A stretch of 64,000 bases of DNA from contig CBFDCR010000012.1 of NCBI GenBank assembly GCA_965603365.1, positions 21,935-85,934 on the forward strand, read 5' to 3'. The notes below the pieces were generated by a model. That model made no database searches, was not told the DNA's origin, and saw only the letters and a program-made list of their open reading frames with translations. Origin of the DNA: an uncultured bacterium (GTDB taxonomy: Bacteria; Acidobacteriota; Aminicenantia; UBA2199). A program made the translations under genes and the position numbers. This document shows, piece after piece, positions 1-64,000 of the stretch (within the stretch, counting starts at the first letter, position 1; every line of letters begins with the position of its first letter).

Positions 1-1
1 A

Positions 2-715
2 ATGAATGAGAGTCAGTTAGAGTATTTACCCAAACTGAGCATAAAAGACTTACAATTCAGAAGAAAAAAGGGAGTGGATTTTTTGCTAAATATCCAGGAT
101 TTGATAATATCTCCAGGGGAAAGAATAGCACTATTAGGCGTAAACGGTTCGGGTAAATCAACTTTATTGGCATTGTTGAACGGTTTATTACTGGCGGATA
201 GGTTTCTTTTTAAAATGGATGGTCGTGAATATACTTCACTAAAAAAGAGCAGGTTGGGTGATTTAATAAAAATTGTCTATCACAGCCCGACCAGTCAGAT
301 TATCGGCACAAAAATAGAAGAAGAGCTATTTGGCTTTCAGCAGATAAATTCAGAAATTCAAGGTTTATTAGAACAGCACTTTCCATTTTTAGAATCTGGT
401 AAAGACCCATTGAATTTATCTTTCGGGCAGCAACGGATATTGTGCATGCTTTCTGCTTTTTTATCGGATAAACCGATACTATTAATAGATGAACCGGAAT
501 ATGGCGTAGATTATCACTATTTGAAGTATATAAAGGCTTATATGCTTAAAAATAGGAGGAATAAGGCTTTAATTTTTTCGACTCACGATCTTGAGCTTGC
601 AGCTCAAATAGCAGATAGATGCTTTTTGATGTGTGATGGGACAATAGTTTCTGAAATCAAGTCTAAAAGTACAGAGGAAGTAAGGGATTGGTTTTTTAAA
701 AACAGTAAACATTGA
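2..715 (+). CDS. ABC ATPase, ECF-transporter A-component-like (CbiO/EcfA family)
   Basis: Walker A GVNGSGKST, signature-like LSFGQQR, Walker B ILLIDEPEYGVD, STHD H-loop. Lies 3 nt upstream of a CbiQ/EcfT-like membrane gene. The ATG at nt 2 is at the window edge, so the true start is uncertain. Confidence 0.8.
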   Translation: MNESQLEYLPKLSIKDLQFRRKKGVDFLLNIQDLIISPGERIALLGVNGSGKSTLLALLNGLLLADRFLFKMDGREYTSLKKSRLGDLIKIVYHSPTSQIIGTKIEEELFGFQQINSEIQGLLEQHFPFLESGKDPLNLSFGQQRILCMLSAFLSDKPILLIDEPEYGVDYHYLKYIKAYMLKNRRNKALIFSTHDLELAAQIADRCFLMCDGTIVSEIKSKSTEEVRDWFFKNSKH

Positions 716-718
716 AAA

Positions 719-1429
719 ATGTCTGATATTAGGCTAAGACTTATAAATTTTTTGCTTTTATCTGTGGCTTATGGTGTGGCATCATTGGAAATTATTCCAA
801 TAGTACTTTTGTCAGCATTCATTTTTGCCTTGATATTTAAACAGTCATTTGTTAGAAACTTTTCGATAATAATGTCAGGTTCAGTCGCAATTCTCGTCAT
901 TGCAGGAATAGCATGGTTATTGTCATCTGAGATTTCAATTTTTGAATTATCCATGAATTACCTACGATGGATTTCCCTTATTGTCATTGCCGTTGTTTTT
1001 TTTGGGATGATCAATTTATTTGAGTTTGTATCTGCTTTACGCTTTTTTAAAGTACCGGCAAGGATAGCTATTGCTTTTGGAATCGGATTAAGATTTTTGC
1101 CGGTTCTGGTTGAAGAGTCTAAGAGGGTGGTTCAAATACAACGGAAAAATGGATTAAAATTCTCTATTGCAACTATCCGAAAGGGAAATTTGATGAATTT
1201 CTTGAATAAAGTTTTAAGTCCTATTTTGGTTTCAATTTTGCGAAGGGCGGATTCAATTTCCCTTTCTGTAGTGATTCAACAAATAGAGTTCAGGATTATC
1301 GATTATCGTTTCAAACCGGTAAAAATTAGCGACTGGCTTAGCCTTGTGTTTTGCTTAATTATCCTGACGCTGTCAATATTAAATTTTGATATTGTTTTAA
1401 ATCAATTAAAGAGTTATTTGTCGGGATAA
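719..1429 (+). CDS. ECF-transporter T-component-like membrane protein (CbiQ/EcfT family)
   Basis: 236 aa with several hydrophobic helices and an Arg-rich loop (ESKRVVQIQRKNG) like EcfT coupling helices. Tightly linked to the preceding ATPase gene. Confidence 0.6.
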   Translation: MSDIRLRLINFLLLSVAYGVASLEIIPIVLLSAFIFALIFKQSFVRNFSIIMSGSVAILVIAGIAWLLSSEISIFELSMNYLRWISLIVIAVVFFGMINLFEFVSALRFFKVPARIAIAFGIGLRFLPVLVEESKRVVQIQRKNGLKFSIATIRKGNLMNFLNKVLSPILVSILRRADSISLSVVIQQIEFRIIDYRFKPVKISDWLSLVFCLIILTLSILNFDIVLNQLKSYLSG

Positions 1430-1581
1430 CCTGGGGAGAACAACGTGTATCAATTATAATCGCCGTGAGATTGGCGCCCAATTTGCCAGATAAAGTATTT
1501 GGCAAGTTGGGGGAGCACTGCGGGATTTGTTCTGGTAGGGATTAGAAGAGGCAGTGGTCAAGGGGCCGGGCGACCGGATGG

Positions 1582-1609
1582 TTGACAGTTGCTGAATTTT
1601 CCATACAAT
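1582..1609 (+). promoter_or_regulatory. sigma70-like promoter (TTGACA-16 nt-TACAAT) placed 7 nt before ATG 1616
   Basis: TTGACA at 1582-1587 and TACAAT at 1604-1609, read directly. It lies inside the TTG-extended track ORF (1589), which argues for the downstream ATG. Confidence 0.5.
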
Positions 1610-1615
1610 AGATCC

Positions 1616-2776
1616 ATGGAACAGGCAAGAACGACTTATCCTGGGGCTGTACGTCGTGATGTGAGTGGGGGCCATAATTGGAAGCCGAAACTAGTATGGA
1701 TTGGGCTGGGGGCCCTGGCGATTCTTTTGAACTACCTTTTCGAGTCGAGTCCCCATATCGTTGAATCGATCTACTCCCGGGGGATTTTCCAGGGGATTCG
1801 TTTCTGCTTAGACTATACCATAGGGTTACTTCCATTCCCCCTGGTTTACTTAATAGCTGCCGCATTGATACTTTTTTTAGTTGTAAAAATTGTCAGGCGG
1901 GTAAAAAAAGGGAAAATATTTAAAGAAGAGATCTCATGGCCGGCGCGGATCGTGAAAGGAGTATTGTCCTGGGCTGCCTTATTGGGGGCAATAGTATTTT
2001 TCTTCTATTTTTTCTGGGGATTCAATTACCAGCGCCTGCCTATAGAAAACCACTTAAAAATAAAGCCCGAACCCCTGGATATAGCTGGAATGAAGAGAGA
2101 GGCAGATATAGCGCTTCAAATGGTTGCGGCTGCCAGGAAAAATATCCAGGGAGCAGGAGAATACCCAATCGATTCTAATTTTTTACCAAAAGGACTCGAA
2201 AGTAAAATCCGAAAAAATCTAAAGAATGTGTTGATGTCTTTGGGATATCCGGCGGCTGGACGGGTTAGGGTACGCAAATTCAGCCCCTCCGGGTTTTTGA
2301 TGACTTTTGCCGTTAGCGGAATCTATCTCCCCTATACGGGAGAGGCATATATACCGGCAAATCTCACGGCAGTGGAATTACCCTTCACTATGGCCCATGA
2401 GATGGCACACGGATTCGGGTTTACAGAGGAGGGGACTGCCAATTTCCTGGCTTACCTGACATGTATTTTATCAAAAAACCCCCTGATACGGTATTCTGGG
2501 TGCATCGAATACTTTAACTACATCTCATTTGAGTTGTTTTTAGCCTCGCGCGAAGCCCACAAAGAGATGATGAAAAAACTGCCTCAAGGGGTTATTGCCG
2601 ACAGGAGAGCTATTTTTCGGAATTGGGGACGATACCGGGGTTGGCTCACAGATCTGGGACAAAAAGTCAATGATATTTACCTTAAAAGCCAGGGAATCAA
2701 AGAAGGTGTGAAAAGCTATAACCGGCTGATTATCCTGACCGCCGCCTGGAGAAGCGCGGCGCAGGATAGAATATAA
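1616..2776 (+). CDS. DUF3810-like membrane protein with HExxH zinc-protease motif
   Basis: N-terminal TM helices plus TMAHEMAHGFGFTEEGTANF (HEMAH). Start moved to ATG 1616 (in frame with track ORF 1589) because the promoter overlaps 1589. Confidence 0.65.
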   Translation: MEQARTTYPGAVRRDVSGGHNWKPKLVWIGLGALAILLNYLFESSPHIVESIYSRGIFQGIRFCLDYTIGLLPFPLVYLIAAALILFLVVKIVRRVKKGKIFKEEISWPARIVKGVLSWAALLGAIVFFFYFFWGFNYQRLPIENHLKIKPEPLDIAGMKREADIALQMVAAARKNIQGAGEYPIDSNFLPKGLESKIRKNLKNVLMSLGYPAAGRVRVRKFSPSGFLMTFAVSGIYLPYTGEAYIPANLTAVELPFTMAHEMAHGFGFTEEGTANFLAYLTCILSKNPLIRYSGCIEYFNYISFELFLASREAHKEMMKKLPQGVIADRRAIFRNWGRYRGWLTDLGQKVNDIYLKSQGIKEGVKSYNRLIILTAAWRSAAQDRI

Positions 2777-2822
2777 CCGGAAAGAGAAGATATATGAAAT
2801 ACTTACATAAGGGAGGTTAAGG

Positions 2823-3119
2823 ATGCAATTTATTGTTATAGCTTATGATGATGTTGACGAGCGGGCAATAGAAAGGAGATTGGCGGCTCGGGACGCCCAT
2901 TTAAAACAAGCTAAGGAAATGTTTGATAAGGGCAGATGGTTATATGCAGCGGGTATTTTGAACGATGATGGAAAGATGATCGGCTCAATGATAGTGTGTG
3001 ATTTTCCTTCCCGAAACGAGCTTGAAGAACAGTGGTTAAAAAATGAGCCTTACATTATCGGGAATGTATGGAAAAAGATTGAGGTGAACCGGGCGCAAGT
3101 AGCACCTTTTTTAAATTAA
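2823..3119 (+). CDS. YciI-family protein
   Basis: 98 aa with the YciI-like N-terminus MQFIVIAYDD...R...R..HL. SD AAGGGAGG lies upstream of the ATG. Confidence 0.65.
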   Translation: MQFIVIAYDDVDERAIERRLAARDAHLKQAKEMFDKGRWLYAAGILNDDGKMIGSMIVCDFPSRNELEEQWLKNEPYIIGNVWKKIEVNRAQVAPFLN

Positions 3120-3213
3120 TCGGTCAAATTGGACCATTTAATGCTCGGGACACCCATTAATTGGAGAAATCGAATTAAACGGGATTTTCAAAGGACAAAA
3201 AAAGTTGTATAAT

Positions 3214-4356
3214 ATGGCCATGATGGAGATTAAGACAGAAACGATCAGTCAATTGAAGGATGTGTTGAAAGATTTTGGCCGACCCGGGGCTACCATCGAC
3301 AGCCTGCAAGAGAAGATGGAGGCATCCAGGGAAAAGAGCGAGCGGAAATTGGCATTCCCGGCGGAATTAATCGATTTGCTGTTTGTCAGGATTTTAAAAT
3401 TCCCCGGACAACAAGGCCCGGGAAAAACCATATGGGCCGTCTATTTTCGCTATCAAAACATCGACTGCTCATTTAAACTGAAAAACATCGGCTTAAGGCT
3501 CTGCCTCCTGCCCGGTCGGGCCAATAAAGCGGACCTGAAGAAAACCGCCGAGGATATTATCGGGAAAACCACCGCGGCCTTGCTGCTGCTGGAACAGGAA
3601 TCATTGATCCCCCTGGGCAAACAGCACATAAAAAAGGGAAATTTCACCCTCGAAAATCAGTTTATAAAATTTTATGAGATGTATCGCTATTTCAGAGATC
3701 AGGCGAGGAAAATAAATGCCAAAATCAACAAAAAATCCCGGGAGGCAAAGAATATCGCCACCTTATTCAAGGAGACATCCCACCTGTCTCAGCAAAGCTT
3801 CTATAACTCCCTGGCCATGATGGATGCCTATTTCGGCGGCTTAGAGCAACTGTTGGTAATCGTATTACCCTTCCTTGACATCAACCTCAAATCACATGAC
3901 TTAGGGAAAATACTGGCAATGAGCTGGCAAGAAAAATTTCCCCGGGTCTTCGATATCCAGGCTAACCAGAAGGCTAGATTATTTTACGATCAGTTCATTT
4001 CACTGGAAGAAAAATTCCGCAATCTCTACGCCCACGGGGGATTTGAAAAAAAGGCTGCTTCTATCTATTGTCATGTTCCTGGGCTGGAGACAGTACCGGT
4101 GCAACTGCTGGGAACAGAACAAAAACTGGCTTTAAACTTCAACCAATTAGAGAAGGTCTTCTTTGAGGATGTATGCCGGCTGTTCGATGAGTTTGACGAG
4201 TGGCTGTTAACGGAAAAGGTCCGGTATGGGATCACCTATGCCCACAGCGGTTTAAGTGTCTCTTTCGATAAAAAATCCAGGACAAAATACCGGAAAGCGA
4301 TGGAATCGGAAGAGAGGTTCAATAAAATGATCAAGGCGCTGCCGGGTAGCAAATAG
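3214..4356 (+). CDS. hypothetical protein with HEPN-like RNxxxH motif
   Basis: Long ORF; first ATG at 3214 (the track starts at TTG 3205). No family recognised. FRNLYAHGG at nt 4018-4035 matches the R-N-x3-H HEPN active-site pattern. Confidence 0.45.
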   Translation: MAMMEIKTETISQLKDVLKDFGRPGATIDSLQEKMEASREKSERKLAFPAELIDLLFVRILKFPGQQGPGKTIWAVYFRYQNIDCSFKLKNIGLRLCLLPGRANKADLKKTAEDIIGKTTAALLLLEQESLIPLGKQHIKKGNFTLENQFIKFYEMYRYFRDQARKINAKINKKSREAKNIATLFKETSHLSQQSFYNSLAMMDAYFGGLEQLLVIVLPFLDINLKSHDLGKILAMSWQEKFPRVFDIQANQKARLFYDQFISLEEKFRNLYAHGGFEKKAASIYCHVPGLETVPVQLLGTEQKLALNFNQLEKVFFEDVCRLFDEFDEWLLTEKVRYGITYAHSGLSVSFDKKSRTKYRKAMESEERFNKMIKALPGSK

Positions 4357-4370
4357 GCAATTCTTGACTC

Positions 4371-5099
4371 TTAATAGAATATCCAGAACAGGAGAAGGGT
4401 AACGAGGCTGCCGGTTAGCGCGCCGAAGGAGATATCCAGAACAGAATGAATCTTCCGCGGCAGCCGGCTCAGGGAGACGAAGATCGCCAGTGCCAATGTA
4501 CCGAAAATAGCGATCCGATGGCTGCTCAAGTTCGTAATGGAAATCCAGATGGAAAAGACAATGGCGGAATGGCCGCTGGGAAATCCCCCCCTTAACGGAT
4601 GCCCTCTGCCGAAGTAGGCCTTGGCCATGATCACGATCAGCATCACCACGATAACCGCCAGCACGGCGATATTTTCCGGGTAGTGTTTGGCGATCCAGAA
4701 CCCTTCACGGATGATTCGCATAAAATAGGGCCAGAGGATCAAATAACCCACCACCAGGGCACCCACGGCGCAGACCAGGACGGCCCCGGCAGCCATGTCT
4801 TTGGCAATGCGGGCGGTTTCATTATTTTCACCATACTTTAAATCAACGATGGCCTCCAACGCCGAGTTGAGCATTTCGGCGGCAATAACCAGGAAAGTGA
4901 CCAGGGTAAGGGCGATAAATTCGTGTTTCTCCACCCCCAGCATGAAACAGCCGAACAGGACAAAAAAGGCCACCATCAGGTGAAATTTGAAGTGCCGCTG
5001 TGTCCTGGCGGCATGGAGTATTCCCTCGACCGCGAAATTGGCAGAATCGATCCAACGAACAAAAATTCTAATAACCGGAATGTCCCGAAGCTTCATCAT
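4371..5099 (-). CDS. fusion of DgkA-type lipid kinase domain and PAP2 phosphatase domain
   Basis: N-terminal half has the DgkA motif AEMLNSALEAIVD. C-terminal half has PAP2 motifs PSGHS and SRLPRKIHSVLD. Confidence 0.75.
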   Translation of the reverse strand: MMKLRDIPVIRIFVRWIDSANFAVEGILHAARTQRHFKFHLMVAFFVLFGCFMLGVEKHEFIALTLVTFLVIAAEMLNSALEAIVDLKYGENNETARIAKDMAAGAVLVCAVGALVVGYLILWPYFMRIIREGFWIAKHYPENIAVLAVIVVMLIVIMAKAYFGRGHPLRGGFPSGHSAIVFSIWISITNLSSHRIAIFGTLALAIFVSLSRLPRKIHSVLDISFGALTGSLVTLLLFWIFY

Positions 5100-5111
5100 T
5101 CACCTCGCTGT

Positions 5112-6119
5112 CTACTTCCAGATGCCGGGGATCTGGGTCTGGCAGTTGCCGCATTGCCCATCCGTCATGTTGATCATCCTGGTATAATAACCGGCCCGCT
5201 CAACCAGCAGCGCGCCGCAGTTGTGGCAGTGGGTGTGATCCCACGCATCCCCCGAAATATTACCGCCGTAGAGGTAGCGAAGCCCCTTTACCTTTGCGGT
5301 TTCCAGGCAGTGAAAGATACTGCCGGTGGGGGTGATGGGCGCATCCGTTAATTTATATTGGGGAAAAAACCGGGACACATGCCAGGGGATATTCTCGTCC
5401 ACTCCCAGGATAAAGTCAATCAGTTGTTTGATCTCTTCCTCATCATCGTTTAAGCCGGGGATTAACAGGGTGGTTAACTCCACCCACACCCCACTCTCAT
5501 TCATCCTCTTGATGGTTTCCAGAACCGGTGCCAGCCTGGCACTGCTGTAGGTTTTGTAAAAATCCTCGGTGTAGGCTTTTAAATCAATATTGGCGGCATC
5601 GAGATAGGGCTCCATCGTGTCAAAGGACTCCCGACTCATATAGCCGTTGGTAACCATGACGTTTTTCAGGCCATTTTCCCTGGCAATCCTGGCGGTCTCC
5701 AGCATCAGCTCAAAGTAGATGGTGGGTTCCGAATAGGTATAGGCGATGGTTTTGGAGTTGTAGGTCAGCGCCTGCCGGACCAACTCTTCGGGAGATATCT
5801 TCTCGCCATATATCTGGTGTTCTCCCGTTACCATAGAGAGGGAGTGATTCTGACAGAAGGTGCACTTAAAATTGCAGCCCATGGCGGCAATCGAAAAAGA
5901 GGTGGATGCCGGCAGGCAGTGATACAGAGGCTTCTTTTCGATGGGATCGGGGTGGGTGGCCGCCACCTTATCGTAATTCAATGAGAATAATTCGCCCTTC
6001 ATATTTTTCCGGACCCGACACACCCCCAACTGGTCCTCTTTGATCACACAATGGTGGGCACAGACATGGCATCTAACCTTGTCTTGATCGATTTTCTCAT
6101 ACAACAGGGCTGGTTTCAT
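5112..6119 (-). CDS. AmmeMemoRadiSam-type radical SAM enzyme (PFL-activase-like)
   Basis: N-terminal Cys cluster CHVCAHHCVIKEDQLGVCRVRKN followed by the rSAM CNFKCTFCQN (CxxxCxxC). 335 aa, the typical length for this family. Confidence 0.75.
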   Translation of the reverse strand: MKPALLYEKIDQDKVRCHVCAHHCVIKEDQLGVCRVRKNMKGELFSLNYDKVAATHPDPIEKKPLYHCLPASTSFSIAAMGCNFKCTFCQNHSLSMVTGEHQIYGEKISPEELVRQALTYNSKTIAYTYSEPTIYFELMLETARIARENGLKNVMVTNGYMSRESFDTMEPYLDAANIDLKAYTEDFYKTYSSARLAPVLETIKRMNESGVWVELTTLLIPGLNDDEEEIKQLIDFILGVDENIPWHVSRFFPQYKLTDAPITPTGSIFHCLETAKVKGLRYLYGGNISGDAWDHTHCHNCGALLVERAGYYTRMINMTDGQCGNCQTQIPGIWK

Positions 6120-6135
6120 GTTGATATCTCCTTAT

Positions 6136-6456
6136 TCACAGGATCTCCATCAGTTTGGCTTCGATCTGAACCTTTTGGACCGAACCCACCAGTTGGGATT
6201 TCACATTGCCGTTTTTCACAAACAGCAGGGTGGGGACACTGCGCACCAGGTACTTAGAAGATGTCCGGGGGCTTTCGTTGACATTGACTTTGAGGATTTT
6301 TACTTGCCCGGGATGATCGTCGGCGACCTTCTGCAAACAGGGCTCGATAGACCGGCAGGGGGCACAGGTAGGGGAAGAGAACTCTACAATAACGGCCCGT
6401 TCATCATTCAGTAGATCGTTAAAATCTGAGTCGTTTGACGGGATCAATTCACTCAT
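6136..6456 (-). CDS. trx: thioredoxin (CAPC active site)
   Basis: 106 aa. Active site FSSPTCAPCRSI, and the cis-Pro region SVPTLLFVKNG. Confidence 0.85.
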   Translation of the reverse strand: MSELIPSNDSDFNDLLNDERAVIVEFSSPTCAPCRSIEPCLQKVADDHPGQVKILKVNVNESPRTSSKYLVRSVPTLLFVKNGNVKSQLVGSVQKVQIEAKLMEIL

Positions 6457-6649
6457 CTATTTTCTCCTTTGTCAATCTTCTAATTTTTTTGATACACATT
6501 TAAACAAACAGGAGGCGAAATCCAATTATAACGCATCCGTCTCATAGGCATATTCTATTATTTTTTCCCGGATATTGTCAAGCGGAAATAAAATTGATTT
6601 TTATTTTGATTTTTCATTCATAATATATGATAATTAACAGTGACTTAAA

Positions 6650-6677
6650 TTGACATTTAGGTTGAATATAATATAAT
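6650..6677 (+). promoter_or_regulatory. sigma70-like promoter for the kinase-like gene (TTGACA-16 nt-TATAAT)
   Basis: TTGACA at 6650-6655 and TATAAT at 6672-6677 in an AT-rich divergent intergenic region. Confidence 0.4.
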
Positions 6678-6710
6678 ACATTATATATAATAGAACGGCA
6701 CCAAGAGACA

Positions 6711-9113
6711 ATGACAGTAGAAATCGACATGCCCGAATTGCCGGAGATACCCGGATACAAGATAATAAGAGTATTGTCTGAAGGGGAGAAGGCCTCGGTT
6801 TGCCTGGGGAGCGGTGAAAAAACGAACCGGAAAGTAGCCATTAAAATCTTCGACCCCTTCAGCTTTGCGGATGAAAAATCTGCCGAGGCTTACTTTGAAC
6901 AGGTAAAAAAACTGTCGACCCTGGAACACCGGAATATCATTTCCGTTTTTGAGGCGGTTTGTCAGGATAAACTTCGCTATGTGGTGATGGAATACCTTGA
7001 GGGGAGCATAAAAGATAGACTTCTCGACCAGGCCCGGTCCGGCCAGCAGGAATTGGTAATAGAGAGCAATATCATAACCGAAGACCAGGCCGGGCAGATT
7101 GAAGATGCGGGAATCGCCTCAAAACCGATTACCCTCCTGGGGGCCCTGAGTATCGCCAAACAAATCGGGGGGGCATTAGATTACAGCCATCAGGCAGGCT
7201 TTTTACACCGCAATATTAACAGTGAAAACATCATGTTTCGCCAGGATGGCACACCGGTACTGATGAATTTTGGCATCATTCCGGAAACGGGCAGCGATAA
7301 AACCGAGGCGAAAGCCAGAATAACGGTGGGTACTCCCGATTTCATGAGTCCGGAACAGTGGCGAAAAGAAGAACTGGACGGCCGCAGCGATATCTACTCC
7401 CTGGGAGTGGTACTGTACGAAATGCTGACCGGTCATCTGCCTTACGAAGGGGATATGTCCGTCGGTGTGGTGGTCAAGCACCTGCAAGAGCCGGTACCCC
7501 CTTTGCCGGATCAGATAAAACAATATCAGACCTTGATTAACCGGACAATGGCCAAAAGGCCGAAAGACAGGGTGCAAAACGGTAAAGAACTGGGTGAGTT
7601 GATCGATTCTCTCCTCGATTCTCCTCAAAAATCCCTTGAAGAAGAGGCCGAAAGCTCTTCCCAGGTATTCCAGAGTGAACGGGAAATAGAGGACTACATA
7701 ATGCCCCAACGAGATCGTTTGGTGTCTTTCGGCTCCGAGGATATCGACGATACCGGTAAAGAAGAGGAGGGTTTGGATCGGCCGGGGATTCACGAGACTC
7801 CTGGATTTAGAAAGTCCCCGGCTGGCGAAAAACGGGGATTCATTGCCGAATTTTTTAGTGATCCGGCAAAACCGGCGCTGGTGGTGGTGATGATCTTCTT
7901 GCTGGGTTTAGCGGTCTACTTTCTGACCAAAACGTTTAAAAGAGAGGCAGTCCCACCTCCCCCTGCCGAGACACAACAGCAGTCAACCGTTAGCCAAAAA
8001 GCGGTACCCACCAAACCCAGAGAGAAAAAACCGACTCGGCCAACGAAGCAAGCCTCCCAACAAACGCTTCAGGATGAGGAATACCAAAAAAATTATCAAC
8101 AGGCAGAAGAATTATTTAACGCCCAGCAGTACGAGGCAGCGTCACAAATACTTGAAGTGGCCAAAAAGATTAAAAATTCAAAAGAAACAAAAAAACTTGA
8201 AAATAATATTCGGCAAGCTCAAAAGGAAAAAGATGAAAAGGATTTTCAACAATATTTTTCCATTGCCCAATCGGAGTTTCGGAGGGGGCGGTATGAAGAA
8301 GCCCAACAGAACCTTGAACTGGCCATAAAAATCAAAACCACCTATGAAGTAACCGAACTGGAGCAGCAGTTAACGTTCAAACTGAAAGAGTTGGAAGCAG
8401 GAAAGCAAGTGGAGGAAAAAAAGCGGCAGGCCACCGAAAGGCAAGACAACGAAACATTCCGGCGATCTTCGATCAGCAACACGACTATGAGCTATCAGGC
8501 CTACCTCAGGAAATTTCCCGACGGTCTTCACGCCCAGGAGGCCCGGAAACGGATCGAGACACTGAAGGGAGGAAGGCTGGCACCTCTTACAACAAAACAA
8601 ACAATGCCGGTGGGAACAGTAAAACTCAGGACAAAACCGAAGGCCCTGAACCCCGCCGAAGTGAAATCCATGCTGAAAAAATGGGGCTTTTTCGACAATC
8701 TGGACAACAAAACCGGTAATTTTCGCAATTCCTTCAGTGTGAAGATTATGGGTAGAGACCGGGTGGTATTGGACGAGGCAACCGGCCTGATGTGGCACAC
8801 AGGCGGCTCAAACGAATACATGAGTTTTGCCAAAGCCGAGGCCTGGGTAGACAAATTCAATCGTATGGGCTATGCCGGATTTACCGACTGGAGACTGCCA
8901 ACCTTAGAAGAGGGGGCCTCGCTGCTGGAGAATCAGAAGAGCGCCAACGGACTCTTTATCGATGCTGTTTTCTTTGGCCGACAGAGTTGGATTTGGACAG
9001 CCGATCCCTATGGTTCCGACGGTCGGTGGCTGGTACGCTTCGACAGTGGAGATGTCTACGGCCGTTCCGTTTTTGACAGCAATTATGTGCGGGTGGTCCG
9101 CTCCATCCAATAG
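6711..9113 (+). CDS. Hanks-type Ser/Thr kinase homologue (degenerate catalytic motifs), TM, coiled-coil/TPR-like region, C-terminal DUF1566 (Lcl C-terminal-like) domain
   Basis: KVAIKIF (VAIK) and GTPDFMSPEQ are present, but HRD is HRN (7206-7214) and DFG is NFG (7266-7274). TM helix ALVVVMIFLLGLAVYF. The C-terminus (GLMWHT...FTDWRLPTLEE...YVRVVRS) is typical of DUF1566. Confidence 0.8.
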   Translation: MTVEIDMPELPEIPGYKIIRVLSEGEKASVCLGSGEKTNRKVAIKIFDPFSFADEKSAEAYFEQVKKLSTLEHRNIISVFEAVCQDKLRYVVMEYLEGSIKDRLLDQARSGQQELVIESNIITEDQAGQIEDAGIASKPITLLGALSIAKQIGGALDYSHQAGFLHRNINSENIMFRQDGTPVLMNFGIIPETGSDKTEAKARITVGTPDFMSPEQWRKEELDGRSDIYSLGVVLYEMLTGHLPYEGDMSVGVVVKHLQEPVPPLPDQIKQYQTLINRTMAKRPKDRVQNGKELGELIDSLLDSPQKSLEEEAESSSQVFQSEREIEDYIMPQRDRLVSFGSEDIDDTGKEEEGLDRPGIHETPGFRKSPAGEKRGFIAEFFSDPAKPALVVVMIFLLGLAVYFLTKTFKREAVPPPPAETQQQSTVSQKAVPTKPREKKPTRPTKQASQQTLQDEEYQKNYQQAEELFNAQQYEAASQILEVAKKIKNSKETKKLENNIRQAQKEKDEKDFQQYFSIAQSEFRRGRYEEAQQNLELAIKIKTTYEVTELEQQLTFKLKELEAGKQVEEKKRQATERQDNETFRRSSISNTTMSYQAYLRKFPDGLHAQEARKRIETLKGGRLAPLTTKQTMPVGTVKLRTKPKALNPAEVKSMLKKWGFFDNLDNKTGNFRNSFSVKIMGRDRVVLDEATGLMWHTGGSNEYMSFAKAEAWVDKFNRMGYAGFTDWRLPTLEEGASLLENQKSANGLFIDAVFFGRQSWIWTADPYGSDGRWLVRFDSGDVYGRSVFDSNYVRVVRSIQ

Positions 9114-9164
9114 TCGATTGCTTTTATATACACCATAATGATATAATCGGGGACTAAAACGAAG

Positions 9165-10169
9165 ATGAAACGAAAAGAGATTGCATTAATCAAGGAAACC
9201 AGGCAGAAACAATTTGTAAAGAAAATTATGGACGCCATCTCTCCTTATATCAGCCTGAAGTCCTGCCACCGGGTGGCCATCAAGATCAACCTCTCCGGCT
9301 CCCGGGAAATCTACGCCAATACCCATTACGAGACGGTGGAATCCTTAATATTTTACTTGAAAGACCAATACGGTATTTCCGATATTTCGGTGATCGAGGG
9401 TTCTGACGGTGCCTATTTTTCCGGTAGGACCACCTGGGATATTTTCTACAAATTTAGATATAAAGAGGTGGAACTAAATGGGGCCCGCCTGGTCAATCTC
9501 GACGAGATGCCCCATGAACAGACGCTGAAAGTGGACACCGTCAGTGGGGAGAGGGAAGTCCATTTCACCACCTTCGATACCGATTATATGATTTCCGTCG
9601 TGCCCCCCAAGACCCATAATATTTTCCCGGTATTCTTATCCATTCCCAACATCATCGGCTTTGTTAAACCGGAAGAACGGGTCTTAATGTTTGGCGCCTC
9701 CCGCAGTGAAATAAGAAAAATCAATTTTTCCACCAATCCTCAATATTTTCAACTGATCGACAATTCCGGTAAAAATTTCAGTCGTCTCCTGACTAAAATC
9801 TCTCCCTCCATGGTGATTATTGATGGACTCCATGGAATGGAGGGCCGGGGTCCCATCAAGGGGAGCCCCGTGTTCCACGGCTTCGCCATCGCCTCAGAAG
9901 ATCCGGTGCTGGCGGATTCGTTAGCCACCTATGTGATGGGATTTGAAGTCAATGAGGTCTCTTATCTCCATTATGCCTTCAACGAGGGCCTGGGGAATAA
10001 TCGTTGGCAAAACGTGATCGGAGTCGATCCGCCTCAGGTCAAATTTCCTTACCGACCGCATCCGCTGCACCACAAGCAAAGGTCATGGAGGAGTCATCTG
10101 CAAAGAAAAAATCGCGGGAACCGTGAAAAACGTGAAAACCGCTTGCCGGAGAACCAGGAAAAAGAATGA
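9165..10169 (+). CDS. DUF362-domain protein
   Basis: 334 aa with DUF362-like core (VAIKINLSG...THY...IIDGLHGMEGRGPIKGSPV). Its stop overlaps the larB start (ATGA at 10166). Confidence 0.6.
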   Translation: MKRKEIALIKETRQKQFVKKIMDAISPYISLKSCHRVAIKINLSGSREIYANTHYETVESLIFYLKDQYGISDISVIEGSDGAYFSGRTTWDIFYKFRYKEVELNGARLVNLDEMPHEQTLKVDTVSGEREVHFTTFDTDYMISVVPPKTHNIFPVFLSIPNIIGFVKPEERVLMFGASRSEIRKINFSTNPQYFQLIDNSGKNFSRLLTKISPSMVIIDGLHGMEGRGPIKGSPVFHGFAIASEDPVLADSLATYVMGFEVNEVSYLHYAFNEGLGNNRWQNVIGVDPPQVKFPYRPHPLHHKQRSWRSHLQRKNRGNREKRENRLPENQEKE

Positions 10170-10942
10170 TCCGGCAATTAAATAAAAATATCCGCCTGTT
10201 AAAGTCCGGGGAACTGTCTGAAGAAGAGTTTGTAAAGTTTTTAAAAAAGTTACCCTATGAAAATTTAGGAAACATCAAACTGGACTTTCACCGGCCCTTC
10301 AGAAGAGGGCTGCCGGAAGTCATCTACGGCCGGGAAAAAAGTCCGGAACAATTACAAAAAATCATTCATAAGTACAAAGAACTGGCTGAAGATATTCTGA
10401 TTACGAAAGTCAACCCGGATCATGTCAAATTACTGCAATCCTCCTTCGGGGATTTAATCTTCCACGAAAAAGCCGGAATTATCACCTTTAATAAAGCACC
10501 GAAAGTCAAATTTGACAGTTCCGTTCTGGTCTTGTCTGCCGGGGCTTCGGATGAGGCTGTGGCCGAAGAAGCCTATATCTCCGCCCTATACCTGGGCAAC
10601 CGGGTGGAAAAGGAGTATGATGTGGGAGTGGCCTGCCTGTCCAGGGTATTGGATCTGAAAGAGAAATTTAATGAGCAGGGTGTCATTATTGTGGTGGCTG
10701 GCATGGAGGGGGCACTGCCTTCGGTGGTGGCGGGTCTTACCGCTACACCGGTCATCGGGGTACCCACCTCTGTCGGCTATGGGGCAAACTTCAACGGAGT
10801 GGCCGCGCTGCTGTCCATGCTGAATGCCTGTGCCGGAGGGGTGAGTGTGGTCAATATCGACAACGGCTTCGGCGCCGCCTATCAGGCCACCCTGATCAGC
10901 CAGAAGATCTGCCGGGCATCAAATTCCTGTACTTTTCCTTGA
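10166..10942 (+). CDS. larB: nickel-pincer cofactor biosynthesis protein LarB (PurE-like carboxylase/hydrolase)
   Basis: PEVIYGREKSPEQL, PurE-like VLSAGASDEAVAEEA, VVAGMEGALPSVVAGL, PVIGVPTSVGYG. Confidence 0.8.
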   Translation: MIRQLNKNIRLLKSGELSEEEFVKFLKKLPYENLGNIKLDFHRPFRRGLPEVIYGREKSPEQLQKIIHKYKELAEDILITKVNPDHVKLLQSSFGDLIFHEKAGIITFNKAPKVKFDSSVLVLSAGASDEAVAEEAYISALYLGNRVEKEYDVGVACLSRVLDLKEKFNEQGVIIVVAGMEGALPSVVAGLTATPVIGVPTSVGYGANFNGVAALLSMLNACAGGVSVVNIDNGFGAAYQATLISQKICRASNSCTFP

Positions 10943-11405
10943 GTTTTTGGTCCACCACGTCGGGTACCATTTTTTTGATCTCACCGCCCAACTGGTATAT
11001 TTCTTTGACCAGGCGGGAACTCAAGAACGAGTAACATATCGACGGCACCAAAAATATGGTTTCGATTTCAGGCTCTAACTTGCGGTTCATCAAGGCCATT
11101 TGAAATTCCACTTCAAAATCCGATATAGCCCTCAAACCCCTGACCACCGTGGTGATATTTTTCTTCTTCACATAATCCACCAGCAGCCCTTCGAAACAAT
11201 CCACTTCGATCCTGGGGTTATCGGCAAAGGTATTTTCTAAAATTTCGAGCCGTTCCTCCAAACTGAACAGATAAGTCTTGGCGGGATTCTTTAAAACCGC
11301 CACCATTATCCTGTCAAAGATCTTGAGTCCCCGCTCGATGATATCGACGTGGCCGTTGGTCAGGGGATCGTAAGACCCCGGATACACTGCATTTTTACCT
11401 GTCAT
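10896..11405 (-). CDS. coaD: phosphopantetheine adenylyltransferase
   Basis: AVYPGSYDPLTNGHVDIIERG and RGLRAISDFEVEFQMALMN, the classical CoaD motifs. Confidence 0.9.
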   Translation of the reverse strand: MTGKNAVYPGSYDPLTNGHVDIIERGLKIFDRIMVAVLKNPAKTYLFSLEERLEILENTFADNPRIEVDCFEGLLVDYVKKKNITTVVRGLRAISDFEVEFQMALMNRKLEPEIETIFLVPSICYSFLSSRLVKEIYQLGGEIKKMVPDVVDQKLKEKYRNLMPGRSSG

Positions 11406-11965
11406 TTTGTTCCTCTGAGTTTGTTTAAAATATTATCGATATTTCTGTAAAGTCCTTCTATAGTTCCGTCATTGATAATATGATAATCGGCGATGGCAAT
11501 CGGGCCGGCCTTTTCGATATTCTTTATTTCAAAAAAATCACGTTCATCGACCTGCTGCGGTGTGAGGGGCCTTACCTTTCGGGTTCCAAGCCTCCGGTAT
11601 CTAATCTCCTTCGACGCATGTAACGCCAGGATAAAAAAAAGTTCGTGGTATTTTTCTTTTAAGTATAAAAATTCGGAAAAGCTGTACAGGCCGTCGATTA
11701 CGACATTCAAACCGGCCTCCAACTGCGAATCGATGTCGTGTACGGCCCTCCTGGCAATGACATCTATGCCAGATTCTTCGCGTAAGTTTTCCCTCACGAC
11801 TCTCTCATTGGCACTATTAATCTCCAAATTTCTTCTCTCGATCTCTGCCAGTACATAGCCGCCAAAATAGACAGACTTGAATCCCTTCACTTCTTCGATG
11901 TATTTAGTCGCCACCGTTTTTCCGGTTCCGCACATCCCCACTGTTGCCAGAACACATTCACTCAT
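11402..11965 (-). CDS. P-loop nucleotide/dephospho-CoA-kinase-like protein
   Basis: P-loop GMCGTGKT; 187 aa. Translationally coupled (4-nt overlap) to coaD. Confidence 0.5.
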   Translation of the reverse strand: MSECVLATVGMCGTGKTVATKYIEEVKGFKSVYFGGYVLAEIERRNLEINSANERVVRENLREESGIDVIARRAVHDIDSQLEAGLNVVIDGLYSFSEFLYLKEKYHELFFILALHASKEIRYRRLGTRKVRPLTPQQVDERDFFEIKNIEKAGPIAIADYHIINDGTIEGLYRNIDNILNKLRGTK

Positions 11966-11977
11966 AAAATGGTTCTC

Positions 11978-12562
11978 CTACTGTCCATATTTGATCTTAT
12001 CTTCGATAATATCATGGCTCTGCCACTCTTTGACCCAGTCGTCCACCAGAAAGGGCATAAGTTTTTTACCTTTATCCTCAACCGAGGCAACGACCCGTTT
12101 TAAGCCGGCGTTGATGATCATCTTCTTGCAGATGAAGCAGGGAAAGGCATTGATGATCTTGCCCGTCTCCCGGTTCTCGCCGTAGATGAACATGTCGCCC
12201 CCCAGTAAGCTGACCCCGGCCCGGGCCGCATTGATGATGGCATTCTGCTCTGCGTGTACCGAACGGCACAATTCATACTGGGTGCCGGAGGGAATCTTTA
12301 ATCTCTGCCGCAGGCAGAAGTCGTGTTCGATGGAACTGCGGGTATGACGTGGCGCACCCACGTAACCGGCGGCAATAATCTGGTCCTCCTTGACGATGAT
12401 GGCCCCTACCAGGACCTTCAGGCAGGTAGACCTCTGGGACACCACTCTGGCAATATTCAGATAGTATTCGTCTTTCGGGGGTCGCGGTATCACTTCACAT
12501 TGTATCAAGTTATCCCCAAAATGTCTAATAAATTCGATTTGAATTTTTAGAAAAATCATCAT
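11978..12562 (-). CDS. dCMP deaminase (ComEB/zinc cytidine-deaminase fold)
   Basis: HAEQNAI and PCFICKKMIINAG zinc motifs. The track ORF extends to 12694, but the homologous part starts near Met at 12562. The upstream extension overlaps a divergent gene. Confidence 0.8.
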   Translation of the reverse strand: MMIFLKIQIEFIRHFGDNLIQCEVIPRPPKDEYYLNIARVVSQRSTCLKVLVGAIIVKEDQIIAAGYVGAPRHTRSSIEHDFCLRQRLKIPSGTQYELCRSVHAEQNAIINAARAGVSLLGGDMFIYGENRETGKIINAFPCFICKKMIINAGLKRVVASVEDKGKKLMPFLVDDWVKEWQSHDIIEDKIKYGQ

Positions 12563-12573
12563 ATAATTGGGAT

Positions 12574-12855
12574 ATGAATCCCGGAACTTTTTCGCAGTTG
12601 AGCGACACCTCGGTGGAGGCCGAAGCGGTACAGATCGAATTGCTGCGAACATTAACGCCGGGTCAGCGGGCTGCCAAAGCCCTCTCCCTGTCACAGCAGG
12701 TGATTAACCTTTCCAAACGGGCCATCCGCCGCCGCCATCCCCACTTGCGTGAGTTTGAACTCAAGATCCTCTACCTCCACCACTTCTACGGCCCCGACAT
12801 CGCCGAAAAGGTGCGAACCCATCTGGAGAACAAACACCCCAATGATAACCAATGA
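12574..12855 (+). CDS. hypothetical small protein
   Basis: 93-aa ORF with ATG start. No family recognised. Confidence 0.35.
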   Translation: MNPGTFSQLSDTSVEAEAVQIELLRTLTPGQRAAKALSLSQQVINLSKRAIRRRHPHLREFELKILYLHHFYGPDIAEKVRTHLENKHPNDNQ

Positions 12856-13107
12856 AATCCAGACCGCATTAACCCCGCTGATTTCCGCTGCTCTTCATTT
12901 TTAATTAAGTTGCCTAAGTCCAACTTACCCGGCATTTCAGCCTCCTTCATCGCTGTTTCAGGAATTCTTATGGGTATTTATTTTCATAATAATATAAAAA
13001 AGTCAAAGTTAAAGAGATTATTTTATATAATTTTCAAAGTACAAGGTAAACCCAGGAAGGCCGGTTTCCCCAACTCCCCTGAAAATATCTCCGGAATGAT
13101 TTTTTGC

Positions 13108-13136
13108 TTGACATTTTTGGATGGAATGGGTATAAA
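13108..13136 (+). promoter_or_regulatory. sigma70-like promoter (TTGACA-17 nt-TATAAA) upstream of precursor peptide 1
   Basis: TTGACA at 13108-13113 and TATAAA at 13131-13136, about 70 nt before ATG 13208. Confidence 0.45.
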
Positions 13137-13207
13137 TGTGGTGGTGAAATCGATTCGAGCTGAAGATACATTGTTGGCAGATATTAAATAAAAAAAGGAG
13201 ATATCCC

Positions 13208-13369
13208 ATGACAACCAGGAAATTTGACAAAAAATTGGTTCTGAACAAGAGAACCGTGTCCCACCTGGACAACAAAGAGATGAAAAACTTACATGGTGGG
13301 GCGAAAGTTACCCAAAGAGAAACACTATGCCCCCCCACCTGCCTTACCTGTAATTGGGAGTGTCTTTAA
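13208..13369 (+). CDS. RiPP-like precursor peptide 1 (double-glycine leader, 4-Cys core), 53 aa
   Basis: Own translation: MTTRKFDKKLVLNKRTVSHLDNKEMKNLHGG / AKVTQRETLCPPTCLTCNWECL. AGGAG lies 7 nt upstream. The leader is paralogous to those of 13399-13551 and 18794-19042. Confidence 0.75.
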   Translation: MTTRKFDKKLVLNKRTVSHLDNKEMKNLHGGAKVTQRETLCPPTCLTCNWECL

Positions 13370-13398
13370 AGCCGGTGAGTCTTTACAAGAAGGTAATC

Positions 13399-13551
13399 GT
13401 GAAGGCCAAAAAACTTAACAAAAAGCTGGTTTTGAACAAAAAGACCATGTCCAATCTGGACACAGAGGAGATGAACCGCATCCACGGCGGAAAATTCACC
13501 TTTGATTTCCCCACCTGTTACTACAGTTGCCATACCTGTTTCTGCCCGTAA
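13399..13551 (+). CDS. RiPP-like precursor peptide 2 (double-glycine leader, 4-Cys core), about 50 aa
   Basis: GTG 13399 gives (M)KAKKLNKKLVLNKKTMSNLDTEEMNRIHGG / KFTFDFPTCYYSCHTCFCP. Start chosen by alignment with peptides 1 and 3. The track shows a TTG-extended 65-aa ORF from 13354. Confidence 0.7.
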   Translation: MKAKKLNKKLVLNKKTMSNLDTEEMNRIHGGKFTFDFPTCYYSCHTCFCP

Positions 13552-13613
13552 TAATTTCCTCTATTTTGAGATTTAGCGTTAGTGGTAGTGGTATAAATCT
13601 CGACTTTTTTTGT

Positions 13614-15494
13614 TTAGCCTTTAAGCAGATTTAGCAGGCCGGTGGTGAGGAAGGGGAGGTAGGTGATGAGCAGCACCGATGCCAGTTGGATGAAGAAGAA
13701 GGGCAGTACATCCTTGTAGATCTTAGCCATGGGTTCATTGAAACGGTAGGAAGCCAGGAACAGATTGAGCCCCACCGGTGGGGTCAGGTAGCCCAGTTCC
13801 ATGTTGGCCAGGAAGATGATGCCCAGGTGTACCGGGTGGATGCCGAAGATGTTGGCCAGCGGGATGATGAGGGGCACCACCACCATGATGGCGGAAAAGA
13901 TGTCCATGAAACAGCCGGTAATCAGCAAGGCCACATTGAGGAAGAGCAGGAATACGTATTTTGAGCTGATGGTGGCCTTGACCCAGGCGGTGAGCTGCAT
14001 GGGCACCTGGGCATCCACGATGAAGTAAGAGAGTCCCTTGGCTAAGGCCAGGATGGACAGCACCCCGCCAATAATGGGCAGGCATTTTAACAGTACCCCG
14101 GATAGGTCTCTGAGTTTCAGATCCCGGTGCACGATAAACTCGATGACAAAGGAATAGACGACAGCCAGGGCCGCACTCTCCACTATGGTGGTGAGTCCGC
14201 CAAAATAACTCACCAGGATCACCACCGGCAGTAAAATTTCCCAGATGGATTCCCGAACCGCGCTTAGAGCCTCTTTCAGATTGAAAGGTTCACGTTCTAC
14301 CTTGTTTCTGCTGGCGTAAATAATACCGAAGATGATCAGGGCCAGGACCATCACAAAACCCGGTATAATGCCGCCGACGAACATGTCTTTGATACTCACC
14401 CCCGCGGCTACCCCGTAGATGATAATGGGCAGACTGGGGGGGAACAGCAGCCCGATGCTGCCGGAAGCCGTTAATAGGCCGATACCGAAGCGGCGCCTGT
14501 ATTTACCCTGGATCAATACATAGGAGAGAAGACCTCCCAACGCCAGGATGGTCACCCCTGAGGCGCCGGTAAAGGTGGTAAAAAACGTACAGACCAGGAT
14601 GGCCATGATGGCTAAGCCGCCGGGAAACCAGGAAAAAAACGATTTAAACAGCCGGACCAGCCGTTCGCCGGCCTTACTTTCCGACAGGATGAAGCCGGCC
14701 ACCGTAAACAGGGGAATGGCGGGGATCGAGTGGCTGATGAGCATGGCATAGGCTTCGTTGGGGATGACCTCCAGGGGTTGCCCCATTCTGGCAAAGAGCA
14801 TGTAGGCAACACCCCCCAGCACCACGAAGATCGGTGTGCCGAATATGGCCGAGACGATCAATATGATGATTATGGGCACGGCGATCGCCCCGTTGACGGC
14901 GTGAAAAGCCTCCACCAATGGAAAGGTAAATGCCGGTACTGTATCGGTGAGCGCGCTCAGGATATTGACAATGGGTTCGAGGGCCAGCAGGGTGCCCAGC
15001 AGGAGGCCCAGGCTGGCAAAGAGTTTGTTCATGCCTTTTTTTTCCAGTCTGGTGACGAAGCGAATCGCCATCACCCCGTAACCAAAGACCATGACCGTGG
15101 CGATGAGCTGGATGGAGATCTTGCCGATTTTATTGGCCGGATCGAAACCGTTGAGAACCAGGGAGAGGGAACTCCAGGCCAAGGCGGTGGTAATCATGGC
15201 CGACAGCAGCGCCAGCCCGGTTTTGATCCAGGTCTTTAAGGGTTCCGGTGTTTTCAATTCTAAGGATAACGAGAGGTGTTTGCCCTCCCGGGAGGTAATC
15301 ATGCCGCCGATAAAGGTGATGACTAAGACCAGGTGGTGGGTATACTCGGTAGAACCGGCCACACCGGTGTGGAAAAATTTACGGGCAATGACTTCCATGA
15401 AGGGAAACATGGCGATCAGGAAGATGAATATATAAGCCAGCAGGTTCTCTAACTTCTGTAAATAGAGAAAAATATTTTTAATTTTTATTTTCAT
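13614..15494 (-). CDS. TRAP transporter fused small/large permease (DctQ-DctM fusion)
   Basis: 626-aa polytopic membrane protein. The N-terminal ~160 aa are DctQ-like and the rest DctM-like. Downstream of the SBP gene with a 17-nt overlap. Confidence 0.8.
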   Translation of the reverse strand: MKIKIKNIFLYLQKLENLLAYIFIFLIAMFPFMEVIARKFFHTGVAGSTEYTHHLVLVITFIGGMITSREGKHLSLSLELKTPEPLKTWIKTGLALLSAMITTALAWSSLSLVLNGFDPANKIGKISIQLIATVMVFGYGVMAIRFVTRLEKKGMNKLFASLGLLLGTLLALEPIVNILSALTDTVPAFTFPLVEAFHAVNGAIAVPIIIILIVSAIFGTPIFVVLGGVAYMLFARMGQPLEVIPNEAYAMLISHSIPAIPLFTVAGFILSESKAGERLVRLFKSFFSWFPGGLAIMAILVCTFFTTFTGASGVTILALGGLLSYVLIQGKYRRRFGIGLLTASGSIGLLFPPSLPIIIYGVAAGVSIKDMFVGGIIPGFVMVLALIIFGIIYASRNKVEREPFNLKEALSAVRESIWEILLPVVILVSYFGGLTTIVESAALAVVYSFVIEFIVHRDLKLRDLSGVLLKCLPIIGGVLSILALAKGLSYFIVDAQVPMQLTAWVKATISSKYVFLLFLNVALLITGCFMDIFSAIMVVVPLIIPLANIFGIHPVHLGIIFLANMELGYLTPPVGLNLFLASYRFNEPMAKIYKDVLPFFFIQLASVLLITYLPFLTTGLLNLLKG

Positions 15495-16488
15495 GCAGCT
15501 TTCGGTATTCTTCCAGATAACCGTTTACCTTCTCATAGATCTCTTTAGAAAAGGCTTTACCCACCAGTACGTCCATTCCTTTGAACGACTCGGACCTCCA
15601 GGCGGAAACTGCGTCTTCCGTGACTTCGTGAATTTTTAGACCGTTTTCGATCATGGTGTCGATGGCCTCTTTCTCCAGTTGACCGATTTCCCCGGATAAT
15701 TTTTTTTGAAGTCTCCGGGTAACCGCCAGCATTTCCTCTCTATACTTTTCGGGGATGCGCTGCCAGACCCGCTGGGAGAGCACGATGCCGCCCACTAAGG
15801 GGGCGATTTTAAGAGAACTCATATGGGGGGCCAGGCTGAAATATTGACCCGAGGCGGCTATCAGGGGCGGGAGGTAAAAGGCATTGACCATGCCGCTCTG
15901 CAAGGCCATCATCAGATCCTTTAAATTCTGAGGTACCACCTGGTAGCCCGATTTCTTCCAGGCCTGCTCCATCCGGGGTTCACCGGTGGTGAAGGATATC
16001 TTGTACTTCCGCATATCTTTGGGGTATAATACCGGTTTCTCGGTGAAGAAGTTGATCCAGCCGGATTTGGTCCAGATAATCAGCTTAAATCCCTTGCCCT
16101 CGATTTCCTTCTCAAATTGAGGTATCAATCGCTCTAACACATAGTCGAGCTCCGCTTCGGAGTTGAACAACAGGGGAATATTCAATACGTACATTTCCTG
16201 GTATAATTTGATGAGGCCCCAATTGGTCAGGGCAGCGCCTCCCAGGATACCCATCCTCATTTTGCGGATGGTATCTTCTTCGTTTCCGGCAATACCGCCG
16301 GGATATATCTTGATTTTGACTGTGCCGTTGGTGATCCGGGCCCACTCTCTGCCCAGCTCTTCCATGGCCTTGTCCCAGGGCGACCGGTCAGGGGCAATGC
16401 TGCCGAGTTTGATGGTCAAGCCCAGGGCAGATAGGCTGAAAAGCATTATAATCAACAGGAAAAAAAAAATGGTTTTGTTTATTTTCAT
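15478..16488 (-). CDS. TRAP transporter substrate-binding protein (DctP family)
   Basis: Signal peptide plus a DctP-like fold sequence (GSIAPDRSPWDKA...). Lies between the TatT-like and permease genes. Confidence 0.75.
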   Translation of the reverse strand: MKINKTIFFFLLIIMLFSLSALGLTIKLGSIAPDRSPWDKAMEELGREWARITNGTVKIKIYPGGIAGNEEDTIRKMRMGILGGAALTNWGLIKLYQEMYVLNIPLLFNSEAELDYVLERLIPQFEKEIEGKGFKLIIWTKSGWINFFTEKPVLYPKDMRKYKISFTTGEPRMEQAWKKSGYQVVPQNLKDLMMALQSGMVNAFYLPPLIAASGQYFSLAPHMSSLKIAPLVGGIVLSQRVWQRIPEKYREEMLAVTRRLQKKLSGEIGQLEKEAIDTMIENGLKIHEVTEDAVSAWRSESFKGMDVLVGKAFSKEIYEKVNGYLEEYRKLHENKN

Positions 16489-17468
16489 TTAAAACCTTCC
16501 TCCTCATGGCAATTTGTATCGTCGTCCGATTGATCGGCATCGTACTCTATAAAGTAATCCCCCACATGCTTCAGCAAGAAGCAGGCCTTGCGGCGGTTGA
16601 TGGTGTGGAGCAGCCGGTTTTCCGGATCAGTGTCCGGATCGATTTTTAAAACCTTTTCCAGCAGTTGTTTAAATTGAGCCAGATCCTGCTCCTTGACACA
16701 CACGGTGGTGGCCAGGGAGAGATATGCGGAAGTCGATTTTTCCCCCGAGGCATCTACGGCCGATTTGAAGTGCTGCCGGGCTTTGTTAAAATCTCCCCCC
16801 ATGTATTCGGGCATGGACCCGTAGTATAACACATAGAAATCGTGGAGGGCCCCCTGGTTAAAGGCAGGATCGAGTTCCAGCACCTTATCCATCATGGCCC
16901 TGGCCCGGGGTACCGTAATGCCCAGTTTCATGTCGAAGGGATCGATGGCAAAAGCACCCAGCCAGCCGGCGGCCGCCCAATAGAGCAGGGACACATCGTC
17001 TTTTTTCATATCTGCCAATGCTGCTTCATATTTCTTTTCATCCAGGGCCTTGCGGAAACCGGGGTGTTTGTGCTCCAGCCCATCCAGCAGGATGTCCCGG
17101 CCCCTCAAGTATAAATTCCTGGCCCGATTGTACATGAATTCCTGTTTTTTGTACTCTTCTTCGGAGAGCATGCTGGCGGGGGTCTGGATAAAGGCATTGG
17201 CGTACATGACATATAGACTGCCGATTCTTAACTGTAGACCCTCGTGACCCGGCACTGAGACCATCAGGCTTTCGTACATCTTGATGGCAAAGGGCAGGGC
17301 ATCGCCCACCAGTTCGGGGTCGTTATCGCCGGTAAAAACCGTACTCGATCCCGGTGCGGAAAGCATATCCGCCACCTTTTTAGTGGCCATTTTAGTGATG
17401 GAGCAGCCGCCGCTTAAGATGAGCAGCACCGGAATAACGATAAAAATAAGCATTCCTTTCCTTTTCAT
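16485..17468 (-). CDS. TatT-like TPR lipoprotein of a TPR-protein-associated TRAP transporter
   Basis: Lipobox LILSGGCS and a helical TPR-like body. The gene order T component, SBP, fused QM matches the Treponema TatT/TatP/TatQM arrangement. Confidence 0.6.
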   Translation of the reverse strand: MKRKGMLIFIVIPVLLILSGGCSITKMATKKVADMLSAPGSSTVFTGDNDPELVGDALPFAIKMYESLMVSVPGHEGLQLRIGSLYVMYANAFIQTPASMLSEEEYKKQEFMYNRARNLYLRGRDILLDGLEHKHPGFRKALDEKKYEAALADMKKDDVSLLYWAAAGWLGAFAIDPFDMKLGITVPRARAMMDKVLELDPAFNQGALHDFYVLYYGSMPEYMGGDFNKARQHFKSAVDASGEKSTSAYLSLATTVCVKEQDLAQFKQLLEKVLKIDPDTDPENRLLHTINRRKACFLLKHVGDYFIEYDADQSDDDTNCHEEEGFK

Positions 17469-17565
17469 CTTTTGCCTCCTCCTTGCCGTTGATATCCAAT
17501 TAAATATTTTTTCATGCCTGTCTCTAAACTCTCTATTCTACAATAAATAAATAATCGTTTGGAAT

Positions 17566-17582
17566 CCAAACGAGTAAATTTA
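17566..17582. promoter_or_regulatory. palindrome CGTTTGG-aat-CCAAACG upstream of the TRAP operon (possible operator)
   Basis: Perfect 7-bp inverted arms read directly, about 100 nt upstream of the TatT-like start codon. Confidence 0.3.
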
Positions 17583-17689
17583 ACTTATATTATACTATAT
17601 TTTACGAAAAACGCTAATCTTTGGTCCATTTATCTTGAAATTTTACATAAGTTTAAACAATTCGGGGCTGCTGCCGAAGAGAAGTTTTT

Positions 17690-17719
17690 GTTGACTTTTT
17701 TGTATTATTGTTCTATAAT
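17690..17719 (+). promoter_or_regulatory. promoter module TTGACTTTTTTGT...TATAAT (copy 1 of a shared module)
   Basis: TTGACT at 17690-17695 and TATAAT at 17714-17719. The sequence through about 17745 is near-identical to the minus-strand module at 30790-30845. Confidence 0.55.
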
Positions 17720-17789
17720 AATAGCACAATGAAACAAAAAGAGAGCAAGTCAATCAATTTTGACAACATAAAAGAGGGAGGTTATCACC

Positions 17790-18092
17790 ATGATCAAAAA
17801 AGGTCTTATATTCATACTTTTCTTGTTACTGGTCGTCTTTGTTTCCTGCCGGGACAAATCTCTGGCAAATGAAGCTAAGATTGGGGAGAATATCCGCAGT
17901 GCCGTTGAACTGTTTCAAGCCGCGCCGGCCCGGGCGGTAGAGGGGCAAGAGAATCCGGCGGGAAAGGGTTTTAAATTACTCCTGGAGGCCGTGACGCTGA
18001 CCCTGCCGGATACGGATTTTCCCGATGAAGTGAAGGAGAAGATTCTGCTGGCCCGCCAGAAATTCCAGGCTGTTCCTGACATCTTTAAATAA
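17790..18092 (+). CDS. small lipoprotein; the reading frame continues after one in-frame TAA to 18308
   Basis: Signal/lipobox LLLVVFVSC, SD GAGGGAGG. ORF 18120-18308 is in the same frame, separated only by TAA 18090-18092. Confidence 0.5.
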   Translation: MIKKGLIFILFLLLVVFVSCRDKSLANEAKIGENIRSAVELFQAAPARAVEGQENPAGKGFKLLLEAVTLTLPDTDFPDEVKEKILLARQKFQAVPDIFK

Positions 18093-18318
18093 AATGAGGA
18101 GCGGGACGCCGCGCTAAAATTGCTTTTCGAGGCCAGGCAGTTATTGAAACCCCAGAGGAACATGGCCACCGCGCCCTTCAAGATCGCCGAAAATGTAAAA
18201 AAACACCTCGACGCCGCCCTGGCCCACCTGGAGTCTGCCGTCCCCCACCAAACAGCCCTCTCTATCCTGGACGCCCTCCTCCTCATATTCCCCACCCCCA
18301 CCGACTAATTCACTCATC

Positions 18319-18395
18319 TACAATGCAAATTGCAAAATACCCAACAACCAACAGCCAATGGAATCTTTAAGTTCTCATTTTGCAATTTGCCATGT
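18319..18395. repeat. palindromic dispersed element, copy R1 (arms TGCAAATTGCAAAA / TTTTGCAATTTGC, heptamer-repeat core CCAACAA CCAACAG CCAATGG)
   Basis: Inverted arms read directly. Related copies at 44191-44330, 31775-31826 (partial) and 47459-47505 (partial). Confidence 0.7.
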
Positions 18396-18433
18396 ATCTG
18401 GGAAAACCGAAAGGGGACAATTTTCCCCACCCT

Positions 18434-18685
18434 GGTAACCCACAACATTTTGTCGGTACAACGTCTCATTTTGCCGGTACATTACGACAAAACGGCGGTA
18501 CAACACGACAAAGTGGCGGTACAATGTGACATTTGTCCGGTACAATGCGATATTTTTATGGTCCGCGTGATATCTTTGCGGTACAACATGACAGAATGCC
18601 GGTACAATACGATATATTTCCCGTCCCCACGACATTTTACCGGAACAACACCCCATTTTGGCGTTACCACACGCCATATTGAAGG
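18434..18685. repeat. degenerate tandem array A, about 11 units of 21 bp (consensus CGGTACAAYRYGACAWWWTGN)
   Basis: Units start at 18454, 18475, 18496, 18517, 18538, 18579, 18600 and so on. The region is open in several frames on both strands, as expected for a stop-free repeat. Confidence 0.75.
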
Positions 18686-18793
18686 TCCCATTACCCGCGC
18701 CGAGGCAGATTTCCAAAAAATGAGCCGACCACAGATGCGGCATAAAGTAATGTCATACACCGTGTAGGGGAAACAGGGGAAATGGGAAGAGAG

Positions 18794-19042
18794 TTATGGA
18801 CAATAGAAGGTGCACATAGTTATCGTCCAGTAGGTGGGCACGCAGTCGATAATCGTTTCGCAGTAAGGTTCGACGAATGTAATGCAACCGGCTGCTGTAC
18901 ATCTTGGTTCGTTGGTTTGACATTCGATGGGGCAAGTTACTGTAACACGGCCGCCTCTTACTTGACTCAGTTCATCATTACCAAGGTTGGCAATGGTTTT
19001 TTTGTTTAGCACCAGTTTTTTTGAAAACTTTTTTGTCTTCAT
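18794..19042 (-). CDS. RiPP-like precursor peptide 3 (double-glycine leader, 8-Cys 51-aa core), 82 aa
   Basis: MKTKKFSKKLVLNKKTIANLGNDELSQVRGG / RVTVTCPIECQTNEPRCTAAGCITFVEPYCETIIDCVPTYWTITMCTFYCP. SD GGAGGA upstream. The C-terminal CP end resembles peptide 2. Confidence 0.75.
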   Translation of the reverse strand: MKTKKFSKKLVLNKKTIANLGNDELSQVRGGRVTVTCPIECQTNEPRCTAAGCITFVEPYCETIIDCVPTYWTITMCTFYCP

Positions 19043-19138
19043 GGTATTAATCCTCCGTTTTTATATAGTTTGTTTTGTCTAACTTGGCTGCAAAAATCAA
19101 AGGATGCCTTTCTTTTCGACCTTCCTTTTGCATATAAC

Positions 19139-19166
19139 AGTATATGTATTTAACAAAAAAAGTCAA
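19139..19166 (-). promoter_or_regulatory. promoter TTGACTTTTTTTGT...TATACT for precursor 3
   Basis: On the minus strand: TTGACT (19166-19161), 16-nt spacer, TATACT (19144-19139). Shares the TTGACTTTTTTGT -35 block with 17690 and 20388. Confidence 0.5.
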
Positions 19167-19226
19167 TAAGTATTTCTGCATTTTTAATTTTAGAATCTCT
19201 GGGGGACAGCCCAAAAATCGCTTCCC

Positions 19227-19255
19227 TTGACAATTTTGTGATTAAATTCTATACT
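19227..19255 (+). promoter_or_regulatory. consensus promoter TTGACA-17 nt-TATACT
   Basis: TTGACA at 19227-19232 and TATACT at 19250-19255. GGAG at 19262 and ATG at 19272 follow. Confidence 0.5.
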
Positions 19256-19271
19256 ATTGCTGGAGACGACA

Positions 19272-19574
19272 ATGGCAGAAGTTATACGTATCAATGAAAA
19301 TATAAAAGATATTTTATTAAAACATACCCAAAAGCAGACCCCGGAAGAGAGTCTCAATGAGATATTAAAGAATGAAATCCACAGAAAGATTAAGAGATAC
19401 CTTTTGATGGTTAGACATTTTGAGAGGAAATATAATACTGATTTTGACCGCTTTGAGGCGATGAATAAAGACACCAGGATGGATTATGAAACGGAAAAAG
19501 ATTACTTTGACTGGGACATGGCCGTCACTGCCTTAGAAGATTTACATACGGAATTGACCCAACTCCAGCCATAA
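19272..19574 (+). CDS. hypothetical helical protein (antitoxin-like size and charge)
   Basis: 100 aa from ATG 19272 (MAEVIRINENIKD...). No family recognised. Confidence 0.4.
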   Translation: MAEVIRINENIKDILLKHTQKQTPEESLNEILKNEIHRKIKRYLLMVRHFERKYNTDFDRFEAMNKDTRMDYETEKDYFDWDMAVTALEDLHTELTQLQP

Positions 19575-19581
19575 AAAACTT

Positions 19582-19926
19582 TTTGAGGAACCCAAAATAG
19601 TAATAAGACAAACATCAGATAAAATTGTAGCAACATACGATGAAAAACAATTTTATGCCCTGAACAATGTAATTATTTTAAAACTTAATCATAATATAGA
19701 TCTTAATTACAAATTCATTCTCTGATTTCATCAAAGAAATCAAAAATCAAAAGACATCCCTCTCCAAGAAAGAAGAATTTGACTTAATGGGTCTATTTGA
19801 AGAACAAAAGTCCAACACCCTGACCCTCCAAAAGGAAATTGACCAGGTCGACAGAGAAATCGACCAGATGGTATATCAATTATACGGGCTGACCGACCAG
19901 GAGATTAAGATCGTAGAGGAGTCATA
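19582..19926 (+). pseudogene. remnant of the C-terminus of a type IIG / Eco57I-like restriction-modification enzyme (frameshifted, 5'-truncated)
   Basis: Own translation, frame A 19582-19725: FEEPKIVIRQTSDKIVATYDEKQFYALNNVIILKLN... (TaqI-like specificity-domain pattern). Frame B 19727-19926: ...LQKEIDQVDREIDQMVYQLYGLTDQEIKIVEES* (typical C-terminal tail of these enzymes). Confidence 0.6.
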
Positions 19927-19972
19927 ACGCAATTTTCGGTTGTCCCCTATTTTTCGTCCCGAAGTGTCCGTT

Positions 19973-20311
19973 TCCGGACAAAATTTCTCTGATGTCAGAG
20001 AAAATCTTTCCGACGTCAGATAAAATTTCTCCGATGCCGGACAAAATTCTTCCGATGCCAGACAAAATCTTTCTGATGTCAGACAAAATTTCTCCGATGC
20101 CAGATAAAATTTCTCTGACGCCAGACAAAATCTTTCTGATGTCAGACAAAATTTCTCCGATGCCAGACAAAATCTTTCCGACGTCAGACAAAATTTCTCC
20201 GATGCCAGACGAAATTCCTCTGATGCCAGACAAAATCTTTCTGATGATGTCAGACAAAATTTCTCCGATGCCAGACAAATTTTGTCCGATAACGGACACC
20301 ATTTATCCGTC
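19973..20311. repeat. tandem array B, 16 units of 21 bp (G[TC]CAGACAAAAT[CT]T[TC]TC[CT]GA[TC]) with 42-bp alternation
   Basis: Units counted by hand from 19973 (one 24-bp unit at 20225). Alternating variants are GTCAGACAAAATTTCTCCGAT and GCCAGACAAAATCTTTCTGAT. Confidence 0.9.
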
Positions 20312-20387
20312 GTCGTCGAGTAACATTTACTCGTGGTTGGCAATCACCTCTTAGCAATAACTACTTGAGGATGCCGCCTCAATGCTC

Positions 20388-20416
20388 TTGACTTTTTTGT
20401 TATGGTTCTATACAAT
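20388..20416 (+). promoter_or_regulatory. promoter TTGACTTTTTTGT...TACAAT for the propeller/rSAM gene string
   Basis: TTGACT at 20388-20393, 17-nt spacer, TACAAT at 20411-20416. ATG 20422 begins 6 nt after the -10 box. Confidence 0.5.
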
Positions 20417-20421
20417 ATGAA

Positions 20422-21471
20422 ATGATAGAAAAGAGGGTTCCGTGCATTGAGGAGTGGGAGGTATTGCCCAAAGCTGGGGCGTTTTATAAGAGAGTCACTG
20501 TGTTTATCCTGTTTGCGGTATTACTTCACTGTGCCTTTTATGCCAGCCAGGTGGATTTGCCGGAAGTATTGGCCCCTGCCTCTATCCATGTATACGGCGG
20601 CCGAATGTTCATTGCCGAAGCCGCGGCCATTCACATTTACTCGTTGAAGGACTTTAAACAGATAAAGCAATTTGGTCGGCAGGGTACGGGGCCGGGTGAG
20701 TTTTTCCGGGATACCAGACTCACCGTTTTCCCGGAGAGACTCGTGGTAAACACCTTTGGAAAACTGATCTTTTTTTCCCATGATGGCCTGTTGATGGAAG
20801 AGCACAAAAAAGCCGTTGAAATTATGTGGATATATCCGGTTGGCGATTGTTTTGTGGGGTCTGAGTTTGTACCCAGGGTTCAGAAAATCAACATCTATGA
20901 TGGAAATTTTCATCGTGTAAAAAATATCTTCGAGGGCTCGATCGGCTGGGTCTCATATTTCGAGAGCGGAACCGCAAAACAGGACCTCATTATGGTCAAG
21001 GATTACGCTGCACCGCATGTTTATAAAGATAAGATCTATATTTTTGATTCATCGAAGGGTTTCTTCTTTGCTGTTTTTGACAGCAGTGGAAAGAAGATTT
21101 TTGAGAAGAACATAGAGTATAAACCGCCGAAGGTCAGCGCCGACTACAAGAAGGAGAGGTTGAGACGGCTGGAAGAATCCCCCTGGTTCAAGAGTAGCAA
21201 AGATAGGTTTAATCCTGTATTCCCCGATTTCTTCCCTCCATACCGGTCGGTACGAATTTCAGATGACAGGATATACTTCGTTACTTATCTAAACATCGAC
21301 AATAAAGATGAAGTCGTCGTCACCGATTTAGAGGGCAATCTCATAAAGAAAACGTACATCCCCGCCACCCTTTACGACAAATACATCTTTACCATCAGCG
21401 GCAATAAGGTATACTCTCTAATTGAAGACGACAAAGAAGAATTATGGCAATTACTCATAGGAGATTTATAG
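20422..21471 (+). CDS. six-bladed beta-propeller-like exported protein (paralogue of 29758-30759)
   Basis: FGRQGTGPGEF motif and repeated beta-strand pattern; hydrophobic N-terminal segment VTVFILFAVLLHCAFYA. An alternative start is TTG 20464, preceded by GGAGTGGGAGG. Confidence 0.6.
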   Translation: MIEKRVPCIEEWEVLPKAGAFYKRVTVFILFAVLLHCAFYASQVDLPEVLAPASIHVYGGRMFIAEAAAIHIYSLKDFKQIKQFGRQGTGPGEFFRDTRLTVFPERLVVNTFGKLIFFSHDGLLMEEHKKAVEIMWIYPVGDCFVGSEFVPRVQKINIYDGNFHRVKNIFEGSIGWVSYFESGTAKQDLIMVKDYAAPHVYKDKIYIFDSSKGFFFAVFDSSGKKIFEKNIEYKPPKVSADYKKERLRRLEESPWFKSSKDRFNPVFPDFFPPYRSVRISDDRIYFVTYLNIDNKDEVVVTDLEGNLIKKTYIPATLYDKYIFTISGNKVYSLIEDDKEELWQLLIGDL

Positions 21472-21487
21472 GAAAAAGGAGGCATCG

Positions 21488-21673
21488 ATGATAAAAAATT
21501 TCTTTGGAGGAGTTGAAGAGCCGATGACCCCGGAGTCGGTTACCCTGGGTTGTGGTTGTTGGTGCAGTTGCGAAGGGGCCTGTGGCGATCAAAACGGCAA
21601 TAGTACCAGCATGACTGATTTGAATTGCTCACCGTTTCCTAAAGTTGCAATTATTTTGCCACCCCCAGCTTAA
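21488..21673 (+). CDS. Cys-rich small peptide, candidate rSAM/SPASM substrate
   Basis: MIKNFFGGVEEPMTPESVTLGCGCWCSCEGACGDQNGNSTSMTDLNCSPFPKVAIILPPPA. Strong SD AAAGGAGG 5 nt upstream. Lies 51 nt upstream of the rSAM/SPASM gene. Confidence 0.6.
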   Translation: MIKNFFGGVEEPMTPESVTLGCGCWCSCEGACGDQNGNSTSMTDLNCSPFPKVAIILPPPA

Positions 21674-21724
21674 ACTCAGATTCATTTGTTGTAAATCTAA
21701 GGCGACGAATAACAAAATCAACTT

Positions 21725-23311
21725 ATGCCACCACATCATATGAAAGTACTGGAAAGCAAAAATAAAGATAATGCTGACCCTCAGATTTGGGCCAAACTCT
21801 TTGAAATTAACGAGAAAAGATATTGTTACGATGTGGGGACTAACCATATTATGGAAGTTGATGATGTCTTGTATGAGGTCTTGAAAAAATACAATTATTC
21901 CAATAAAAAGAGGATAGCCGCAGATTTGTCATCCAGATATTCGGTTGAGGATATTGAAAGAGCGGTTGGCGCGGTGGACGAATTCAGCCAGGCCAAAGGG
22001 GGATTTATACTTCAAAAAAGGATTCGTCTGGCGTTTCCTTTCAGCCAGCGTGAATATAAGTTTCTTCTGGAACATTTTCTCAGTCATCTGATTTTGAATA
22101 TTACAGAAGACTGCAATTTACGTTGTAAATACTGTGCGTTCAGTGGGAGTTATAAATATAGAAGGACTCACAAAAAAGTTTCGATGCCATGGCCGGTTAT
22201 TCAGAAGGCAGTTGATTTCTTTATCCCCCGAACCGTTTTGAGGATAAATGAATTAAAGAGGCCTGTGTCTTTTGGCTTTTATGGAGGAGAGCCCCTATTG
22301 GAGCCAGGGAAAATGTTCAAAACGGTGGAATACGTTCGGCACAGATGGCCGGATATTTTCCCTGAGATTAATTTTGCCATCACCACAAATGGGACTTTGC
22401 TTTCCCGAGAAATAATTGACCCATTAATAAAGTATAATTTTGGGATTACTATAAGTCTGGATGGTTACAAGGAGTTACACGATAAGAGCCGCATTTTTAT
22501 GAAGGGAGGGGGAACGTACGACATAATAATGAAAAACATTGATTTAATTAAAAAAATTGACCGTGAGTATTTCAGACAAAGAGTATTTTTTGCTGGGGCC
22601 ATGTCCCCCCCATATGATCTTCACGGAATACTTGAATATTTTCGCAGGGAGTTCCCAAACCAGGAGATCCCAAATGTGTATAGCCTGGTGGATGAATTTG
22701 ACACCGATTTTTTCGATAATTTCGATATGGATGAAGAGAATAGAAAATATGCACAGCAATCCTTTGAAGCCAGATGTGAATTTATAAAGAAAAAAATGGA
22801 AGGTGAGGATGATCCCATATTATCTGGTTTTATTCAAGATAATACAATGGACATCCATAACAGGAAACTTTTCAGTCTCCCGGAAGCGACATATCCCAAT
22901 GGTTGTTGCCCCCCAGGATTAAAAAAACTTTTTGTGGACACGGAAGGAAGATTTCATGTATGTGAGAGGGTGAATTCATATTTTAGCATTGGAGATCTGG
23001 ATAATGGATTTGATATCCCCAAAATATTCGATCTAATAGACGGATACTCAAAAGCAGCCGATCACTGGAAATATTGCTGGGCGATCAGGTTTTGCAACTC
23101 TTGTTTTGTCTCCGTTATTGAGGGCGATCATTTCTCAAGGGAGAGAAAAAAGACAATGTGTGAGAGAACAAAAGGCGACATCTTAAGTCGGCTGGTTACG
23201 TATGTCTATCTGGCGGAGCATAATCCCCGACTATTTGATAAAAAGTATTTCAGAGGGGAAGATACGGTGGGGGATCTGGTAAAATACCTCCAGCAGAATA
23301 AGTTACATTAA
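21725..23311 (+). CDS. radical SAM/SPASM-type peptide-modifying enzyme
   Basis: ITEDCNLRCKYCAF (CxxxCxxC), FYGGEPLL, and a C-terminal Cys cluster (CCPPG...GRFHVCERV...CWAIRFCNSC) like the SPASM auxiliary-cluster domain. About 100-aa N-terminal extension. Confidence 0.8.
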   Translation: MPPHHMKVLESKNKDNADPQIWAKLFEINEKRYCYDVGTNHIMEVDDVLYEVLKKYNYSNKKRIAADLSSRYSVEDIERAVGAVDEFSQAKGGFILQKRIRLAFPFSQREYKFLLEHFLSHLILNITEDCNLRCKYCAFSGSYKYRRTHKKVSMPWPVIQKAVDFFIPRTVLRINELKRPVSFGFYGGEPLLEPGKMFKTVEYVRHRWPDIFPEINFAITTNGTLLSREIIDPLIKYNFGITISLDGYKELHDKSRIFMKGGGTYDIIMKNIDLIKKIDREYFRQRVFFAGAMSPPYDLHGILEYFRREFPNQEIPNVYSLVDEFDTDFFDNFDMDEENRKYAQQSFEARCEFIKKKMEGEDDPILSGFIQDNTMDIHNRKLFSLPEATYPNGCCPPGLKKLFVDTEGRFHVCERVNSYFSIGDLDNGFDIPKIFDLIDGYSKAADHWKYCWAIRFCNSCFVSVIEGDHFSRERKKTMCERTKGDILSRLVTYVYLAEHNPRLFDKKYFRGEDTVGDLVKYLQQNKLH

Positions 23312-23375
23312 TCGTGAATCCCGAAATAACGATCAATAGATCTCAAAATCATAGAATAGTTTAAAGAGGTTGACG

Positions 23376-25256
23376 ATGCCCAAAGATGGGATAAAACGAA
23401 TAGTGATGCATTGGATGCCGCCGGCAATGATTACGACCCCTTCCCTTTCCTACTCTATATTAAAAAGTTTCATGAATCAGCATGGGTATGATAGCGAGAT
23501 TATTTATTGGAATCAGTTGATATTTAAAATCATGAGACCATTCTTTTATGGTGGGAGGCTTCAAGATTCTGCTGTAGACAATTTATTTCTTGCACCCTTT
23601 TTATTGGAGATTTCGGATAAGTACAGTGACACCCTTAAAAAGAAAAGGGTTTTATCTTTTTTGCGGAGTAATTTATTGAAATTTACAATCAAGGAGGATG
23701 AAGTCGAAGAATATATTTGGGATATTAGGGGAAAAATCGGGCGCTTAGTGGATTCCATTCTGGCTGAGATGGAGGCCGAGAATATTTTCCTGTTCGGATT
23801 TTCCAGTAAATTTTTTCAATGGCTCCCCGGCATGTTACTGGCGGAAAAGTTAAAAGAAAAGTTCCCCGGGATTAAAATAGTAATTGGCGGGTTTGGAGAT
23901 CAGAACGCAGCCCGAGAAATACTTCACCTGTGTCGATATTTTGATTTTGCCGTGTGGGGGGAGGGGGAATATCCACTTCTCGGACTCTGCCAGCGATTGG
24001 AAGATGGTGGCAATCGTTTCGAGTCGATCCCCCGGTTGTTATATTGGGGGCAAGGGGAGGAGATTAAGGCCACCTCATCCCGCAGCCGCTATTTAAATTT
24101 TGATAACTATATGTATCCTGACTTTTCAGATTTTATCGAATCTTATAACAATGAAGAATTGAGAAAAAATATTTACTTTCCCATTGAATCCTCCAGGGGC
24201 TGCCACTGGAACCGCTGTAAATTTTGTACTTTGAATGTGGGGTATAAATACAGAACCCGATCCCCCGAAAGTATTGTTCGGGAGATTGAATTTATGTTTG
24301 ATAAACATAAAATACACCGTTTTCGATTTGCAGACAACGATATTGTGGGAAAGAGCATAGGGCAGTTTGAAAGATTACTGGAGATGGTCACTGCATCATC
24401 ATTGAGAAATCGGGTCAAGTATGACCTCTATGCAGAGATTGTCCACCACGGATTCAATTCCCGGCTTATAAAAAAAATGGCAGTCGCGGGTTTTACCCAC
24501 GTTCAGATCGGCTACGAAGCCATTACCGATGGCTTGTTGAAAAAGATTGATAAAAAAGCAGATTTCGCCGATCATATCCTTTTTGTAAAATTCGCTTCAA
24601 AATATGGAATTTCTATAACCGGAGCCAACATCTTACGGGGGATTATCGGCGAGACCGAAGACGACGTTCTGGAAGGTATTCATGATTTGACATTTCTAAG
24701 ATTCTTTTTAAAAGATGCACCTATTCAGTTTTATCATTATATAAGTGAGCTGCGACTTTCTGGAGGGAGCCGGTTTTTCCAGATGTTGAGCCTGGAAGAG
24801 CGTAAAAAATGGAACGCTAGCGCCATGACTTATTTTATCCCCCAGTGGTTCATCGTGAAAGATAACGATCGACGTTTTGGGCTGTTTTCCTTTTCCAGGG
24901 AGTTGGATAATAAAGTCGAATGGGAAAATTTTGAAAAGTTAAATAACTTTCTCGAAAAAACCGAGGTAACGTATCAAATACTTGAAAATAACGGGATTTA
25001 TTATTACAGTGAATTCATGGCCGGGAAGCGGGTGAATTATATCGTGTTCGATGAACCGGAATATTGGCAGGTATTAAAAGCTGCCAACAACGAGGTAAAA
25101 TCTTTTAAAGAAATATTCGCCGAAGTCAAGACAAAATTCCCCGGTATTATCGAAAAATATCTGGTTGAGATTATTGAAAAACTAAAAAATGATTTTTTGA
25201 TTTACTCCAACAAAGATTTAACGAGAATTGTATCAGTCATGGACACCGGTGAATAG
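23376..25256 (+). CDS. B12-binding-domain radical SAM protein (RiPP-maturation rSAM type)
   Basis: N-terminal Rossmann-like region, then ESSRGCHWNRCKFCTL (CxxxCxxC variant typical of class B rSAM). ATG 23376 follows AAGAGG; the track starts at TTG 23370. Confidence 0.75.
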   Translation: MPKDGIKRIVMHWMPPAMITTPSLSYSILKSFMNQHGYDSEIIYWNQLIFKIMRPFFYGGRLQDSAVDNLFLAPFLLEISDKYSDTLKKKRVLSFLRSNLLKFTIKEDEVEEYIWDIRGKIGRLVDSILAEMEAENIFLFGFSSKFFQWLPGMLLAEKLKEKFPGIKIVIGGFGDQNAAREILHLCRYFDFAVWGEGEYPLLGLCQRLEDGGNRFESIPRLLYWGQGEEIKATSSRSRYLNFDNYMYPDFSDFIESYNNEELRKNIYFPIESSRGCHWNRCKFCTLNVGYKYRTRSPESIVREIEFMFDKHKIHRFRFADNDIVGKSIGQFERLLEMVTASSLRNRVKYDLYAEIVHHGFNSRLIKKMAVAGFTHVQIGYEAITDGLLKKIDKKADFADHILFVKFASKYGISITGANILRGIIGETEDDVLEGIHDLTFLRFFLKDAPIQFYHYISELRLSGGSRFFQMLSLEERKKWNASAMTYFIPQWFIVKDNDRRFGLFSFSRELDNKVEWENFEKLNNFLEKTEVTYQILENNGIYYYSEFMAGKRVNYIVFDEPEYWQVLKAANNEVKSFKEIFAEVKTKFPGIIEKYLVEIIEKLKNDFLIYSNKDLTRIVSVMDTGE

Positions 25257-25359
25257 CGAAGGGTGGGGGAGGAGTCGGATTTGTTGACATGGGGGGGGAA
25301 TTAATTTAAAATTTGTTTTGGTGTGAAATTGTTTTAATAAGTAGAGGTTGAAGCGGTCT

Positions 25360-26100
25360 ATGAGAAGTGTGGTTCAGGTAATAAAAAAGTCGGGTTCGTC
25401 GAAACAGATGGTGATGTTTCCCTTTGGGGGCGGCAGCGGCTATTCGTTTATGGAACTGGTCAAGGAGATTACGGCGGATGCCGAAGTCATCGTGATCAAT
25501 CCGCCGGGTCACATGTTCAACAACGGCAAGCCCCTGGAGAGTATCGATGCCATGGCCTATCTCTATTCAAGGGAACTCCTCCCTCTTTTAAAAGAGAACT
25601 GCCTGTTTTTCGGCCACAGCATCGGCGCACTGGTAGCCTATGAGATGTGCCGGGACTTAGAACGGAAACTGAATATTAAGAAACTGATCATCTCCAGTGT
25701 CAATCCCCCCCACTGTGTGATGGCTGAGGTGGATATGCATTCCGGCATGGATACGCCGCAGTTGATTCAAAAATCGATAAAAATGGGCGGCATGCCGGAG
25801 ATCTTCAAGGAAGATTCCGATCTGCTGGAGAAGTTCATCGCCGGTTTGAGGGCGGATTTGAAGGCCCTGGAGAGATATGACGGCGGTAAATGGGCCGATG
25901 CCGGTAAAATAGGGACCGGCGGCCTGGTATTATACAGCGACGGGGATTATATTGTCGATCCGCTGAAGGTAAGAGAGTGGAACCGGTACCTGGATTGTTC
26001 AGATTTCGTCCAATTTTCCGGCGACCACTTCTACCTGTTCGAGCCGGCCAATCTAAAAGCGGTGGCCCGGCTGCTATCTACCCAGATCAATATGGGGTAG
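25360..26100 (+). CDS. type II thioesterase-like alpha/beta hydrolase
   Basis: MVMFPFGGGSGYSF (like FPYAGG), nucleophile elbow GHSIGA, C-terminal GDHFYL (His). Start uncertain (TTG 25348, ATG 25360 or ATG 25408). Confidence 0.7.
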   Translation: MRSVVQVIKKSGSSKQMVMFPFGGGSGYSFMELVKEITADAEVIVINPPGHMFNNGKPLESIDAMAYLYSRELLPLLKENCLFFGHSIGALVAYEMCRDLERKLNIKKLIISSVNPPHCVMAEVDMHSGMDTPQLIQKSIKMGGMPEIFKEDSDLLEKFIAGLRADLKALERYDGGKWADAGKIGTGGLVLYSDGDYIVDPLKVREWNRYLDCSDFVQFSGDHFYLFEPANLKAVARLLSTQINMG

Positions 26101-26127
26101 ACCGCTTCACCATAAGGGAAGGTAAAC

Positions 26128-27363
26128 ATGAAAAAGTGGGGAATTTATTTTGTTTTTTTTCTATTTTTTAGCCTATCTGCAACGGCCGAAGAGATCCACG
26201 TTCTGGCCGCCAATGGGGAGTTGACCAAAATTCAGGCCTTACTGCAAAAGCAGCCGGAGTTGGTAAACCGTCTGGATCAGGACAAATGGACGCCCCTGCA
26301 CTTTGCCGCTCTTGGGGGCCATCTTAAGGTGGCGGCGTGCCTGGTTGACCGGGGAGCAGAGGTCAATGCCGTGGATAAATATGGGTTGGCGCCCCTGGAT
26401 CTGGCGGCACTGAAAGAGTCCGACCCCCTGGTAGATCTGCTGATCCGCCGGGGCGCCGAAATACGCTCCCGGGAGGAAATATTGGATCGTCTGGGACAGC
26501 GCACCGAAATACCGGTGTTAAACTTCAAGAAGGAGTTGGTGGAACTGCTGGCCAGTAAGGGAATCACCCCGGAGGCGGGCTCCCGGAGCTTCAGCGCCAT
26601 TACCCTGGTGATGGCCATCATGAAGGTGAGGGAGGATGTGGCCGGTATTAAGGATTTAAAGGAGTTGGACCAGAGGCCGACGTTTCATCCGGGTACGACG
26701 TCGCTCCACCAGGCGGCCGAAAAAGGGGATTTGCCCCGGGTCAAATACCTGGTTCAGTCGAATCCCCGGGCGGTGAATGTGGGAGATGAGTTTGGCATTA
26801 CCCCCCTTCACTTTGCCGCCATCAACAACCAAAGGGAAGTCGTCGAATATTTGATTGCCCAGGGAGCCCTGATAAATACCAGAACCCACAAGGGTATAAC
26901 CCCTTTATACGGGGCCTGCAGCGAGGGCCGTAAGGAAATCGCAGCATTGCTGATTGCCAGGGGTGCGGTTGTCAATGCCGCCACTGTGGAGGGCGCTACC
27001 CCCCTTCATGCTGCCCCCACCCGGGAAGTAGCGGAACTGCTGATCAAGCATGGGGCAAAGGTGATGGCTCTGAACAAGTATGGCTATACCCCCCTGCACA
27101 TCGCCGCCCTCTACGGGCATACCGCAGTGGCCAGGTACCTGATCTCAAGGGGGGCGGGGGTCAATCAAAAGAACGTGTTTGGCTGGACCCCGTTAATGGA
27201 GGCGGTCTACGGTAACCATGGGGACGCGGTGCTGCTGCTGCTGGAAAAGGGGGCCTACGTTAATGCCAAAAATCAAAGCGGTTCCACCGCGCTGGAGATT
27301 GCTACTATTTTAAAAAGCCGTGAGATAGCCGCTATCCTCCGGAAACACGACGCCTTTCGCTGA
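26128..27363 (+). CDS. secreted ankyrin-repeat protein
   Basis: Signal peptide MKKWGIYFVFFLFFSLSATA and multiple TPLH[FI]AA...G....LL..GA..N repeats. Confidence 0.85.
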   Translation: MKKWGIYFVFFLFFSLSATAEEIHVLAANGELTKIQALLQKQPELVNRLDQDKWTPLHFAALGGHLKVAACLVDRGAEVNAVDKYGLAPLDLAALKESDPLVDLLIRRGAEIRSREEILDRLGQRTEIPVLNFKKELVELLASKGITPEAGSRSFSAITLVMAIMKVREDVAGIKDLKELDQRPTFHPGTTSLHQAAEKGDLPRVKYLVQSNPRAVNVGDEFGITPLHFAAINNQREVVEYLIAQGALINTRTHKGITPLYGACSEGRKEIAALLIARGAVVNAATVEGATPLHAAPTREVAELLIKHGAKVMALNKYGYTPLHIAALYGHTAVARYLISRGAGVNQKNVFGWTPLMEAVYGNHGDAVLLLLEKGAYVNAKNQSGSTALEIATILKSREIAAILRKHDAFR

Positions 27364-27368
27364 GGCTC

Positions 27369-27830
27369 TTATTGGGTGCGATCGGCATCCGGGTTATTGA
27401 ATGCTGCCAATTTTTGTTTTCGATTGCTGGTGGATATCCCCCCGGTATAGGGTAAATATATGACCTTCACCCCCACCCGGCACAGCTTTTCTTCGAATTT
27501 TTTGAAGCGTTCGGTATTGTACCAATCGTCGCCGATAAACATCACATCGAATTTTAATTTTTGCCACATTTCGTATTTGTCCAGGTGATCCTGGGGGATC
27601 GCCAGATCCACGTACTTGATACTCTGGACGATTTCGAGCCTTTCGGCGAAGGGCACCACCGCCCTCGCCCCTTTATACCCCACCAGCTCATCGATGGTAA
27701 CGCCCACGATTAAGCGGTCACACAGGGCCTTTGCCCTCTTTAATATATTTAAATGCCCGATGTGAAACAGGTCGAAAACGCCGCTGGTATAGCCGATAAC
27801 TTGTTTTTTTTCTTTCTTGTCCTTTTTCAT
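27369..27830 (-). CDS. cytidylyltransferase, glycerol-3-phosphate cytidylyltransferase (TagD)-like
   Basis: GYTSGVFDLFHIGHLNILKRAK (HxGH) and the ...STS... RTxGxST-like C-terminal motif. 153 aa. Confidence 0.75.
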   Translation of the reverse strand: MKKDKKEKKQVIGYTSGVFDLFHIGHLNILKRAKALCDRLIVGVTIDELVGYKGARAVVPFAERLEIVQSIKYVDLAIPQDHLDKYEMWQKLKFDVMFIGDDWYNTERFKKFEEKLCRVGVKVIYLPYTGGISTSNRKQKLAAFNNPDADRTQ

Positions 27831-28036
27831 TCTTTACCCTTTTCCTATATTCACAAGGTCATATAATAAAACATCCGCCATTATTGTGTCAATGCTTTGC
27901 CCCATTCTTATCGATATTTTATTTCGTTTTTCGTTTTCCCTTGAAATGTAGGGGCAAATTTAATAAAATGTTCGTCTATAAGATTAATTTTTTGTTAATG
28001 AAATTTGAAAAAAATGGAGCGAAGAGTCGAGAGACC

Positions 28037-28831
28037 ATGGCTGTAGAAAAGAAATTCACCTATAAGTATGATTTTCGCAAATCATTGAAGGAAGATTCCA
28101 GATATCCCATCCTGAATTATTTCCGGGTGGAGCGATACTTTACCCGGCCGCTGGCGTCGTTGATCGTGAAGGCCGTGATAAATACCCCCATCACCCCCAA
28201 CCAGATTACGGTTTTTTCCTTTTTCCTGGGGATTTGTGCCGGTATCTGCCTTTCCCTCGGTAAGCCCGGTTACTTTATGGCCGGCGGCATCCTGGCCCAG
28301 TTGTCCTCGATTTTTGACTGTTCCGACGGCATGCTGGCCCGGGCCAGGAATAGGTGCAGCGATTACGGCGCCTATCTGGATCTGTTCCTGGACCGCTTTG
28401 TCGATCTTTTCCTGCTTGGTGGCGGGGCGACCGGCTATTTTGTCTATTCAAAAGATTTAACATTTTTTATTGTATCCATCTTTGGCGTGGCGCTCTACTT
28501 TTTGCAGGTCTCCCTTTATTATCTCACCAAAATCTATAAGAAGAATACAAAGTTCGGTGAAGCCGCCGAAGCCCGGGGCTTATACATTTTTTTACTCTTT
28601 GTCTTTTCGCTGGCCAATCAAATGAAGCTGTTGATTTTAATTTATTTAACGGCCACGGTCAGCAACAACATCATCAAGATTATTAATTTAATCAGGTTGG
28701 GTATACTGAGTAAGAAGTCTGCTCTTCCTCCTTCTCAGCATGGGGATCAAACCGACCCCCGCCCACAGGAATCCCAATATGCGCCTGAAGATCACCAGGG
28801 CCACGCCGAAATCCATGGGAATACCCAGTAA
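28037..28831 (+). CDS. CDP-alcohol phosphatidyltransferase family protein
   Basis: DCSDGMLARARNRCSDYGAYLDLFLDRFVD matches DGx2ARx8Gx3Dx3D. Start uncertain (ATG 27998 or 28037). The 3' end overlaps the convergent gene by 144 nt. Confidence 0.75.
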   Translation: MAVEKKFTYKYDFRKSLKEDSRYPILNYFRVERYFTRPLASLIVKAVINTPITPNQITVFSFFLGICAGICLSLGKPGYFMAGGILAQLSSIFDCSDGMLARARNRCSDYGAYLDLFLDRFVDLFLLGGGATGYFVYSKDLTFFIVSIFGVALYFLQVSLYYLTKIYKKNTKFGEAAEARGLYIFLLFVFSLANQMKLLILIYLTATVSNNIIKIINLIRLGILSKKSALPPSQHGDQTDPRPQESQYAPEDHQGHAEIHGNTQ

Positions 28832-29683
28832 AGTAAATAGGGAGAGGTAGGTGACCTCGTAGATGCCTAAGGAGGCCGGCAGCCCGGGAAGTAAATAGGC
28901 AAACGATCCCAGGGTGATCAACAGGAAACTGTCCAGGAAGGTGATGTGTCCGGCACCGATGAATAAAAAGTTCACATAAATCTCCCCTGTCCACCACAAG
29001 ATCATCATGACGTATAAAATAAAGACCCCCGGAAAGGTTTTATGGTGATGGGCATAAAAATCGGAAATATAGGCATCGGTTTCCCGGATCTTTTGCCGGT
29101 TTTTCTCCAGGAATTTGAATTTTAATTTGACTTTTTTCAATAGATCGATGAGCCAGATAAAGAGGCCTTTTTTCTGCTTTTTGAGGATAAAAGCCCCTGA
29201 AAGGACGACCACTGCCGCCAGGGAAATAAACACCAGTCTCTGGCCGCCCGACATGGGGATCTTGATCAGGGCGATGGCCACCCCGATGACGACCAGCAAG
29301 GTGGTGGCCAGGAGTTCGATGGTTTTGTCCACCACTGCCGAAGCCAGGACTTTTTTGGGGGGAGCCGATTCCACCATTAAGACTTTAAAGGCTTCGCCGC
29401 CTATTTTGGAAGAGGGCGTCAGGGAGCCCACCGCATGGCCGGCAAGCCGGGCCCGCAGCAGATGCCACAGCGGGATGCGGCTCTCATACCGGGCCAGGAT
29501 GATCTGCCAGTTGAGGGCCCGGATCAGCCAGAATACGAGCCTCAAACAGAACAGGATCAGGAAGTTTTGCCAGGACATCTTCTGGATAATCTGCCAGATA
29601 TAGCGGGGGTCCAGTTTAACCAGAATATAAATAAACAGCCCCAGCCCGATAAAGGCCAGGATTCTTACAATTTTTTGCCGCAT
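28688..29683 (-). CDS. flippase-like / lysylphosphatidylglycerol-synthase TM-region (UPF0104) family membrane protein
   Basis: 331-aa polytopic protein. N-terminus (KIVRILAFIGLGLFIYILV) and overall pattern are typical of UPF0104. Confidence 0.55.
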   Translation of the reverse strand: MRQKIVRILAFIGLGLFIYILVKLDPRYIWQIIQKMSWQNFLILFCLRLVFWLIRALNWQIILARYESRIPLWHLLRARLAGHAVGSLTPSSKIGGEAFKVLMVESAPPKKVLASAVVDKTIELLATTLLVVIGVAIALIKIPMSGGQRLVFISLAAVVVLSGAFILKKQKKGLFIWLIDLLKKVKLKFKFLEKNRQKIRETDAYISDFYAHHHKTFPGVFILYVMMILWWTGEIYVNFLFIGAGHITFLDSFLLITLGSFAYLLPGLPASLGIYEVTYLSLFTLLGIPMDFGVALVIFRRILGFLWAGVGLIPMLRRRKSRLLTQYTQPD

Positions 29684-29757
29684 GCGGCTCCTTCACATTT
29701 GGGAATGATATTTATACCAGATCTGAATGTTAAATTCAAATCCCCAAACTGCGGCTT

Positions 29758-30759
29758 CTATTCATCCAGATTGTGCAGGTGAAGCTCCCACTCTTCTTCG
29801 TCCATGCTTTCTATGAGTTGATAAAGTTTGCCGTTTTTGACGGCAAAGGGATAGAGATCGGCGGAACTCATGTTTTTAAGGGGCAGTAATACCCTTTTCA
29901 AGAGTTTTCCTTTCAGATGAAATACCAGAATTTCGTAGTTTTCGTTCTCTTTTTTCCAGGTTATGGCATAGACTTTTTGGCCGTCGGCGGCGATCTCCCG
30001 CACCGCCGGGTAGCGGTCGGGAAATTTTATGGGTTTTAACATCTCGGAAAACTGTTTGATCTCGGGGTCTGTCTTTAAATAGTGGATGACCCGATTTTTG
30101 TCCTTTTCCGTGACTTTGATTCTCCGGTACTCTTTCGTTATGGCGTACAGTTTTTGGCCGTTTTCGTCGAAAACATCGATCACGAAGTCTTCTTTCACCG
30201 CGAGCAATAGCTTATCCCCGCAAATATCGGCAGACAGGGTTCTGGCAAAGGCTTTCGTACCCTTGCCCGGTTGAAATTCGACCTCCCATCTGGCTACCTC
30301 TTTTTCCTTTTTTACGGTTGCATCGTAGATGTTCATGGTGTTGTACAGGGTGCCGTCATCCACCACGATTCCGGCCCCGATAAATTTTTTCCCCAGCACC
30401 CGAAATCTCCGGTGATTGGCAGGGGTCCTCATCTCTTTGATAAATTTCCCCTCTTTTGTCAGGTACGAGAGCTTGCCCACGCTGTTGACGATTATGTGAT
30501 CAGCCTGGATGTCGATGAGGTAAATCTTATCCTTAAATTCTGCCGGGCCTTCCCCCTCCCGGCCGAACTGCTGGAGCAACCGGTAATCCTCCAGGGAATA
30601 GACAAAGACCGTTGTCCTGTCGGCCACATAGAGTCTATCTTCATCCACGGCCATGGCCCCGGGTTTCGTCAACTGGCTGAAGACCGCCACCCTTTTACCG
30701 AAAACCTGGGTTGAAAGTATAAAAAACAAGGCCAATAACAATAAAAGTAGTTTTTTCAT
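29758..30759 (-). CDS. six-bladed beta-propeller-like exported protein (paralogue of 20422-21471)
   Basis: Signal peptide MKKLLLLLLALFFILSTQVFG and FGREGEGPAEF motif. Start set at ATG 30759 behind AGGAGG. The track extension to 30879 has no support. Confidence 0.65.
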   Translation of the reverse strand: MKKLLLLLLALFFILSTQVFGKRVAVFSQLTKPGAMAVDEDRLYVADRTTVFVYSLEDYRLLQQFGREGEGPAEFKDKIYLIDIQADHIIVNSVGKLSYLTKEGKFIKEMRTPANHRRFRVLGKKFIGAGIVVDDGTLYNTMNIYDATVKKEKEVARWEVEFQPGKGTKAFARTLSADICGDKLLLAVKEDFVIDVFDENGQKLYAITKEYRRIKVTEKDKNRVIHYLKTDPEIKQFSEMLKPIKFPDRYPAVREIAADGQKVYAITWKKENENYEILVFHLKGKLLKRVLLPLKNMSSADLYPFAVKNGKLYQLIESMDEEEWELHLHNLDE

Positions 30760-30816
30760 GTTTCCTCCTGGACTTTTTAAATGAAAGCAAAGCTTTTTTT
30801 GTATCATTGTGCTATA

Positions 30817-30845
30817 ATAATAGAACAATAATGCAAATTTGTCAA
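30817..30845 (-). promoter_or_regulatory. promoter module (copy 2): TTGACA-17 nt-TATTAT, near-identical to 17690-17745
   Basis: Minus strand: TTGACAAATTTGCATTATTGTTCTATTATTATAGCACAATGATACAAAAA, compared with TTGACTTTTTTGTATTATTGTTCTATAATAATAGCACAATGAAACAAAAA at 17690. Confidence 0.55.
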
Positions 30846-30899
30846 CCCCAAAATTTTTTTTCTTGACTGCCCGAATCATGAACCGCGAATCAGGAAAGA

Positions 30900-31730
30900 T
30901 CAGGCCCCATCGATTCTGGTGAGTGCGTCTCTGGCGGCCATGGGCAGGCCGATGTGGCCGGGGGGGACCTGGGGTTCCCGGGTGTTGATGCGGATTAAGG
31001 TGGCATTATTGCCGGGGATCATGCCCTGGGCAGTCATGCGTACAGTGGGCACACCGGTGCCGGCGCCGCACTCCACAATCGCCATGGGTATTCGCCGGTT
31101 TTCCCTCACCCACCGGTTTAATCCCTGCTGCTGAAGGTCGGTGTTATGGGAGATCCAGTTCCAATCGCCGAACATCAGGATGTTGGGCCTGGCCATATCG
31201 CCGCAATGGGGGCAGCGGGGTAGGGGGGCCTGGGCCTGCATGGTCTCTTCATCTACCCTTACCCCAATATCTCCTGCCTCCCAGATGGCCTCGCCGCAGG
31301 GAGCCGAGCACTGCAGGTGGTGGATGGAGCCGTGACACTCCACCAGCCGGTCTTTGGCGAAACCGGCCTGCTGGAACTGGCCGTCCACGTTGGAGGTAAA
31401 GACAAAGTAACCGCCCGGTTTTTCCTCTCCCCATTTCAGCAGGATGTCGAATCCCTTATGAGGCGTGGTGCTGCGGTACAAATTCAAACGGTGACCGTAA
31501 AAACCCCAGGCTAAGTTTGGCTCCTGTTCAAACCAGTGGGGATTGGCCATGTCGATGAAACTGTAGCCCAACCTGGCAAAGGGTGGATAGGCCTTCCAGA
31601 AGCCCTGGTTGCCCCGGAAATCCGGCAGTCCCGAATCCACCCCCATGCCGGCCCCGGCACAGATAAACAGCGCCTCCGCCTCCCGGATACACCCTGCCGC
31701 CTGCCTGATCGATGTCTCTAAGTGTCCCAT
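30900..31730 (-). CDS. Sir2-family NAD-dependent deacylase
   Basis: GAGMGVDSGLPDFRG, zinc Cys pairs CHGSIHHLQC and CPHCGDMARPNILMFGD. Start set at Met 31730. The upstream extension runs into repeat R3. Confidence 0.8.
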   Translation of the reverse strand: MGHLETSIRQAAGCIREAEALFICAGAGMGVDSGLPDFRGNQGFWKAYPPFARLGYSFIDMANPHWFEQEPNLAWGFYGHRLNLYRSTTPHKGFDILLKWGEEKPGGYFVFTSNVDGQFQQAGFAKDRLVECHGSIHHLQCSAPCGEAIWEAGDIGVRVDEETMQAQAPLPRCPHCGDMARPNILMFGDWNWISHNTDLQQQGLNRWVRENRRIPMAIVECGAGTGVPTVRMTAQGMIPGNNATLIRINTREPQVPPGHIGLPMAARDALTRIDGA

Positions 31731-31774
31731 GTCCAGACCATTTATAACAAAAAAAACCGGAGAAATCAACAAAA

Positions 31775-31826
31775 GGCAAAACAGCCAACAACCAATAGCC
31801 AATTAATCATTGAATGTTGTTTGGCA
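31775..31826. repeat. partial copy R3 of the palindromic heptamer-repeat element
   Basis: GCAAAACAGCCAACAACCAATAGCCAAT matches the core of R1 and R2. Confidence 0.5.
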
Positions 31827-31872
31827 TAAGATGGAGAGTTTGCTATAATTATCTTTTTTTGATGGAGGATCA

Positions 31873-33288
31873 ATGGAGAAGCATGAAATATTTCAACTGA
31901 AGATTACGCTGGTCTATACGGATCCGCCTATATGGCGGCGCTTCCTGGTGGAGAACAATATTACCTTTGCTTCCTTGCATAGGGTGATTCAAGATGTCAT
32001 GGGCTGGGAATTCGATCATGCCTGGGAGTTTGAGATGAAAAAGCAGCGCATTCAGATGCCGGGAAGGAGTGAATCCATTTTCGGTGATTTTGAAAGTGAA
32101 TGTGCCGATGAGGTGGAGCTCCGGGATAAATTGGTGCGGGTGGGACAAAAATTTAAGTATACTTACGATTTCGGCGACGACTGGAAGCATGAGATCCTGT
32201 TTGAAAAGCGTTTGCCTGTGGAGGAGGGCCAATACTACCCCGTCTGCCTGGAGGGGGAGAGGGCCTGTCCACCGGAAGATTGCGGCGGTATCTGGGGCTT
32301 TTATGAAAAACTAAGGGTCATCCAGTCTTCCCCCCAAGATGATGATGACTGGGCCCGGGAGTGGATGGGGGGTTTTGATCCCGACGCCTTCGACATAGAT
32401 GAAGTAAACAAGGCCCTCAGGAGCGGCCGCAGCCTGGGGGGGCACGATGAAGAGGTGGTGGAAAATTTTCTCGAGTTTGCCGGTGAGCCTTTTACATTGG
32501 AGAAGCTCTTCGAGGAGGCCGGCATCGATCCCACAGGGGAACATGCCGCCAGCGTACGGACTGACATCTGGGGAGATGATGAACTCGTCCTGGATCAGGA
32601 TAAGGCATATCCCTCGAGCTACGTCTTGAAGAACGCTTCGATTTTGATCCGGCCCGACGCATTTGAGATCGAACAGGGAATACTGATTCCCGGACAGCGC
32701 CTGTTTCCCTTTTATTATGAGGATGAATATGTTGAAGGCTTTGAGTTGCAGTATAAATACGAGTCCCTGGCAGTAAAAGGGATATCCCTTGAACAGGGAG
32801 ATGTGGATCGCTATTTCGGTTTAATGGCAGATGAGGGCATTCCCCTGGCCGATTTGGACGACTACCCTGAGGAGGAGGGAGAAGGAGAGGCGGTGCGGCT
32901 AATGGTCTGGGATTTAAGCCCCCTGTATCGCACCTGTCAGTTTGAACCGGGCCAGGCTGTCCTGGTAAAGCCCCTCGATATTGGTACCCGCGAGTTTGAG
33001 GTCAAATACTTCTCTCCCCAGAAACTGGAAAAGAAGTGGCCCCGAATCGAGCAGGCGGGGGCACAATTTTTAGAGATTCTAAAAGAAGTGCTGCAGCGAG
33101 ATATCCCCTTTACCTCCATTACCCACCAGATGCTCTATGCCTATTACGAGTTCGGCAAAAAGCACGGTTGGGAACTCCCCTTGCCGGACCTCGACGCCCT
33201 CCTGAAACAGGCCCCCCACATCACCGCCTTCACCCCGGAAACCGGCCCCAAACGCCTCAGCCTCACCACCGACCCACATTCCACCTGA
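31873..33288 (+). CDS. pRiA4b ORF-3-like family protein with long C-terminal extension
   Basis: N-terminus IFQLKITLVYTDPPIWRRFLVENNITFASLHRVIQDVMGWEFDHAWEF is the hallmark of this family. Confidence 0.7.
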   Translation: MEKHEIFQLKITLVYTDPPIWRRFLVENNITFASLHRVIQDVMGWEFDHAWEFEMKKQRIQMPGRSESIFGDFESECADEVELRDKLVRVGQKFKYTYDFGDDWKHEILFEKRLPVEEGQYYPVCLEGERACPPEDCGGIWGFYEKLRVIQSSPQDDDDWAREWMGGFDPDAFDIDEVNKALRSGRSLGGHDEEVVENFLEFAGEPFTLEKLFEEAGIDPTGEHAASVRTDIWGDDELVLDQDKAYPSSYVLKNASILIRPDAFEIEQGILIPGQRLFPFYYEDEYVEGFELQYKYESLAVKGISLEQGDVDRYFGLMADEGIPLADLDDYPEEEGEGEAVRLMVWDLSPLYRTCQFEPGQAVLVKPLDIGTREFEVKYFSPQKLEKKWPRIEQAGAQFLEILKEVLQRDIPFTSITHQMLYAYYEFGKKHGWELPLPDLDALLKQAPHITAFTPETGPKRLSLTTDPHST

Positions 33289-33527
33289 CCCTTCCATTTT
33301 CCCCATAATGATAAAAAAACAGTCGATAACGGGCACTATTCATTCATTCAGGCTTCAACCAGGCCATTAAAGAATAAAAGATGTGGATAAAGATATTGCC
33401 AAAATGGGCGGAAAGTGTTAAATATATAGACGTTATGAGAAACGATGTGGGAACTTTCGCTCGATTTATACGTTTTGTTAAATATGAGGATTAAACTATA
33501 AAAAAAATCGAAATCAGGAGTGTAGGT

Positions 33528-34694
33528 ATGACAGGATTGAGAAAGTTTATCGGTTTTTTGATTCTCCTGTTGATGGGGATTCCGATACTGTTCGGTATCA
33601 TCTGGGCGGTCGGCCTGACCAAGGCAGCCGTTTCGCCCGAGATGGTGTCGGAACTGCCCCGGGAGATTATCGAGGGGGTACCGGCTTATATGGATGAGTT
33701 TATTGCCGCCGCCCAGAAGGAAGACGTGTATATGGACGACAATGAGCGGGCCTGGCTCAATGCCCTGGCAGAGGCCGATATATCCATACGGGATTTGATG
33801 CAGGATACCGGCATTTCCGGCTGGCTGGAAGGGGAGTTGGCCGACTCTCTGGAAGCCCTGGGGGCCGTGCTGCGGGGAGAACGGCGGCCGGACCCGGTGG
33901 TGCTGGACTTCCGTCCCTTAAAGAAGGCGCTGCAGCATGAGGCCATCGATAAGTATTTGCTGAAGGTGCTGGAGAAGCTGCCCCCCTGTTCCGAAGACCA
34001 ACTGGAGGAGTGGAGGGATGCGGCCCTGCACCCCGGTTTTGTGGATATCGAAGATCTGCCGGCCTGCCGACCGGCTGGAGGTGTGGTGGCCGAATACCTG
34101 AAGGTGGCCAAGGCCGAGATGGTATGGGATATGCCGGACGAGGTGGAACTGTTTGAAGGGATTCACCGCTTTCCCCGGGGCCTGAACATCGCCCAATCCG
34201 CGGTCTCCCTCTCCCTGGTTCTCTTCTTGATACCCGCGGCCTTCATTTTCCTGGGCGCCCTGGTGGCCGCCACTTCTAAGGCCAGTTTCTTCCGCTGGAG
34301 CGGTGTCTCTACTTTAGTAGGCGGCCTGTCTGCCCTGGGCCTGGCCTATTTTGCCAAAAATATCGTGCCCTGGGCCATCCATATGTCCTCCTACCACTAT
34401 TCGGAGTGGACCCGGTTGGAGGAACTGGCGGTGGAAAAACTGGGCGGATTGGGCATCGTATTGACCGATTACCTGTTCTCGCCGGTGATATCCGTGGCCG
34501 GTGTCGTCTGTGTGATCGGCGTGATCCTCTTTGCCCTCTCCTTTGCCTTCACCACCGCGGCCCCCGCTGAACCCAGACCCCAGACCCAGCCCCAACCTCA
34601 GCCCACACCGGGCGGCGAACCGATCCCGTCGACACCATCGGAACCCCAGGCAGCAGAGGAATCCCCAAAACCGGAGGCGCCAAAAGAGTCGTAG
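33528..34694 (+). CDS. hypothetical membrane protein with Pro/Gln-rich tail
   Basis: N-terminal TM, large soluble region, a C-terminal TM cluster, and PRPQTQPQPQPTPGGEP low-complexity tail. Confidence 0.5.
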   Translation: MTGLRKFIGFLILLLMGIPILFGIIWAVGLTKAAVSPEMVSELPREIIEGVPAYMDEFIAAAQKEDVYMDDNERAWLNALAEADISIRDLMQDTGISGWLEGELADSLEALGAVLRGERRPDPVVLDFRPLKKALQHEAIDKYLLKVLEKLPPCSEDQLEEWRDAALHPGFVDIEDLPACRPAGGVVAEYLKVAKAEMVWDMPDEVELFEGIHRFPRGLNIAQSAVSLSLVLFLIPAAFIFLGALVAATSKASFFRWSGVSTLVGGLSALGLAYFAKNIVPWAIHMSSYHYSEWTRLEELAVEKLGGLGIVLTDYLFSPVISVAGVVCVIGVILFALSFAFTTAAPAEPRPQTQPQPQPTPGGEPIPSTPSEPQAAEESPKPEAPKES

Positions 34695-34826
34695 ACATTT
34701 TGCAGGTGACTGGCTGTGAAAAAAGTGTAAAAAGTTTAAAATTGGGTTGACTTTCTGTCGGTGCATCTATAAAATAGGGACGGAGTTTATGTATTTGAAA
34801 TTACAATTATATATGGGAGGCTTTAA

Positions 34827-35183
34827 ATGAAATTTTTAACCACGACCCTTGCCAGGATTTTGTTTGCCCTGCCTTTTGGTGTATTTGGTGTCTTGCATTT
34901 TATCAATGCCGGGATGATGCAGGGAATCGTTCCTTCTTTCATGCCGTTTAAGGCATTCTGGGTGTATCTAACCGGTGTGGCTTTAATCCTGGCCTGTATC
35001 AGTATCCTCACCAAGGTTCAGATCAAATTGGCTTCACTGCTGCTCGCCTTAATGCTCCTTATATTTGTATTGACCATTCATCTTCCCGCTGCCATAAAGG
35101 GCATGTCATTGGTCAACCTGTTGAAAGATATCAGTCTGGCTGCTGCTGCCCTCCTGGTGGCCGGGGGCTGCGGTAAAGATTAA
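34827..35183 (+). CDS. DoxX-family membrane protein
   Basis: 118 aa, four hydrophobic helices, DoxX-like ARILFALPFGVFGVLHF. Confidence 0.6.
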   Translation: MKFLTTTLARILFALPFGVFGVLHFINAGMMQGIVPSFMPFKAFWVYLTGVALILACISILTKVQIKLASLLLALMLLIFVLTIHLPAAIKGMSLVNLLKDISLAAAALLVAGGCGKD

Positions 35184-35806
35184 TTTTTCTTATTTTTAAT
35201 TTTTCTGAAATTGCGCTTTATAAGAGCGAGAATCCAGGCATATTTTTCCTGAAGTTGTTTGAGTCGTTCCAGGTTCTGATCGTTCATCGCAGTGTTCGGC
35301 TTTTGGCCGGCTTTCCGGGCAAAATCCAGCACCCCGTCGGCTTCGCTGTCGCCCAACAGGTAGGTTTCGCCGGAGGGAAACTTCAATCTCATATCGATCA
35401 CGTCAACAGGCACCCCCTGCATCAACCGTTCGATCCGCTCATCCCGGTCCCTGGCATCCCGGGCCGTGCCGTACGTTACGGTGGCCCAATAACCTTTTTC
35501 ATTTAAATCCAGTACATAGGAATCGTAAAACCAATCGGGGCTCCAGGAAGAGATACTGCCGCTTTTGCCGCCGGTTCGCTTTTGATATTCCCGGTATAAA
35601 ATGTGTTGTTGGCTCTGGCGGCCGTAGTGTTCGATCACCGCCAATGCCTGGTACATGGTGGCGTCGGCCGGCAGGTTGAGTTTCGGCGGTTGAATCAAGG
35701 GGCCGGTGGTTAGGGGTTCGGTTTTTTTTGGTCCGGCAGCCGAGCAGCCGAACCAGACTGCTATAAATAGGACCGCCAATGCTCTGACAATTTTTTTTAC
35801 TTTCAT
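35180..35806 (-). CDS. hypothetical lipoprotein
   Basis: Signal plus lipobox AVWFGCS. No family recognised. Confidence 0.5.
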   Translation of the reverse strand: MKVKKIVRALAVLFIAVWFGCSAAGPKKTEPLTTGPLIQPPKLNLPADATMYQALAVIEHYGRQSQQHILYREYQKRTGGKSGSISSWSPDWFYDSYVLDLNEKGYWATVTYGTARDARDRDERIERLMQGVPVDVIDMRLKFPSGETYLLGDSEADGVLDFARKAGQKPNTAMNDQNLERLKQLQEKYAWILALIKRNFRKIKNKKN

Positions 35807-36255
35807 GTATTTCTATCCCGTTCCATTTTTTTGGCTCTTGACAGTTCGTTGGTGGCCCCGGCAATGAGCAGCACCAGTGAGGCGGCCAGGGTCAACAATA
35901 TCCCGATTCGGCACTGATGAAGGATATAGCGGCAGCGAAAAAACAGGACGATGATGAGAATGACCGGTACACTGCCGACTAACATGGCAGCCGGGCCGGT
36001 GGATTTATTGAATAGGGAGAGAATAATGATGACAGCCGCGCCGATGGGGATCAGGTAGACCAACAGGGTGATCATACCGGCAATGGATTGGAAGACATTG
36101 ATAAAGTGCAGCAGCCTGGCCATATTGTAACCCGCTACCGTTAAGACCGGGTTGGCAAACCAGGGTAAAAAAAAGGCGGCGATTAATACAATGGCGGAAA
36201 CGCCCACCGGCTTTTTGACCACTCTGAGAAAATGGTTTGATTGATCTGTCGACAT
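35803..36255 (-). CDS. hypothetical membrane protein
   Basis: 150 aa, four predicted TM helices. 4-nt overlap with the downstream lipoprotein gene. Confidence 0.5.
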   Translation of the reverse strand: MSTDQSNHFLRVVKKPVGVSAIVLIAAFFLPWFANPVLTVAGYNMARLLHFINVFQSIAGMITLLVYLIPIGAAVIIILSLFNKSTGPAAMLVGSVPVILIIVLFFRCRYILHQCRIGILLTLAASLVLLIAGATNELSRAKKMERDRNT

Positions 36256-36381
36256 TTTGTATTTCTTTAGGCTACCTTATATCATTTTTCCCCCATAAAA
36301 TCAACCGACCACATTGATTCTATCGGCTGCTTGTGGTATAAAATAGAGGTAAAATATTAAGAGTCAAGATGGGCTGGCAAA

Positions 36382-36696
36382 ATGGACAGTAGAAAGACAA
36401 AAAGGGTTAAGGAAAATAAGGAGATTACGCTGATCGATGACAACCGTCATTTCCCTGCCGTGCTCACCAGCATCTCTAAAAATGGCATGTCGGTAAGATG
36501 CAGCCGTGTCTTCCCCACATACAAGGAGATCGGGATTTCATTCAACATTGGCAACCAGCAGATTGAAATAAGGGGCTGTGTTCGCTGGGTGAACGAGCAT
36601 GTGGGCAGATCGAAAGAAAAATTGAAAGAGATAGGGATTCTGGTCAAGGATCCGCCGGCAGAATTTTTAAATTATGTAAATGCGATTTCTAAGTGA
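36382..36696 (+). CDS. PilZ-domain-like small protein
   Basis: 104 aa. N-terminal R/K-rich KRVKENKE... and ISKNGMSV pattern resemble the PilZ RxxxR / DxSxxG motifs (degenerate). Confidence 0.45.
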   Translation: MDSRKTKRVKENKEITLIDDNRHFPAVLTSISKNGMSVRCSRVFPTYKEIGISFNIGNQQIEIRGCVRWVNEHVGRSKEKLKEIGILVKDPPAEFLNYVNAISK

Positions 36697-37396
36697 AGGA
36701 ACGGGTTAGATAGGTTTTTCTCTTTTCTTCGGGAAATTTCTCTATGGCGTAGCGCAGCATGGTGCGGGGCATGGTCTGATAATGTTTCTTTAAGAATGAC
36801 TCTTCCGATTCCAGATCTCTATTGCCGATCTCCCGCAGCATCCAGCCGACGGCCTTGTGAATCAGTTCTTGGGGGTCATGGACCAGCATTTCTATGATTT
36901 GCAGGGCGGTGGCGAATCGACCGGACTTGATGGCGCCGAAGGTGGACAGGATGGCGATCCGCCGTTCCCACAAATTTTCCGATCGGGCCAGTCGAAACAG
37001 GATATCCTTGTCTCTCCCCTTCAAGAAATCCCCCACAATATGTTCGGCCGAGGCATCTACCAGGTCCCAGTTGTTGATTTTGTGGGTGTTTTTTAAATAG
37101 ATGTCGAAGATTTTACCTTTGCAGTCGGCATCCCCTTTTTTGTAAATGAGGATCAAGATAAAGAGGGCCAGGTGCCGTTCTTCGTGGAATTCCGATTGTA
37201 ACAACGTCTCTGCCTCTTCGATGCTCAAGGTCTTAAATTCTCTGGCCATTTGGCGCAGCACCGGTACCCGGATGCCTAAGAAGCGGTCCCCTTCGCCGTA
37301 TTCACCGGGCCCGGTTTTAAAAAATCGCCGGGCCAAGAGGGCATCCTCCGGGTTGGCCGCTGCCTTCAGTTTTTCCCGTAATAATTTTAAACTCAT
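36689..37396 (-). CDS. DNA alkylation repair protein (AlkD/HEAT-like repeat family)
   Basis: From Met 37396: MSLKLLREKLKAAANPEDALLARRFFKTGPGEYGEGDRFLGIRVP... is typical of this family, as is the later WERR. Confidence 0.7.
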   Translation of the reverse strand: MSLKLLREKLKAAANPEDALLARRFFKTGPGEYGEGDRFLGIRVPVLRQMAREFKTLSIEEAETLLQSEFHEERHLALFILILIYKKGDADCKGKIFDIYLKNTHKINNWDLVDASAEHIVGDFLKGRDKDILFRLARSENLWERRIAILSTFGAIKSGRFATALQIIEMLVHDPQELIHKAVGWMLREIGNRDLESEESFLKKHYQTMPRTMLRYAIEKFPEEKRKTYLTRSFT

Positions 37397-37748
37397 TTTT
37401 TCCTCACACAAATTATTAGCATATTCGATCCCCGCAGTCAATTGTTCCGCAGCAGATCCTGCCCCTTCCCTCCCCAAAATACACATAGAGTTTTTTTATT
37501 AAAATTCAGGAGGTGATGTTTGCTGATTTTGATGCTATAACAATAAAAGAAAAAAACATGGGAAAATTGGTGGGCTGGATTTTTATTGAGATTGGTGGTT
37601 GACAACAGGGAGAAAACATTTTAAGATTATCGTTAAGGATTTAAATGCGCCGGGAATTAGTGCTATTCCATAGGCGGTGTTACTTTTATCACTTTTACCA
37701 GATAATGCAGATAAATTTATTTAAAACGATAAATGAGGAGAATAAGAT

Positions 37749-38942
37749 ATGAGCTACACATTTTCAAAGATGTCAAAAAGCATCGTCCGATCTGAAATCC
37801 GTGAAATATTAAAACTGTCCCGCAAGCCGGGAGTCATCTCTTTTGGCGGGGGCCTGCCCGATGCTTCGCTCTTTCCTATTCAGGACATAATCGCGATTAC
37901 TAAGGATGTGTTGGAAAAAAAAGGGTATTTAGCCCTACAATATGGGCCGACTGCTGGGGAACCCGAAATGCTGGAAGCCCTCAGGGATCATATGGCAGAA
38001 TTTGGAGATAAGACGACCACCGAACAGATATGCGTGACCTCTTCTTCCCAGCAGGGTCTCGATCTGGTTGCCCTGTTGTTGCTGGACGATGGGGAACCCA
38101 TTGTGATGGAACTGCCCTCCTATCTCGGTGCCATCCAGGCTTTTCGCCGCTGTGGTGCAGACATGCGGGGCGTTCTCATGGATGACGATGGCATGGATAT
38201 CCGACAGTTGATAAAGGTGCTGGATGGCTTAGAGAAGGAAGGCAAAAAGCCGAGGTTCATTTACACGGTGCCCGATTTTCAGAATCCTTCGGGTATTACC
38301 ATGAGCATAGAGCGGCGAAAAGAACTCGTTAGAATTGCTCATGAGAGAGAAATTCCCATTGTGGAGGATTCGCCCTACCGGGAACTCTCCTTCACCGGCG
38401 AAGTGTTACCCAGTCTATGGAACATTGCCGCTGGCAGGGGGGTGCTGATGTTAAAGACCTTTTCCAAGATGCTCTTTCCCGGCATGCGCATGGGCTGGCT
38501 CGTAGGGGAAAAAGATTTGATCGACAAGGTCATCATGCTCAAGCAGTCGGTGGACCTGTGCACCCCTCCCTTCAACCAACTGATTCTGGCTTCCTATATC
38601 AAAAAGGGCAAGATGAAGCAGACCATCGACAAGGCCATCGAATGCTATCGCCCCAAGCGGAAGGCCATGCTGGAAGCCCTGGAAAACTATATGCCCAAAG
38701 GGGTCTCCTGGTCGAAACCCGACGGCGGTATGTTTTTGTGGGTTACTTTACCGGAATGGGTCGATACTAAGGAGATATTTGTAAAGGCGGTGGAACGCAA
38801 CGTGGCCTATGTCATCGGCCGCCCCTTTCACTGTGATAATTCCGGCAGCAACACCATGAGGTTGAACTACTCCTTCCCGTCGGTGGAGCAGGTCGACCAG
38901 GGCATCAAACAACTGGCCGAAACCATCAAACAGGTGTTTTAA
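37749..38942 (+). CDS. PLP-dependent aminotransferase, class I/II (2-aminoadipate/aromatic aminotransferase-like)
   Basis: ISFGGGLPD N-terminal motif, YTVPDFQNPSG, TFSKMLFPGMRMGW (PLP Lys). Confidence 0.8.
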   Translation: MSYTFSKMSKSIVRSEIREILKLSRKPGVISFGGGLPDASLFPIQDIIAITKDVLEKKGYLALQYGPTAGEPEMLEALRDHMAEFGDKTTTEQICVTSSSQQGLDLVALLLLDDGEPIVMELPSYLGAIQAFRRCGADMRGVLMDDDGMDIRQLIKVLDGLEKEGKKPRFIYTVPDFQNPSGITMSIERRKELVRIAHEREIPIVEDSPYRELSFTGEVLPSLWNIAAGRGVLMLKTFSKMLFPGMRMGWLVGEKDLIDKVIMLKQSVDLCTPPFNQLILASYIKKGKMKQTIDKAIECYRPKRKAMLEALENYMPKGVSWSKPDGGMFLWVTLPEWVDTKEIFVKAVERNVAYVIGRPFHCDNSGSNTMRLNYSFPSVEQVDQGIKQLAETIKQVF

Positions 38943-39020
38943 TGTTCCTGTTGAAGGGATTTGATTCATCAAACCCCTACAGGCCGGGACATGATATGGT
39001 TATGCCTTAGGAGTGCGAAC

Positions 39021-39779
39021 ATGAAGATCGATCTGTCTGGTATGAATGTGACCGTCACCGGTGCCAGCCGGGGGATCGGCCGGGCCATTGTGCAGGCGTT
39101 GGCCTCTGCCGGTGCCCGGCTGGGCGTTCATTACTGTCGGAACGAAAAGGCGGCCCGCGAGCTTGCCCGAGAGGTGGGCAACGGGTCCCAGATTTTCAGG
39201 GCCGATCTGTCCAGTGCCCCTGAGTGCTCCAAACTCTTTAATGAGGTTGAAGCGGCATTCGGCACCATCCACGCCTGGGTCAACAATGCCGGCATTGCTT
39301 TGAAATCACCGTTGGAGATGCAGTCTGAAACCTGGCAGGCAAACTGGCAGCAAACCTTGATGGTCAATTTAACGGCCGTGGGACTGCTGTGCCGGTCGGC
39401 CATCCGCCATTTTCGTGACCACGGGGGCGGCAGGATTATCAATATCGCTTCACGGGCTGCCTTTAGGGGAGATACGCCGGAATACCTGGCCTATGCCGCT
39501 TCTAAGGGGGGTATCGTTTCCCTGACCCGCTCCATTGCCCGGGGCTGCGGTAAGGAAAATATCAAGGCCTTCATTATTGCTCCCGGTTTTGTACGCACCG
39601 ATATGGCTCAGGAATTCTTTGATGAATACGGCGAGGAGATCGCCTTAGATGACATTGCCCTGCCCCGATTGACCGAGCCGGAGGATCTGGGACCTGTGGT
39701 GGCCCTGCTTTGCAGCGGTTTGGCCGATCATGCCACCGGCTCCACCATCGACATCAATGCCGGAAGCTACGTGCATTGA
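39021..39779 (+). CDS. SDR-family oxidoreductase
   Basis: TGASRGIGRAI, NNAG, and the catalytic YAASKGG pattern. ATG 39021 preferred over the TTG 38961 extension. Confidence 0.85.
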   Translation: MKIDLSGMNVTVTGASRGIGRAIVQALASAGARLGVHYCRNEKAARELAREVGNGSQIFRADLSSAPECSKLFNEVEAAFGTIHAWVNNAGIALKSPLEMQSETWQANWQQTLMVNLTAVGLLCRSAIRHFRDHGGGRIINIASRAAFRGDTPEYLAYAASKGGIVSLTRSIARGCGKENIKAFIIAPGFVRTDMAQEFFDEYGEEIALDDIALPRLTEPEDLGPVVALLCSGLADHATGSTIDINAGSYVH

Positions 39780-39828
39780 TTTTTAATTTGACTCTTTACA
39801 TAAGTTTAACATTTTTATAGAATATAGG

Positions 39829-41079
39829 ATGGACAATCAAGAACTTCAAAATTTTCAAGATATCATTAAGCGTCGGGCAGATTTCCCTTCCCTGGCCCGT
39901 CAACATAATGGCTATACGCTGGCGTTTTTTGATGGCCCTGGCGGCACCCAGGTACCGCAGTCGGTCATCGATGCCGTCCTCCGATATTATATGACCAGCA
40001 ACGCCAACGTCCACGGCTCTTTTATCACCTCTCAGGAGACAGACAGACTGGTAGAAGAGGCCCGATCCGCCATGGCCGATTTTTTGGGGGCGGAGAGCAA
40101 CCTCTGCATCTCGTTCGGTGCCAACATGACCAGTCTCACCTTTTCCCTGAGCAAGGCCATCGGCCGTTTTTTGCAGCCGGGAGAAGAGATCCTGGTCACC
40201 CGGTTAGATCATGAAGCCAACCGGGGGCCGTGGCTGGCCCTGCGGGAGAGGGGCATCCGGGTTCGGGAAGCGGCGATCAAGCCTGACTGTACCCTCGATT
40301 ATGAGGACTTCCGCAGTAAGCTTACCGATTCGACCCGGTTGGTGGCGGTGGGCCTTGCCGCCAATGCCTTCGGCACCGTGAACGACCTGGCGCGGATACG
40401 GAAATGGGCCTACGAAGTCGGTGCCTGGCTGCTGGTGGATGCCGTGCATTATGCCCCCCATTTTCCCCTGGATGTGCAAGCCCTGGGGGTGGATTTCCTG
40501 TTGTGCTCTGCCTACAAGTTCTACGGCCCCCATGTGGGCATCCTCTATTCCAGAGAGGGGCTGCTGGATCGAGTCCAAACGGATCGGCTGCGGACGCAGG
40601 ATCAGCGGGCCCCATACTGCATTGAGACCGGTACGCTGAACCATGCCGCCGTTGCCGGAGTTAAAGCGGCAGTGGAATACATCGCCTCTTTCGCTGAAGC
40701 GGATGGCCAGCGTTCAAGAATTTTTAACGGTATGAGTCGCATCACCGATTGCGAACATGAACTGGCGCGGTCTCTTTTTGATGGCCTCGATAATATTCCA
40801 GGGGTGACCATTTATGGTCCTTCTTTCGGAGATCATCTTCGGGCACCCACAGTCTCTTTTACCGTTGAGGGCAAGAGACCCGAAGAGGTCTGCCAGTTGC
40901 TGGCGGGGAAGGGGATTTGTGCCTCGTACGGCCATTTTTATGCCATCCGGCCCATGGAGGTACTGGGGCTGCTGGAAATGGGTGGGGTCACTCGATTGGG
41001 TATCTCCCTTTACAATACTATGGAGGAGATTAATCGGGTGCTGGATGAAATAAAGCACATCGCTGCCGAGAGCCATTAG
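39829..41079 (+). CDS. class V aminotransferase / cysteine desulfurase-family protein
   Basis: LVDAVHYAPH and SAYKFYGPH (PLP Lys). 416 aa. Confidence 0.75.
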   Translation: MDNQELQNFQDIIKRRADFPSLARQHNGYTLAFFDGPGGTQVPQSVIDAVLRYYMTSNANVHGSFITSQETDRLVEEARSAMADFLGAESNLCISFGANMTSLTFSLSKAIGRFLQPGEEILVTRLDHEANRGPWLALRERGIRVREAAIKPDCTLDYEDFRSKLTDSTRLVAVGLAANAFGTVNDLARIRKWAYEVGAWLLVDAVHYAPHFPLDVQALGVDFLLCSAYKFYGPHVGILYSREGLLDRVQTDRLRTQDQRAPYCIETGTLNHAAVAGVKAAVEYIASFAEADGQRSRIFNGMSRITDCEHELARSLFDGLDNIPGVTIYGPSFGDHLRAPTVSFTVEGKRPEEVCQLLAGKGICASYGHFYAIRPMEVLGLLEMGGVTRLGISLYNTMEEINRVLDEIKHIAAESH

Positions 41080-42855
41080 ATGTTTGACTTTGCCTTTTGG
41101 TATACGGCCAGTTTGCTGGTCATTATGACGACTGTACTGGTGCTGGAGTGGATTGAGGCGGATATCGCCATTTTTTCCGTTTTGATTTTACTCATTGTAG
41201 GCGGCGTGATTGATGTAGAGGAGGCTTTTGTCGGTTTTTCCAATCCCGGCATGTTGACCATCTTGTTTCTGTTTATCGTGGCCGCAGCCATGCAAAAGAT
41301 CGGTGTAGTCAATCAAATTGGGGAAGCACTATTGGGAAAGACAGGGAGCATAACTAAAAAGCTGTTTCGTTTCCTGCCGCCCATCTCGGCAATCTCTGCT
41401 TTTTTTAACAATACCCCTATTGTGGCCATGCTGATTCCGGTGGTGCGGGGCTGGAGTAAGAAAAATCAAATCTCGGTATCGAAGTTGCTGATTCCCCTAT
41501 CTTACGCCACCATCCTGGGCGGCACCTGTACCCTCATCGGCACCAGTACCAACCTGGTGGTGCATGGCCTGATGTTGGAGAATGGATTACAGGGGATGGG
41601 CTTTTTTGAGATATCCAGAGTGGGTATACCGGTCGCCCTGTTCGGACTGGCTGTCATCATCTTGTTCGTGCACCGGTTGTTGCCGGATCGTAAAGAGCCG
41701 TTGGTGGAACTGGGAGAGGAAACCCGGGAATTCGTGGTGGTCATGAAGGTGGAAAAGGGATATCCCCATATTGGTAAGTCCATTGAGGCGGCGGGTTTAA
41801 GGCACTTAAAGGGATTATTTCTCTTTGAAATCGAACGGCACGCTTACCTGCTGAATTCCGTCGGGCCGGACGAGAAAATTCAGTTATACGATCGCCTGTT
41901 TTTCACCGGGCTGCCGGAGACCATCATGGAGCTCCAGAAAACCCAGGGCCTGTCCTTGCTAAAGGATGCGGTCTTTGATTTGAAAAATTACGATTCCGAT
42001 AACCTGCGTACCTTCGAGGTGGTGGTATCCGCCAATTCACCTCTGGTGGGCAAGAATGTACGGGAGAGCAATTTCAGAAGGAATTACGATGCAGTGATCA
42101 TTGCCATCCACAGAAGCGGTGAGCGGATTCGTCAGAAGGTCGGCAATATCGTCATCCGTCCCGGTGATACTTTGTTGATCCTGGCCAAACATAATTTCAT
42201 GCAGCAGTGGTATCACACCAGGGATTTTTACCTGGTCTCCCGCTCGGTAGATATTCCCTCCAAGCCCCGTTGGTATTCTTACTTTTCCCTGGGAATTTTG
42301 GGCGCTATGATCGTGGCCATGGCCTTCGGCGTCATACCTGTCTTAGTGGCGGTGAGTGCGGCGGCGGCAATATTGGTGATTTCCCGCTGTATTACCACCG
42401 AAGATGCTCGCAGCAACGTGGATTGGAAAGTCTTACTTATTATTGCCTCAGCTTTCGGCATTGCCAAAGGACTGGATAACTCCGGTGTAGCCCATTTCCT
42501 GGCGGTTAAACTCGTTGATCTGATTGGCTCTTTAGGGATTCTGGCCATGCTGGCCGTAGTCTATTTTGTGACCAATTTTTATACTTCAATTATCACCAAC
42601 AATGCGGCTGCCGCCCTGCTGGTCCCCGTCGCCCTGTCAACGGCCAATCAGGCAGGATTTGATCCTCGGGCCTTTCTTTTTGCCGTGGCCATAGCTGCCT
42701 CCGCCAGCTTCGCCACCCCTATCGGTTACCAGACCAACCTGATGGTCTACGGTCCCGGAGGATACAAATTTAAAGATTTTCTGAAAGTCGGTGTGCCGCT
42801 GAATATTTTAGTCGGCATCGTGGCGGTCCTGACAATCTATTTTCTTTATAGTTAA
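41080..42855 (+). CDS. SLC13/DASS-family permease with central TrkA-C domains
   Basis: 591 aa. TM bundles flank two soluble TrkA-C-like segments ([18 protein letters not shown]..., [17 protein letters not shown]...). Confidence 0.75.
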
Positions 42856-42861
42856 ATTCTA

Positions 42862-43518
42862 TTAGTCGCTGCAGATGAATTGCACCACCGGATCTGCGGT
42901 GAGCTGGTTGGTGACATATTGAGTGGGATGGCCGATGATCACCGACGGCGTACCCAGGAAGTCGATGGTCCAATCGTTGTAATCGATGTCGAACCCCTGG
43001 TTGTAATAGGCCGCCCATACCAGTTCGCTGCAGTACCATAAGTTGGATGTAATGGGCCAGCCGTACGGGTCATTGCACTTCCTCATGCCGTGAAACCAGT
43101 ACTGATAGTTGTCTTCGCCGGAAGGCGGTGAGCCCATGGCCCATTGAACGGCCGCCGCCTTCTGGGTATCGGAGGCGGTCGCCACTTCGTAGAAGGTGAA
43201 GTTCTCGTACCAATCCTTGAGGGTTGAATAACTTATGGTACCGACGCCGGAATGAGACGCTTCCACGAATTGGTTGCCGTCCAGATAATCGTGGCCCAGG
43301 TAGAGGGCACAATGGTCGTTGCTGGTGCCCTTTAGATAACTTTTCTTCTCGCCTACACCCGGTTTGATATCCATAAAAATGATATCGCCCTTATGCACAC
43401 TGGCGGGCACCTGGTCCACAGTGGTGGGAAAGAGACCGGAAGGCATGGCCGATATCAGCAGTATGGATATCGACAGACTCCACAAAACCCTTTTTTTCAA
43501 TAATACTCTCTGGTTCAT
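42862..43518 (-). CDS. secreted permuted papain-like (YiiX/YaeF, NlpC/P60 superfamily) hydrolase
   Basis: Signal peptide, GDIIF, HCALYLG, VEASHSGV and YCSELVWAAY in the permuted order typical of this family. Confidence 0.55.
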   Translation of the reverse strand: MNQRVLLKKRVLWSLSISILLISAMPSGLFPTTVDQVPASVHKGDIIFMDIKPGVGEKKSYLKGTSNDHCALYLGHDYLDGNQFVEASHSGVGTISYSTLKDWYENFTFYEVATASDTQKAAAVQWAMGSPPSGEDNYQYWFHGMRKCNDPYGWPITSNLWYCSELVWAAYYNQGFDIDYNDWTIDFLGTPSVIIGHPTQYVTNQLTADPVVQFICSD

Positions 43519-43646
43519 GTTGATTTAAACCTCCTTTATATATATTCAATATCAAATGTCGTTTTTCCGGGGTTTGGCTTTACCTCATGTACATATTATG
43601 CAAGCAATACCAGGATTTGTCAAATCCGATTGGCCGAAAAATATTA

Positions 43647-44291
43647 TTAAAACCGGAAAATCAATCCCACCTGGCTGACCCAAAAGCCGGTAGTAGTGCC
43701 GCTGGTAAAGATATGGTGGTAATCGGTTCCCCACTGGATGATCCAGTCGGCATTGAATGAATAATCCAGTCCCAGGCCGAGGTTAACGCCCGGTTGGGCA
43801 CGGCCGGTTTTGGGGATGTAGAGACCGGCACCGCCCCTTACATAGGGTCGGAAAGGATAGGTTGTAAATTCATATTTCAGGTTGGCCGACAGGTTCCACC
43901 AGTGGGTATCAGAGACCGGAGGAGATCCCGCCTTAAAGTGATTGTAGCCCAAAAGGCCCAGCAGCGAGAGCCGTGGTGAAAGATGGTAATCCAGGTTCAA
44001 CCCCAGCCTGTAACTGCCGTTGTAAAAGGTGTTAAAATTCCCGACTGGCAGGGTGATACCGGCATGGACACTGAGACTGTACCGTTTCTGGAGTTTATGG
44101 GCCAGGTTGAATGAGGTGGCCGTTCCCTTGACATCGACGGTGATATCGACATCCCCCAGATCTACGGAGGAGCACATTGGGGACAGCCGGTACAATGCAA
44201 ATTTCAAAATACCCAACAGCCAGCAACCAATTTCAATGGTCATTGCAAAATAACCAATACCCAATAACCAATGAAATCTTAACGTACTCAT
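43647..44291 (-). CDS. outer-membrane beta-barrel protein. N-terminus is uncertain and may be supplied or disrupted by repeat R2
   Basis: Alternating beta-strand pattern and C-terminal ...GLIFRF. Candidate starts are ATG 44177 (no signal peptide) or ATG 44291 (inside repeat R2). The rest of track ORF 43647-45065 is antisense to a radical SAM gene. Confidence 0.55.
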   Translation of the reverse strand: MSTLRFHWLLGIGYFAMTIEIGCWLLGILKFALYRLSPMCSSVDLGDVDITVDVKGTATSFNLAHKLQKRYSLSVHAGITLPVGNFNTFYNGSYRLGLNLDYHLSPRLSLLGLLGYNHFKAGSPPVSDTHWWNLSANLKYEFTTYPFRPYVRGGAGLYIPKTGRAQPGVNLGLGLDYSFNADWIIQWGTDYHHIFTSGTTTGFWVSQVGLIFRF

Positions 44292-44330
44292 TTTGCATTT
44301 TGCATTGGCTGTTTTGCAATTTGCAATGTA
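44191..44330. repeat. palindromic heptamer-repeat element, copy R2 (apparently one copy nested in another)
   Basis: Outer arms TACAATGCAAATTTCAAAA ... TTTTGCAATTTGCAATGTA. The inner unit CATTGCAAAATAACCAATACCCAATAACCAATGAAATCTTAACGTACTCATTTTGCATTTTGCA resembles R1 and R4. Confidence 0.7.
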
Positions 44331-44378
44331 TGTTATAGGCTCCTGGGCCGTCGGGTGGTTTTGGGGTATAATAGGGGT

Positions 44379-45428
44379 ATGGAATATACATGTGAGTTGC
44401 GGAGACAGGGGTTGTCGCCGGGGCGGTGTACGGTGAAGGAGAGGGGTACGGGGCGGCAGGGTCCGGCCTGTGAAATGACCCTCAAGAGCGAGGGCGGCGT
44501 GCTGCAGCGGTTGATCACCTCGGCCCACCTGTCGAGACCGGAACACTATTTTTCCATCTACCAGTCCGGCTGCAACATGGAGTGCCTCAAGTGCCACTCC
44601 TGGCGCTTCAGCCAGTATACGGAGGGGGAGTGGTACTCCGCCGCTGATATCCTGCGAATGGCAGGGGCGTATGCCCGGACAGTCACCTATGAGGAGCCGA
44701 AGGAGCGGGCCACCTCGTTCCATGCCCTGGACCTGTGCCGGGGCTGCGGTGCCTGTGTGCACCCGGACCGCCCCGGCGCCAAGGGGCCTTTGTGTCCCGG
44801 CAAAGTCGAGCCTTACCAGGTGGTCTTGAGTCCCCAGGGTTTTGGCCCGGCCCGAAACATCGTGGCCTTTACCGGCGGCGATGTCATGTGCCGTCCCGAT
44901 TTTTATGCCGACTGCGGCCGGAAGATAAAAGAGAACAACCTGCGCCTGTGGCTGCTGCTGGAGACCAACGGTTACGGTCTCACTCCCCAGAATCTCGATG
45001 TGTTGAAGGGGGCAGGCATCGATGCCTTCTGGCTGGACATCAAGGCCTTTGCTGCCGATGTCCACAAGAAACTGACCGGGGTCTCCAATGAGGGCATCTT
45101 GAAGTTACCGGCGGAGATGGTGAAGCGGGATTTTACCCTGGAGGTGTTGACGTTGTACATTCCCGGCTGGGTGGAGGCAGACCAGATCGGCCGCATTGCC
45201 GAAATCACGGCAGCGGTGGACAAAAACATCCCCTTCACCATCCTGGCCTTCTTCCCGGAATACAAGATGAAGCAGGTGACTTCCCCCACCCTGGATCAGA
45301 TGCTGGCCGCCTACGACGAAGTAAAGAAGACCGGCCTCCACCATGTCCGCCTGGCCAACCTGGGGGTATTCATCACCAGCGAAACCCAGATGGCCGCCCT
45401 CCTCTCCCATGCCCCCGACGCCGTTTAG
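44379..45428 (+). CDS. radical SAM protein (PFL-activase-related, function unknown)
   Basis: YQSGCNMECLKCHSW (CxxxCxxC) and FTGGDVM. Start uncertain (GTG 44355, ATG 44379 or ATG 44472). Confidence 0.7.
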   Translation: MEYTCELRRQGLSPGRCTVKERGTGRQGPACEMTLKSEGGVLQRLITSAHLSRPEHYFSIYQSGCNMECLKCHSWRFSQYTEGEWYSAADILRMAGAYARTVTYEEPKERATSFHALDLCRGCGACVHPDRPGAKGPLCPGKVEPYQVVLSPQGFGPARNIVAFTGGDVMCRPDFYADCGRKIKENNLRLWLLLETNGYGLTPQNLDVLKGAGIDAFWLDIKAFAADVHKKLTGVSNEGILKLPAEMVKRDFTLEVLTLYIPGWVEADQIGRIAEITAAVDKNIPFTILAFFPEYKMKQVTSPTLDQMLAAYDEVKKTGLHHVRLANLGVFITSETQMAALLSHAPDAV

Positions 45429-45515
45429 TTTACTTTACCCTATCTTAATGTTCCATCATCTTCATCTCAGTTTTTTTGGTTTACAGATTTTTTTGCCTGT
45501 CCCCTTTCGCCTCCC

Positions 45516-45719
45516 TTAAGTGATTTCTTTTACCAGTTGGATATTTTGCCTGATCAGTTTATTCACCATTGTTTCCACATCCATGCCCTTCCTGGCGGCT
45601 ATATCTTCAACAAACTTCCGAATATCCGGCTCCAGGTAAATCGGTAGATTCAATTTAACGTTCTTTCTATAAAATTTACCTCTTTCACCCTTAGAAAAAT
45701 CATACTCTTTTTGAATCAT
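45516..45719 (-). CDS. small antitoxin-like protein (RHH/CopG-like; EYDFSKGERGKFY N-terminus)
   Basis: 67 aa. This N-terminal motif is common in antitoxins encoded downstream of BrnT-type toxins. Lies directly downstream of a BrnT-like remnant. Confidence 0.5.
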   Translation of the reverse strand: MIQKEYDFSKGERGKFYRKNVKLNLPIYLEPDIRKFVEDIAARKGMDVETMVNKLIRQNIQLVKEIT

Positions 45720-45728
45720 AATATCTCC

Positions 45729-45785
45729 TCATATTGCCTTATCATGATCCCAATCGAAATCGTAATTGAATACTCTTTCAGCCAT
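45729..45785 (-). pseudogene. 18-codon remnant of a BrnT-like toxin gene
   Basis: Own translation MAERVFNYDFDWDHDKAI* matches the F-x-WD-x2-KA start of BrnT toxins, then stops. Confidence 0.45.
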
Positions 45786-45893
45786 TTTTCATATCCGCAA
45801 AATCAAGCACGCCTGAATATAGCATTTTCGTATTTATCACCTTATTATATATGATACACAAATTTTGCAATTGGTCAATATGGGACTCTCTTT

Positions 45894-46060
45894 TTGCCTG
45901 TCCCGTAAACTCTTGTTCATACAAAAATTAAACTCACCCCTTGATCCCCTCTCTTAAAAAGAGAGGGGAAATAAACTCCCCTTCTCTTTATAAGAGAAGG
46001 GGTTGGGGGATGAGTTAAGGAAGTTCGCTATTTTCATAGGAGCAAAAAAGGGACAGGCAA
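45894..46060. mobile_element. MITE-like double-hairpin element, copy A (TIR TTGCCTGTCCC / GGGACAGGCAA)
   Basis: Two perfect hairpins (CCCCTCTC-7 nt-GAGAGGGG at 45946-45968; CCCCTTCTCTT-tat-AAGAGAAGGGG at 45978-46002) between 11-bp terminal inverted repeats. The 92-nt core (45925-46016) equals the reverse complement of 50377-50468 except at 3 positions. Confidence 0.7.
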
Positions 46061-46061
46061 G

Positions 46062-46724
46062 AATATCATCCATAACCTGGATGATATTACATTGGACCGG
46101 AGATATGCCGCCATGTTGGGATATACCCAGGACGAACTGCACCGCTATTTTGATGACAGGATGGAGGCCTTCTGCAAACTAAAGGATTTTAAAAAAGAAG
46201 AACTGCAGGATGACATAAAATATTGGTACAATGGGTACTCCTGGGATGGCCAAAACTATGTATACAACCCCTTTTCGCTGCTGAAGTTTTTCCATAAAAG
46301 TCAATTTAGCAACTACTGGTTTGAGAGTGCCACCCCCTCTTTTTTAGTTAAACTCATCAAGGAAAAAGAGTACAGGGTACAGGATGTGGCCCAACTGGAG
46401 AACTATAAAGCCGGGGAATCGGTGTTTGAATCCTTTGAGATCGAAAAGATGAATGTGACGTCGCTGCTGTTTCAAACCGGTTATCTGACCATCCGGGAGA
46501 TCGAACCCATCGATCGCAATCGCAATAGAAGGCTTTATGTATTGTCCTACCCCAATATAGAAGTCAAAGAATCCTTTATGGAACACCTCCTGGCCGAGTT
46601 CTCCGAAAAATTCGCCGATAAAGTGAGTGTGATCATTTACGAGTTAAGGTGGAGCAAAAAGGGGCCAGGCAAATATCCCCCATTATTGAAAAAGAGAGTA
46701 GAATCTGATAATATAAGGCCGTGA
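46062..46724 (+). pseudogene. internal fragment of an AAA-ATPase-like/PD-(D/E)XK (PF09820-type) gene, truncated at both ends
   Basis: NIIHNLDDITLDRRYAAMLGYTQDEL...YNGYSWDG...YNPFSLLKFF...YWFESATPSFL... matches the middle of this family. There is no Walker A region and no C-terminal nuclease domain. Begins at the edge of MITE copy A. Confidence 0.6.
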
Positions 46725-46730
46725 TGTAAA

Positions 46731-47117
46731 ATGATTGACGTAAACAAACAGATTGAATATTGGACAGCAGGCGCGGAAGCTGATATTGATACAGCCGGAA
46801 TTTTAATAAAAAAGAGGAAATATCTTCATGGCCTTTTCTTTTGCCATTTAGCGATTGAAAAAATTATTAAAGCGAATGTGGCCAAAGGCACTCATCAGAC
46901 CCCACCCAAATCCCACAATTTATTTCGACTTTTAGAAGATGCCGGTATAGATATGGAGGATGAAAACATAGAGTTTCTTGGAATTTTGATGAAATATCAG
47001 TTGGAAGGAAGGTATCCGGATTATAGCCCCCAGGTTCCTGATAAGAAGACGGTAAGGGGATATTTTAGTAAAACCAGGGAGATGTTGATATGGCTAAAAA
47101 GGAAATTGTACGATTGA
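46731..47117 (+). CDS. HEPN-domain protein (toxin-type partner of a minimal nucleotidyltransferase)
   Basis: 128 aa, helical, with the EGRYPDY motif. Overlaps the following nucleotidyltransferase gene by 28 nt. Confidence 0.7.
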   Translation: MIDVNKQIEYWTAGAEADIDTAGILIKKRKYLHGLFFCHLAIEKIIKANVAKGTHQTPPKSHNLFRLLEDAGIDMEDENIEFLGILMKYQLEGRYPDYSPQVPDKKTVRGYFSKTREMLIWLKRKLYD

Positions 47118-47410
47118 TCCAGGAGTTGTTGAAACGTCTTTTCCAGGAAGGGATCTCTGTAGAGAAGGCTTTTTTATACGGCAGTCATGCCAGGGGAGAA
47201 GAGAATGAGGAGAGCGATATCGATATATTGCTGGTGTCTGCACTTTTTGATCAAAATGATGATCAGGTGGTGGGCAGGGCCTGGCGAATCAGTCGGTCCA
47301 TAGATCCCAGGCTTGAGCCCTATACCATGGGCAAAGAGAAATTTTCCAACGATCATATTTCGCCACTTATACAGATCGTAAAGAAAGAGGGCGTAGAGAT
47401 CCGGCTGTAG
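47090..47410 (+). CDS. minimal nucleotidyltransferase (MNT) domain protein
   Basis: YGSHARGEENEESDIDILLV (GSx10-11 DxD motif). 106 aa. Confidence 0.8.
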   Translation: MAKKEIVRLIQELLKRLFQEGISVEKAFLYGSHARGEENEESDIDILLVSALFDQNDDQVVGRAWRISRSIDPRLEPYTMGKEKFSNDHISPLIQIVKKEGVEIRL

Positions 47411-47458
47411 TTCCACCGATTTTCGAATTTGGCCCACCTGAGTTCCCAAATTTTCCAC

Positions 47459-47505
47459 CATAACCAATAAAATCTTGAAGGATTCATTTTGCTTTTTGCA
47501 TTGAA
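47459..47505. repeat. partial copy R4 (right half) of the palindromic heptamer-repeat element
   Basis: AACCAATAAAATCTTGAAGGATTCATTTTGCTTTTTGCATTG aligns with the inner unit of R2. Confidence 0.5.
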
Positions 47506-47569
47506 TAGCCCTCTACAGGCTTGACTTTTGGTGCTGGTTTTTAATAGAATGGGTTTTCAGGGGAAAAAT

Positions 47570-50317
47570 ATGAGTGTAATAGATTGGGCAGTGATTATGG
47601 GTTCCGGCGCCGCGGTGTTGAGTTGTCTTTTATTTCTTTACCAACTCTTGCGGCGTAAGAAAATCAAAAGAGATGAACTGGTCGCTCAGCGGGAAGCCAT
47701 ACACCTGTATAAGGAGAAGATGCTCAAGAAGGGCGCGCCCGTGTTGATGAAGGATTACCGGGAGGCACTGGCCAAAGAGTTGGGCACCGTCAACCTGTTT
47801 GGCCTGCGGCATTTCGATAATATCCCGGTGAAGCTGGATGAGGTGTTTGTACCCCTGCGCATTTCCGAAGCCTGGCGCAGCGAGTGGCGCTTCGATCCCC
47901 GCAAGCGTAAAAACAGGCAAGAGCTGGCCAGGTTTGAGTCCGGCGAGCGATCCTTTGCCCCGGCAGAGGTGATGCGCCGGGCCTTTAAAAAAGCCCCACT
48001 CTTACTGATCATCGGCGACCCCGGCTCCGGTAAGACCACCTTGTTGAAATACTATGCCATATCCTGCCTGGAAAACCGGCACAAACAACTGGGACTGCCT
48101 AAACATGTACTGCCCATCTTTCTTCCCCTGCGGGAACTGCAATTTGAAGGATCCCGTCCCATCCTGCTGTGGGAAAACCTGGCCCGGCGGCCAAAGACCG
48201 CTCTTTTAAATATTACCGCACGGGACTTTCGATACTGGATCCGGAACCGGCCCAGCCTGATCCTGCTGGACGGCCTGGATGAGATCAGCGACCTGGAGCG
48301 CCGCTGGGCCGCGTGTGAGTGGATCAAGCACCTCAGCGAGACCCTGCCAGAGGCCCGGTTCGTGGTCACGGCCCGGGGAACCGGCGTGCGCAAGGAAGAT
48401 CTGGTGGAACTGGAGTGCCGCCACTTGCGGGCGGATATCCTGGATTTTTCGCCGGAGCAGCAGGGGATATTTTTGAAGAGCTGGTTCCGCTCCGCGTTCC
48501 TGGAAGAACTGCCGGAAGAGGGGATAACGGAGCGGGCCTGGCAGGCGCAGCAGACCGGGGAGGCCGAGGCAAAGGCAAGAGAGATCATCGATTTTTTAAA
48601 TAAAAAGGAGAACCGGGGCATCCGCCAGTTGGCGGGCATACCCATGCTGCTGCAAATCATGGCAATTGTGTGGAAGGACCGGGAGTACCTGCCGGGCAGC
48701 CGCTTTGAACTGTATGATACTGCCCTGGATTACCTGCTGGATTACCGGGACCGCCGGCGGAAAATCAAGCCGCCGCTGCCGGTGGAAAGCAGCCGGCGGG
48801 TGCTGGAACCCACGGCCCTATGGATGCAGCTTGAAGAGCGAGATGAGGCCGAAAAGAGTGAATTCCATGAAAAAGCGGCGCCCATTTTAGAGACCATGAA
48901 AGAGCAGTTGTCGGCGGAGAAGTTTTGTGTCTATCTGCGGGACCGGGCCGGTCTGATCGCCGATTACGGGGAAGATCACTATATATTCCGCCACAAGTCT
49001 TTCCGGGAGTTCCTGACCGGCGCGCAGTTGCTCAAGGAGGGCCACCAGGAGGAGTGGCTGAAGACCCTGGTGGAGAATTTTAAACAGCCCTGGTGGGAAG
49101 AGGTGCTGCGTTTTTTCATGAGCAGTGCCGACGATAAAATCTTTGACCGCTTCATGCGCCTCTTCTTCCGCTCAGAGGTGAGCCGGTCCCTCACTGCCAA
49201 CCAGCAGATACTGCTTGAGAACCTGGTGCGGGAATCCCCCCAGTGGAAGGTGGATGGCCTGATCGACAGCCTGGAGGATACCGGTCTGAACCACAACCAG
49301 ATCCGCTGTGCACTGGATTGCCTGAAAACAATCGGTATCCCCCGGGCGATAGACGGCATCAAAGAAGCCGACAAAAGCAGTTGGAGCCAGGCCAACCGCA
49401 GCCATGCCGACGACATCGTGGCCGAAGCCACGGGTACACCGGCAAAACCGGCGATAGTAGATGAGGCGGCGCCCCCCTCTTTCCGCAACCCCTTCGAGGA
49501 CAACGTGGAGTACATCCTGATCCCCGGCAACACCTACACCTATTCGGTGTCGAAAAAAGAGGTCACTGTGCCGGACAGCTACTTCTGCAAATACCCGGTC
49601 ACCAACAAACGCTACCGCCGCTTCATGGCTTACCTCTCCAAAGAGGAAAAGGAACTGACCGGTGTGCTTCCCCTTGACCTGTTTGCTCCCAAACTGCGGA
49701 CATTTGCAGGCTCCATACAAGGGTTTCTGGAAAAGTCGGGCAAGCAGCCGGAAAAGTGGTTGAAGGCATTCCGTTCCCGGGCCGATGATGATCGACATTT
49801 TAACGGTCCCGACCAGCCGGTGGTAAGGATTAACTGGTATGCGGCCCGGGCCTACTGCTTCTGGCTTTCATGCATGGAAGCGGCCCAACAGGGAGATTTT
49901 AAGAACCGGGATGTCGATGCGGTTGCGTCTATTTACCGGCTGCCCCGTGAATGGGAGTGGGAGTGGGCCGCGGCCGGTCGCGAACCGGACGGCTCTTTAA
50001 GGGAGTACCCCTGGCCCAAAAACAAGGGAGAACCCACCCCGGAACTGGCCAATTACGGTAGAAATGTGATTACCACCACACCGGTGGGCCGCTACCCCGA
50101 TGGGGCCACGTCCGAGGGCTTAATGGACATGGCCGGCAATGTCTGGGAGTGGATGGAGAATTTAGATAAAGAATATGGGATTCCGGCGTTGCGCGGCGGC
50201 TCGTGGATCAACGGTAAGGTCAACCTCCGTTGTTCCGCCCGCAGCAACGCCAGCCTCATCACCCCTCGTGCCAAGTTCTACGGCATCGGTTTTCGTGTTG
50301 TGCGGTGCCAGTTTTAG
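47570..50317 (+). CDS. membrane-anchored NACHT (STAND) NTPase fused to a C-terminal FGE-sulfatase (SUMF1-like) domain
   Basis: N-terminal TM IMGSGAAVLSCLLFLYQLL, Walker A GDPGSGKTTLLKY, Walker B LILLDGLDE. C-terminus has PVVRINWYAARAYCFWLS, YRLPREWEWEWAA, MAGNVWEWM, RGGSW and GFRVVR. ATG 47570 follows AGGGGA; the track starts at TTG 47528. Confidence 0.8.
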   Translation: MSVIDWAVIMGSGAAVLSCLLFLYQLLRRKKIKRDELVAQREAIHLYKEKMLKKGAPVLMKDYREALAKELGTVNLFGLRHFDNIPVKLDEVFVPLRISEAWRSEWRFDPRKRKNRQELARFESGERSFAPAEVMRRAFKKAPLLLIIGDPGSGKTTLLKYYAISCLENRHKQLGLPKHVLPIFLPLRELQFEGSRPILLWENLARRPKTALLNITARDFRYWIRNRPSLILLDGLDEISDLERRWAACEWIKHLSETLPEARFVVTARGTGVRKEDLVELECRHLRADILDFSPEQQGIFLKSWFRSAFLEELPEEGITERAWQAQQTGEAEAKAREIIDFLNKKENRGIRQLAGIPMLLQIMAIVWKDREYLPGSRFELYDTALDYLLDYRDRRRKIKPPLPVESSRRVLEPTALWMQLEERDEAEKSEFHEKAAPILETMKEQLSAEKFCVYLRDRAGLIADYGEDHYIFRHKSFREFLTGAQLLKEGHQEEWLKTLVENFKQPWWEEVLRFFMSSADDKIFDRFMRLFFRSEVSRSLTANQQILLENLVRESPQWKVDGLIDSLEDTGLNHNQIRCALDCLKTIGIPRAIDGIKEADKSSWSQANRSHADDIVAEATGTPAKPAIVDEAAPPSFRNPFEDNVEYILIPGNTYTYSVSKKEVTVPDSYFCKYPVTNKRYRRFMAYLSKEEKELTGVLPLDLFAPKLRTFAGSIQGFLEKSGKQPEKWLKAFRSRADDDRHFNGPDQPVVRINWYAARAYCFWLSCMEAAQQGDFKNRDVDAVASIYRLPREWEWEWAAAGREPDGSLREYPWPKNKGEPTPELANYGRNVITTTPVGRYPDGATSEGLMDMAGNVWEWMENLDKEYGIPALRGGSWINGKVNLRCSARSNASLITPRAKFYGIGFRVVRCQF

Positions 50318-50337
50318 GGTCTCTGTTGGTACTCTGA

Positions 50338-50493
50338 TGCTCTGTCCATCTGAAACTCTGGTCCCGCGGCAGGTGCAACTCATCCCCCAACCCCTTCTCT
50401 TAGAAAGAGAAGGGGAGTGTATTTCCCCTCTCTTCTTAAGAGAGGGGATCAAGGGGTGAGTTTAATTTTTAAGGGAAACAAAACGGGACAGTC
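50338..50493. mobile_element. MITE-like double-hairpin element, copy B (inverted relative to copy A)
   Basis: The core 50377-50468 is the reverse complement of 45925-46016 (3 differences, located in hairpin loops or the linker). Degenerate end TGCTCTGTCC at 50338 and GGGACAG at 50485. Confidence 0.65.
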
Positions 50494-50513
50494 CAATTTC
50501 TCTACCACTATTT

Positions 50514-50618
50514 TCATTTTATTATAGAAGCTAAATACCGGGTTTTATCGACATAATAATAGTGTCCTGTCACAAATTTTTCATAGTCTGTCAGGCCATA
50601 AGGGATTTTTTTGATCAT
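50514..50618 (-). pseudogene. N-terminal fragment (34 codons) of an AAA-ATPase-like (PF09820-type) gene
   Basis: Own translation MIKKIPYGLTDYEKFVTGHYYYVDKTRYLASIIK* matches the family N-terminus (...Y[FY]VDKT.[YF]I). Lies 21 nt from MITE copy B. Confidence 0.55.
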
Positions 50619-50819
50619 CTTATCACGTATCTCCGCTAAGATTATATCCAATCTCCACCGCTATTGCAAACCCCGGCTAAAGATTTTGGGCGGGGGGTGA
50701 AAAATGTGGAAAAAATGGCCTGCTTCTATTGAAATACCGCTTTATTTCGTTTAAAATTCCTTTTTGGAGCCTCGTCGACTCAGAGGAATTTATTATTAAC
50801 GATGAAATAAGGAGGAATC

Positions 50820-51959
50820 GTGGATTATTTATTGACCGAAGAGCAAATGATGTTGCGGGACATGGTTGCCAAATTTGCCAAAAATGAGATCGGCCCCTGT
50901 GCCCGGGAAAACCAGGAGAAGGGAGAATTCCCGGCGGAGATTGTGAAAAAGGCCGGTGAACTGGGTTTGATGGGCGTGGCCTATCCGCCGGAGTACGGCG
51001 GGGCCGGCATGGATTATGTGTCGTATATGATCGCTATCGAGGAAATTTCCCGGTATTGTGCCTCCACCGGCGTGATCGTCTCGGCCCACTCTTCGCTGTC
51101 GGTGGACCCCATCTTCCGCTTTGGTACCGAGGAACAAAAGAAGAAATATTTGCCGGACATGTGTGCCGGTAAGAAGATCGGCTGCCTGGCCCTGACCGAG
51201 CCGGGGGCCGGTTCCGACGCCGGTGCTACCAAAACAACGGCTAAGCTTGAAGGTGATCATTGGGTGCTGAACGGCACCAAACAGTTTACCACCAACGGCA
51301 ACGAAGCGGAAGTGGCGGTCATTATCGCCTCCACCGATCCGGCCCAGAAGGCCCGCGGCATCAGTGCCTTTATCGTGGAAAAGGGAACACCCGGTTTCCG
51401 GGTGGGCAAGCTGGAACACAAACTGGGGATCAAAGCTACCTCCACGGCGGAATTTATCTTAGAGGAGTGCAAAATCCCCCAAGGGAACCTGCTGGGTGAG
51501 TTGAACAAAGGATTCAAGATCTCCATGATTACGTTGGACGGCGGCCGGTTGGGAATCGCCTCTCAGGCCCTGGGTATTGCCCGGGCCTCCATAGAGGATT
51601 CCATTCAATACGCCAAGGAACGGGAGCAGTTTGATCAGCCCATTGCCAGTTTCCAGGCCATCCAGTGGATGATTGCCGATATGTGGACCGAGTATGAGGC
51701 GGCCTGGCTGTTGACCTACCGGGCCTCTTTGATGAAGGATAAAGGTTTGCCCTATTCCAGGGAGGCGGCCATGGCCAAGCTCAAGGCCTCCGAAGTGGCC
51801 TCCTTTTGCGCCAACAAGGCGATTCAGATCCACGGCGGTTACGGCTACATCAAGGAATTTGATGTGGAGCGATACTTGCGGGATGCCAAAATCACCGAGA
51901 TTTACGAGGGCACCAGTGAAATCATGAGGCTGGTGATATCGGCGAGTCTGTTGAAATGA
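50820..51959 (+). CDS. acyl-CoA dehydrogenase (short/branched-chain type)
   Basis: GTG start behind AAGGAGG. LTEPGAGSD, QIHGGYGY, and IYEGTSEI near the C-terminus. Confidence 0.9.
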   Translation: MDYLLTEEQMMLRDMVAKFAKNEIGPCARENQEKGEFPAEIVKKAGELGLMGVAYPPEYGGAGMDYVSYMIAIEEISRYCASTGVIVSAHSSLSVDPIFRFGTEEQKKKYLPDMCAGKKIGCLALTEPGAGSDAGATKTTAKLEGDHWVLNGTKQFTTNGNEAEVAVIIASTDPAQKARGISAFIVEKGTPGFRVGKLEHKLGIKATSTAEFILEECKIPQGNLLGELNKGFKISMITLDGGRLGIASQALGIARASIEDSIQYAKEREQFDQPIASFQAIQWMIADMWTEYEAAWLLTYRASLMKDKGLPYSREAAMAKLKASEVASFCANKAIQIHGGYGYIKEFDVERYLRDAKITEIYEGTSEIMRLVISASLLK

Positions 51960-51987
51960 CCGGGTTACCGCGAGGGGAAAAGGGGTC

Positions 51988-52731
51988 ATGACAGAAGATA
52001 AAAGAAGCGCCGAAGATCTCAGCCAGGAAGAACTGGTGCGCTTGCTGATGGATTTTTTTCACCGCACCGCCATGCACCATGCCATGTGGTATGCCGAAGT
52101 GCAGCACCAACTGGGACGGCAAAAGGCCCAGGATATTCTGAAGTCGGTGGTGGAGAAGGGATTCGACATCCAACTAAAGAGGTTGGCCAAAACCATCGGT
52201 TTCGAGATGAAGGATGGTCTGCCGGTGCCGCTGTTGAATCTACCCGAAGATAAATTGAAGGAATTGACCGAAACCGCGGCCGTCAACTGGTTGGCCAACG
52301 ACGGTGTCTGGTTTCAGGCGGTGGAGTTCTCACGGAATATGGGCGATGCCAAGCGGAGCAACGATTCCTGCTGGGCCCAATTTTCTCCCTTCGAGGCCTG
52401 GTCCATCAAGCGGTTTTTGGACCTGCCGGATCAGCCGGGTCTGGAAGGTTTAAAAAGGGCTTTACAGTTTCGTTTATATGCCTTTATCAACAAGCAGTCC
52501 ATCGCGGCTGAGACGGCCGAAGGCTTCACCTTCATGATGAATGAGTGCCGGGTACAGGCGGCCAGGAAGCGAAAAGGTCTGGATGATTATCCCTGCAAAT
52601 CGGCGGGGCTGGTGGAATACCCGATGTTTGCCGAAGCCATCGATTCCCGCATCAGAACCGAATGTATCGGCTGCCCGCCGGATGAGCATCCGGACGAATG
52701 GTACTGTGCCTGGCGGTTCACCATGAAATAA
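51988..52731 (+). CDS. conserved hypothetical protein (DUF6125 / ATC-hydrolase-like), Cys-rich C-terminus
   Basis: 247 aa with C-terminal CRVQ...CKS...CIGC...CAWRF. The family assignment is from memory only. Confidence 0.4.
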
Positions 52732-52747
52732 TGGAATAGAGGAGAAT

Positions 52748-55700
52748 ATGACGGCAAAAACAGCAGACGTAGACGTTTATCAGGCAAAAAATAAGATTCG
52801 GGTGGTGACCGCCACCTCGTTGTTTGACGGCCACGATGCCTCCATTAATATCATGCGCCGTATTATCCAGGCTTCCGGCTGCGAGGTGATCCACCTGGGG
52901 CACAACCGTTCGGTAAAAGAGGTGGTGAACTGTGCCATCCAGGAGGATACCCAGGCTGTGGCGGTGACCTCCTACCAGGGCGGCCATGTGGAATATTTAA
53001 AGTACATGTATGACCTGCTCAAGCAGGCCGGCGCGGATCACATCAAAATCTTTGCCGGCGGCGGCGGGGTGATCCTGCCGGCTGAGATCAAGGAGCTTCA
53101 GGAATACGGCATCACCCGGATTTACTCCCCCGATGACGGCCGGGCCATGGGGCTGCAGGGCATGATCAACGATATGCTATCCAGATGTGATGTTCCCACC
53201 GGTGCCCATTTAGACGGTGCGTTTGAAAATCTGAGAAACAGGGATTATAAAGCCATTGCCCGCCTGATATCGGCGGCCGAAAATTTTCCCGATAAGTCCA
53301 GAGGGGTGATGCGGCAGCTCGAGGAGATTGTCCGGGAAAAAACGGTGCCGGTGTTAGGCGTTACCGGCACTGGCGGTTCGGGAAAGTCTTCGCTGCTGGA
53401 TGAAGTGATCAACCGTTTCCTGAAGGATTTTAAAGAAAAGAGTGTGGCTGTTATTTCGGTGGATCCATCCAGGAGAAAGTCCGGTGGGGCATTAATGGGA
53501 GACCGCATCCGCATGAATGCCATTCACGACGGCCGGGTGTATATGCGCTCCCTGGCCACCCGGCAGTCTAATCTGGCTCTGTCGAAGTATGTGCGGGAGG
53601 CCGTCGATATTCTAAAAGCCGCCGGATTTGATCTGGTTCTGCTGGAGACCTCAGGGATAGGCCAGTCGGACACCGAGATTATCGATCATTCCGATGTGTG
53701 CCTCTATGTCATGACACCGGAGTACGGTGCCGCCACCCAACTGGAAAAGATCGACATGCTGGATTTTGCCGATCTGATCGCCATCAACAAGTTTGATAAA
53801 ATCGGCGCCCAGGATGCGCTGCGGGATGTGCGAAAACAGTATCAGCGCAATCATCAACTCTGGGATACCCCGGTTGAGGATCTGCCGGTTTTCGGCACCA
53901 TCGCCTCTCACTTCAACGATCCCGGAGTGAACTTACTGTATAGAGCCATTCTCAATCGGATTGTGGAAAAGACCGGCGCAGATTTAAAATCCACTTACCG
54001 GATCACTGCGGAGATGAGCCAGAAAGTATTCATCATTCCTCCCCATCGAACCCGCTACCTGTCGGAGATCACCGAGAGTATTCGCCGTTACGATCAATGG
54101 GTGGAGGACCAGCGGGAAGTGGCGCAGCAGTTGTATGGTATCAAACAATCCTTAGGGGCCCTTGACAGGGCCGAAACTCCGGCTCGAGGTGAATTGAAGA
54201 AACAGTTGTCAGAGCTTTATCAGGAATATGAAACCCAACTGGATGAGCAGAACAGGAAAGTCCTGGAAAACTGGGATCAAAAAGTCCAATCCTATAAAAA
54301 GGATTTTTATACTTTCAAAGTCCGGGATAAGGAGATCAAAATCGCCACCCACAGCGAAACCCTGTCCCACACCCATTTTCCCAGGATCAGTCTACCGAGA
54401 TACAAAGCCTGGGGAGATATCTTGAGGTGGAATTTGCAGGAAAATGTACCGGGGGAATTCCCCTTTACCGCCGGCGTGTTTCCCTTTAAACGGGAGGGCG
54501 AAGACCCCACCCGCATGTTTGCCGGTGAGGGCGGACCCGAACGTACCAACAGACGGTTTCATTATCTGGCCTTTGATCAACCGGCCAAGCGGCTGTCCAC
54601 CGCCTTTGATGCGGTCACCCTGTACGGCGAAGATCCGGATCTTCGCCCCGATATCTATGGTAAGATCGGCAATTCCGGTGTCTCTATCTGCTGCCTGGAC
54701 GATGCCAAGAAGCTCTATTCCGGTTTTCGGCTGGCGGATCCCAGGACCTCGGTCTCCATGACCATCAACGGCCCGGGCCCCATCATGACCGGTTTCTTCA
54801 TGAACACCGCGGTAGACCAGGAGTGTGAGATCTACATCAAAGAGCATGGACTGGTGGACCGGGTCAACCAAAAAATCGACCGGATATATAAAGAAAAGGG
54901 AGTGCGGCCCCGTTATCAGGGTGAGCTGCCCCGGGGCAGCGATGGCCTGGGTTTGATGCTCCTGGGAGTGACAGGTGACCAGGTACTGCCCCGGGATATT
55001 TACGAGAACATAAAGGCAGAGACCCTGTGCCGGGTGCGGGGCACGGTCCAGGCGGATATCTTGAAAGAAGACCAGGCCCAGAATACCTGCATCTTCTCCA
55101 CCGAATTTGCCTTGAAGATGATGGGGGATGTGCAGGAGTACTTTACCCGGCACAATGTGCGCAACTTTTACTCGGTCTCCATTTCCGGTTACCACATCGC
55201 CGAGGCCGGTGCCAATCCCATTACCCAGTTGGCCCTGACCCTGGCCAACGGCTTTACCTACGTGGAATATTATCTAGCCCGGGGCCTGGACATCGATCAG
55301 TTTGCCCCCAACCTCTCCTTTTTCTTTTCCAACGGCATCGAACCGGAGTATGCGGTCATCGGCCGGGTGGCCCGGCGCATATGGGCCAAGGCCATGAAGT
55401 TTAAATACAAGGGCAATGACCGTTCCCAGAAGTTGAAATATCACATCCAGACCTCCGGCCGGTCGCTCCACTCCCAGGAGATCAATTTTAACGACATCCG
55501 CACCACCCTCCAGGCCCTGTACGCCATCTACGACAACTGCAACTCCCTGCACACCAACTCCTACGACGAGGCCATCACCACCCCCACCGAGGAGTCGGTG
55601 CGGCGGGCCATGGCCATCCAGTTGATCATCAACCGGGAACTGGGGCTGGCCAAAAACCAGAATCCGCTGCAGGGATCTTTCATCATCGAAGAGTTGACCG

Positions 55701-56137
55701 ACCTGGTGGAGGAGGCGGTGTTGCTGGAGTTTGACCGCATCTCCGAGCGGGGCGGCGTACTGGGGGCCATGGAGACCAATTACCAGCGGGGCAAGATACA
55801 GGAGGAATCCCTCTATTACGAACAGTTGAAGCAGACGGGCGAGTATCCCATCATCGGCGTCAACACCTGGCTCTCTTCCGAGGGATCCCCTACGGTCATC
55901 CCCGGCGAGGTGATCCGGGCCAGCCAAGAGGAGATGCAATTTCAACTGCAGACCGTGGAGAGCCTGCACCAACGAAATGAGGCTACCGGCCCCCAACTGC
56001 TGGAAGAGCTGCAGCAGGTGGCCGTCAATAACGAAAATATCTTTGAAAAACTGGTGGAGGTCACTAAATACTGCTCCATCGGCCAGATCACCGGCGCCCT
56101 CTACAAAGTAGGCGGCCGCTACCGCCGCAATATGTAG
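52748..56137 (+). CDS. icmF: fused isobutyryl-CoA mutase (B12-binding domain, MeaB-like G protein, mutase catalytic domain)
   Basis: N-terminal [10 protein letters not shown] (DxHxxG B12 motif), central [14 protein letters not shown]-loop and NKFD, and a C-terminal methylmalonyl-CoA-mutase-like TIM barrel. 1129 aa. Confidence 0.9.
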
Positions 56138-56192
56138 ATCCCCCCAGCAAGTAGATGGAAAAAAGGGGAAATGGGGCCCTTTTTTCGTGAAC

Positions 56193-56221
56193 TTGACAAA
56201 AGAGGAGCCGTCGGCGATAAT
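56193..56221 (+). promoter_or_regulatory. consensus promoter TTGACA-17 nt-GATAAT inside the 5' end of track ORF 56171
   Basis: TTGACA at 56193-56198 and GATAAT at 56216-56221. Argues that the RhuM-like CDS starts downstream. Confidence 0.45.
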
Positions 56222-56260
56222 ACCCACAAACATCGTGAAGAAATTAATGGAGAAACAGAA

Positions 56261-57331
56261 TTGAGTGATAAGGATATTTCAGAATCTATTCCCAATTCTG
56301 AAATTACCATTTATGAAACAGAAGACGGGAAGGTAAAGATCGAAGTTTATTTTGGGAATGAAAATCTTTGGCTGTCGCAGGGGCTAATGGCGAAGCTGTT
56401 TGAATGCTCTAAAGACAACATTTCCCTTCACCTGAAAAATATCTACAGCGAAGGTGAACTGGATGAAGCGGCAACTACCGAGGAATTCTCGGTAGTTCGG
56501 CAAGAGGGTAAACGTCAGGTAAAACGGAGCATCACATTTTATAGCCTGGAGGCCATCATCGCTGTCGGCTACAGGGTAAACTCTACTCGAGGCACCCAGT
56601 TTCGGACCTGGGCAACCGATAAACTGAAAAACTATATTCTTAAAGGTTTTGCCATTGACGGCGATCGTTTCAAATACGGTACTCGCTTTGATGCTCGATA
56701 TTTCGAGGAACTCCTGGAAGAAATTAGAGAGATCCGGGCCAGTGAACGCATGGTGTATCAGAAGATTACCGATATTTATGCTACGGCTGTGGACTATTCT
56801 CCTAACTCTGTTGAAACAGAAAAGTTTTTTGCTACCGTGCAAAATAAAATGCACTTTGCAATAACTGGAAAGACCGCGGCGGAAATTGTTGCAGAGCGAG
56901 CAGATAAATATAAACCCAATATGGGTCTGACAACCTGGCGAAAGTCGCCCAAAGGAAAAATTTTGAAATCCGATATTTTCATAGCCAAAAATTATTTGCA
57001 AAAAGAGGAAATAAAAGCCCTTAATCATATTGTAGACATGTATCTGGATTATGCCGAGCTTCAGGCCAGCAGGGGGCGGCTAATGAAGATGGGGGACTGG
57101 GTGGGAAAACTCAATGCTTTCCTGAAGTTTAATGAGTTTGATATTTTGCAGGACAAAGGCAAAATTTCTCGTGAAGTTGCCAATGCACTGGCTGAAAAAG
57201 ACTATGAAGTTTTTCGGATCAATCAGGATAAAAATTATATTTCTGATTTTGATCGAATGGTGAAAGGGCTAAAAAAACCTAAAAAAAATGAAGAGGGTAT
57301 AAAAACGGGACACACGAAACATTCCTCATAG
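56261..57331 (+). CDS. RhuM-family (virulence-associated, Fic/DOC-context) protein
   Basis: IYETEDGKVKIEVYF...LWLSQ..MAKLF......ISLHLKNIY..GEL......EEF..V..EG.R.V.R....Y.L.AIIAVGYRVNS..GTQFR.WAT is the RhuM hallmark. TTG 56261 is a tentative start; there is no in-frame ATG until much later. Confidence 0.75.
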   Translation: MSDKDISESIPNSEITIYETEDGKVKIEVYFGNENLWLSQGLMAKLFECSKDNISLHLKNIYSEGELDEAATTEEFSVVRQEGKRQVKRSITFYSLEAIIAVGYRVNSTRGTQFRTWATDKLKNYILKGFAIDGDRFKYGTRFDARYFEELLEEIREIRASERMVYQKITDIYATAVDYSPNSVETEKFFATVQNKMHFAITGKTAAEIVAERADKYKPNMGLTTWRKSPKGKILKSDIFIAKNYLQKEEIKALNHIVDMYLDYAELQASRGRLMKMGDWVGKLNAFLKFNEFDILQDKGKISREVANALAEKDYEVFRINQDKNYISDFDRMVKGLKKPKKNEEGIKTGHTKHSS

Positions 57332-57644
57332 CCTTTACTGGAAGATTTTTATTGATCACAATCCAATAGAGGATTGGCAACCATAGGGGACAAGAGTTCG
57401 CTCCTGTCGAGATTTACTCCAATTCCGGCCTTTAAGACGAAATACCGAAGATCAACTCCCACTTTCGGGGCTTTTTTCCCCAAAAACGAGGTTTTAACCT
57501 CGAGGGAGATGACCCTGATGGAACGCTGCCCGCCAGACAGGTAAGCGGGCAATCTCCGGTGCTGCCTCAAGGTGAATTTGAAGAAAAAATGAAATGGGGG
57601 GGCGTTCTTTTGTGGGGGGAAATGGTGTATAATGATCGCGGACT

Positions 57645-58013
57645 ATGGAAGTAAAATTGCCGGATAAGTTGACGTTCAAGAGAAGGGAGGTCATCCAGTT
57701 GACCAAACTGGATGGCAGGGTGCTGGATTTCTGGGAGAGTGAATTCGGCGGATTCGTGCCGGTGGTCAATAACCTGGGGGAAAAATTTTATACCCGCCGG
57801 GATGTGGAACTTATTTTAAAAATCAAAAAATTTCTATTTGAGGAAAAGGTCGACAAGACCAGGATCAAAGAGATGCTGCGGACCGACACCCCATCTCCTT
57901 CTCCGAAGGTTGAAGCGGCCGATAATGGCAACTGGTGGCCCGAAAGGCGTGATTTAATTAAAAGTCGTTTAAAAGAGATATTGACATTACTGGACAAACG
58001 TGATAAAAAGTAA
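57645..58013 (+). CDS. MerR-family transcriptional regulator (small)
   Basis: HTH region FKRREVIQLTKLDGRVLDFWESEF and YTRRDVELILKIK. Immediately precedes tRNA-Pro. Confidence 0.7.
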   Translation: MEVKLPDKLTFKRREVIQLTKLDGRVLDFWESEFGGFVPVVNNLGEKFYTRRDVELILKIKKFLFEEKVDKTRIKEMLRTDTPSPSPKVEAADNGNWWPERRDLIKSRLKEILTLLDKRDKK

Positions 58014-58020
58014 TATAAGT

Positions 58021-58097
58021 CGGGACGTGGCGCAGTCTGGTAGCGTACACGCTTGGGGTGCGTGTGGTCGGTGGTTCAAATCCACTCGTCCCGACCA
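58021..58097 (+). tRNA. tRNA-Pro: tRNA-Pro (anticodon GGG), CCA encoded
   Basis: Folded by hand: acceptor CGGGACG/CGTCCCG, D arm GCGC...GCGT, anticodon stem CACGC/GCGTG with loop TTGGGGT (GGG), T arm GGTGG-TTCAAAT-CCACT, then ACCA. Confidence 0.9.
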
Positions 58098-58216
58098 TCT
58101 TCTCTATGATCTTCATGGCAGTGTACCAATAACAAGGGAATATAAATTAGTATTGCCTTAAATTAAAACGTTCATCACCCATAAAGGTTGAGAAATAGAA
58201 GACGAGGAGCATTGTA

Positions 58217-58987
58217 TTGAGCGGAAAAAAGAGGCCATGTATCTTGTTGACCAACGACGACGGCTATCAGTCGGCGGGTATCACTACTTTGAGGGAGCGT
58301 CTTTCTAAAGATTACAACGTATATATGGTGGCACCGGATCGGGAGAGAAGCGCCATCAGCATGGCCCTGACCTTGAAGCGACCCCTTAGAGTAACGGAAT
58401 TTTCTGAACATTGCTTCTGGATAGACGGGACACCCATCGATTGCGTCAATCTAGCTCTCCATAAGCTTTTGCCAACCACTCCCGATTTCATCGTTTCCGG
58501 CATGAATTTCGGGGAAAATATTTCGTATGATGTTTTTTTCTCCGGCACGGTGGCCGGTGCCTTTTCAGGCTTCCTGTACGGAATCCCCTCCATGGCGGTT
58601 TCGTTGATTCCGGATCAGACGAGCAATTCTGCCGATTCATACAACGTTGACCAGGGGGCCGAAATCGCCCTCAGGATCTTGCGCAAGCTGCTGCCCCGGA
58701 AGAATGCCGATGTGGTCTATAATTTGAATATTCCCTTTCACAATAACGGCGAAGTTATAGTGACCTCCCTGGGGGACAAGAAATATTATCCGGATGTAGA
58801 GGTGCGCAGCGATCCCCGGGGCAAGGAGTATTACTGGTTGGGAACCGGAAACCCGGTCTATCGATTGGTTGAGGGTACCGATGTCTGGGCGCTAAAAAAC
58901 GGCTATATCTCGTTGAGCGTGATCAAGTATGATTTAAATTGCAGGGAAGAACAGCAAAAGTTGACGGAGGGTTTAGATGAAGTTTAA
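58217..58987 (+). CDS. surE: 5'/3'-nucleotidase SurE
   Basis: ILLTNDDGYQSAGI and SGMNFGEN. TTG start 8 nt after GAGGAG. Confidence 0.9.
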   Translation: MSGKKRPCILLTNDDGYQSAGITTLRERLSKDYNVYMVAPDRERSAISMALTLKRPLRVTEFSEHCFWIDGTPIDCVNLALHKLLPTTPDFIVSGMNFGENISYDVFFSGTVAGAFSGFLYGIPSMAVSLIPDQTSNSADSYNVDQGAEIALRILRKLLPRKNADVVYNLNIPFHNNGEVIVTSLGDKKYYPDVEVRSDPRGKEYYWLGTGNPVYRLVEGTDVWALKNGYISLSVIKYDLNCREEQQKLTEGLDEV

Positions 58988-59597
58988 TCCCATTCGCCGG
59001 CTGTATGATTGGGTGTTGGCCTGGGCGGAAAAGCCCTCGGCCCAATATGCCCTGTTTGCACTGGCCTTTGCCGAGAGCAGTTTCTTCCCGGTACCGCCTG
59101 ACGTACTGCTCATCCCCCTGGTACTGGGATACCGTAAAAAGTGGTTCCGGCTGGCCCTTACCGTTACGGTGGCTTCGGCCTTAGGCGGGATATTTGGCTA
59201 TGTGATCGGTCATTTTATGTGGTGGGGTGGGGCCGGCCAGTATTCAGGGGTGGCCCAGTTCTTCTTTCACCATATACCGGGATTCTCCGAAGAGGTCTTT
59301 CGCTCCATGCAACTGCAGTATATGAAGTATGGCTTCTGGATTGTGTTCACCGCCGGATTTACCCCCATCCCCTACAAGATTTTTACCATCTCCTCCGGTG
59401 CCTTTGATCTCAATTTTGTAACCTTTATGGCTGCCTCGGTGATCTCCCGGGGTGCCCGCTTCTTTCTGGTGGCCTTTCTGATTTACTATTTTGGCGAATC
59501 CATCAAGATCTTTATCGATAAATACTTCAACTGGCTGGCCCTGGTGTTTACCGTACTGTTAATCGGCGGCTTCCTCCTCATCAAAAAAATGGTCTAA
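58977..59597 (+). CDS. YqaA/DedA-like (VTT/SNARE-associated domain) membrane protein
   Basis: FAESSFFPVPPDVLLIP motif. 206 aa, polytopic. Confidence 0.7.
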   Translation: MKFNPIRRLYDWVLAWAEKPSAQYALFALAFAESSFFPVPPDVLLIPLVLGYRKKWFRLALTVTVASALGGIFGYVIGHFMWWGGAGQYSGVAQFFFHHIPGFSEEVFRSMQLQYMKYGFWIVFTAGFTPIPYKIFTISSGAFDLNFVTFMAASVISRGARFFLVAFLIYYFGESIKIFIDKYFNWLALVFTVLLIGGFLLIKKMV

Positions 59598-59622
59598 ATC
59601 TTTACGCCCTTCGCGGCTTTAT

Positions 59623-60528
59623 TTAAGCCATGGCCGCGGCCAGGACAATGGAGTAGTATTTGGAGTCGTCCTCGTCGGCCCGGGAGGTCAGCACCGCCGG
59701 GAAGGGGGCACCGGTAACAATGGCTGCCGGCCGGCCCTTAGCTAAAATGGTGATGGATTTGTAGAAGACATTGCCGGTTTCGATATTGGGGAAAATCAGG
59801 ATGTCGGCATGGCCGTCCACCGGCGACTTTAACCCCTTGATCTCGCAGGCCCTCTTGGAGAGGGCCACGTCGAGGGCTAAGGGGCCGTCCACAATGGCGC
59901 CTTTAATCTGTTCCCGGTCGGCCATCTTGGAAATAATGGCGGCATCCAGGGTGGCGGGTAATTTATCCGAGACCTTCTCGTTGGCGGCAATCAGAGCCAC
60001 TTTTGGATTGTCGATGTGCAGGCTTTGGGCAACGTTGATGTCGAATCGGAGTATCTGGATCTTTTGCTGCAAGTCGGGTTCCGGGATCATGGCCACGTCT
60101 GAGACAATCAGTAATTTATCGTATGTGGGTACCTCGATGATGGAGGCATGGGATAGGATGCACCCCTCCTTGATGAGATTGAATTCTTTGTTTAAGATGG
60201 ATTTTAAGAAGAGGGTCGTTGAAATAAATCCCTTCATCAGTATGGAGGCCTTCTCATCGAGGATCATCTTTACCGCCTGCATGCCGCTCTTTTTTTCATC
60301 CGGTTCGTCTACGATATCAAACATGTCTGGCGGTATGTTTAATTTTCGGCATTTTTCCTCTATGATTTTTCCATCGCCGATTAAGATACCGTCTACGATT
60401 TTCTCCCTCACCGCCCGTTCCACCGCCTGTATGGTCTCCTCATCTTGTCCGTAGGCCACCGCCATTTTGGGTGTTTGTTTCTTTTTGACCAGAGTTTCCA
60501 ATTCCCCTAAACTCTTTATTGAAGTCAT
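59623..60528 (-). CDS. ptb: phosphate butyryltransferase
   Basis: 301-aa phosphate acyltransferase fold. Immediately downstream of, and overlapping, buk. Confidence 0.85.
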   Translation of the reverse strand: MTSIKSLGELETLVKKKQTPKMAVAYGQDEETIQAVERAVREKIVDGILIGDGKIIEEKCRKLNIPPDMFDIVDEPDEKKSGMQAVKMILDEKASILMKGFISTTLFLKSILNKEFNLIKEGCILSHASIIEVPTYDKLLIVSDVAMIPEPDLQQKIQILRFDINVAQSLHIDNPKVALIAANEKVSDKLPATLDAAIISKMADREQIKGAIVDGPLALDVALSKRACEIKGLKSPVDGHADILIFPNIETGNVFYKSITILAKGRPAAIVTGAPFPAVLTSRADEDDSKYYSIVLAAAMA

Positions 60529-61619
60529 GATTTACCTCCTGAAAAACGCCAGATTTTTGCTTGACTTTCTCCGTTTAAAACACGGAGTACAGCCTTAGAC
60601 AAGGCCGACATTTCGTCTTCCCCCGGAAACACCAATATGGGGGCCAGAAATTCGATTCTCTGCCTGACCAGGTCCACCAGTTCTTCATGGTAGGCCATGC
60701 CGCCGGTTAATACCACGGCGTCAATGCGACCGGAAAAAACCGCGGACAGGGCCGCGATGGCCTTAGCCGCGGTGTAGGCCATGGCCGTAAAGATGAGTTC
60801 CGCCCGTTTATCGCCGTCGGCAATTCTCCGGGCTACCTCTTTTAAATTGTTGGTGCCTAAATGGCCCACCAGCCCGCCCTTACCGGTGATTTTTTGCTTC
60901 AATTCCGCCAGGCTGTATTTACCGGAAGTGGCCAGTTCCACCAGGCTCCAGGTCGGAATAGTCCCGGCTCTCTCTGGCGAAAAGGGCCCCTCTCCATCGA
61001 GGGCATTGTTGACGTCCACTACCGCTCCCTGCTTGTGGGCACCGATGGAAATGCCGCCCCCCAGGTGGGCCACAATCAGGTTGCACTCTTCGTATTTTTT
61101 TCCCAGGCTGTCGGCTGCCTCCCGGGCGGTTGCCTTCTGATTCAGGGCATGAAAGATGCTGACCCGCTTGATTTCCGGAATCCCTGTAATCCTGGCTGTG
61201 TCGTCCATCTCATCTACCACCACCGGATCTACGATGTAGGCGGGAATATTTAGGGGTTCGGAGATGGAAAAGGCAATAATAGCGCCCAGGTTCGAGGCGT
61301 GTTCTGCGGTTGTGACGGACAGATAATCCACCATTTCCCGATTAACGATATAGGTGCCGGATTTCAGGGGGGGGAGCAGTCCGCCTCTGCCGGCCACCGC
61401 ATTCAGATTCGCCATGTCCATCTCGTTTTTTTTCATGAAGTCCAGGACAATTTTGGTTCTGAAATCCCTTTGATCGATGATTCTGGGGTATCGGGCGATT
61501 TCCCTGACGGTATGGGATATCGTGGAGGAAAGGATTTTTTTCTCGTTTAAGAAAACCGCCACTTTGGTGGAGGTGGAGCCCGGGTTGATGGTCAGAATGT
61601 ACAGTTTGGGCGATCCCAA
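60525..61619 (-). CDS. buk: butyrate kinase
   Basis: ILTINPGSTSTKVAVF N-terminus and HLGGGISIGAH. 364 aa. Confidence 0.9.
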   Translation of the reverse strand: MGSPKLYILTINPGSTSTKVAVFLNEKKILSSTISHTVREIARYPRIIDQRDFRTKIVLDFMKKNEMDMANLNAVAGRGGLLPPLKSGTYIVNREMVDYLSVTTAEHASNLGAIIAFSISEPLNIPAYIVDPVVVDEMDDTARITGIPEIKRVSIFHALNQKATAREAADSLGKKYEECNLIVAHLGGGISIGAHKQGAVVDVNNALDGEGPFSPERAGTIPTWSLVELATSGKYSLAELKQKITGKGGLVGHLGTNNLKEVARRIADGDKRAELIFTAMAYTAAKAIAALSAVFSGRIDAVVLTGGMAYHEELVDLVRQRIEFLAPILVFPGEDEMSALSKAVLRVLNGESQAKIWRFSGGKS

Positions 61620-61639
61620 TGGATTGCCCCTTTATTTAC

Positions 61640-63487
61640 TTAAAAAGAGAGGGTGATGGGCACATCTAACCAGACTTTTACTTTAACCCCATTCTTCTGG
61701 GCAGGCTTATATTTCCCGTTGGCCAGGGTGGTGGACAGCGTTAATTTGATCTCCGGTTCCACATTGCCCTTGATTTTAACCCTGGATATGTTGCCCTTTT
61801 CGTCAATGAGCAGGGAACAGGTGATGTTCATCTGCAGGCCCTTGTATTTTTTTCGAATGGATCGGGAGAATTCGGGATCTTCGCTGTTGATCAGGATCGG
61901 CTTCTGGGTGGCAAATTGAATGTCGATGAGTTCGCCCACGGCTACCACCCTCTCCTGTTCCTCCTTTAATTTCCTCTCGGCCTCCTCTTTTTGTTTTTGC
62001 TTTTCTTCTTCCAGCCTTTTCTTCTCTGACTCTTCTTCCAGTTTTATTTTTTCCTCTTCGATTCTCTTTTTTTCGGCCTCAAGTTCTTCTAATTTTTTGG
62101 CCTGCTCGATTGCCTGTTTGCTTTCCTGTTCTTTTCGTTCCTGTTCCTGGCGCCAGGCTTTGAGCCTGGCGATTTCACCTTCTTTGGTCTTTTGCTCTTC
62201 CTCGGTGGTGGTAATCTGTTCTTCCAGGGATTTCAATTTTGCCTCATATTCGTTTTTTGTTTGCTGCTGAATCTGGGCCAGCTTTCGTTCCGATTCCTGT
62301 TTAACCTTCAATTGTTCTTGTTTGGCCTTGTTGGCCTGGCTAATATATAAAAAACCGGCTATACCGATTACGGCAATCAGTATAATAATCAAAGGCAGCA
62401 GGAATTTTGATTTCGATTTTTCGGTTTCCTCAAGGCCGGTCAGGATCTTTTCCACGATTTCGTTATCTGCTCTGGCCCGTTCTTCAGCCGTTTTTTCTCC
62501 GACTTCCGGGTCGGATTCCGGAATTTCATAGTTCAACTCCCCGGCCATCATGGTTGTCTCTTCTTCCATCATGTCGGTGTAAAGGGAATTCATGAAGTAG
62601 GCCAGACTAAAGGTCACAGAGGAGAGCTCTTCAATCTTAAAATAATTTGAGATGTAATCCTTTAACTCCCTGACATTGTTGAATCTTTTAATGGGGTCCG
62701 GATGGAGGGTTTTTTTGAAAAAATTGATCATACTGGTCAGATAATCTTTATCGGTGGTGGGTATGAGATGGCTAAAGCTGATACTGGAGAATTTGGCATC
62801 AAAATCCTCACCCGGTGTATATGAAAAATACTTGCCGGTTAAGATGCGATATATGGTATAACCCAGATGATATATATCGGATTGGGGAACGATCTTATCT
62901 CTTTTTTGATATTCGGGGGTCAGCCAGGAGCCGTATTTCATCTCCATTTCTTTATATAGATTGCCGTTTTGACTCAGATAGGGGGCGATGCCATAATTTT
63001 TTAGATATATATTGCCGTCATAGTCAATGATGATGTTGTCGGGTGTTAAAAATCCGTGAAAGGATTTTTTCCCGCTCACCACTATGGATGATCCCATATC
63101 GATGATATCGGCAATAGCGGTGACCATGGAGAAGGCCAGGTCGAAATTGATGGGTACCTCTTGTTGGGCGGCGTCTTCGAGGATATTTTCCAGGGTTTTC
63201 CCCTTAAGATAGGGGAAGATCAAGAGGGTCGCCTCTTTACTCCTGACAATTTTGTCGGGAGAATAGAGATGGGTGATGTTGGATTTTTTGATGCCCTCCA
63301 GCAGAACCGATACCCTCTTCCAGGTGGTCTCATCCATGGTATAAACGGGATTCACTTCGGTGATGAGTTGATGTTGAACCGGTTTGTTGTCTTCGATACC
63401 GGCGCCCCGAAAGTTGGCTCCTATTGAGTCCGCATGCAATTGTTCAAAAATTAAGTAGTTGTTTAAAATGTTGTATGTTTTCATCAT
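61640..63487 (-). CDS. kinase-like (pseudokinase), TM, Glu/Lys-rich coiled coil, C-terminal TonB-C-like domain protein
   Basis: Kinase-fold pattern, but the catalytic loop reads HGFLTPDNIII (no HRD Asp or Lys), DFG reads NYG, and there is no VAIK Lys. TM LLPLIIILIAVIGIAGFLYI. A long EEKxK coiled coil. The C-terminal ~90 aa resemble TonB_C. Confidence 0.6.
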   Translation of the reverse strand: MMKTYNILNNYLIFEQLHADSIGANFRGAGIEDNKPVQHQLITEVNPVYTMDETTWKRVSVLLEGIKKSNITHLYSPDKIVRSKEATLLIFPYLKGKTLENILEDAAQQEVPINFDLAFSMVTAIADIIDMGSSIVVSGKKSFHGFLTPDNIIIDYDGNIYLKNYGIAPYLSQNGNLYKEMEMKYGSWLTPEYQKRDKIVPQSDIYHLGYTIYRILTGKYFSYTPGEDFDAKFSSISFSHLIPTTDKDYLTSMINFFKKTLHPDPIKRFNNVRELKDYISNYFKIEELSSVTFSLAYFMNSLYTDMMEEETTMMAGELNYEIPESDPEVGEKTAEERARADNEIVEKILTGLEETEKSKSKFLLPLIIILIAVIGIAGFLYISQANKAKQEQLKVKQESERKLAQIQQQTKNEYEAKLKSLEEQITTTEEEQKTKEGEIARLKAWRQEQERKEQESKQAIEQAKKLEELEAEKKRIEEEKIKLEEESEKKRLEEEKQKQKEEAERKLKEEQERVVAVGELIDIQFATQKPILINSEDPEFSRSIRKKYKGLQMNITCSLLIDEKGNISRVKIKGNVEPEIKLTLSTTLANGKYKPAQKNGVKVKVWLDVPITLSF

Positions 63488-63559
63488 TAACCTCGTGCTC
63501 GCTCTAAATATATATGATTACACTCAAAATTTCAATAACAAAATGGTATTATATTTTTT

Positions 63560-63868
63560 TTATTCCATTTTTGTCTTGACCGATTGGATCTTGCCTTCCA
63601 TCGATCCTTTTTTATCCCGCCGGTCATCGATGCTGATCCGGGTGGAGACACGCCGGGCCCCTTTCAGGAATGGCGTTTCGTGCATCTGGCGGATGAGTTT
63701 GAGAATGCCGTCGAGATCCCCTTCCAATATGGTGGCCATGGGGGTAAGCATGCTTTTTACATTTTTATACTCTTTTACCACCTTCTCCACCTCCGCCACA
63801 TAGGCACTCAAGGACGTAGATCCCGTACCCAACGGCACCACCGTAACTTCCACAATAACATGACTCAT
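63560..63868 (-). CDS. MTH1187/YkoF-family (DUF77) thiamine-binding-like protein
   Basis: VIVEVTVVPLGTGSTSLSAYVAEV... and MATILEGDLD. 102 aa. Confidence 0.75.
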   Translation of the reverse strand: MSHVIVEVTVVPLGTGSTSLSAYVAEVEKVVKEYKNVKSMLTPMATILEGDLDGILKLIRQMHETPFLKGARRVSTRISIDDRRDKKGSMEGKIQSVKTKME

Positions 63869-64000
63869 ACTACCCCTCCTCGGATTTTTATTTCAGACCT
63901 TTCGCACTTTTCATGTTCTCTGACCATTGGAAATGGCCGCATTTGTGTCAGCGTCCGTATCAGAAGGCTCCTCAAGTTCAAACAAATCATGGCTTCTACG

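Follow-up and report, generated by a model that had tools for sequence, protein, structure and literature searches.

The window analysed here, a stretch of 64,000 nucleotides, carries six consecutive genes on one strand and raises the question of which of them act together on a cysteine-rich peptide. The initial annotation had read them as one RiPP-like operon behind a promoter at 20388. Its coordinates and gaps agreed with our reading frames: on the forward strand lie genes for a secreted NHL-like beta-propeller (20464-21471, or from 20422), a 61-residue precursor peptide (21488-21673), a radical SAM (rSAM)/SPASM enzyme (21725-23311; from 21740 in the public gene call), a cobalamin-type (class B) rSAM enzyme (23376-25256, or from 23370), a type II thioesterase-like hydrolase (25360-26100, or from 25348) and an ankyrin-repeat protein with a signal peptide (26128-27363), separated by 16, 51, 64, about 91-103 and 27 nt. 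The motifs that it had read (CNLRCKYC, the SPASM-like Cys cluster, GCHWNRCKFC, GHSIG, GDHF, TPLH[FI]AA and a signal-peptide-like N-terminus) were all present. The single unit did not hold: the six genes are a four-gene cassette and two unrelated resident genes.

The boundaries of the cassette were visible in two relatives, L017 and L018. Window positions 19977-20345 and 25277-33283 aligned to the adjacent stretches 9503-9889 and 9918-17929 of L017 with 92.7% identity, and the same two segments matched adjacent stretches in L018. A close relative is therefore without exactly ~20364-25276 but retains the thioesterase and ankyrin genes under the same promoter. In both L017 and L018, a 21-bp tandem repeat array is joined directly to the thioesterase promoter, and downstream synteny is kept for 8 kb at 92.7% identity. 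The array (19977-20290 in the window, 14.8 copies, no strand assigned) abuts the left junction of the cassette and is common to both relatives with a different copy number. The 4.9-kb cassette, to which as a whole no strand is assigned, has a GC content of 0.409, compared with 0.54 in the thioesterase-ankyrin pair; a search of its ends for direct or inverted repeats found none. It contains four genes and, on the forward strand, one promoter-like site (TTGACT-17-TACAAT, 20388-20416, 10 of 12 consensus positions). Since the promoter scan yielded 29 such sites against 18.7 expected, this site is weak evidence by itself. With moderate confidence, and as one joint explanation, we favour the reading that the four genes of ~20364-25276 make up a self-contained RiPP-type cassette working as proposed at the end of this section, that it is an insertion or deletion at a variable spot by the array (a gain in this genome or a loss from the relative), and that the thioesterase and ankyrin genes, which have their own promoter, were already in place beside it and play no part in the peptide pathway. 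As the cassette is missing in a close relative, it is dispensable.

Homologues of all four cassette genes occur elsewhere in a conserved arrangement, indicating that these genes are real and not chance reading frames. The precursor, SPASM enzyme and propeller occur together in about 20 metagenomic loci (L001, L002, L019, L020, L021, L040 and L041 and, more distantly, L003-L008, L023, L024, L032, L038, L039, L043 and L044), and the cobalamin-type enzyme is present in six of the nine closest cassette loci (L001, L002, L019, L020, L041 and L042). Even relatives with only 27-35% identity are adjoined by CxCxC peptides, and the homologous loci retain cysteine-rich peptides next to the rSAM genes. 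Distant relatives have the gene order peptides, SPASM enzyme, propeller, ABC exporter, with the exporter gene after the propeller gene in L007, L008 and L024. The four-gene cassette itself contains no protease or exporter gene. An ABC ATPase is encoded at 2-715 of the window, 20 kb away. The homologous loci support the earlier proposal of an rSAM-dependent RiPP-type cluster with a cysteine-rich substrate in cis at 21488, and its enzymes are a SPASM maturase and an rSAM protein of the cobalamin type. That annotation had recognised no named RiPP class, and we agree: every NCBIfam match of the cassette enzymes was below its curated cutoff, the precursors matched no NCBIfam family, and the window ORFs of at least 130 aa contained no LanB/C, YcaO, C39 peptidase or NRPS/PKS domains.

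The precursor consists of the leader MIKNFFGGV, the core GCGCWCSC and a tail that is hydrophobic and rich in Pro, and its gene has a strong ribosome-binding site (aaaggagg) 6 nt upstream. In the 12-member family, M1, I2, F5, G7, G8, G21, C22, C24, C26, C28, L45 and C47 are invariant, which fixes the leader as MIxxFxGG and the core as CxCxCxC; the Trp of the core is not conserved. The family is tiny, with only 10 representatives among 1.84 billion proteins, and the window contains no other genuine CxCxC precursor-type ORF. Several loci encode two to four different precursors per propeller.

The SPASM enzyme carries CNLRCKYC (CxxxCxxC) at residues 130-137 and C-terminal cysteines at 394/395, 413, 451, 457, 460 and 479. 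The Radical_SAM domain scored 67.6 and 53.1 bits in the two rSAM enzymes. The best full-length profiles of the SPASM enzyme, covering nearly the whole protein, were the Firmicutes Cys-rich-peptide and sactipeptide maturases CcpM (TIGR04068, 315 bits, cutoff 500), RumMC (NF035951, 229 bits, cutoff 720) and the lachnocin maturase (NF038170, 196 bits, cutoff 550), whereas the SCIFF and PapB models matched the N-terminal half only, below their cutoffs. The best relative of solved structure was CteB (5wgg, E = 3.6e-24), aligned over residues 33-459 from the RRE region through the SPASM motif, and the N-terminus of our enzyme appears to carry an RRE-like domain; Pfam detected no RRE domain in either rSAM enzyme.

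The families closest to this system are the sactipeptide/ranthipeptide maturases CcpM, RumMC and CteB, together with the CxCxC sactipeptide StsA. Like our enzyme, CcpM, RumMC and the lachnocin maturase combine RRE, rSAM and SPASM parts and have a cysteine-rich precursor next to them, but the precursor family differs, and to our knowledge neither a secreted propeller nor a cobalamin-type rSAM enzyme is a partner of those systems. CteB/thermocellin and the SCIFF and PapB ranthipeptide maturases, of which CteB shares the alignment from RRE to SPASM, differ in the core motif. StsA (CxCxCx4GxGxG) was shown by experiment to contain three nested Cys-to-Gly sactionines (PMC10288494). As far as that source describes it, a single rSAM/SPASM enzyme with an RRE makes the crosslinks in StsA/StsB (Streptomyces sparsogenes; also BlaA/BlaB), as is proposed here, and alternating cysteines are common to both (CxCxC versus CxCxCxC); one related peptide matched an StsA model weakly (E = 0.0085). 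The two systems differ in that StsB groups with MftC, its RRE is a separate protein and not fused to the enzyme, the GxGxG acceptor motif is absent from our precursor, and our precursor has a fifth invariant cysteine besides the four of the core. The searched passages of the StsA/StsB paper mention no propeller, and B12 comes up there solely in connection with the PoyB group, which is unrelated.

The cobalamin-type enzyme contains GCHWNRCKFC, an N-terminal Rossmann-type domain and an rSAM core; its B12-binding domain scored weakly (24 bits). It matched TIGR03975 with 197 bits (cutoff 282) over model positions 2-419. The Rossmann-type domain and rSAM core are shared with the TIGR03975 RiPP C-methyltransferases (PoyB/PoyC type) and with TsrM, TokK, MgmA, CysS and OxsB, but the alignment ended at residue 432, leaving the last ~190 residues unmatched, and homologues also occur outside RiPP cassettes, as in Carboxylicivirga, where the family stands alone. 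The best folds for its AF2 model (pLDDT 92.8) were OxsB, TsrM, TokK, MgmA and CysS, all cobalamin-dependent rSAM enzymes and mostly methylases, and OxsB was also found in a PDB profile search (6.8e-8). Methylation is likely but not certain, because OxsB, the top structural match, is not a methylase. In the model, a C-terminal beta3-alpha3 domain may bind the peptide. A B12-dependent mutase is encoded elsewhere in the window, indicating that the organism uses B12.

No gene accompanies that of the SPASM enzyme more constantly than the propeller gene: among the 21 loci encoding a SPASM enzyme with at least 36% identity, 19 have the two genes side by side, and the remaining two are contig ends. 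Translation probably starts at TTG 20464, preceded by GGGAGG, with ATG 20422 as the alternative; the product is identical to a 335-aa protein (P0129). The AF2 model (pLDDT 91.9) is a six-bladed NHL-like propeller whose best PDB folds, NHL domains and BamB, were generic matches only (TM 0.5-0.6), and domain searches gave only sub-threshold matches to DUF5128/TolB_like. The propeller family is tiny, with 62 proteins. A signal peptide or lipobox stands at the N-terminus of all homologues, E79 is the only invariant polar residue, and no conserved catalytic residues were found in the family. The propeller therefore most likely binds rather than cuts the mature peptide.

Such a constant, exported partner without conserved catalytic residues recalls the maturation system of quinohemoprotein amine dehydrogenase (QHNDH), in which a small Cys peptide (QhpC), an SPASM thioether synthase (QhpD) and an exported propeller (QhpB) are likewise combined, and whose exporter QhpF has an ABC exporter counterpart in the distant cassette relatives. 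The operon order qhpC/D/B/F parallels the gene order of those relatives, and our SPASM enzyme aligned to QhpD (TIGR03906) over its full length. The crosslinked peptide could accordingly be a small subunit or tight ligand of the propeller, with the rSAM enzymes as its maturases, rather than a free product. We consider this unlikely, though it is the strongest of the alternatives. The QhpD score, 131 bits, is far under the cutoff of 453; the haem subunit, a QhpE-like protease and a QhpG-like flavoprotein are all absent; and QhpB is seven-bladed, unlike the six-bladed NHL-like propeller here. A CTQ-like quinone cofactor is unlikely because no conserved core Trp is available, and the occurrence of several precursors per propeller speaks for a set of products more than for one subunit.

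A further possibility, somewhat less probable, is that this genome carries a decaying or inactive copy of the cassette. Position 448 of the SPASM enzyme is Trp (codon tgg, 23066-23068), whereas 30 of 30 relatives and CteB have there the Cys that opens the CX2CX5C motif. Since this cysteine is replaced, the enzyme may be impaired by loss of an auxiliary Fe-S cluster ligand, and the dispensability of the cassette is in line with decay. Against it, none of the four ORFs is truncated or interrupted, their ribosome-binding sites are good, a second cysteine (C394) is present beside C395, and some SPASM/twitch enzymes are active with fewer ligands. The single-base difference could also be a metagenome assembly error or a minor variant.

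That the six genes nevertheless form one operon, with the hydrolase and the secreted ankyrin protein working on the modified peptide or together with it, is improbable. They share a strand with short gaps, and as no terminator was predicted between the cobalamin-type rSAM and thioesterase genes, read-through co-transcription into the latter is possible. The thioesterase has the GHSIG and GDHF motifs, scored 116 bits with PF00975 and had SrfAD, YbtT and RifR as its best PDB matches, and the ankyrin protein scored 240 bits with Ank_2. However, both persist in the cassette-less L017 and L018 (93% and 89% identical, respectively) within the same synteny, and neither gene was found within 10 kb at the other cassette loci. 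The pair has its own promoter-like site outside the cassette (TTGACA-17-TAAAAT, 25284-25312, forward strand, 11 of 12 positions), conserved in L017, and GC3 breaks at the junction, from 0.41-0.54 in the cassette genes to 0.66 in the pair. Of the initial annotation, the site at 20388 exists and lies inside the cassette, and of the two exported scaffold proteins the propeller belongs to the unit while the ankyrin protein is a resident neighbour, as is the thioesterase.

The same annotation had proposed three dispersed GG-leader peptides (13208, 13354 and, on the reverse strand, 18794) as additional substrates, a suggestion to which we give little credence. They are real ORFs, the SPASM enzyme has a full-length match below cutoff (150.8 versus 300) to TIGR04148, a maturase paired with TIGR04149 GG peptides, and in L004 the MIK/CxCxC peptides are accompanied by one with a GG leader. 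But L004 is the only one of about 20 loci with such a neighbour, each homologous locus having its own MIxxF...CxCxCxC precursor; the leaders (KKLVLNKKT..L...GG) are unrelated to MIxxFxGG and matched a class I lanthipeptide leader model (NF038153) above cutoff, and the genes lie 1.5-7 kb outside the inserted segment. The cassette enzymes probably do not act on these peptides. Least probable of all is that the SPASM enzyme is an anaerobic sulfatase-maturase-type protein maturase acting on the always adjacent propeller instead of the peptide. Although anSME structures were among its PDB matches, TIGR03942 reached only 84 bits (cutoff 349) over the rSAM core (residues 125-282), and the full-length profiles that it matched best describe RRE-containing peptide maturases. 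There is also a conserved family of precursors, and the propeller, which carries a Sec signal, shows no Cys or Ser target motif that is conserved.

For the favoured four-gene cassette, we infer a pathway in which the RRE-like N-domain of the SPASM enzyme would bind the precursor through its N-terminal MIxxFxGG leader. The enzyme would then join the four alternating cysteines of CxCxCxC to downstream acceptor residues by thioether crosslinks of sactionine or ranthionine type, which like those of StsA would probably be nested. Past the Cys block lie conserved Asp, Asn and Thr residues that would suit ranthionine-type acceptors. The cobalamin-type enzyme would next place one or more methyl groups on unactivated carbons. 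The product would be exported and meet the Sec-exported six-bladed propeller, which most likely holds the mature peptide as a carrier, receptor or immunity partner. The cassette thus appears to be a rare, uncharacterised one for a cysteine-rich modified peptide.

The four-gene cassette (window ~20364-25276) encodes a propeller protein (20464-21471), a Cys-rich precursor peptide (21488-21673), a radical SAM (rSAM)/SPASM enzyme (21725-23311) and a cobalamin-type (B12) rSAM enzyme (23376-25256). The clade of the SPASM enzyme contained about 30 relatives with 38-56% identity, almost all of them metagenomic. In the nine closest contexts (48-56% identity; contigs L001, L002, L019, L020, L021, L040, L041 and L042, and the window itself), every locus not cut by a contig end had the SPASM gene side by side with genes for a precursor of 55-64 aa and a propeller homologue of 39-53% identity. 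The B12-rSAM gene (48-57% identical) was present in six of these nine loci, the window counted. The propeller gene of L002 was located between its two rSAM genes, indicating that the gene set is conserved and its order variable. A propeller HMM showed that the propeller gene adjoined the SPASM gene in 19 of 21 loci in which the SPASM enzyme was at least 36% identical, among them Aminicenantes and Clostridia-labelled MAGs as well as L043 and L044, and the two loci without a propeller (L022 and L027) were contig ends. With the same HMM, no propeller was found beside SPASM relatives below ~35% identity. An 824-aa ORF in L024 was rejected as a SPASM-propeller fusion, since comparison with L008 revealed a frameshift into the overlapping propeller frame with loss of the last SPASM Cys. 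Searching collections of genomes and of metagenomes with the profile of the SPASM clade yielded only 14 and 18 loci, respectively, and no new members of the B12 subclade. Relatives of the cassette genes belonged to Acidobacteriota, Aminicenantes and other uncultured lineages. Divergently upstream of the cassette, the related contigs L001 (4024-8394) and L019 (2257-6550) encode a two-component system of the LytTR type, a trypsin-like protease and an uncharacterised protein of 403 aa, which may serve regulation and processing. A different precursor/SPASM (44% identical)/propeller locus was present at 406-3353 of L043, which comes from the same JGI sample as L017, a contig of a close relative that lacks the cassette.

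The precursor ORF (61 aa) is preceded by a strong RBS (aaaggagg) and ends 51 nt upstream of the SPASM gene. Twelve close precursors shared M1, I2, F5, G7, G8, G21-C22-x-C24-x-C26-x-C28, L45 and C47, with conserved Asp, Asn and Thr residues after the Cys block and a hydrophobic, Pro-rich C-terminal tail. More distant loci carried two to four tandem precursors starting with MI(K)xF/L and containing the same CxCxCxC block, usually followed by GY/DG-rich sequence, and CxCxC peptides adjoined even SPASM relatives of 27-35% identity. The precursor peptides matched no NCBIfam family; one related peptide matched the StsA sactipeptide model weakly (E 0.0085). When 1.84 billion representative proteins were searched exhaustively by HMMER with the window precursor, only 10 proteins were retrieved at E <=0.001, and no other genuine CxCxCxC-type precursor was found in the window. 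The initial annotation had placed a Cys-rich candidate substrate in cis, and this proposal is borne out by an adjacent conserved family with an invariant CxCxCxC core; its expectation that such peptides are kept beside the rSAM genes in homologous loci also held, as precursors were found adjacent there.

In the SPASM enzyme, C130, C134 and C137 of the CNLRCKYC motif were invariant in 31 sequences, PF04055 scored 67.6 bits, and the best full-length NCBIfam matches were all to peptide maturases (CcpM, 315 bits; RumMC, 229 bits; the lachnocin maturase, 196 bits; TIGR04148, 151 bits; QhpD, 131 bits), in agreement with its earlier identification as an rSAM/SPASM maturase. All named NCBIfam matches of both rSAM enzymes were below the curated cutoffs. 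The CcpM equivalog model TIGR04068 (314.8 bits against a cutoff of 500) and the RumMC model NF035951 (229 bits against 720) place the enzyme outside both families. The affiliation with GG-Bacteroidales maturases (TIGR04148), which had been listed for checking, did not hold either, with 150.8 bits against 300 and a cis peptide that does not match TIGR04149. Residues 33-459 aligned to CteB, a relative of solved structure (5wgg), across its N-terminal leader-binding region, CxxxCxxC and SPASM motif; residues 33-110 corresponded to the N-terminal region and gave no match to the Pfam PqqD/RRE model. With lenient settings, a Pfam search of the SPASM N-domain and the B12 C-domain for PqqD/RRE gave nothing significant, and the only RRE hints came from homologues (Lant_dehydr_N, E 0.018; HxlR wHTH, E 0.057).

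The B12 enzyme matched TIGR03975 (RiPP-maturation B12-rSAM C-methyltransferases) with 197.4 bits over model positions 2-419 of 606, below the cutoff of 281.85 and thus outside that family, and PF02310 only weakly (24 bits). Its AlphaFold2 model (pLDDT 92.8, pTM 0.91) had as its top PDB folds OxsB, TsrM, TokK, MgmA and CysS (E 2e-17 to 1e-12, ~540-650 columns), all cobalamin-dependent rSAM enzymes. The model and these folds showed an N-terminal Rossmann-type cobalamin domain and an rSAM core, confirming the class B assignment made from motifs. In this model, the C-terminal ~115 residues fold into three strands and then three helices, which we read as a putative RRE-like winged-helix arrangement, a reading to which Pfam adds no confirmation. 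About 200 full-length proteins, with identities down to 32%, make up the family; isolates of Carboxylicivirga and Labilibacter are among their sources, and no member is characterised. In Carboxylicivirga linearis (L045, JAGUCO010000002.1, 9429-11833), a homologue with 38% identity stands alone after a 151-aa ORF without a Pfam match, and no SPASM, propeller or CxCxC peptide gene was found near it; therefore, the family is not confined to the cassette. An Rfam scan of the whole window, run in search of a cobalamin riboswitch or another RNA close to the cassette, matched only a tRNA at 58021. An IcmF-like fused B12 mutase/MeaB protein is encoded at 52748-56137, indicating that the organism uses cobalamin.

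The propeller ORF gave only sub-threshold matches to DUF5128 and TolB_like six-bladed propellers, and its family comprised 62 proteins among 5.8 billion. The structural model showed six blades with one helical insertion (pLDDT 91.9), and Foldseek returned only generic NHL domains (Mei-P26, Brat and TRIM71; TM 0.5-0.6) and BamB. Among 56 sequences, the invariant residues were G76, P77, E79, G108, P258 and G291, and His, Ser, Asp or Cys of catalytic type were not among them; judged from this alignment, they look structural (GxGPGEF motif). Every propeller homologue had a Sec signal peptide or a lipobox at its N-terminus, indicating an extracytoplasmic site of action for the propeller, whereas the two rSAM enzymes must act in the cytoplasm. 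No exporter or protease gene was found inside the window cassette. In distant relatives, an ABC exporter (ABC_membrane + ABC_tran) followed the propeller gene (L007 3649-5403, L008 3609-5582 and L024 7566-9539) in the order peptides, SPASM, propeller, small ORF, exporter, an arrangement that speaks for peptide export. A second six-bladed propeller, a resident paralogue with a signal peptide and 26% identity to the cassette propeller, is encoded at 29758-30879 (-); it is kept in the cassette-less relative at 91% aa identity, and neither a peptide gene nor an rSAM gene adjoins it.

Judged by its genes, the cassette would work like a sactipeptide/ranthipeptide pathway with B12-rSAM tailoring, with thioethers and methylation predicted in the product. 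The gene set, its limits and co-occurrence, the protein folds and the export signals are observed, and from them we infer the chemical and export steps as follows. The MIxxFxGG leader would be the recognition element of the precursor, and the SPASM enzyme would form thioether bridges from the four alternating cysteines. StsB turns the CxCxC core of StsA into three nested Cys-to-Gly sactionines, as described in PMC10288494. Because Asp, Asn and Thr are conserved after the Cys block, ranthionine-type links are equally possible as sactionines. The B12 enzyme would then methylate one or more carbons, and the modified product would be exported and bound by the propeller.

As to how the product acts, we propose with low confidence that the CxCxCxC peptide, the SPASM enzyme and the NHL-like propeller constitute a new system, in which the crosslinked peptide, B12-methylated in one subclade, would act only when bound to the extracytoplasmic propeller and not as a free antimicrobial RiPP. 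The logic would be like that of the gamma and beta subunits of quinohemoprotein amine dehydrogenase (QHNDH), with a different fold and no haem. In this QHNDH-like reading, the most novel of those considered, the crosslinked peptide would serve the propeller as a subunit or ligand. Such an arrangement would agree with a propeller that is a constant partner, exported and free of catalytic residues, and with the peptide-SPASM-propeller-exporter order in distant relatives. However, the other qhp components are absent (the partners qhpA (haem), qhpE and qhpG were not found in the cassette or homologous loci), some loci encode several precursors, and the QhpD model TIGR03906 scored 131 bits against 453.

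The thioether pathway with B12-rSAM tailoring may be impaired in the window copy. The clade SPASM signature is C-x12-G-x4-C ... C-x2-C-x5-C-x2-C ... C, whereas the window enzyme has C395-x12-G-x4-C413, C451-x5-C457-x2-C460 and C479. Of the 31 sequences, only the window protein has Trp448 (tgg, 23066-23068) in place of the first Cys of CX2CX5C; all 30 relatives and CteB have Cys at this position. By homology, this Cys should be a ligand of an auxiliary cluster, so its loss may have weakened the window copy; alternatively, an assembly variant may account for the base. A decaying copy (C448W) is possible, at low probability.

The initial annotation had also proposed as substrates three dispersed Cys/Thr-rich peptides with KKLVLNKKT...GG leaders at 13208-13369 (+), 13354-13551 (+) and 18794-19042 (-), which lie 1.5-7 kb from the cassette and flank a TRAP-TatT transporter operon. 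This is unlikely, because their leader is unrelated to that of the cassette precursor, they score above cutoff with NF038153, a model of class I lanthipeptide leaders (and around cutoff with TIGR04149), they lie outside the inserted segment, and among the other cassette loci only L004 has a peptide of this kind close by. As LanB/C or a matching maturase was not found in the window, the three peptides are orphan precursors there. The absence of class-defining enzymes noted earlier was reproduced: LanB/C, YcaO, C39 peptidase and NRPS/PKS domains were not found in window ORFs of at least 130 aa. That the SPASM enzyme is an anSME-like protein maturase, the alternative named in the initial annotation, was not supported, since TIGR03942 scored 84 bits against 349 over residues 125-282 only and no sulfatase gene was adjacent.

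Finally, the view that a thioesterase gene (25360-26100) and an ankyrin gene (26128-27363) belong to the same operon is contradicted by synteny, co-occurrence and composition, although the six same-strand ORFs, their intergenic gaps and their motifs were all as first described and domain searches agreed with them. Neither gene was found within 10 kb of any of the nine closest cassette loci other than the window. The remaining members of the 90%-identity protein cluster of the thioesterase were on two further assemblies, and their contigs (L017, JGI 3300068089; L018, Logan SRR33577239) were fetched. Both contigs have the thioesterase, ankyrin, divergent cytidylyltransferase, CDP-alcohol phosphatidyltransferase and LPG-synthase-like genes, the second propeller paralogue, SIR2 and PRiA4 in the same order as the window. 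BLASTN aligned window 25277-33283 with L017 9918-17929 at 92.7% identity, and the repeat-array stretch 19977-20345 with L017 9503-9889; from these positions, the thioesterase promoter of L017 lies within ~30 bp after the repeat array. The junctions of the window-specific segment were read at ~20364 and 25276, the left edge lying 24 nt ahead of the -35 element in the promoter-like site at 20388 and the right edge ~20 nt past the B12-rSAM stop codon. The thioesterase has its own promoter-like site (TTGACA-17-TAAAAT, 25284-25312), conserved in the relative. The GC content was 0.409 in the segment against 0.54 in the thioesterase-ankyrin pair, and GC3 was 0.41-0.54 in the cassette against 0.66 in the pair. 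The conserved promoter site and the difference in composition fit a separate origin of the cassette.

No terminal direct or inverted repeats were found at the cassette ends, and no integrase, transposase or recombinase genes near the cassette. The left junction adjoins a 21-bp tandem repeat array (19977-20290, 14.8 copies, consensus GACAAAATTTCTCCGATGCCA), which is also present in L017 (9390-9860) with a different copy number and may mark a recombination-prone spot. Short ORFs lie to the left of the array (19787-19927 and 19257-19574), one of which, ending in ...LYGLTDQEIKIVEES, resembles what is left of the C-terminal part of a restriction-modification type gene. No alignment to the relative was obtained for this stretch, which is therefore a variable region.

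The thioesterase itself was confirmed as a type II thioesterase-like hydrolase by PF00975 (116.3 bits against a cutoff of 26.4), the GxSxG nucleophile (GHSIG at residue 89) and the C-terminal His motif (GDHF), with SrfAD, YbtT and RifR as best PDB relatives. No NRPS, PKS or carrier-protein domain that it could serve was found in window ORFs of at least 130 aa. ORF 26128-27363 encodes an ankyrin-repeat protein with a signal peptide. This pair adjoins genes for a cytidylyltransferase, a CDP-alcohol phosphatidyltransferase and an LPG-synthase-like membrane protein, and the genes of this region (25360-29683) may together serve to modify lipid head groups. Scanned with PADLOC, the six proteins showed nothing beyond generic rSAM-core and ankyrin similarity. 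Elsewhere in the window are a Ser/Thr kinase with an Lcl_C domain (6711-9113) and a 929-aa protein with NACHT and FGE-sulfatase domains (47528-50317).

Thioether peptides made by radical SAM enzymes are a known class. The cassette is outside every curated family tested (CcpM, RumMC, TIGR04148, QhpD, anSME and TIGR03975, all below cutoff), and the literature searched on CcpM/TIGR04068, propellers with radical SAM enzymes, and methylated sacti- or ranthipeptides contained no description of the cassette family, with the CxCxC core of StsA as the sole precedent. The features described neither in the curated models nor in this literature are the invariant CxCxCxC core, the strictly co-occurring secreted six-bladed propeller, and, in one subclade, a cobalamin-type rSAM enzyme from a family without a characterised member; the alternating-Cys core, the propeller and the B12-rSAM family make the cassette relevant to RiPP and radical-SAM specialists. 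For cloning of this cluster, the unit to use is the four genes, not six, and reversion of W448 to Cys is worth considering. Exported 'six-bladed propeller' proteins form a large, unexplained family in bacteria of the FCB group and related ones. Should the proposed chemistry be correct, the product would be a methylated scaffold with multiple thioether bridges, and the cassette would give a first function to the B12-rSAM family of about 200 members and possibly a first function to one branch of these exported propeller proteins.

Follow-up and report, generated by a model that had tools for sequence, protein, structure and literature searches.

Among the rSAM/SPASM enzymes, RumMC, PapB, QhpD and the SCIFF maturase CteB are thioether-forming. 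Ruminococcin C-type precursors are hairpins cross-linked by Cys-S to C-alpha bonds, and the gamma subunit of quinohemoprotein amine dehydrogenase (QHNDH) is a thioether-cross-linked polypeptide made by the SPASM enzyme QhpD. Genome mining gives many families of such kind, and we know of no CcpM-like enzyme with solved chemistry. CcpM itself has been referred to merely as a 'previously annotated' enzyme (PMC9062424), and SacP23 is active against Gram-positive bacteria, with cross-links described as 'to be elucidated' (PMC10731318).

Here, we analysed a small, cysteine-rich ORF located directly upstream of an rSAM/SPASM gene in a window of 64 kb, the window being the whole stretch of DNA under study. 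We consider it likely that this ORF encodes a RiPP precursor and, more specifically, that the rSAM/SPASM enzyme next to it has this peptide as its cognate substrate, yielding a product that would probably be thioether cross-linked. The hallmarks by which such precursors are recognised were found at the locus, namely a small ORF that is co-conserved with a peptide-modifying enzyme, a conserved leader followed by a variable core, and a maturase bearing an RRE. The locus comprises the following features, all encoded on the same strand:

20422..21471, + strand: predicted exported NHL/DUF5128-like beta-propeller; stop codon 16 nt before the peptide ATG; weak PF17170/PF15869 (DUF5128/TolB-like) matches
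21475..21482, + strand: Shine-Dalgarno sequence AAAGGAGG; spacer CATCG, 5 nt to the ATG
21488..21673, + strand: gene of the likely precursor peptide; 61 codons plus stop (TAA 21671-21673)
21488..21550, + strand: putative leader, residues 1-21; conserved MIxxF[FY]GG[VI] N-terminus; the boundary is a guess
21551..21583, + strand: Cys block CGCWCSCEGAC; C22, C24, C26 and C28 invariant, C32 in this copy only
21584..21628, + strand: polar variable segment rich in D/N/S/T, ending in the conserved L45-x-C47; delimited by conservation pattern
21629..21670, + strand: hydrophobic, Pro-rich C-terminal tail SPFPKVAIILPPPA; group 1 (see below) has QP.P.F....P.P, group 2 is without it
21725..23311, + strand: rSAM/SPASM maturase with RRE-like N-terminal domain, 528 aa; 51 nt downstream of the peptide gene
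23370..25256, + strand: B12-binding radical SAM enzyme (B12-rSAM); PF02310 and PF04055; TIGR03975 at 197.4 bits against a cutoff of 281.85

A small gene under purifying selection

The product of the peptide gene, MIKNFFGGVEEPMTPESVTLGCGCWCSCEGACGDQNGNSTSMTDLNCSPFPKVAIILPPPA, is 61 aa long and contains six cysteines (residues 22, 24, 26, 28, 32 and 47) as well as a single GG at residues 7-8. The original prediction had described it as a Cys-rich peptide with a distinct leader, and this description holds, as the KKLVLNK...GG leader of three other peptides in the window is absent from it. The prediction had also counted the Shine-Dalgarno (SD) sequence among the strongest in the window, and correctly so: AAAGGAGG occurs once on the plus strand and three times on the minus strand of the 64 kb, and the shorter AAGGAGG occurs five times on the plus strand and nine times on the minus strand. 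No Pfam or NCBIfam model matched the peptide, and a signal peptide is absent. Scanning the window for promoters and terminators and folding the intergenic sequence revealed neither a terminator nor a hairpin in the gap that separates the peptide gene from the enzyme gene, and a search of the window with Rfam returned one tRNA and nothing else.

The GG at residues 7-8 appears to belong to a conserved N-terminal motif rather than to represent a double-glycine cleavage site, because it lies too near the N-terminus and is missing in the group-2 homologues described below. We considered and rejected a double-glycine (C39-peptidase) leader, for which the GG is misplaced; no C39/ABC gene is conserved in the orthologous loci or found in the window.

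Short ORFs are plentiful in the window, with 144 ORFs of at least 30 aa in the 16 kb around the peptide gene, and a 61-aa ORF is by itself no proof of a gene; it is conservation that raises this one above chance. We examined 11 orthologous loci (L002-L010, L091 and L092), the rSAM/SPASM enzymes of which are 41-56% identical and two of which (L008 and L010) represent one lineage. Presence of the ORF beside enzyme orthologues was one of two points on which the original prediction had offered itself for refutation, and in 11/11 loci, one to three homologous small Cys-rich ORFs were found directly 5' of the enzyme gene and on the same strand. Six of these loci, with enzymes 44-56% identical, form group 1 and carry one clear homologue each, for example the L006 peptide, MIKGFFGGVKEPIDIPVSTTLGCGCTCSCPDTHDTVNGPTTMNTDLNCQPLPKFLYIGPMPT. 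The remaining five, with enzymes 41-43% identical, form group 2 and encode shorter peptides such as MIKILDALPFNNIITNEPICKCGCNCGSYG... and MMKIFPSI...GCACGCG..., present as two to three tandem copies at four loci and as one copy at L091. Though divergent, group 2 also has the C-x-C-x-C motif, and hhalign assigned a probability of 92% (E=5e-7) to the match between the two groups over residues 1-34, that is the leader plus the Cys block. An alignment of 18 sequences shows no variation at M1, I2, G7, G8, C22, C24, C26 and C28 and very little at F5, G23 and P58. Most homologous copies are, moreover, preceded by a strong SD sequence (AAGGAGG or GGAGG) 4-8 nt ahead of the ATG.

Purifying selection on the frame was the other point put up for refutation. 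In unsaturated pairs, dN/dS ranged from 0.06 to 0.35, and changes cluster at third codon positions (differences are given below for the first, second and third codon position):

L003 / L006: codon-position differences 7/5/29, dN/dS 0.097
L008 / L010, peptide 1: codon-position differences 3/2/20, dN/dS 0.06
L008 / L010, peptide 2: codon-position differences 10/9/14, dN/dS 0.35
L008 / L010, peptide 3: codon-position differences 8/2/20, dN/dS 0.07
window / L003: codon-position differences 18/23/35, dN/dS 0.28, dS near saturation
window / L006: codon-position differences 19/20/35, dN/dS 0.17, dS near saturation

As the ORF was present beside every enzyme orthologue and its frame was under constraint, the 61 codons represent a genuine gene, which is subject to purifying selection and whose position is strictly tied to the enzyme clade. 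The abundance of short ORFs in the window would speak for a chance ORF without a product, as would a word-indexed search with the peptide as single query, which matched the peptide itself only. However, a profile built from the locus-derived homologues recovered 14 proteins out of 5.8 billion clusters, and an exhaustive phmmer search against 1.84 billion representatives returned 9 true matches and one spurious repeat protein. Among ~15 billion proteins, the family accounts for about 20, and its genes have been called in independent assemblies. With these homologues at hand, with position, frame, SD and motifs kept in 11/11 loci, and with dN/dS well below 1, the ORF is almost certainly no product of chance.

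The maturase and its genomic partners

The start of the 528-aa enzyme may alternatively lie at ATG 21740 (compare the 523-aa database entry P0002). The enzyme contains a CxxxCxxC radical-SAM motif along with seven conserved SPASM cysteines, and PF04055 matched it with 67.6 bits. Its tight orthologue set spans entries P0003-P0034 at 38-56% identity. Across 33 orthologues, C125, C129, C132, C390, C408, C446, C452 and C455 are invariant and C443 and C474 are at least 90% conserved, all in P0002 numbering, which is 5 lower than that of the 528-aa ORF starting at 21725. The nearest NCBIfam models are all peptide maturases, and all of them score under their cutoffs:

CcpM, TIGR04068: 314.8 bits, cutoff 500; residues 24-499; top-scoring named model
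RumMC, NF035951: 229 bits, cutoff 720; second-best model
Lachnocin maturase: 196 bits, cutoff 550
GG_samocin, TIGR04148: 150.8 bits, cutoff 300; residues 119-506
PapB: 136 bits, cutoff 340
QhpD: 131 bits, cutoff 453; over the whole enzyme length
SCIFF maturase: 118.4 bits, cutoff 425

Complementing these profile matches, CteB (5WGG) represents the best PDB match by sequence (E=3.6e-24), with an alignment that begins inside the N-terminal domain of CteB. It is also the top Foldseek match (TM 0.67-0.76) of an AF2 model of the enzyme based on the 33 orthologues (pLDDT 91.8). In this model, residues 18-86 fold into a beta3-alpha3 N-domain, and the arrangement of three strands and three helices corresponds to the topology of an RRE. 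The RRE-like N-terminal extension proposed for the SPASM enzyme thus found its counterpart in a modelled domain that aligns to the N-domain of CteB. Beside distant relatives of the enzyme (25-35% identity) lie small peptides rich in CxCxC, and some of these match the CLI_3235, Apre_1838 or lachnocin models. A genome-contig search with the rSAM query returned only the Ruminococcus relative L001 (36%), and a metagenome scan with the orthologue profile returned distant relatives only (at most 35%).

Upstream of the peptide, orthologues of the propeller adjoin the enzyme in 11/11 loci. All of them begin with a hydrophobic, signal-peptide-like segment, several carry a lipobox-like Cys, and in group 1, the propeller stop codon lies 2-18 nt ahead of the peptide ATG. 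Beside distant enzyme relatives, a propeller was found at three of 80 loci; at one of these three, L015, the upstream peptide begins MKNFYVFP and contains CGGNCVCDDEACAEKC. Conservation within the propeller is restricted to G88, G90, P91, E93, G122, D220 and G305, none of which is catalytic-looking. The structural model of the propeller is of low confidence (pLDDT 59.7, with an alignment consisting of two window paralogues only), and Foldseek matched this low-confidence model, which resembles six-bladed propellers of the NHL type, to NHL domains at a TM of ~0.55 and to the cobalamin-binding BtuG propellers at a TM of ~0.35. Judged from this model, the protein is best read as a putative beta-propeller that is NHL-like, and as nothing narrower; a BtuG/B12 link was rejected as unsupported.

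Downstream of the maturase, the B12-rSAM is a probable C-methyltransferase and accessory partner. Orthologues with 48-57% identity directly follow the SPASM gene in L002, L003 and L006, overlapping or abutting it in L002 and L006, and an orthologue follows the propeller gene in L004, so that an orthologous B12-rSAM is adjacent in only 4/11 loci. No adjacent B12-rSAM orthologue was found in L005, L007, L008, L009, L091 and L092, where peptide, SPASM gene and propeller occur together without it, and in L010 the sole B12-rSAM lies 3.6 kb downstream with 27% identity. The thioesterase (25348-26100) and ankyrin (26128-27363) genes were also considered as core parts; neither has a homologue in any of the 11 loci, and they are probably not core. 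A search for a protease or exporter conserved in the module across the loci found none.

Matching substrates to enzymes

Three further peptides in the window compete for the role of substrate:

13148-13369, + strand: GG-leader peptide with KKLVLNK...GG leader
13354-13551, + strand: GG-leader peptide with KKLVLNK...GG leader
18794..19042, - strand: GG-leader Cys-rich peptide; NF038153 at 44.5 bits; system membership uncertain

When scored against TIGR04149, an 'rSAM-modified RiPP' model with a cutoff of 25, the segment 13408-13551 reached 31.5 bits and the segment 13190-13369 reached 24.4 bits. The constant trio across the 11 loci consists of the small peptide, the SPASM enzyme and the propeller. 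A pattern scan detected no GG-leader peptide within 5-8 kb in 9/11 loci; such peptides are present in the window and in L008/L010. We favour the small peptide as the cognate SPASM substrate because of this constant trio, which six loci possess with no B12-rSAM next to it, and because GG peptides are absent from the nine other loci. One half of a proposal made in the original prediction, which had offered this very pairing as an alternative, is therefore in agreement with the co-occurrence in 11/11 loci. Its other half, which assigned the GG-leader peptides to the B12-rSAM, is not supported by the comparison: L002, L003, L004 and L006 possess a B12-rSAM orthologue and no GG-leader peptide within 5-6 kb, and the L008/L010 lineage, in turn, has a GG-leader peptide but lacks an orthologous B12-rSAM. 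Since the B12 enzyme co-occurs with the module without GG peptides, and since the two rSAM genes overlap or abut, it likely acts on the same small peptide.

The GG-leader peptides could still enter the system through a dual-substrate locus, in line with the two substrate families that the original prediction had suggested; in such a locus, the SPASM enzyme or the whole module would mature both MIxxFFGG and KKLxLNK...GG peptides, perhaps into a two-component product. In L008/L010, the small peptides are closely preceded, on their own strand, by a GG-leader peptide, the core of which is homologous to that of 18794-19042 and agrees with it in Cys spacing as well as in the motifs T-[DN]-E, C-I-[ST] and P-[FY]-Y-C. 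In the same line, the window GG peptides match TIGR04149, no TIGR04148 maturase, LanB/C (lanthipeptide enzyme) or C39 transporter was found within the 64 kb, and a Cys-rich peptide with a GG leader sits beside L011, a relative at 35% whose N-terminus differs. We nevertheless judge this reading unlikely, given the nine loci without a GG-leader peptide and the fact that L008 and L010, as one lineage, leave just two independent co-occurrences. Moreover, the nearest GG peptide in the window lies 1.4 kb off on the opposite strand, with unrelated ORFs and a tandem repeat in between, the other two lie 8 kb off, past a TRAP transporter, and an RRE as a rule recognises a single type of leader. Two lineages do have GG-leader Cys-rich peptides close to the module, so the small peptide may not be its sole substrate.

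Two other readings leave the GG peptides aside. The cross-linked peptide could be a small subunit or tight ligand of the exported propeller, comparable to the QHNDH gamma subunit made by QhpD. The adjacency of the propeller at all orthologous loci, its rarity beside distant enzyme relatives and its lack of conserved catalytic-looking residues are in line with such a role, as are the short stop-to-ATG gaps of group 1, which suggest coupled expression, and the QhpD match over the whole enzyme. With 131 bits, however, that match ranks well behind the best one (315 bits for CcpM) and misses the QhpD cutoff of 453. The loci conserve none of the QHNDH-type partners (cytochrome, protease, exporter), the variable middle of the peptide and the tandem paralogues of group 2 resemble diversifying natural-product cores rather than an enzyme subunit, and the propeller model is of low confidence. 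We thus assign this reading a low probability. Similarly improbable is an obligate three-part system, in which the peptide, cross-linked and here B12-methylated, would be the dedicated ligand, cofactor or subunit of the propeller and not a free antibiotic; if true, the QHNDH-gamma principle would be at work in a protein family unrelated to it. In a milder variant, a single maturase would serve two leader types that are unrelated to each other. Finally, the small ORF could encode an accessory protein, that is a regulator, an immunity protein or an Fe-S/metal helper, with the true substrate encoded elsewhere. The CxCxCxC block could indeed bind metal, and the family is without annotated function. 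Yet the gene lies directly 5' of an RRE-bearing maturase, the N-terminus of its product is conserved and the middle hypervariable, and the gene occurs in tandem copies in group 2 and with very strong SDs, all of which are hallmarks of RiPP precursors; most orthologous loci, moreover, offer no other candidate peptide nearby, which leaves an accessory role very improbable.

If the small peptide and the neighbouring rSAM/SPASM enzyme form a cognate pair, as we favour, maturation of the peptide can be sketched as follows. The N-terminal MIxxF[FY]GG[VI] together with about 12 variable residues would form a short leader that docks on the RRE-like domain. Using a 5'-deoxyadenosyl radical and two auxiliary Fe-S clusters, the enzyme would then bond the GCGCxCxC thiols, perhaps along with that of C47, to carbon atoms of the D/N/S/T-rich segment that comes next (21584..21628), which represents the candidate cross-link acceptor region. 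The expected product would be a compact multi-thioether knot resembling sacti- or ranthipeptides. The B12-rSAM, where present, probably C-methylates the same peptide, and the exported propeller may act on or bind the product outside the cytoplasm, whether in processing, binding or immunity. The proposed thioethers derive from the characterised relatives CteB, RumMC, PapB and QhpD, all of which form Cys thioethers; this presumed cross-link chemistry is extrapolated from enzymes just 20-35% identical, and it is weakened by the nearest family, CcpM/CLI_3235, the chemistry of which is itself unsettled.

Through this analysis, a 61-codon ORF that lacked annotation becomes a RiPP precursor that can be put to the test and the founder of a new family, which falls in the least understood branch of the thioether-forming rSAM/SPASM enzymes. 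A product structure would reveal the fate of the CxCxCxC block under radical chemistry and would show the role of DUF5128-type propellers beside peptide-modifying rSAM enzymes. On the practical side, the alignment could seed an HMM, ending the missed annotation of such genes.

Comparison with described peptide-maturase systems

The top-scoring named model leads to CcpM (TIGR04068) and its CLI_3235 (TIGR04065) peptides, which share with the window a small precursor, its short leader accompanied by a CxCxC-rich block, beside an rSAM/SPASM enzyme of ~500 aa. True CLI_3235 peptides, moreover, flank distant relatives of the window enzyme. In contrast, the enzyme itself remains under the 500-bit CcpM cutoff with 314.8 bits, TIGR04065 matched neither the window peptide (E<=0.1) nor two homologues (E<=10), and the CLI_3235 leader reads MKxLxKK..., whereas the window family has MIxxFFGG. 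The partners differ as well: the SacP23 cluster of Paenibacillus polymyxa contains TIGR04066/TIGR04069 partners and a subtilase, in place of which the window has the propeller and the B12-rSAM.

SCIFF and its maturase CteB (TIGR03973/TIGR03974; 5WGG) provide the best solved-structure match by both sequence and fold, the N-terminal RRE domain included, and they resemble the window system in the short precursor with about six Cys and in the full SPASM domain. The enzyme is, however, only ~20% identical to CteB and scores 118.4 bits against a SCIFF-maturase cutoff of 425, and the peptide is without a match to the SCIFF model and differs in Cys pattern and leader. Of the likeness to SCIFF/ranthipeptide substrates drawn in the original prediction, the enzyme side stands, CteB being the structurally closest enzyme, while the peptide is not a SCIFF member by HMM. 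RumMC/Ruminococcin C (NF035951) and Apre_1838 (TIGR04067) offer the second-best enzyme model and precursors with a CxC-type motif, but the enzyme is far under the 720-bit cutoff and the peptides show no homology.

Regarding the GG-Bacteroidales systems (TIGR04148/TIGR04149), the window holds TIGR04149-type peptides, and the catalytic and SPASM part of the enzyme matches TIGR04148. Here, too, the enzyme falls under the cutoff (300 bits) and has an extra RRE-like N-domain, the 61-aa peptide has neither a GG-type leader nor a TIGR04149 match, and most loci are without a GG peptide. The QHNDH gamma/QhpD system, in turn, resembles the locus in its combination of a SPASM enzyme, a small Cys polypeptide and a periplasmic beta-propeller partner; it differs in enzyme score (131 bits versus 453), in the haem subunit, protease and exporter genes, which are absent here, and in the propeller, which is NHL/DUF5128-like in the window.

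The full-text literature searched contained no description of the combination of peptide, B12-rSAM and exported beta-propeller, and nothing relevant on DUF5128, on NVEALA or on propellers associated with SPASM or radical SAM enzymes. The family is a rare new branch of a recognised theme, given that distant relatives of its enzyme are flanked by CxCxC-rich peptides of the CLI_3235, Apre_1838 and lachnocin types. What distinguishes this branch is the leader, the Pro-rich tail and the propeller as an obligatory partner.

Joint occurrence of GG-leader and small CxCxC peptides

Three Cys-rich peptides with the KKLVLNK...GG leader, which the 61-aa predicted precursor upstream of the rSAM/SPASM gene does not carry, were recorded in the window, and all of them passed the lant_leader_L1a model (NF038153):

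13148-13369, +, GG-leader Cys-rich peptide
13354-13551, +, GG-leader Cys-rich peptide
18794-19042, -, GG-leader Cys-rich peptide

The 'rSAM-modified RiPP' model TIGR04149 was also passed by the GG-leader peptide at 13408-13551. Neither a lanthipeptide enzyme nor a TIGR04148 maturase nor a C39 transporter was found in the 64-kb window. GG-leader peptides were likewise present at three loci retrieved through relatives of the rSAM/SPASM enzyme:

L008 4031-4246, GG-leader peptide, core homologous to window 18794-19042
L010 4121-4285, GG-leader peptide, core homologous to window 18794-19042
L011 196-1704, rSAM/SPASM gene, 35% identity to the window enzyme
L011 1796-2074, -, GG-leader Cys-rich peptide, convergent with the rSAM/SPASM gene

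At L008 and L010, which represent one lineage, the GG-leader peptide is closely followed by three tandem small CxCxC peptides, with the orthologous SPASM gene directly downstream, and this lineage is a second, independent case of both peptide types occurring together. The N-terminal region of the L011 enzyme is different and contains Cys, replacing the RRE-like domain.

The window also encodes an AmmeMemoRadiSam-system radical SAM enzyme (TIGR04337, 316 bits, over the cutoff), which is unrelated to the RiPP module, and two further proteins with no apparent tie to the small peptide:

5112-6119, -, AmmeMemoRadiSam-system radical SAM enzyme
6711-9113, +, Ser/Thr kinase with Lcl C-terminal domain, 800 aa
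47528-50317, +, NACHT NTPase-FGE-sulfatase domain fusion, 929 aa

Propeller paralogues and the DNA upstream of the propeller gene

Besides the exported propeller of 20422-21471, the window encodes a second propeller paralogue, and three propeller paralogues occur at the orthologous locus L092:

Window 29758-30879, -, TolB-like/DUF5128-like propeller with signal peptide, 27% identity to 20422-21471
L092 2285-3289, 3802-4959 and 5949-7100, -, three DUF5128 propellers

No rSAM gene and no small Cys-rich ORF adjoins the window paralogue. At L092, the three paralogues cluster around a single SPASM gene with two tandem precursor peptides, which suggests that the propeller family grows along with the RiPP system.

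Upstream of the window propeller gene lie two small ORFs, read from translation, and a tandem repeat:

19257-19574, +, small ORF, 105 aa
19787-19927, +, small ORF, 46 aa
19977-20290, 21-bp tandem repeat GACAAAATTTCTCCGATGCCA, 14.8 copies, 79% match

The 105-aa ORF gave weak Pfam matches, every one under its cutoff, and no NCBIfam match, while its 46-aa neighbour resembles a fragment of a gene. The DNA between the GG-leader peptide and the propeller operon may be a leftover of inserted material. The repeat, which generates long spurious ORFs in several frames, precedes both the propeller gene start and a promoter-like site (TTGACT-17-TACAAT, 20388-20416) by roughly 100 bp. One possibility is that it serves as a regulator-binding array; TRF detected no equivalent array at the orthologous loci.

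RNA hairpins between the precursor and SPASM genes

Four orthologous loci carry stable RNA hairpins in the spacer between the precursor and SPASM genes, with z scores of -1.9 to -5.7 relative to shuffled sequences:

L003 5828-5977, spacer hairpin
L004 5872-6005, spacer hairpin
L005 4880-5005, spacer hairpin
L006 4806-4955, spacer hairpin

The short, 51-nt spacer of the window forms no stable hairpin (z 0.08). The hairpins of the four orthologous loci may act as attenuators or mRNA-stabilizing elements, both of which are common 3' of RiPP precursor genes.

Follow-up and report, generated by a model that had tools for sequence, protein, structure and literature searches.

The window, a stretch of 64,000 nucleotides from an uncultured bacterium of the Aminicenantia, contains 5.4 kb of accessory DNA between a radical-SAM and an acyl-CoA dehydrogenase (ACAD) gene. 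This islet is most probably an accessory mosaic, in which gene-less doublets of a triplex-class repeat lie at the junctions and two PF09820 fragments were truncated independently of each other. Such a mosaic would be composed of a small RHH-like ORF, a HEPN-MNT pair, a NACHT-FGE gene and two unrelated dead PF09820/PDDEXK_9 fragments, and two gene-less doublets, named copy A and copy B, would sit at its junctions. The earlier story of a gene split by inversion is replaced by an ordinary one, namely dead fragments of two paralogues that lie in a junk-rich islet. The window is also a clean further example of an unexplained bacterial repeat class. The repeat unit, with 30 fixed bases, occurs in phyla very distant from one another, where it frames DUF559 nuclease genes.

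Anatomy of the inverted doublet pair

The arms at 45923-46016 and 50377-50470 form an inverted repeat of 94 nt which is 97% complementary, with 4360 nt between the arms; the inverted 92-nt cores described in the sequence-only reading are real. Copy A (45923..46016, plus strand) is an inverted doublet of a triplex-hairpin unit and does not contain an ORF. It begins with the lead AAAAATTA (45923-45930) and the third-strand box AACTCACCCC (45931-45940), which are followed by hairpin 1 with the stems CCCCTCTCTT/AAGAGAGGGG (45946-45968), a linker of 9 nt, hairpin 2 with the stems CCCCTTCTCTT/AAGAGAAGGGG (45978-46002) and a second box GGGGATGAGTT (46006-46016). Copy B (50377..50470, minus strand) is the reverse complement of this doublet. 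As already reported, it differs from copy A at three positions, located in loop 1, the linker and loop 2, and each copy has two perfect hairpins, which are 11 bp long. The predicted Watson-Crick fold of the DNA reaches -28.2 kcal/mol (z -7.0) for copy A and -29.3 kcal/mol (z -6.5) for copy B, and none of 200 shuffled sequences folded equally well. The doublet itself consists of one unit of about 42 nt in inverted repetition: the alignment of module 1 with reverse-complemented module 2 has a score of 20, and the shuffled controls have a mean of -6.6 and a maximum of 6.

The ITxF rule requires one stem of pyrimidines, one of purines and a third strand, allows the triplets G.G-C, A.A-T and T.A-T, and limits the stems to 6-15 nt and the loops to 1-6 nt with at most one mismatch (PMC4666352). 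In module 1 all 10 Watson-Crick pairs and all 10 triplets conform to the rule, and the loops measure 3 and 5 nt; module 2 reaches 11 of 11 for both, has loops of 3 and 3 nt and is longer by one position in each of the three strands, a coordinated insertion. Thirteen triplet rows were compiled from the units of the window and of its own genome, from DUF559-flank variants of relatives and from the TMECO pattern. Over these rows 118 of 124 triplets are allowed, and all 124 after register correction; with shuffled third strands the mean is 72 and the maximum 88 of 124. The perfect fit to the triplex rule together with the change coordinated across three strands is comparative evidence which argues for selection on the third strand. 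Judged by their sequence, copies A and B are purine-motif intrastrand-triplex repeats of the BoxC/PIT/TM class, the triplex being a predicted structure. Each unit would combine two arms, one of pyrimidines and the other of purines, with a G/T/A 'third strand' box, and in the doublet the two boxes could also pair with each other and close a three-way junction.

A profile search of the own genome (nhmmer) revealed 6 doublets and about 12 singlets in 5.3 Mb. Under random placement two doublets are found within 4.5 kb with P ~0.025, or P ~0.013 if inverted orientation is also required. The worry raised earlier, that a very abundant element would produce the bracket by chance, was checked in this way; as there are only 6 doublets, the bracket is not expected from abundance alone. 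The two copies share 96.5% identity, copy A and a doublet on contig C8 98.8%, and copy B and a doublet on contig C76 97.6%, which rules out that A and B are each other's nearest relatives. None of 24 relatives, two same-genus genomes among them, yielded the 94-nt element, and the exact 38-mer unit gave no match in the genome contigs searched.

Both copies had also been described as having TTGCCTGTCCC-type ends, which does not hold. Copy A is accompanied by the exact 11-mer on both sides (45894-45904 on the plus strand, 46050-46060 on the minus strand), copy B has only the degenerate GGGACAGTCC outside, and on its inner side there is no TTGCCTGTCCC-type 11-mer, not even a degenerate one. The genome contains 34 exact copies of TTGCCTGTCCC compared to about 2.5 expected, and 80 copies of the 14-mer TTTTTGCCTGTCCC with at most one mismatch, most of them away from hairpin elements. 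TTGCCTGTCCC was therefore rejected as terminus of the element, and TTGCCTGTCCC/TTTTTGCCTGTCCC is regarded as an independent abundant motif. One copy of TTTTTGCCTGTCCC lies on the outer side of copy A (45891..45904, plus strand). Another one (45490..45503, plus strand) is located just beyond the stop codon of the minus-strand RHH-like ORF; the 'solo end' reported near 45493-45503 is this copy, one among many.

Spread of the unit and its DUF559 neighbours

The unit pattern was found in more than 118 genome stretches from many phyla and in at least 120 metagenome contigs. Within 160 nt, 104 of the 238 unit sites are closed by a GGRTGAGT box, and 37 of these 104 are true doublets. The top cluster of neighbouring ORFs comprises 21 loci at a median distance of 10 nt from the unit and is assigned to PF04480 (DUF559, E 1e-29 to 1e-33), a family of Vsr-like PD-(D/E)xK nucleases; 18 of the 21 loci lie within 150 nt, compared to a background of 21%. 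The DUF559 genes have a flank of the module-1 type on the 5' side and one of the module-1 or module-2 type on the 3' side. Elsewhere, unit variants are often the left and right ends of cassettes of about 0.5 kb, in which DUF559 is the only gene. Since the same two unit variants end such cassettes in many bacteria, copies A and B are best read as relatives of the DUF559 cassettes, and would be non-autonomous (MITE- or REPIN-like) ones. Between the inverted units of copies A and B a DUF559 ORF is absent, and only the linker is found there.

The DUF559 loci were gathered with the unit as search pattern, and two observations are independent of it. Eight of nine DUF559 genes which were identified in relatives by protein family alone have box-plus-hairpin flanks, and the only DUF559 gene of the own genome, which lies at 6028-6411 on contig C4, is accompanied by two variant units upstream and three inverted ones downstream. 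The variant flanking that gene differs from the window type, and for the window-type family no cognate DUF559 gene was detected in the assembly, which is 85% complete. The about 24 units in this genome are thus in an 'orphan' state, which bears on the question if the nuclease drives the repeats or merely rides along. As the window-type family lacks a cognate gene here, this family may be inactive, or else the nuclease may travel with the repeats as a passenger. Among the matching open-access papers listed, an association between DUF559 and such repeats is described in none by title and abstract.

The repeats may move or be moved, and the DUF559 nuclease may act on them. A more far-reaching proposal is that DUF559 proteins are the missing partners of the BoxC/TM-class repeats in a REP-RAYT-like but PD-(D/E)xK-based system, and that the doublets are non-autonomous derivatives which spread across phyla and seed breakpoints. 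We consider this proposal tentative and on the whole unlikely. If it were true, DUF559 and the BoxC/TM repeats would form a second REP-RAYT-like system, built on a PD-(D/E)xK enzyme, and the doublets would seed breakpoints at which nearby genes become truncated and accessory DNA builds up.

The islet, its PF09820 fragments and the explanations of the locus

The HEPN/MNT and NACHT genes are carried between the two copies, as the sequence-only reading had stated. The HEPN domain gene (46731..47117, plus strand, E 7e-16) overlaps by 28 nt with the gene of its partner MNT, a minimal nucleotidyltransferase (47090..47410, plus strand). The NACHT (STAND NTPase) gene follows at 47528..50317 on the plus strand and encodes a C-terminal FGE-sulfatase/C-type-lectin-fold domain. 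Its paralogues are found on contigs C14 (53% aa identity) and C105 (85% over residues 9-463). Downstream of NACHT-FGE a region of 59 nt (50318..50376, plus strand) is conserved with the 3' regions of paralogues on contigs C14 and C4, and this similarity ends exactly at the inner edge of copy B (50376/50377). The C-terminus of NACHT-FGE was also considered as a target of a DGR and rejected; the only intact RT is of the group II intron type, and the only matches to its 3' end are paralogous genes.

On the left side of the islet a small ORF of 67 aa (45516..45719, minus strand) with a weak ribbon-helix-helix match (E 0.009) lies in low-GC DNA. The GC content is mosaic, with 37-43% on the left and 57-61% in NACHT-FGE. 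Orthologues of the acyl-CoA dehydrogenase (79%) occur only in the relatives G021 and G004, where the neighbours are not conserved, and the radical-SAM gene has no match in relatives at E 1e-60. A search for synteny or an empty site in relatives did not recover an ancestral state.

Both PF09820 fragments are remnants of one two-domain family, PF09820 (AAA-ATPase_like) plus PF08011 (PDDEXK_9), but of two parent subfamilies of unlike length. The first, fragN (50517..50618, minus strand), is a type B pseudogene remnant of 34 codons (residues ~6-39), whose reading ends at a stop at 50514-50516. The N-terminal remnant noticed before outside copy B is indeed PF09820 (50618-50517, Pfam positions 1-28, E 5e-6). 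The second, fragM (46062..~46655, plus strand), is a type A remnant (residues ~200-388); it is the mid-gene fragment noticed before, which starts at 46062/46068 and abuts the inner flank of copy A. It corresponds to the linker that joins the ATPase-like domain to PDDEXK_9 and includes neither domain itself, and neither fragment keeps a complete domain. On a homologue of 516 aa fragN covers residues 1-34 and fragM ~200-388 without overlap, which leaves about 165 codons between them, close to the 170 estimated earlier; the parent of fragM is in addition without its last ~130 codons. On both sides fragM is bounded by a 22-nt motif. The copy GGAGCAAAAAAGGGACAGGCAA (46039..46060, plus strand), which is the TTTTTGCCTGTCCC motif reversed, lies between copy A and fragM and is a 91% direct repeat of the second copy GGAGCAAAAAGGGGCCAGGCAA (46651..46672, plus strand), which is placed exactly at the end of the fragM homology. 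Copies resembling this motif punctuate toxin-antitoxin-like cassettes on contig C105.

For comparison a panel of 14 full-length PF09820+PF08011 proteins was used, 8 of type A (~520 aa) and 6 of type B (~600 aa). At the N-terminus, proteins of one type share 58-63% identity (minimum 42) and proteins of different types 33% (maximum 42); over the stretch matching fragM the subfamilies share 25%. FragN has 59% identity with type B and 32% with type A (maximum 36); for fragM the values are 55% with type A and 23% with type B. The types of N-terminus and middle coincide in all 14 panel proteins (BLASTP, alignment identities), and the best genomic matches of both fragments in five related genomes are disjoint gene sets. 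Because their subfamily types differ and such types always coincide in the panel, fragN and fragM are not one split gene; these identities identify them as two independent pseudogene remnants of different gene copies. The own genome contains at least 10 copies of the PF09820 family plus several other fragments (tblastn), so that two unrelated remnants in a junk-rich islet are unremarkable. No more remnants of either gene were found above noise within 45300-51000.

These results bear directly on the model of insertion, deletion and inversion proposed in the sequence-only reading, by which the element inserted into one PF09820 gene, about 170 codons were lost and recombination between the inverted copies then placed the two parts on different strands. 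The geometry of that model stands: if 46017-50376 is inverted, fragN, an element and fragM follow one another from N to C along a single strand, the residue ranges do not overlap, and stretches of up to ~34 nt are identical between the arms, a length which is in principle enough for homologous recombination. However, the inversion would join pieces of two different genes and, as fragN and fragM stem from two gene copies, no gene would be restored by it. The match of the fragments to different paralogues is the very outcome that had been named beforehand as refuting, and an origin from one gene is extremely unlikely in view of the panel and of the many paralogues. The inverted pair could also be functional, either as the ends of a composite element which brought the HEPN/MNT and NACHT-FGE islet or as borders of an invertible segment for phase variation. 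The low chance probability of the bracket, the module-1 side that faces outward in both copies, the accessory, defence-type and compositionally mosaic DNA enclosed, and the enrichment of DUF559 genes among predicted inversion targets (PMC9881135) would agree with such a role. We nevertheless hold it to be improbable: the doublets on C8 and C76 resemble A and B at least as closely as A and B resemble each other, the NACHT-FGE paralogues on contigs C14, C4 and C105 are not bracketed by doublets, no promoter or gene is split for switching, and both adjoining fragments are dead. Nor was a second arrangement found by exact look-ups of the HEPN and ACAD proteins in other assemblies or by the 32-mer of the outer junction of copy A in metagenome contigs, which all gave no match in collections that may lack the window's own genome.

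It is very improbable that we are dealing with ordinary REP/REPIN repeats for which a RAYT (Y1 transposase) provides the enzyme, or simply with terminator or mRNA-stabilising hairpins. An inverted palindromic doublet with additional singlets is the REPIN architecture as outlined in PMC3337134, two Y1_Tnp-like genes are present in the genome, and copy B lies 59 nt beyond a stop codon. However, no units are located near the Y1_Tnp hits on contigs C101 and C16, for which reason a RAYT partner was rejected, and the recurrent neighbour across phyla is DUF559 and not a Y1 transposase. The hairpins are not followed by a T-run, no Rfam family fits the element (miRNA hairpin models stay sub-threshold with 22-37 bits at cut-offs of 68-230), and a plain hairpin role leaves the conserved third-strand box and the three-way co-variation unexplained. 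In the mosaic that we prefer, each PF09820 fragment would have been truncated separately, each beside a repeat. This fits the published link of the repeat class to locally rearranged DNA (PMC4666352), and the repeats may have caused the truncations with which they are associated.

Comparison with known systems

Correia elements are an example of bacterial MITEs. The term MITE-like, which had been chosen from the sequence alone, suits the present element in that it is small (~90-190 bp with a core of 86-94 nt), has terminal inverted repeats (termini AACTCAYCCC), exists in several near-identical copies, has no coding capacity and shares its ends with longer gene-carrying elements, here the DUF559 cassettes of many phyla. 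Unlike in bacterial MITEs, no target-site duplication is visible in the flanks of the 6 doublets, the gene of the longer relatives is no known transposase (DUF559 is not a demonstrated one), and the unit sequence is conserved across phyla, something uncommon among MITEs. As neither a target-site duplication nor an empty site was found, mobility is suggested rather than demonstrated.

The REPIN/RAYT system, as outlined by Bertels and Rainey (PMC3337134), is similar in its palindromic unit, which is spread over the genome as inverted doublets and decayed singlets, in its small gene of nuclease type, which as a rule is present once and framed by inverted units, and in having its own unit variant per lineage. 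It differs from that outline that the gene here is DUF559 (PD-(D/E)xK, Vsr-like) instead of an HUH Y1 transposase, that a third-strand box is present, and that the window-type units are without a cognate gene in this genome.

The closest structural likeness is to the BoxC/PIT/TM repeats, for which BoxC and Hoyne et al. 2000 are cited as earlier work in PMC4666352. Common to both are three consecutive tracts, two stems (one pyrimidine, one purine) and a G-rich third strand, with stems of 10-11 nt and loops of 3-5 nt in the window, as well as multi-copy, intergenic occurrence as single units or palindromic pairs. The copy number differs between relatives, and the sites lie in rearranged, variable DNA; Holder et al. 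2015 (PMC4666352) report more rearrangement at TM loci than at control sites. The TMECO pattern CCCTCNCCC-N3-6-GGGNGAGGG-N3-GGGNGAGGG is not matched by the stems of the window, CCCCTCTCTT / AAGAGAGGGG / GGGGTGAGTT. By these stems the window units are members of the BoxC/TM structural class but of a different sequence family from TMECO. In contrast to the TM motif, which PMC4666352 ties to no protein, the units here and in other phyla frame DUF559 genes.

The inverted pair and the genes it brackets

The two copies of the repeat form the arms of an inverted repeat, 45923-46016 (copy A) and 50377-50470 (copy B); each arm has 94 nt, the two are 97% complementary, and 4360 nt separate them. What the sequence-only reading had observed in this region was largely confirmed. 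Of the three differences between the arms, one lies in each hairpin loop and one in the linker, as it had claimed, and each copy folds as single-stranded DNA into the two perfect hairpins it had described, with 11 bp each. In these folds an outer stem closes both hairpins in copies A and B, and their respective energies are -28.2 kcal/mol (z -7.0) and -29.3 kcal/mol (z -6.5), the z values being relative to dinucleotide shuffles. The HEPN/MNT and NACHT genes are indeed located within the bracket, namely a HEPN gene (46731-47117), an MNT gene overlapping it (47090-47410) and a gene for a 929-aa protein with NACHT and FGE-sulfatase domains (NACHT-FGE, 47528-50317).

For six doublets placed randomly in 5.3 Mb, a pair no more than 4.5 kb apart has P ~0.025, or ~0.013 if it is also inverted, these values being post-hoc and such repeats being clustered in variable DNA. 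Neither copy has the other as its closest relative, and comparable bracketing was absent at the paralogous NACHT-FGE genes. Recombination between the arms would be mechanistically possible. Exact look-ups of the HEPN and ACAD proteins and a search of the outer junction of copy A against metagenome contigs found no other assembly of the locus.

The inner edge of copy B is a true breakpoint, because similarity to the NACHT-FGE paralogues ends at 50376/50377. The end of the gene and 59 nt downstream of it are conserved with the paralogues on contigs C14 (92%) and C4 (88%) of the same genome. This paralogous family comprises window 47528-50376, C14:79300-81896, C4:73440-73786 and C105:12610-13941. 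The closest member is the one on C105 (85% aa identity over residues 9-463), which extends past the contig end; C105 also has a 47-nt stretch identical to the right flank of copy A. A DGR targeting the C-terminus of NACHT-FGE was considered and rejected: the only intact reverse transcriptase is of the group II intron type and there is no template repeat. This 439-aa protein with maturase-type motifs is encoded at C31:48157-48846, and a second RT fragment is found on C79.

The stretch at 45.4-47.6 kb has 37-43% GC and NACHT-FGE has 57-61%, with a genome average of 49%. The low-GC block (45400-47600), which spans an RHH-like ORF, copy A, the mid-gene fragment fragM and HEPN-MNT, adjoins the GC-rich NACHT-FGE gene, and the islet is therefore a mosaic of different origins.

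The proposal that TTGCCTGTCCC marks the element ends was rejected, as it has 34 exact genomic copies and TTTTTGCCTGTCCC occurs in contexts of its own. The 14-mer TTTTTGCCTGTCCC (reverse complement GGGACAGGCAAAAA) is present in 80 genomic copies with at most one mismatch, its 11-mer core in the 34 exact ones named above. In the window, four sites lie within 1.2 kb: 45490-45503 just past the RHH-like ORF, 45891-45904, and 46039-46060 and 46651-46672, which pair as a 22-nt direct repeat and bound fragM on both sides. On C105 the 22-mer punctuates toxin-antitoxin-like cassettes, e.g. at C105:498-519 and C105:2480-2501. The motif often marks the boundaries of such small cassettes. Several extended sub-families exist; one of them, ATTTTAAATAGGATTAAAGATTTTTGCCTGGCCCTAATCCGTTTCAC, recurs on at least six contigs and resembles the terminus of a further repeat or IS. 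CTGTCCC was counted in the flanks of about 6/16 hairpin loci, so both repeat types co-occur in junk-rich intergenic DNA.

Two fragments of PF09820-family genes

Both gene fragments reported beside the repeats are real. An N-terminal PF09820 piece of 34 codons (fragN) lies at 50618-50517 on the minus strand, and fragM, of about 195 codons, occupies 46062 to about 46655 of the plus strand. They had been taken for pieces of one gene split by inversion. That explanation is refuted, since each matches different paralogues, the outcome named beforehand as refuting it. The full-length panel (n=14) consists of eight type A proteins (~520 aa, start MKKLPIGIQTFS) and six type B proteins (~600 aa, start IKKIPYGLADYE), both with PF09820 followed by PF08011. 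Identity in the N-terminal stretch is 58-63% within a type (minimum 42) and 33% between types (maximum 42). fragN belongs with type B (59%, versus 32% with a maximum of 36 to type A), and fragM with type A (55%, versus 23% to type B).

The same division is seen among the paralogues of the own genome, where fragN is 53-61% identical to copies on C21, C23, C25 and C139 and only 35% to those on C6 and C20, while fragM is 48-51% identical to copies on C6, C20 and C87 and gives nothing significant with the others. Across five related genomes, fragM is best matched (56-65%) by genes for ~476-550 aa in the relative G021 (C128, C75, C327, C385 and C66), which match fragN at just 31-38%, near the foot of its list; the best matches of fragN (65-71%) are genes for ~570-670 aa that are wholly missing from the fragM list. 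fragM corresponds to residues ~200-388 of a 516-aa homologue, and has no Pfam match because it covers the linker between both domains. No further remnants of either gene were found in the islet. fragN and fragM are independent relics.

This genome has at least ten PF09820 loci and several fragments, and its relatives have up to about 68. PF09820+PF08011 genes are greatly expanded here and in the relatives G017, G021 and G006, where they fall into a ~520-aa and a ~600-aa class and include many truncated copies; about 14 places were counted in this genome, about 35 in G021, and G017 has about 68.

The repeat unit and its DUF559 neighbour

A genome-wide survey placed the core at about 18 sites. 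Module 2, taken in reverse complement, is a variant of module 1 (alignment score 20; shuffled mean -6.6, maximum 6), which makes each double hairpin an inverted doublet of a single ~42-nt unit. With an nhmmer profile of the unit, six doublets were found in the own genome, two of them on C12 and the others on C8, C74, C76 and C91, besides about 12 singlets. Two singlets, C44:24882-25037 and C66:18201-18352, resemble each other over ~80 nt of left flank, where a paralogous gene begins, so that unit and gene start were duplicated together at least once. A RAYT partner was rejected, as neither of the two Y1_Tnp genes has units close by, and so was a known RNA family as identity of the element.

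None of 24 relatives, two of them from the same genus, yielded the 94-nt element, and the exact 38-mer unit had no match among contigs of one genome per species. A relaxed pattern with spacer and loop free and 30 bases fixed matched more than 118 genome stretches and at least 120 metagenome contigs. Among the matches listed, the host phyla are CPR/Patescibacteria, Bacteroidota, Ignavibacteriota, Zixibacteria, Cloacimonadota and Calditrichota, with further hosts in Nitrospirota, Spirochaetota, Gammaproteobacteria, Clostridia and others; in the same set a GGRTGAGT box closes the unit within 160 nt in 104/238 cases (chance about 0.005 per site) and a second hairpin resembling module 2 is present in 37. 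Tandem or multiple copies within a few kb were seen in a Gammaproteobacteria MAG (L099, direct repeats at 46-nt spacing), an Ignavibacteria MAG (L109) and a Patescibacteria MAG (L084), thus the unit arrangement differs between lineages.

All ORFs within 2.5 kb of a unit were clustered across the relaxed-pattern loci. Among the matches listed, a ~125-aa protein forms the top cluster; it occurs in 21 loci, a median of 10 nt away from the unit, and was assigned to DUF559/PF04480 with a Vsr-like PD-(D/E)xK fold (E 1e-29 to 1e-33), and 18 of the 21 ORFs lie within 150 nt of a unit, compared to 21% of all neighbour ORFs. Usually a module-1-type unit is located 5' and an inverted unit 3', the latter in several loci being the CCCCTTCTCTT...GGATGAGTT variant which forms module 2 of the window. 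Since the unit itself had served to retrieve these loci, a reverse check was run in which DUF559 genes of the relatives were found solely by protein family. Of the nine genes obtained, eight are flanked by a box plus pyrimidine/purine hairpin, each with its own sequence variant; the ninth (L284) has the hairpin and no clear box. The gene-carrying relatives of the window doublets encode DUF559.

Variant units flank the only DUF559 gene of the own genome (C4:6028-6411), two of them upstream and three, inverted, downstream (C4:5880-6580). They are of the form ACACACCCC...CCCCTCTCAAGAGGGG, of which just three dispersed copies exist, and their second loop is a 16-nt mini-hairpin. The window-type family (about 24 units) has no cognate DUF559 gene in this 85%-complete assembly, and because it is an orphan in this genome, caution is needed over a nuclease acting on the repeats. 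A 'DUF559 domain-containing protein' was enriched among predicted inversion targets with an odds ratio of 14.3 (Milman et al. 2023, PMC9881135). No description of the DUF559-repeat association was found in the open-access literature.

Comparison with triplex-hairpin repeats

Intrastrand-triplex repeats (BoxC/PIT/TM) are defined by a pyrimidine stem, loop, purine stem, loop and third strand, with G.G-C, A.A-T or T.A-T as allowed triplets, stems of 6-15 nt and loops of 1-6 nt (Holder et al. 2015, PMC4666352). On the appropriate strand, module 1 reads CCCCTCTCTT-TTT-AAGAGAGGGG-ATCAA-GGGGTGAGTT and reaches 10/10 both for Watson-Crick pairs and for allowed triplets. Module 2 has one additional position in all three strands and reaches 11/11 for both. 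The unit variants at other DUF559 genes also satisfy the rule. In 13 rows tested, 118/124 triplets are allowed, or 124/124 after one register correction; shuffled third strands gave a mean of 72 (maximum 88) and the parallel reading 62. The suggestion of MITE-like elements is upheld and refined: copies A and B are inverted doublets, lacking a gene, of a predicted triplex-hairpin repeat of the BoxC/TM class. Compared with control intergenic sites, TM loci are reported to be markedly more rearranged among E. coli strains (PMC4666352). The window units do not match the TMECO sequence pattern, and therefore share the structural class while forming another sequence family within it.
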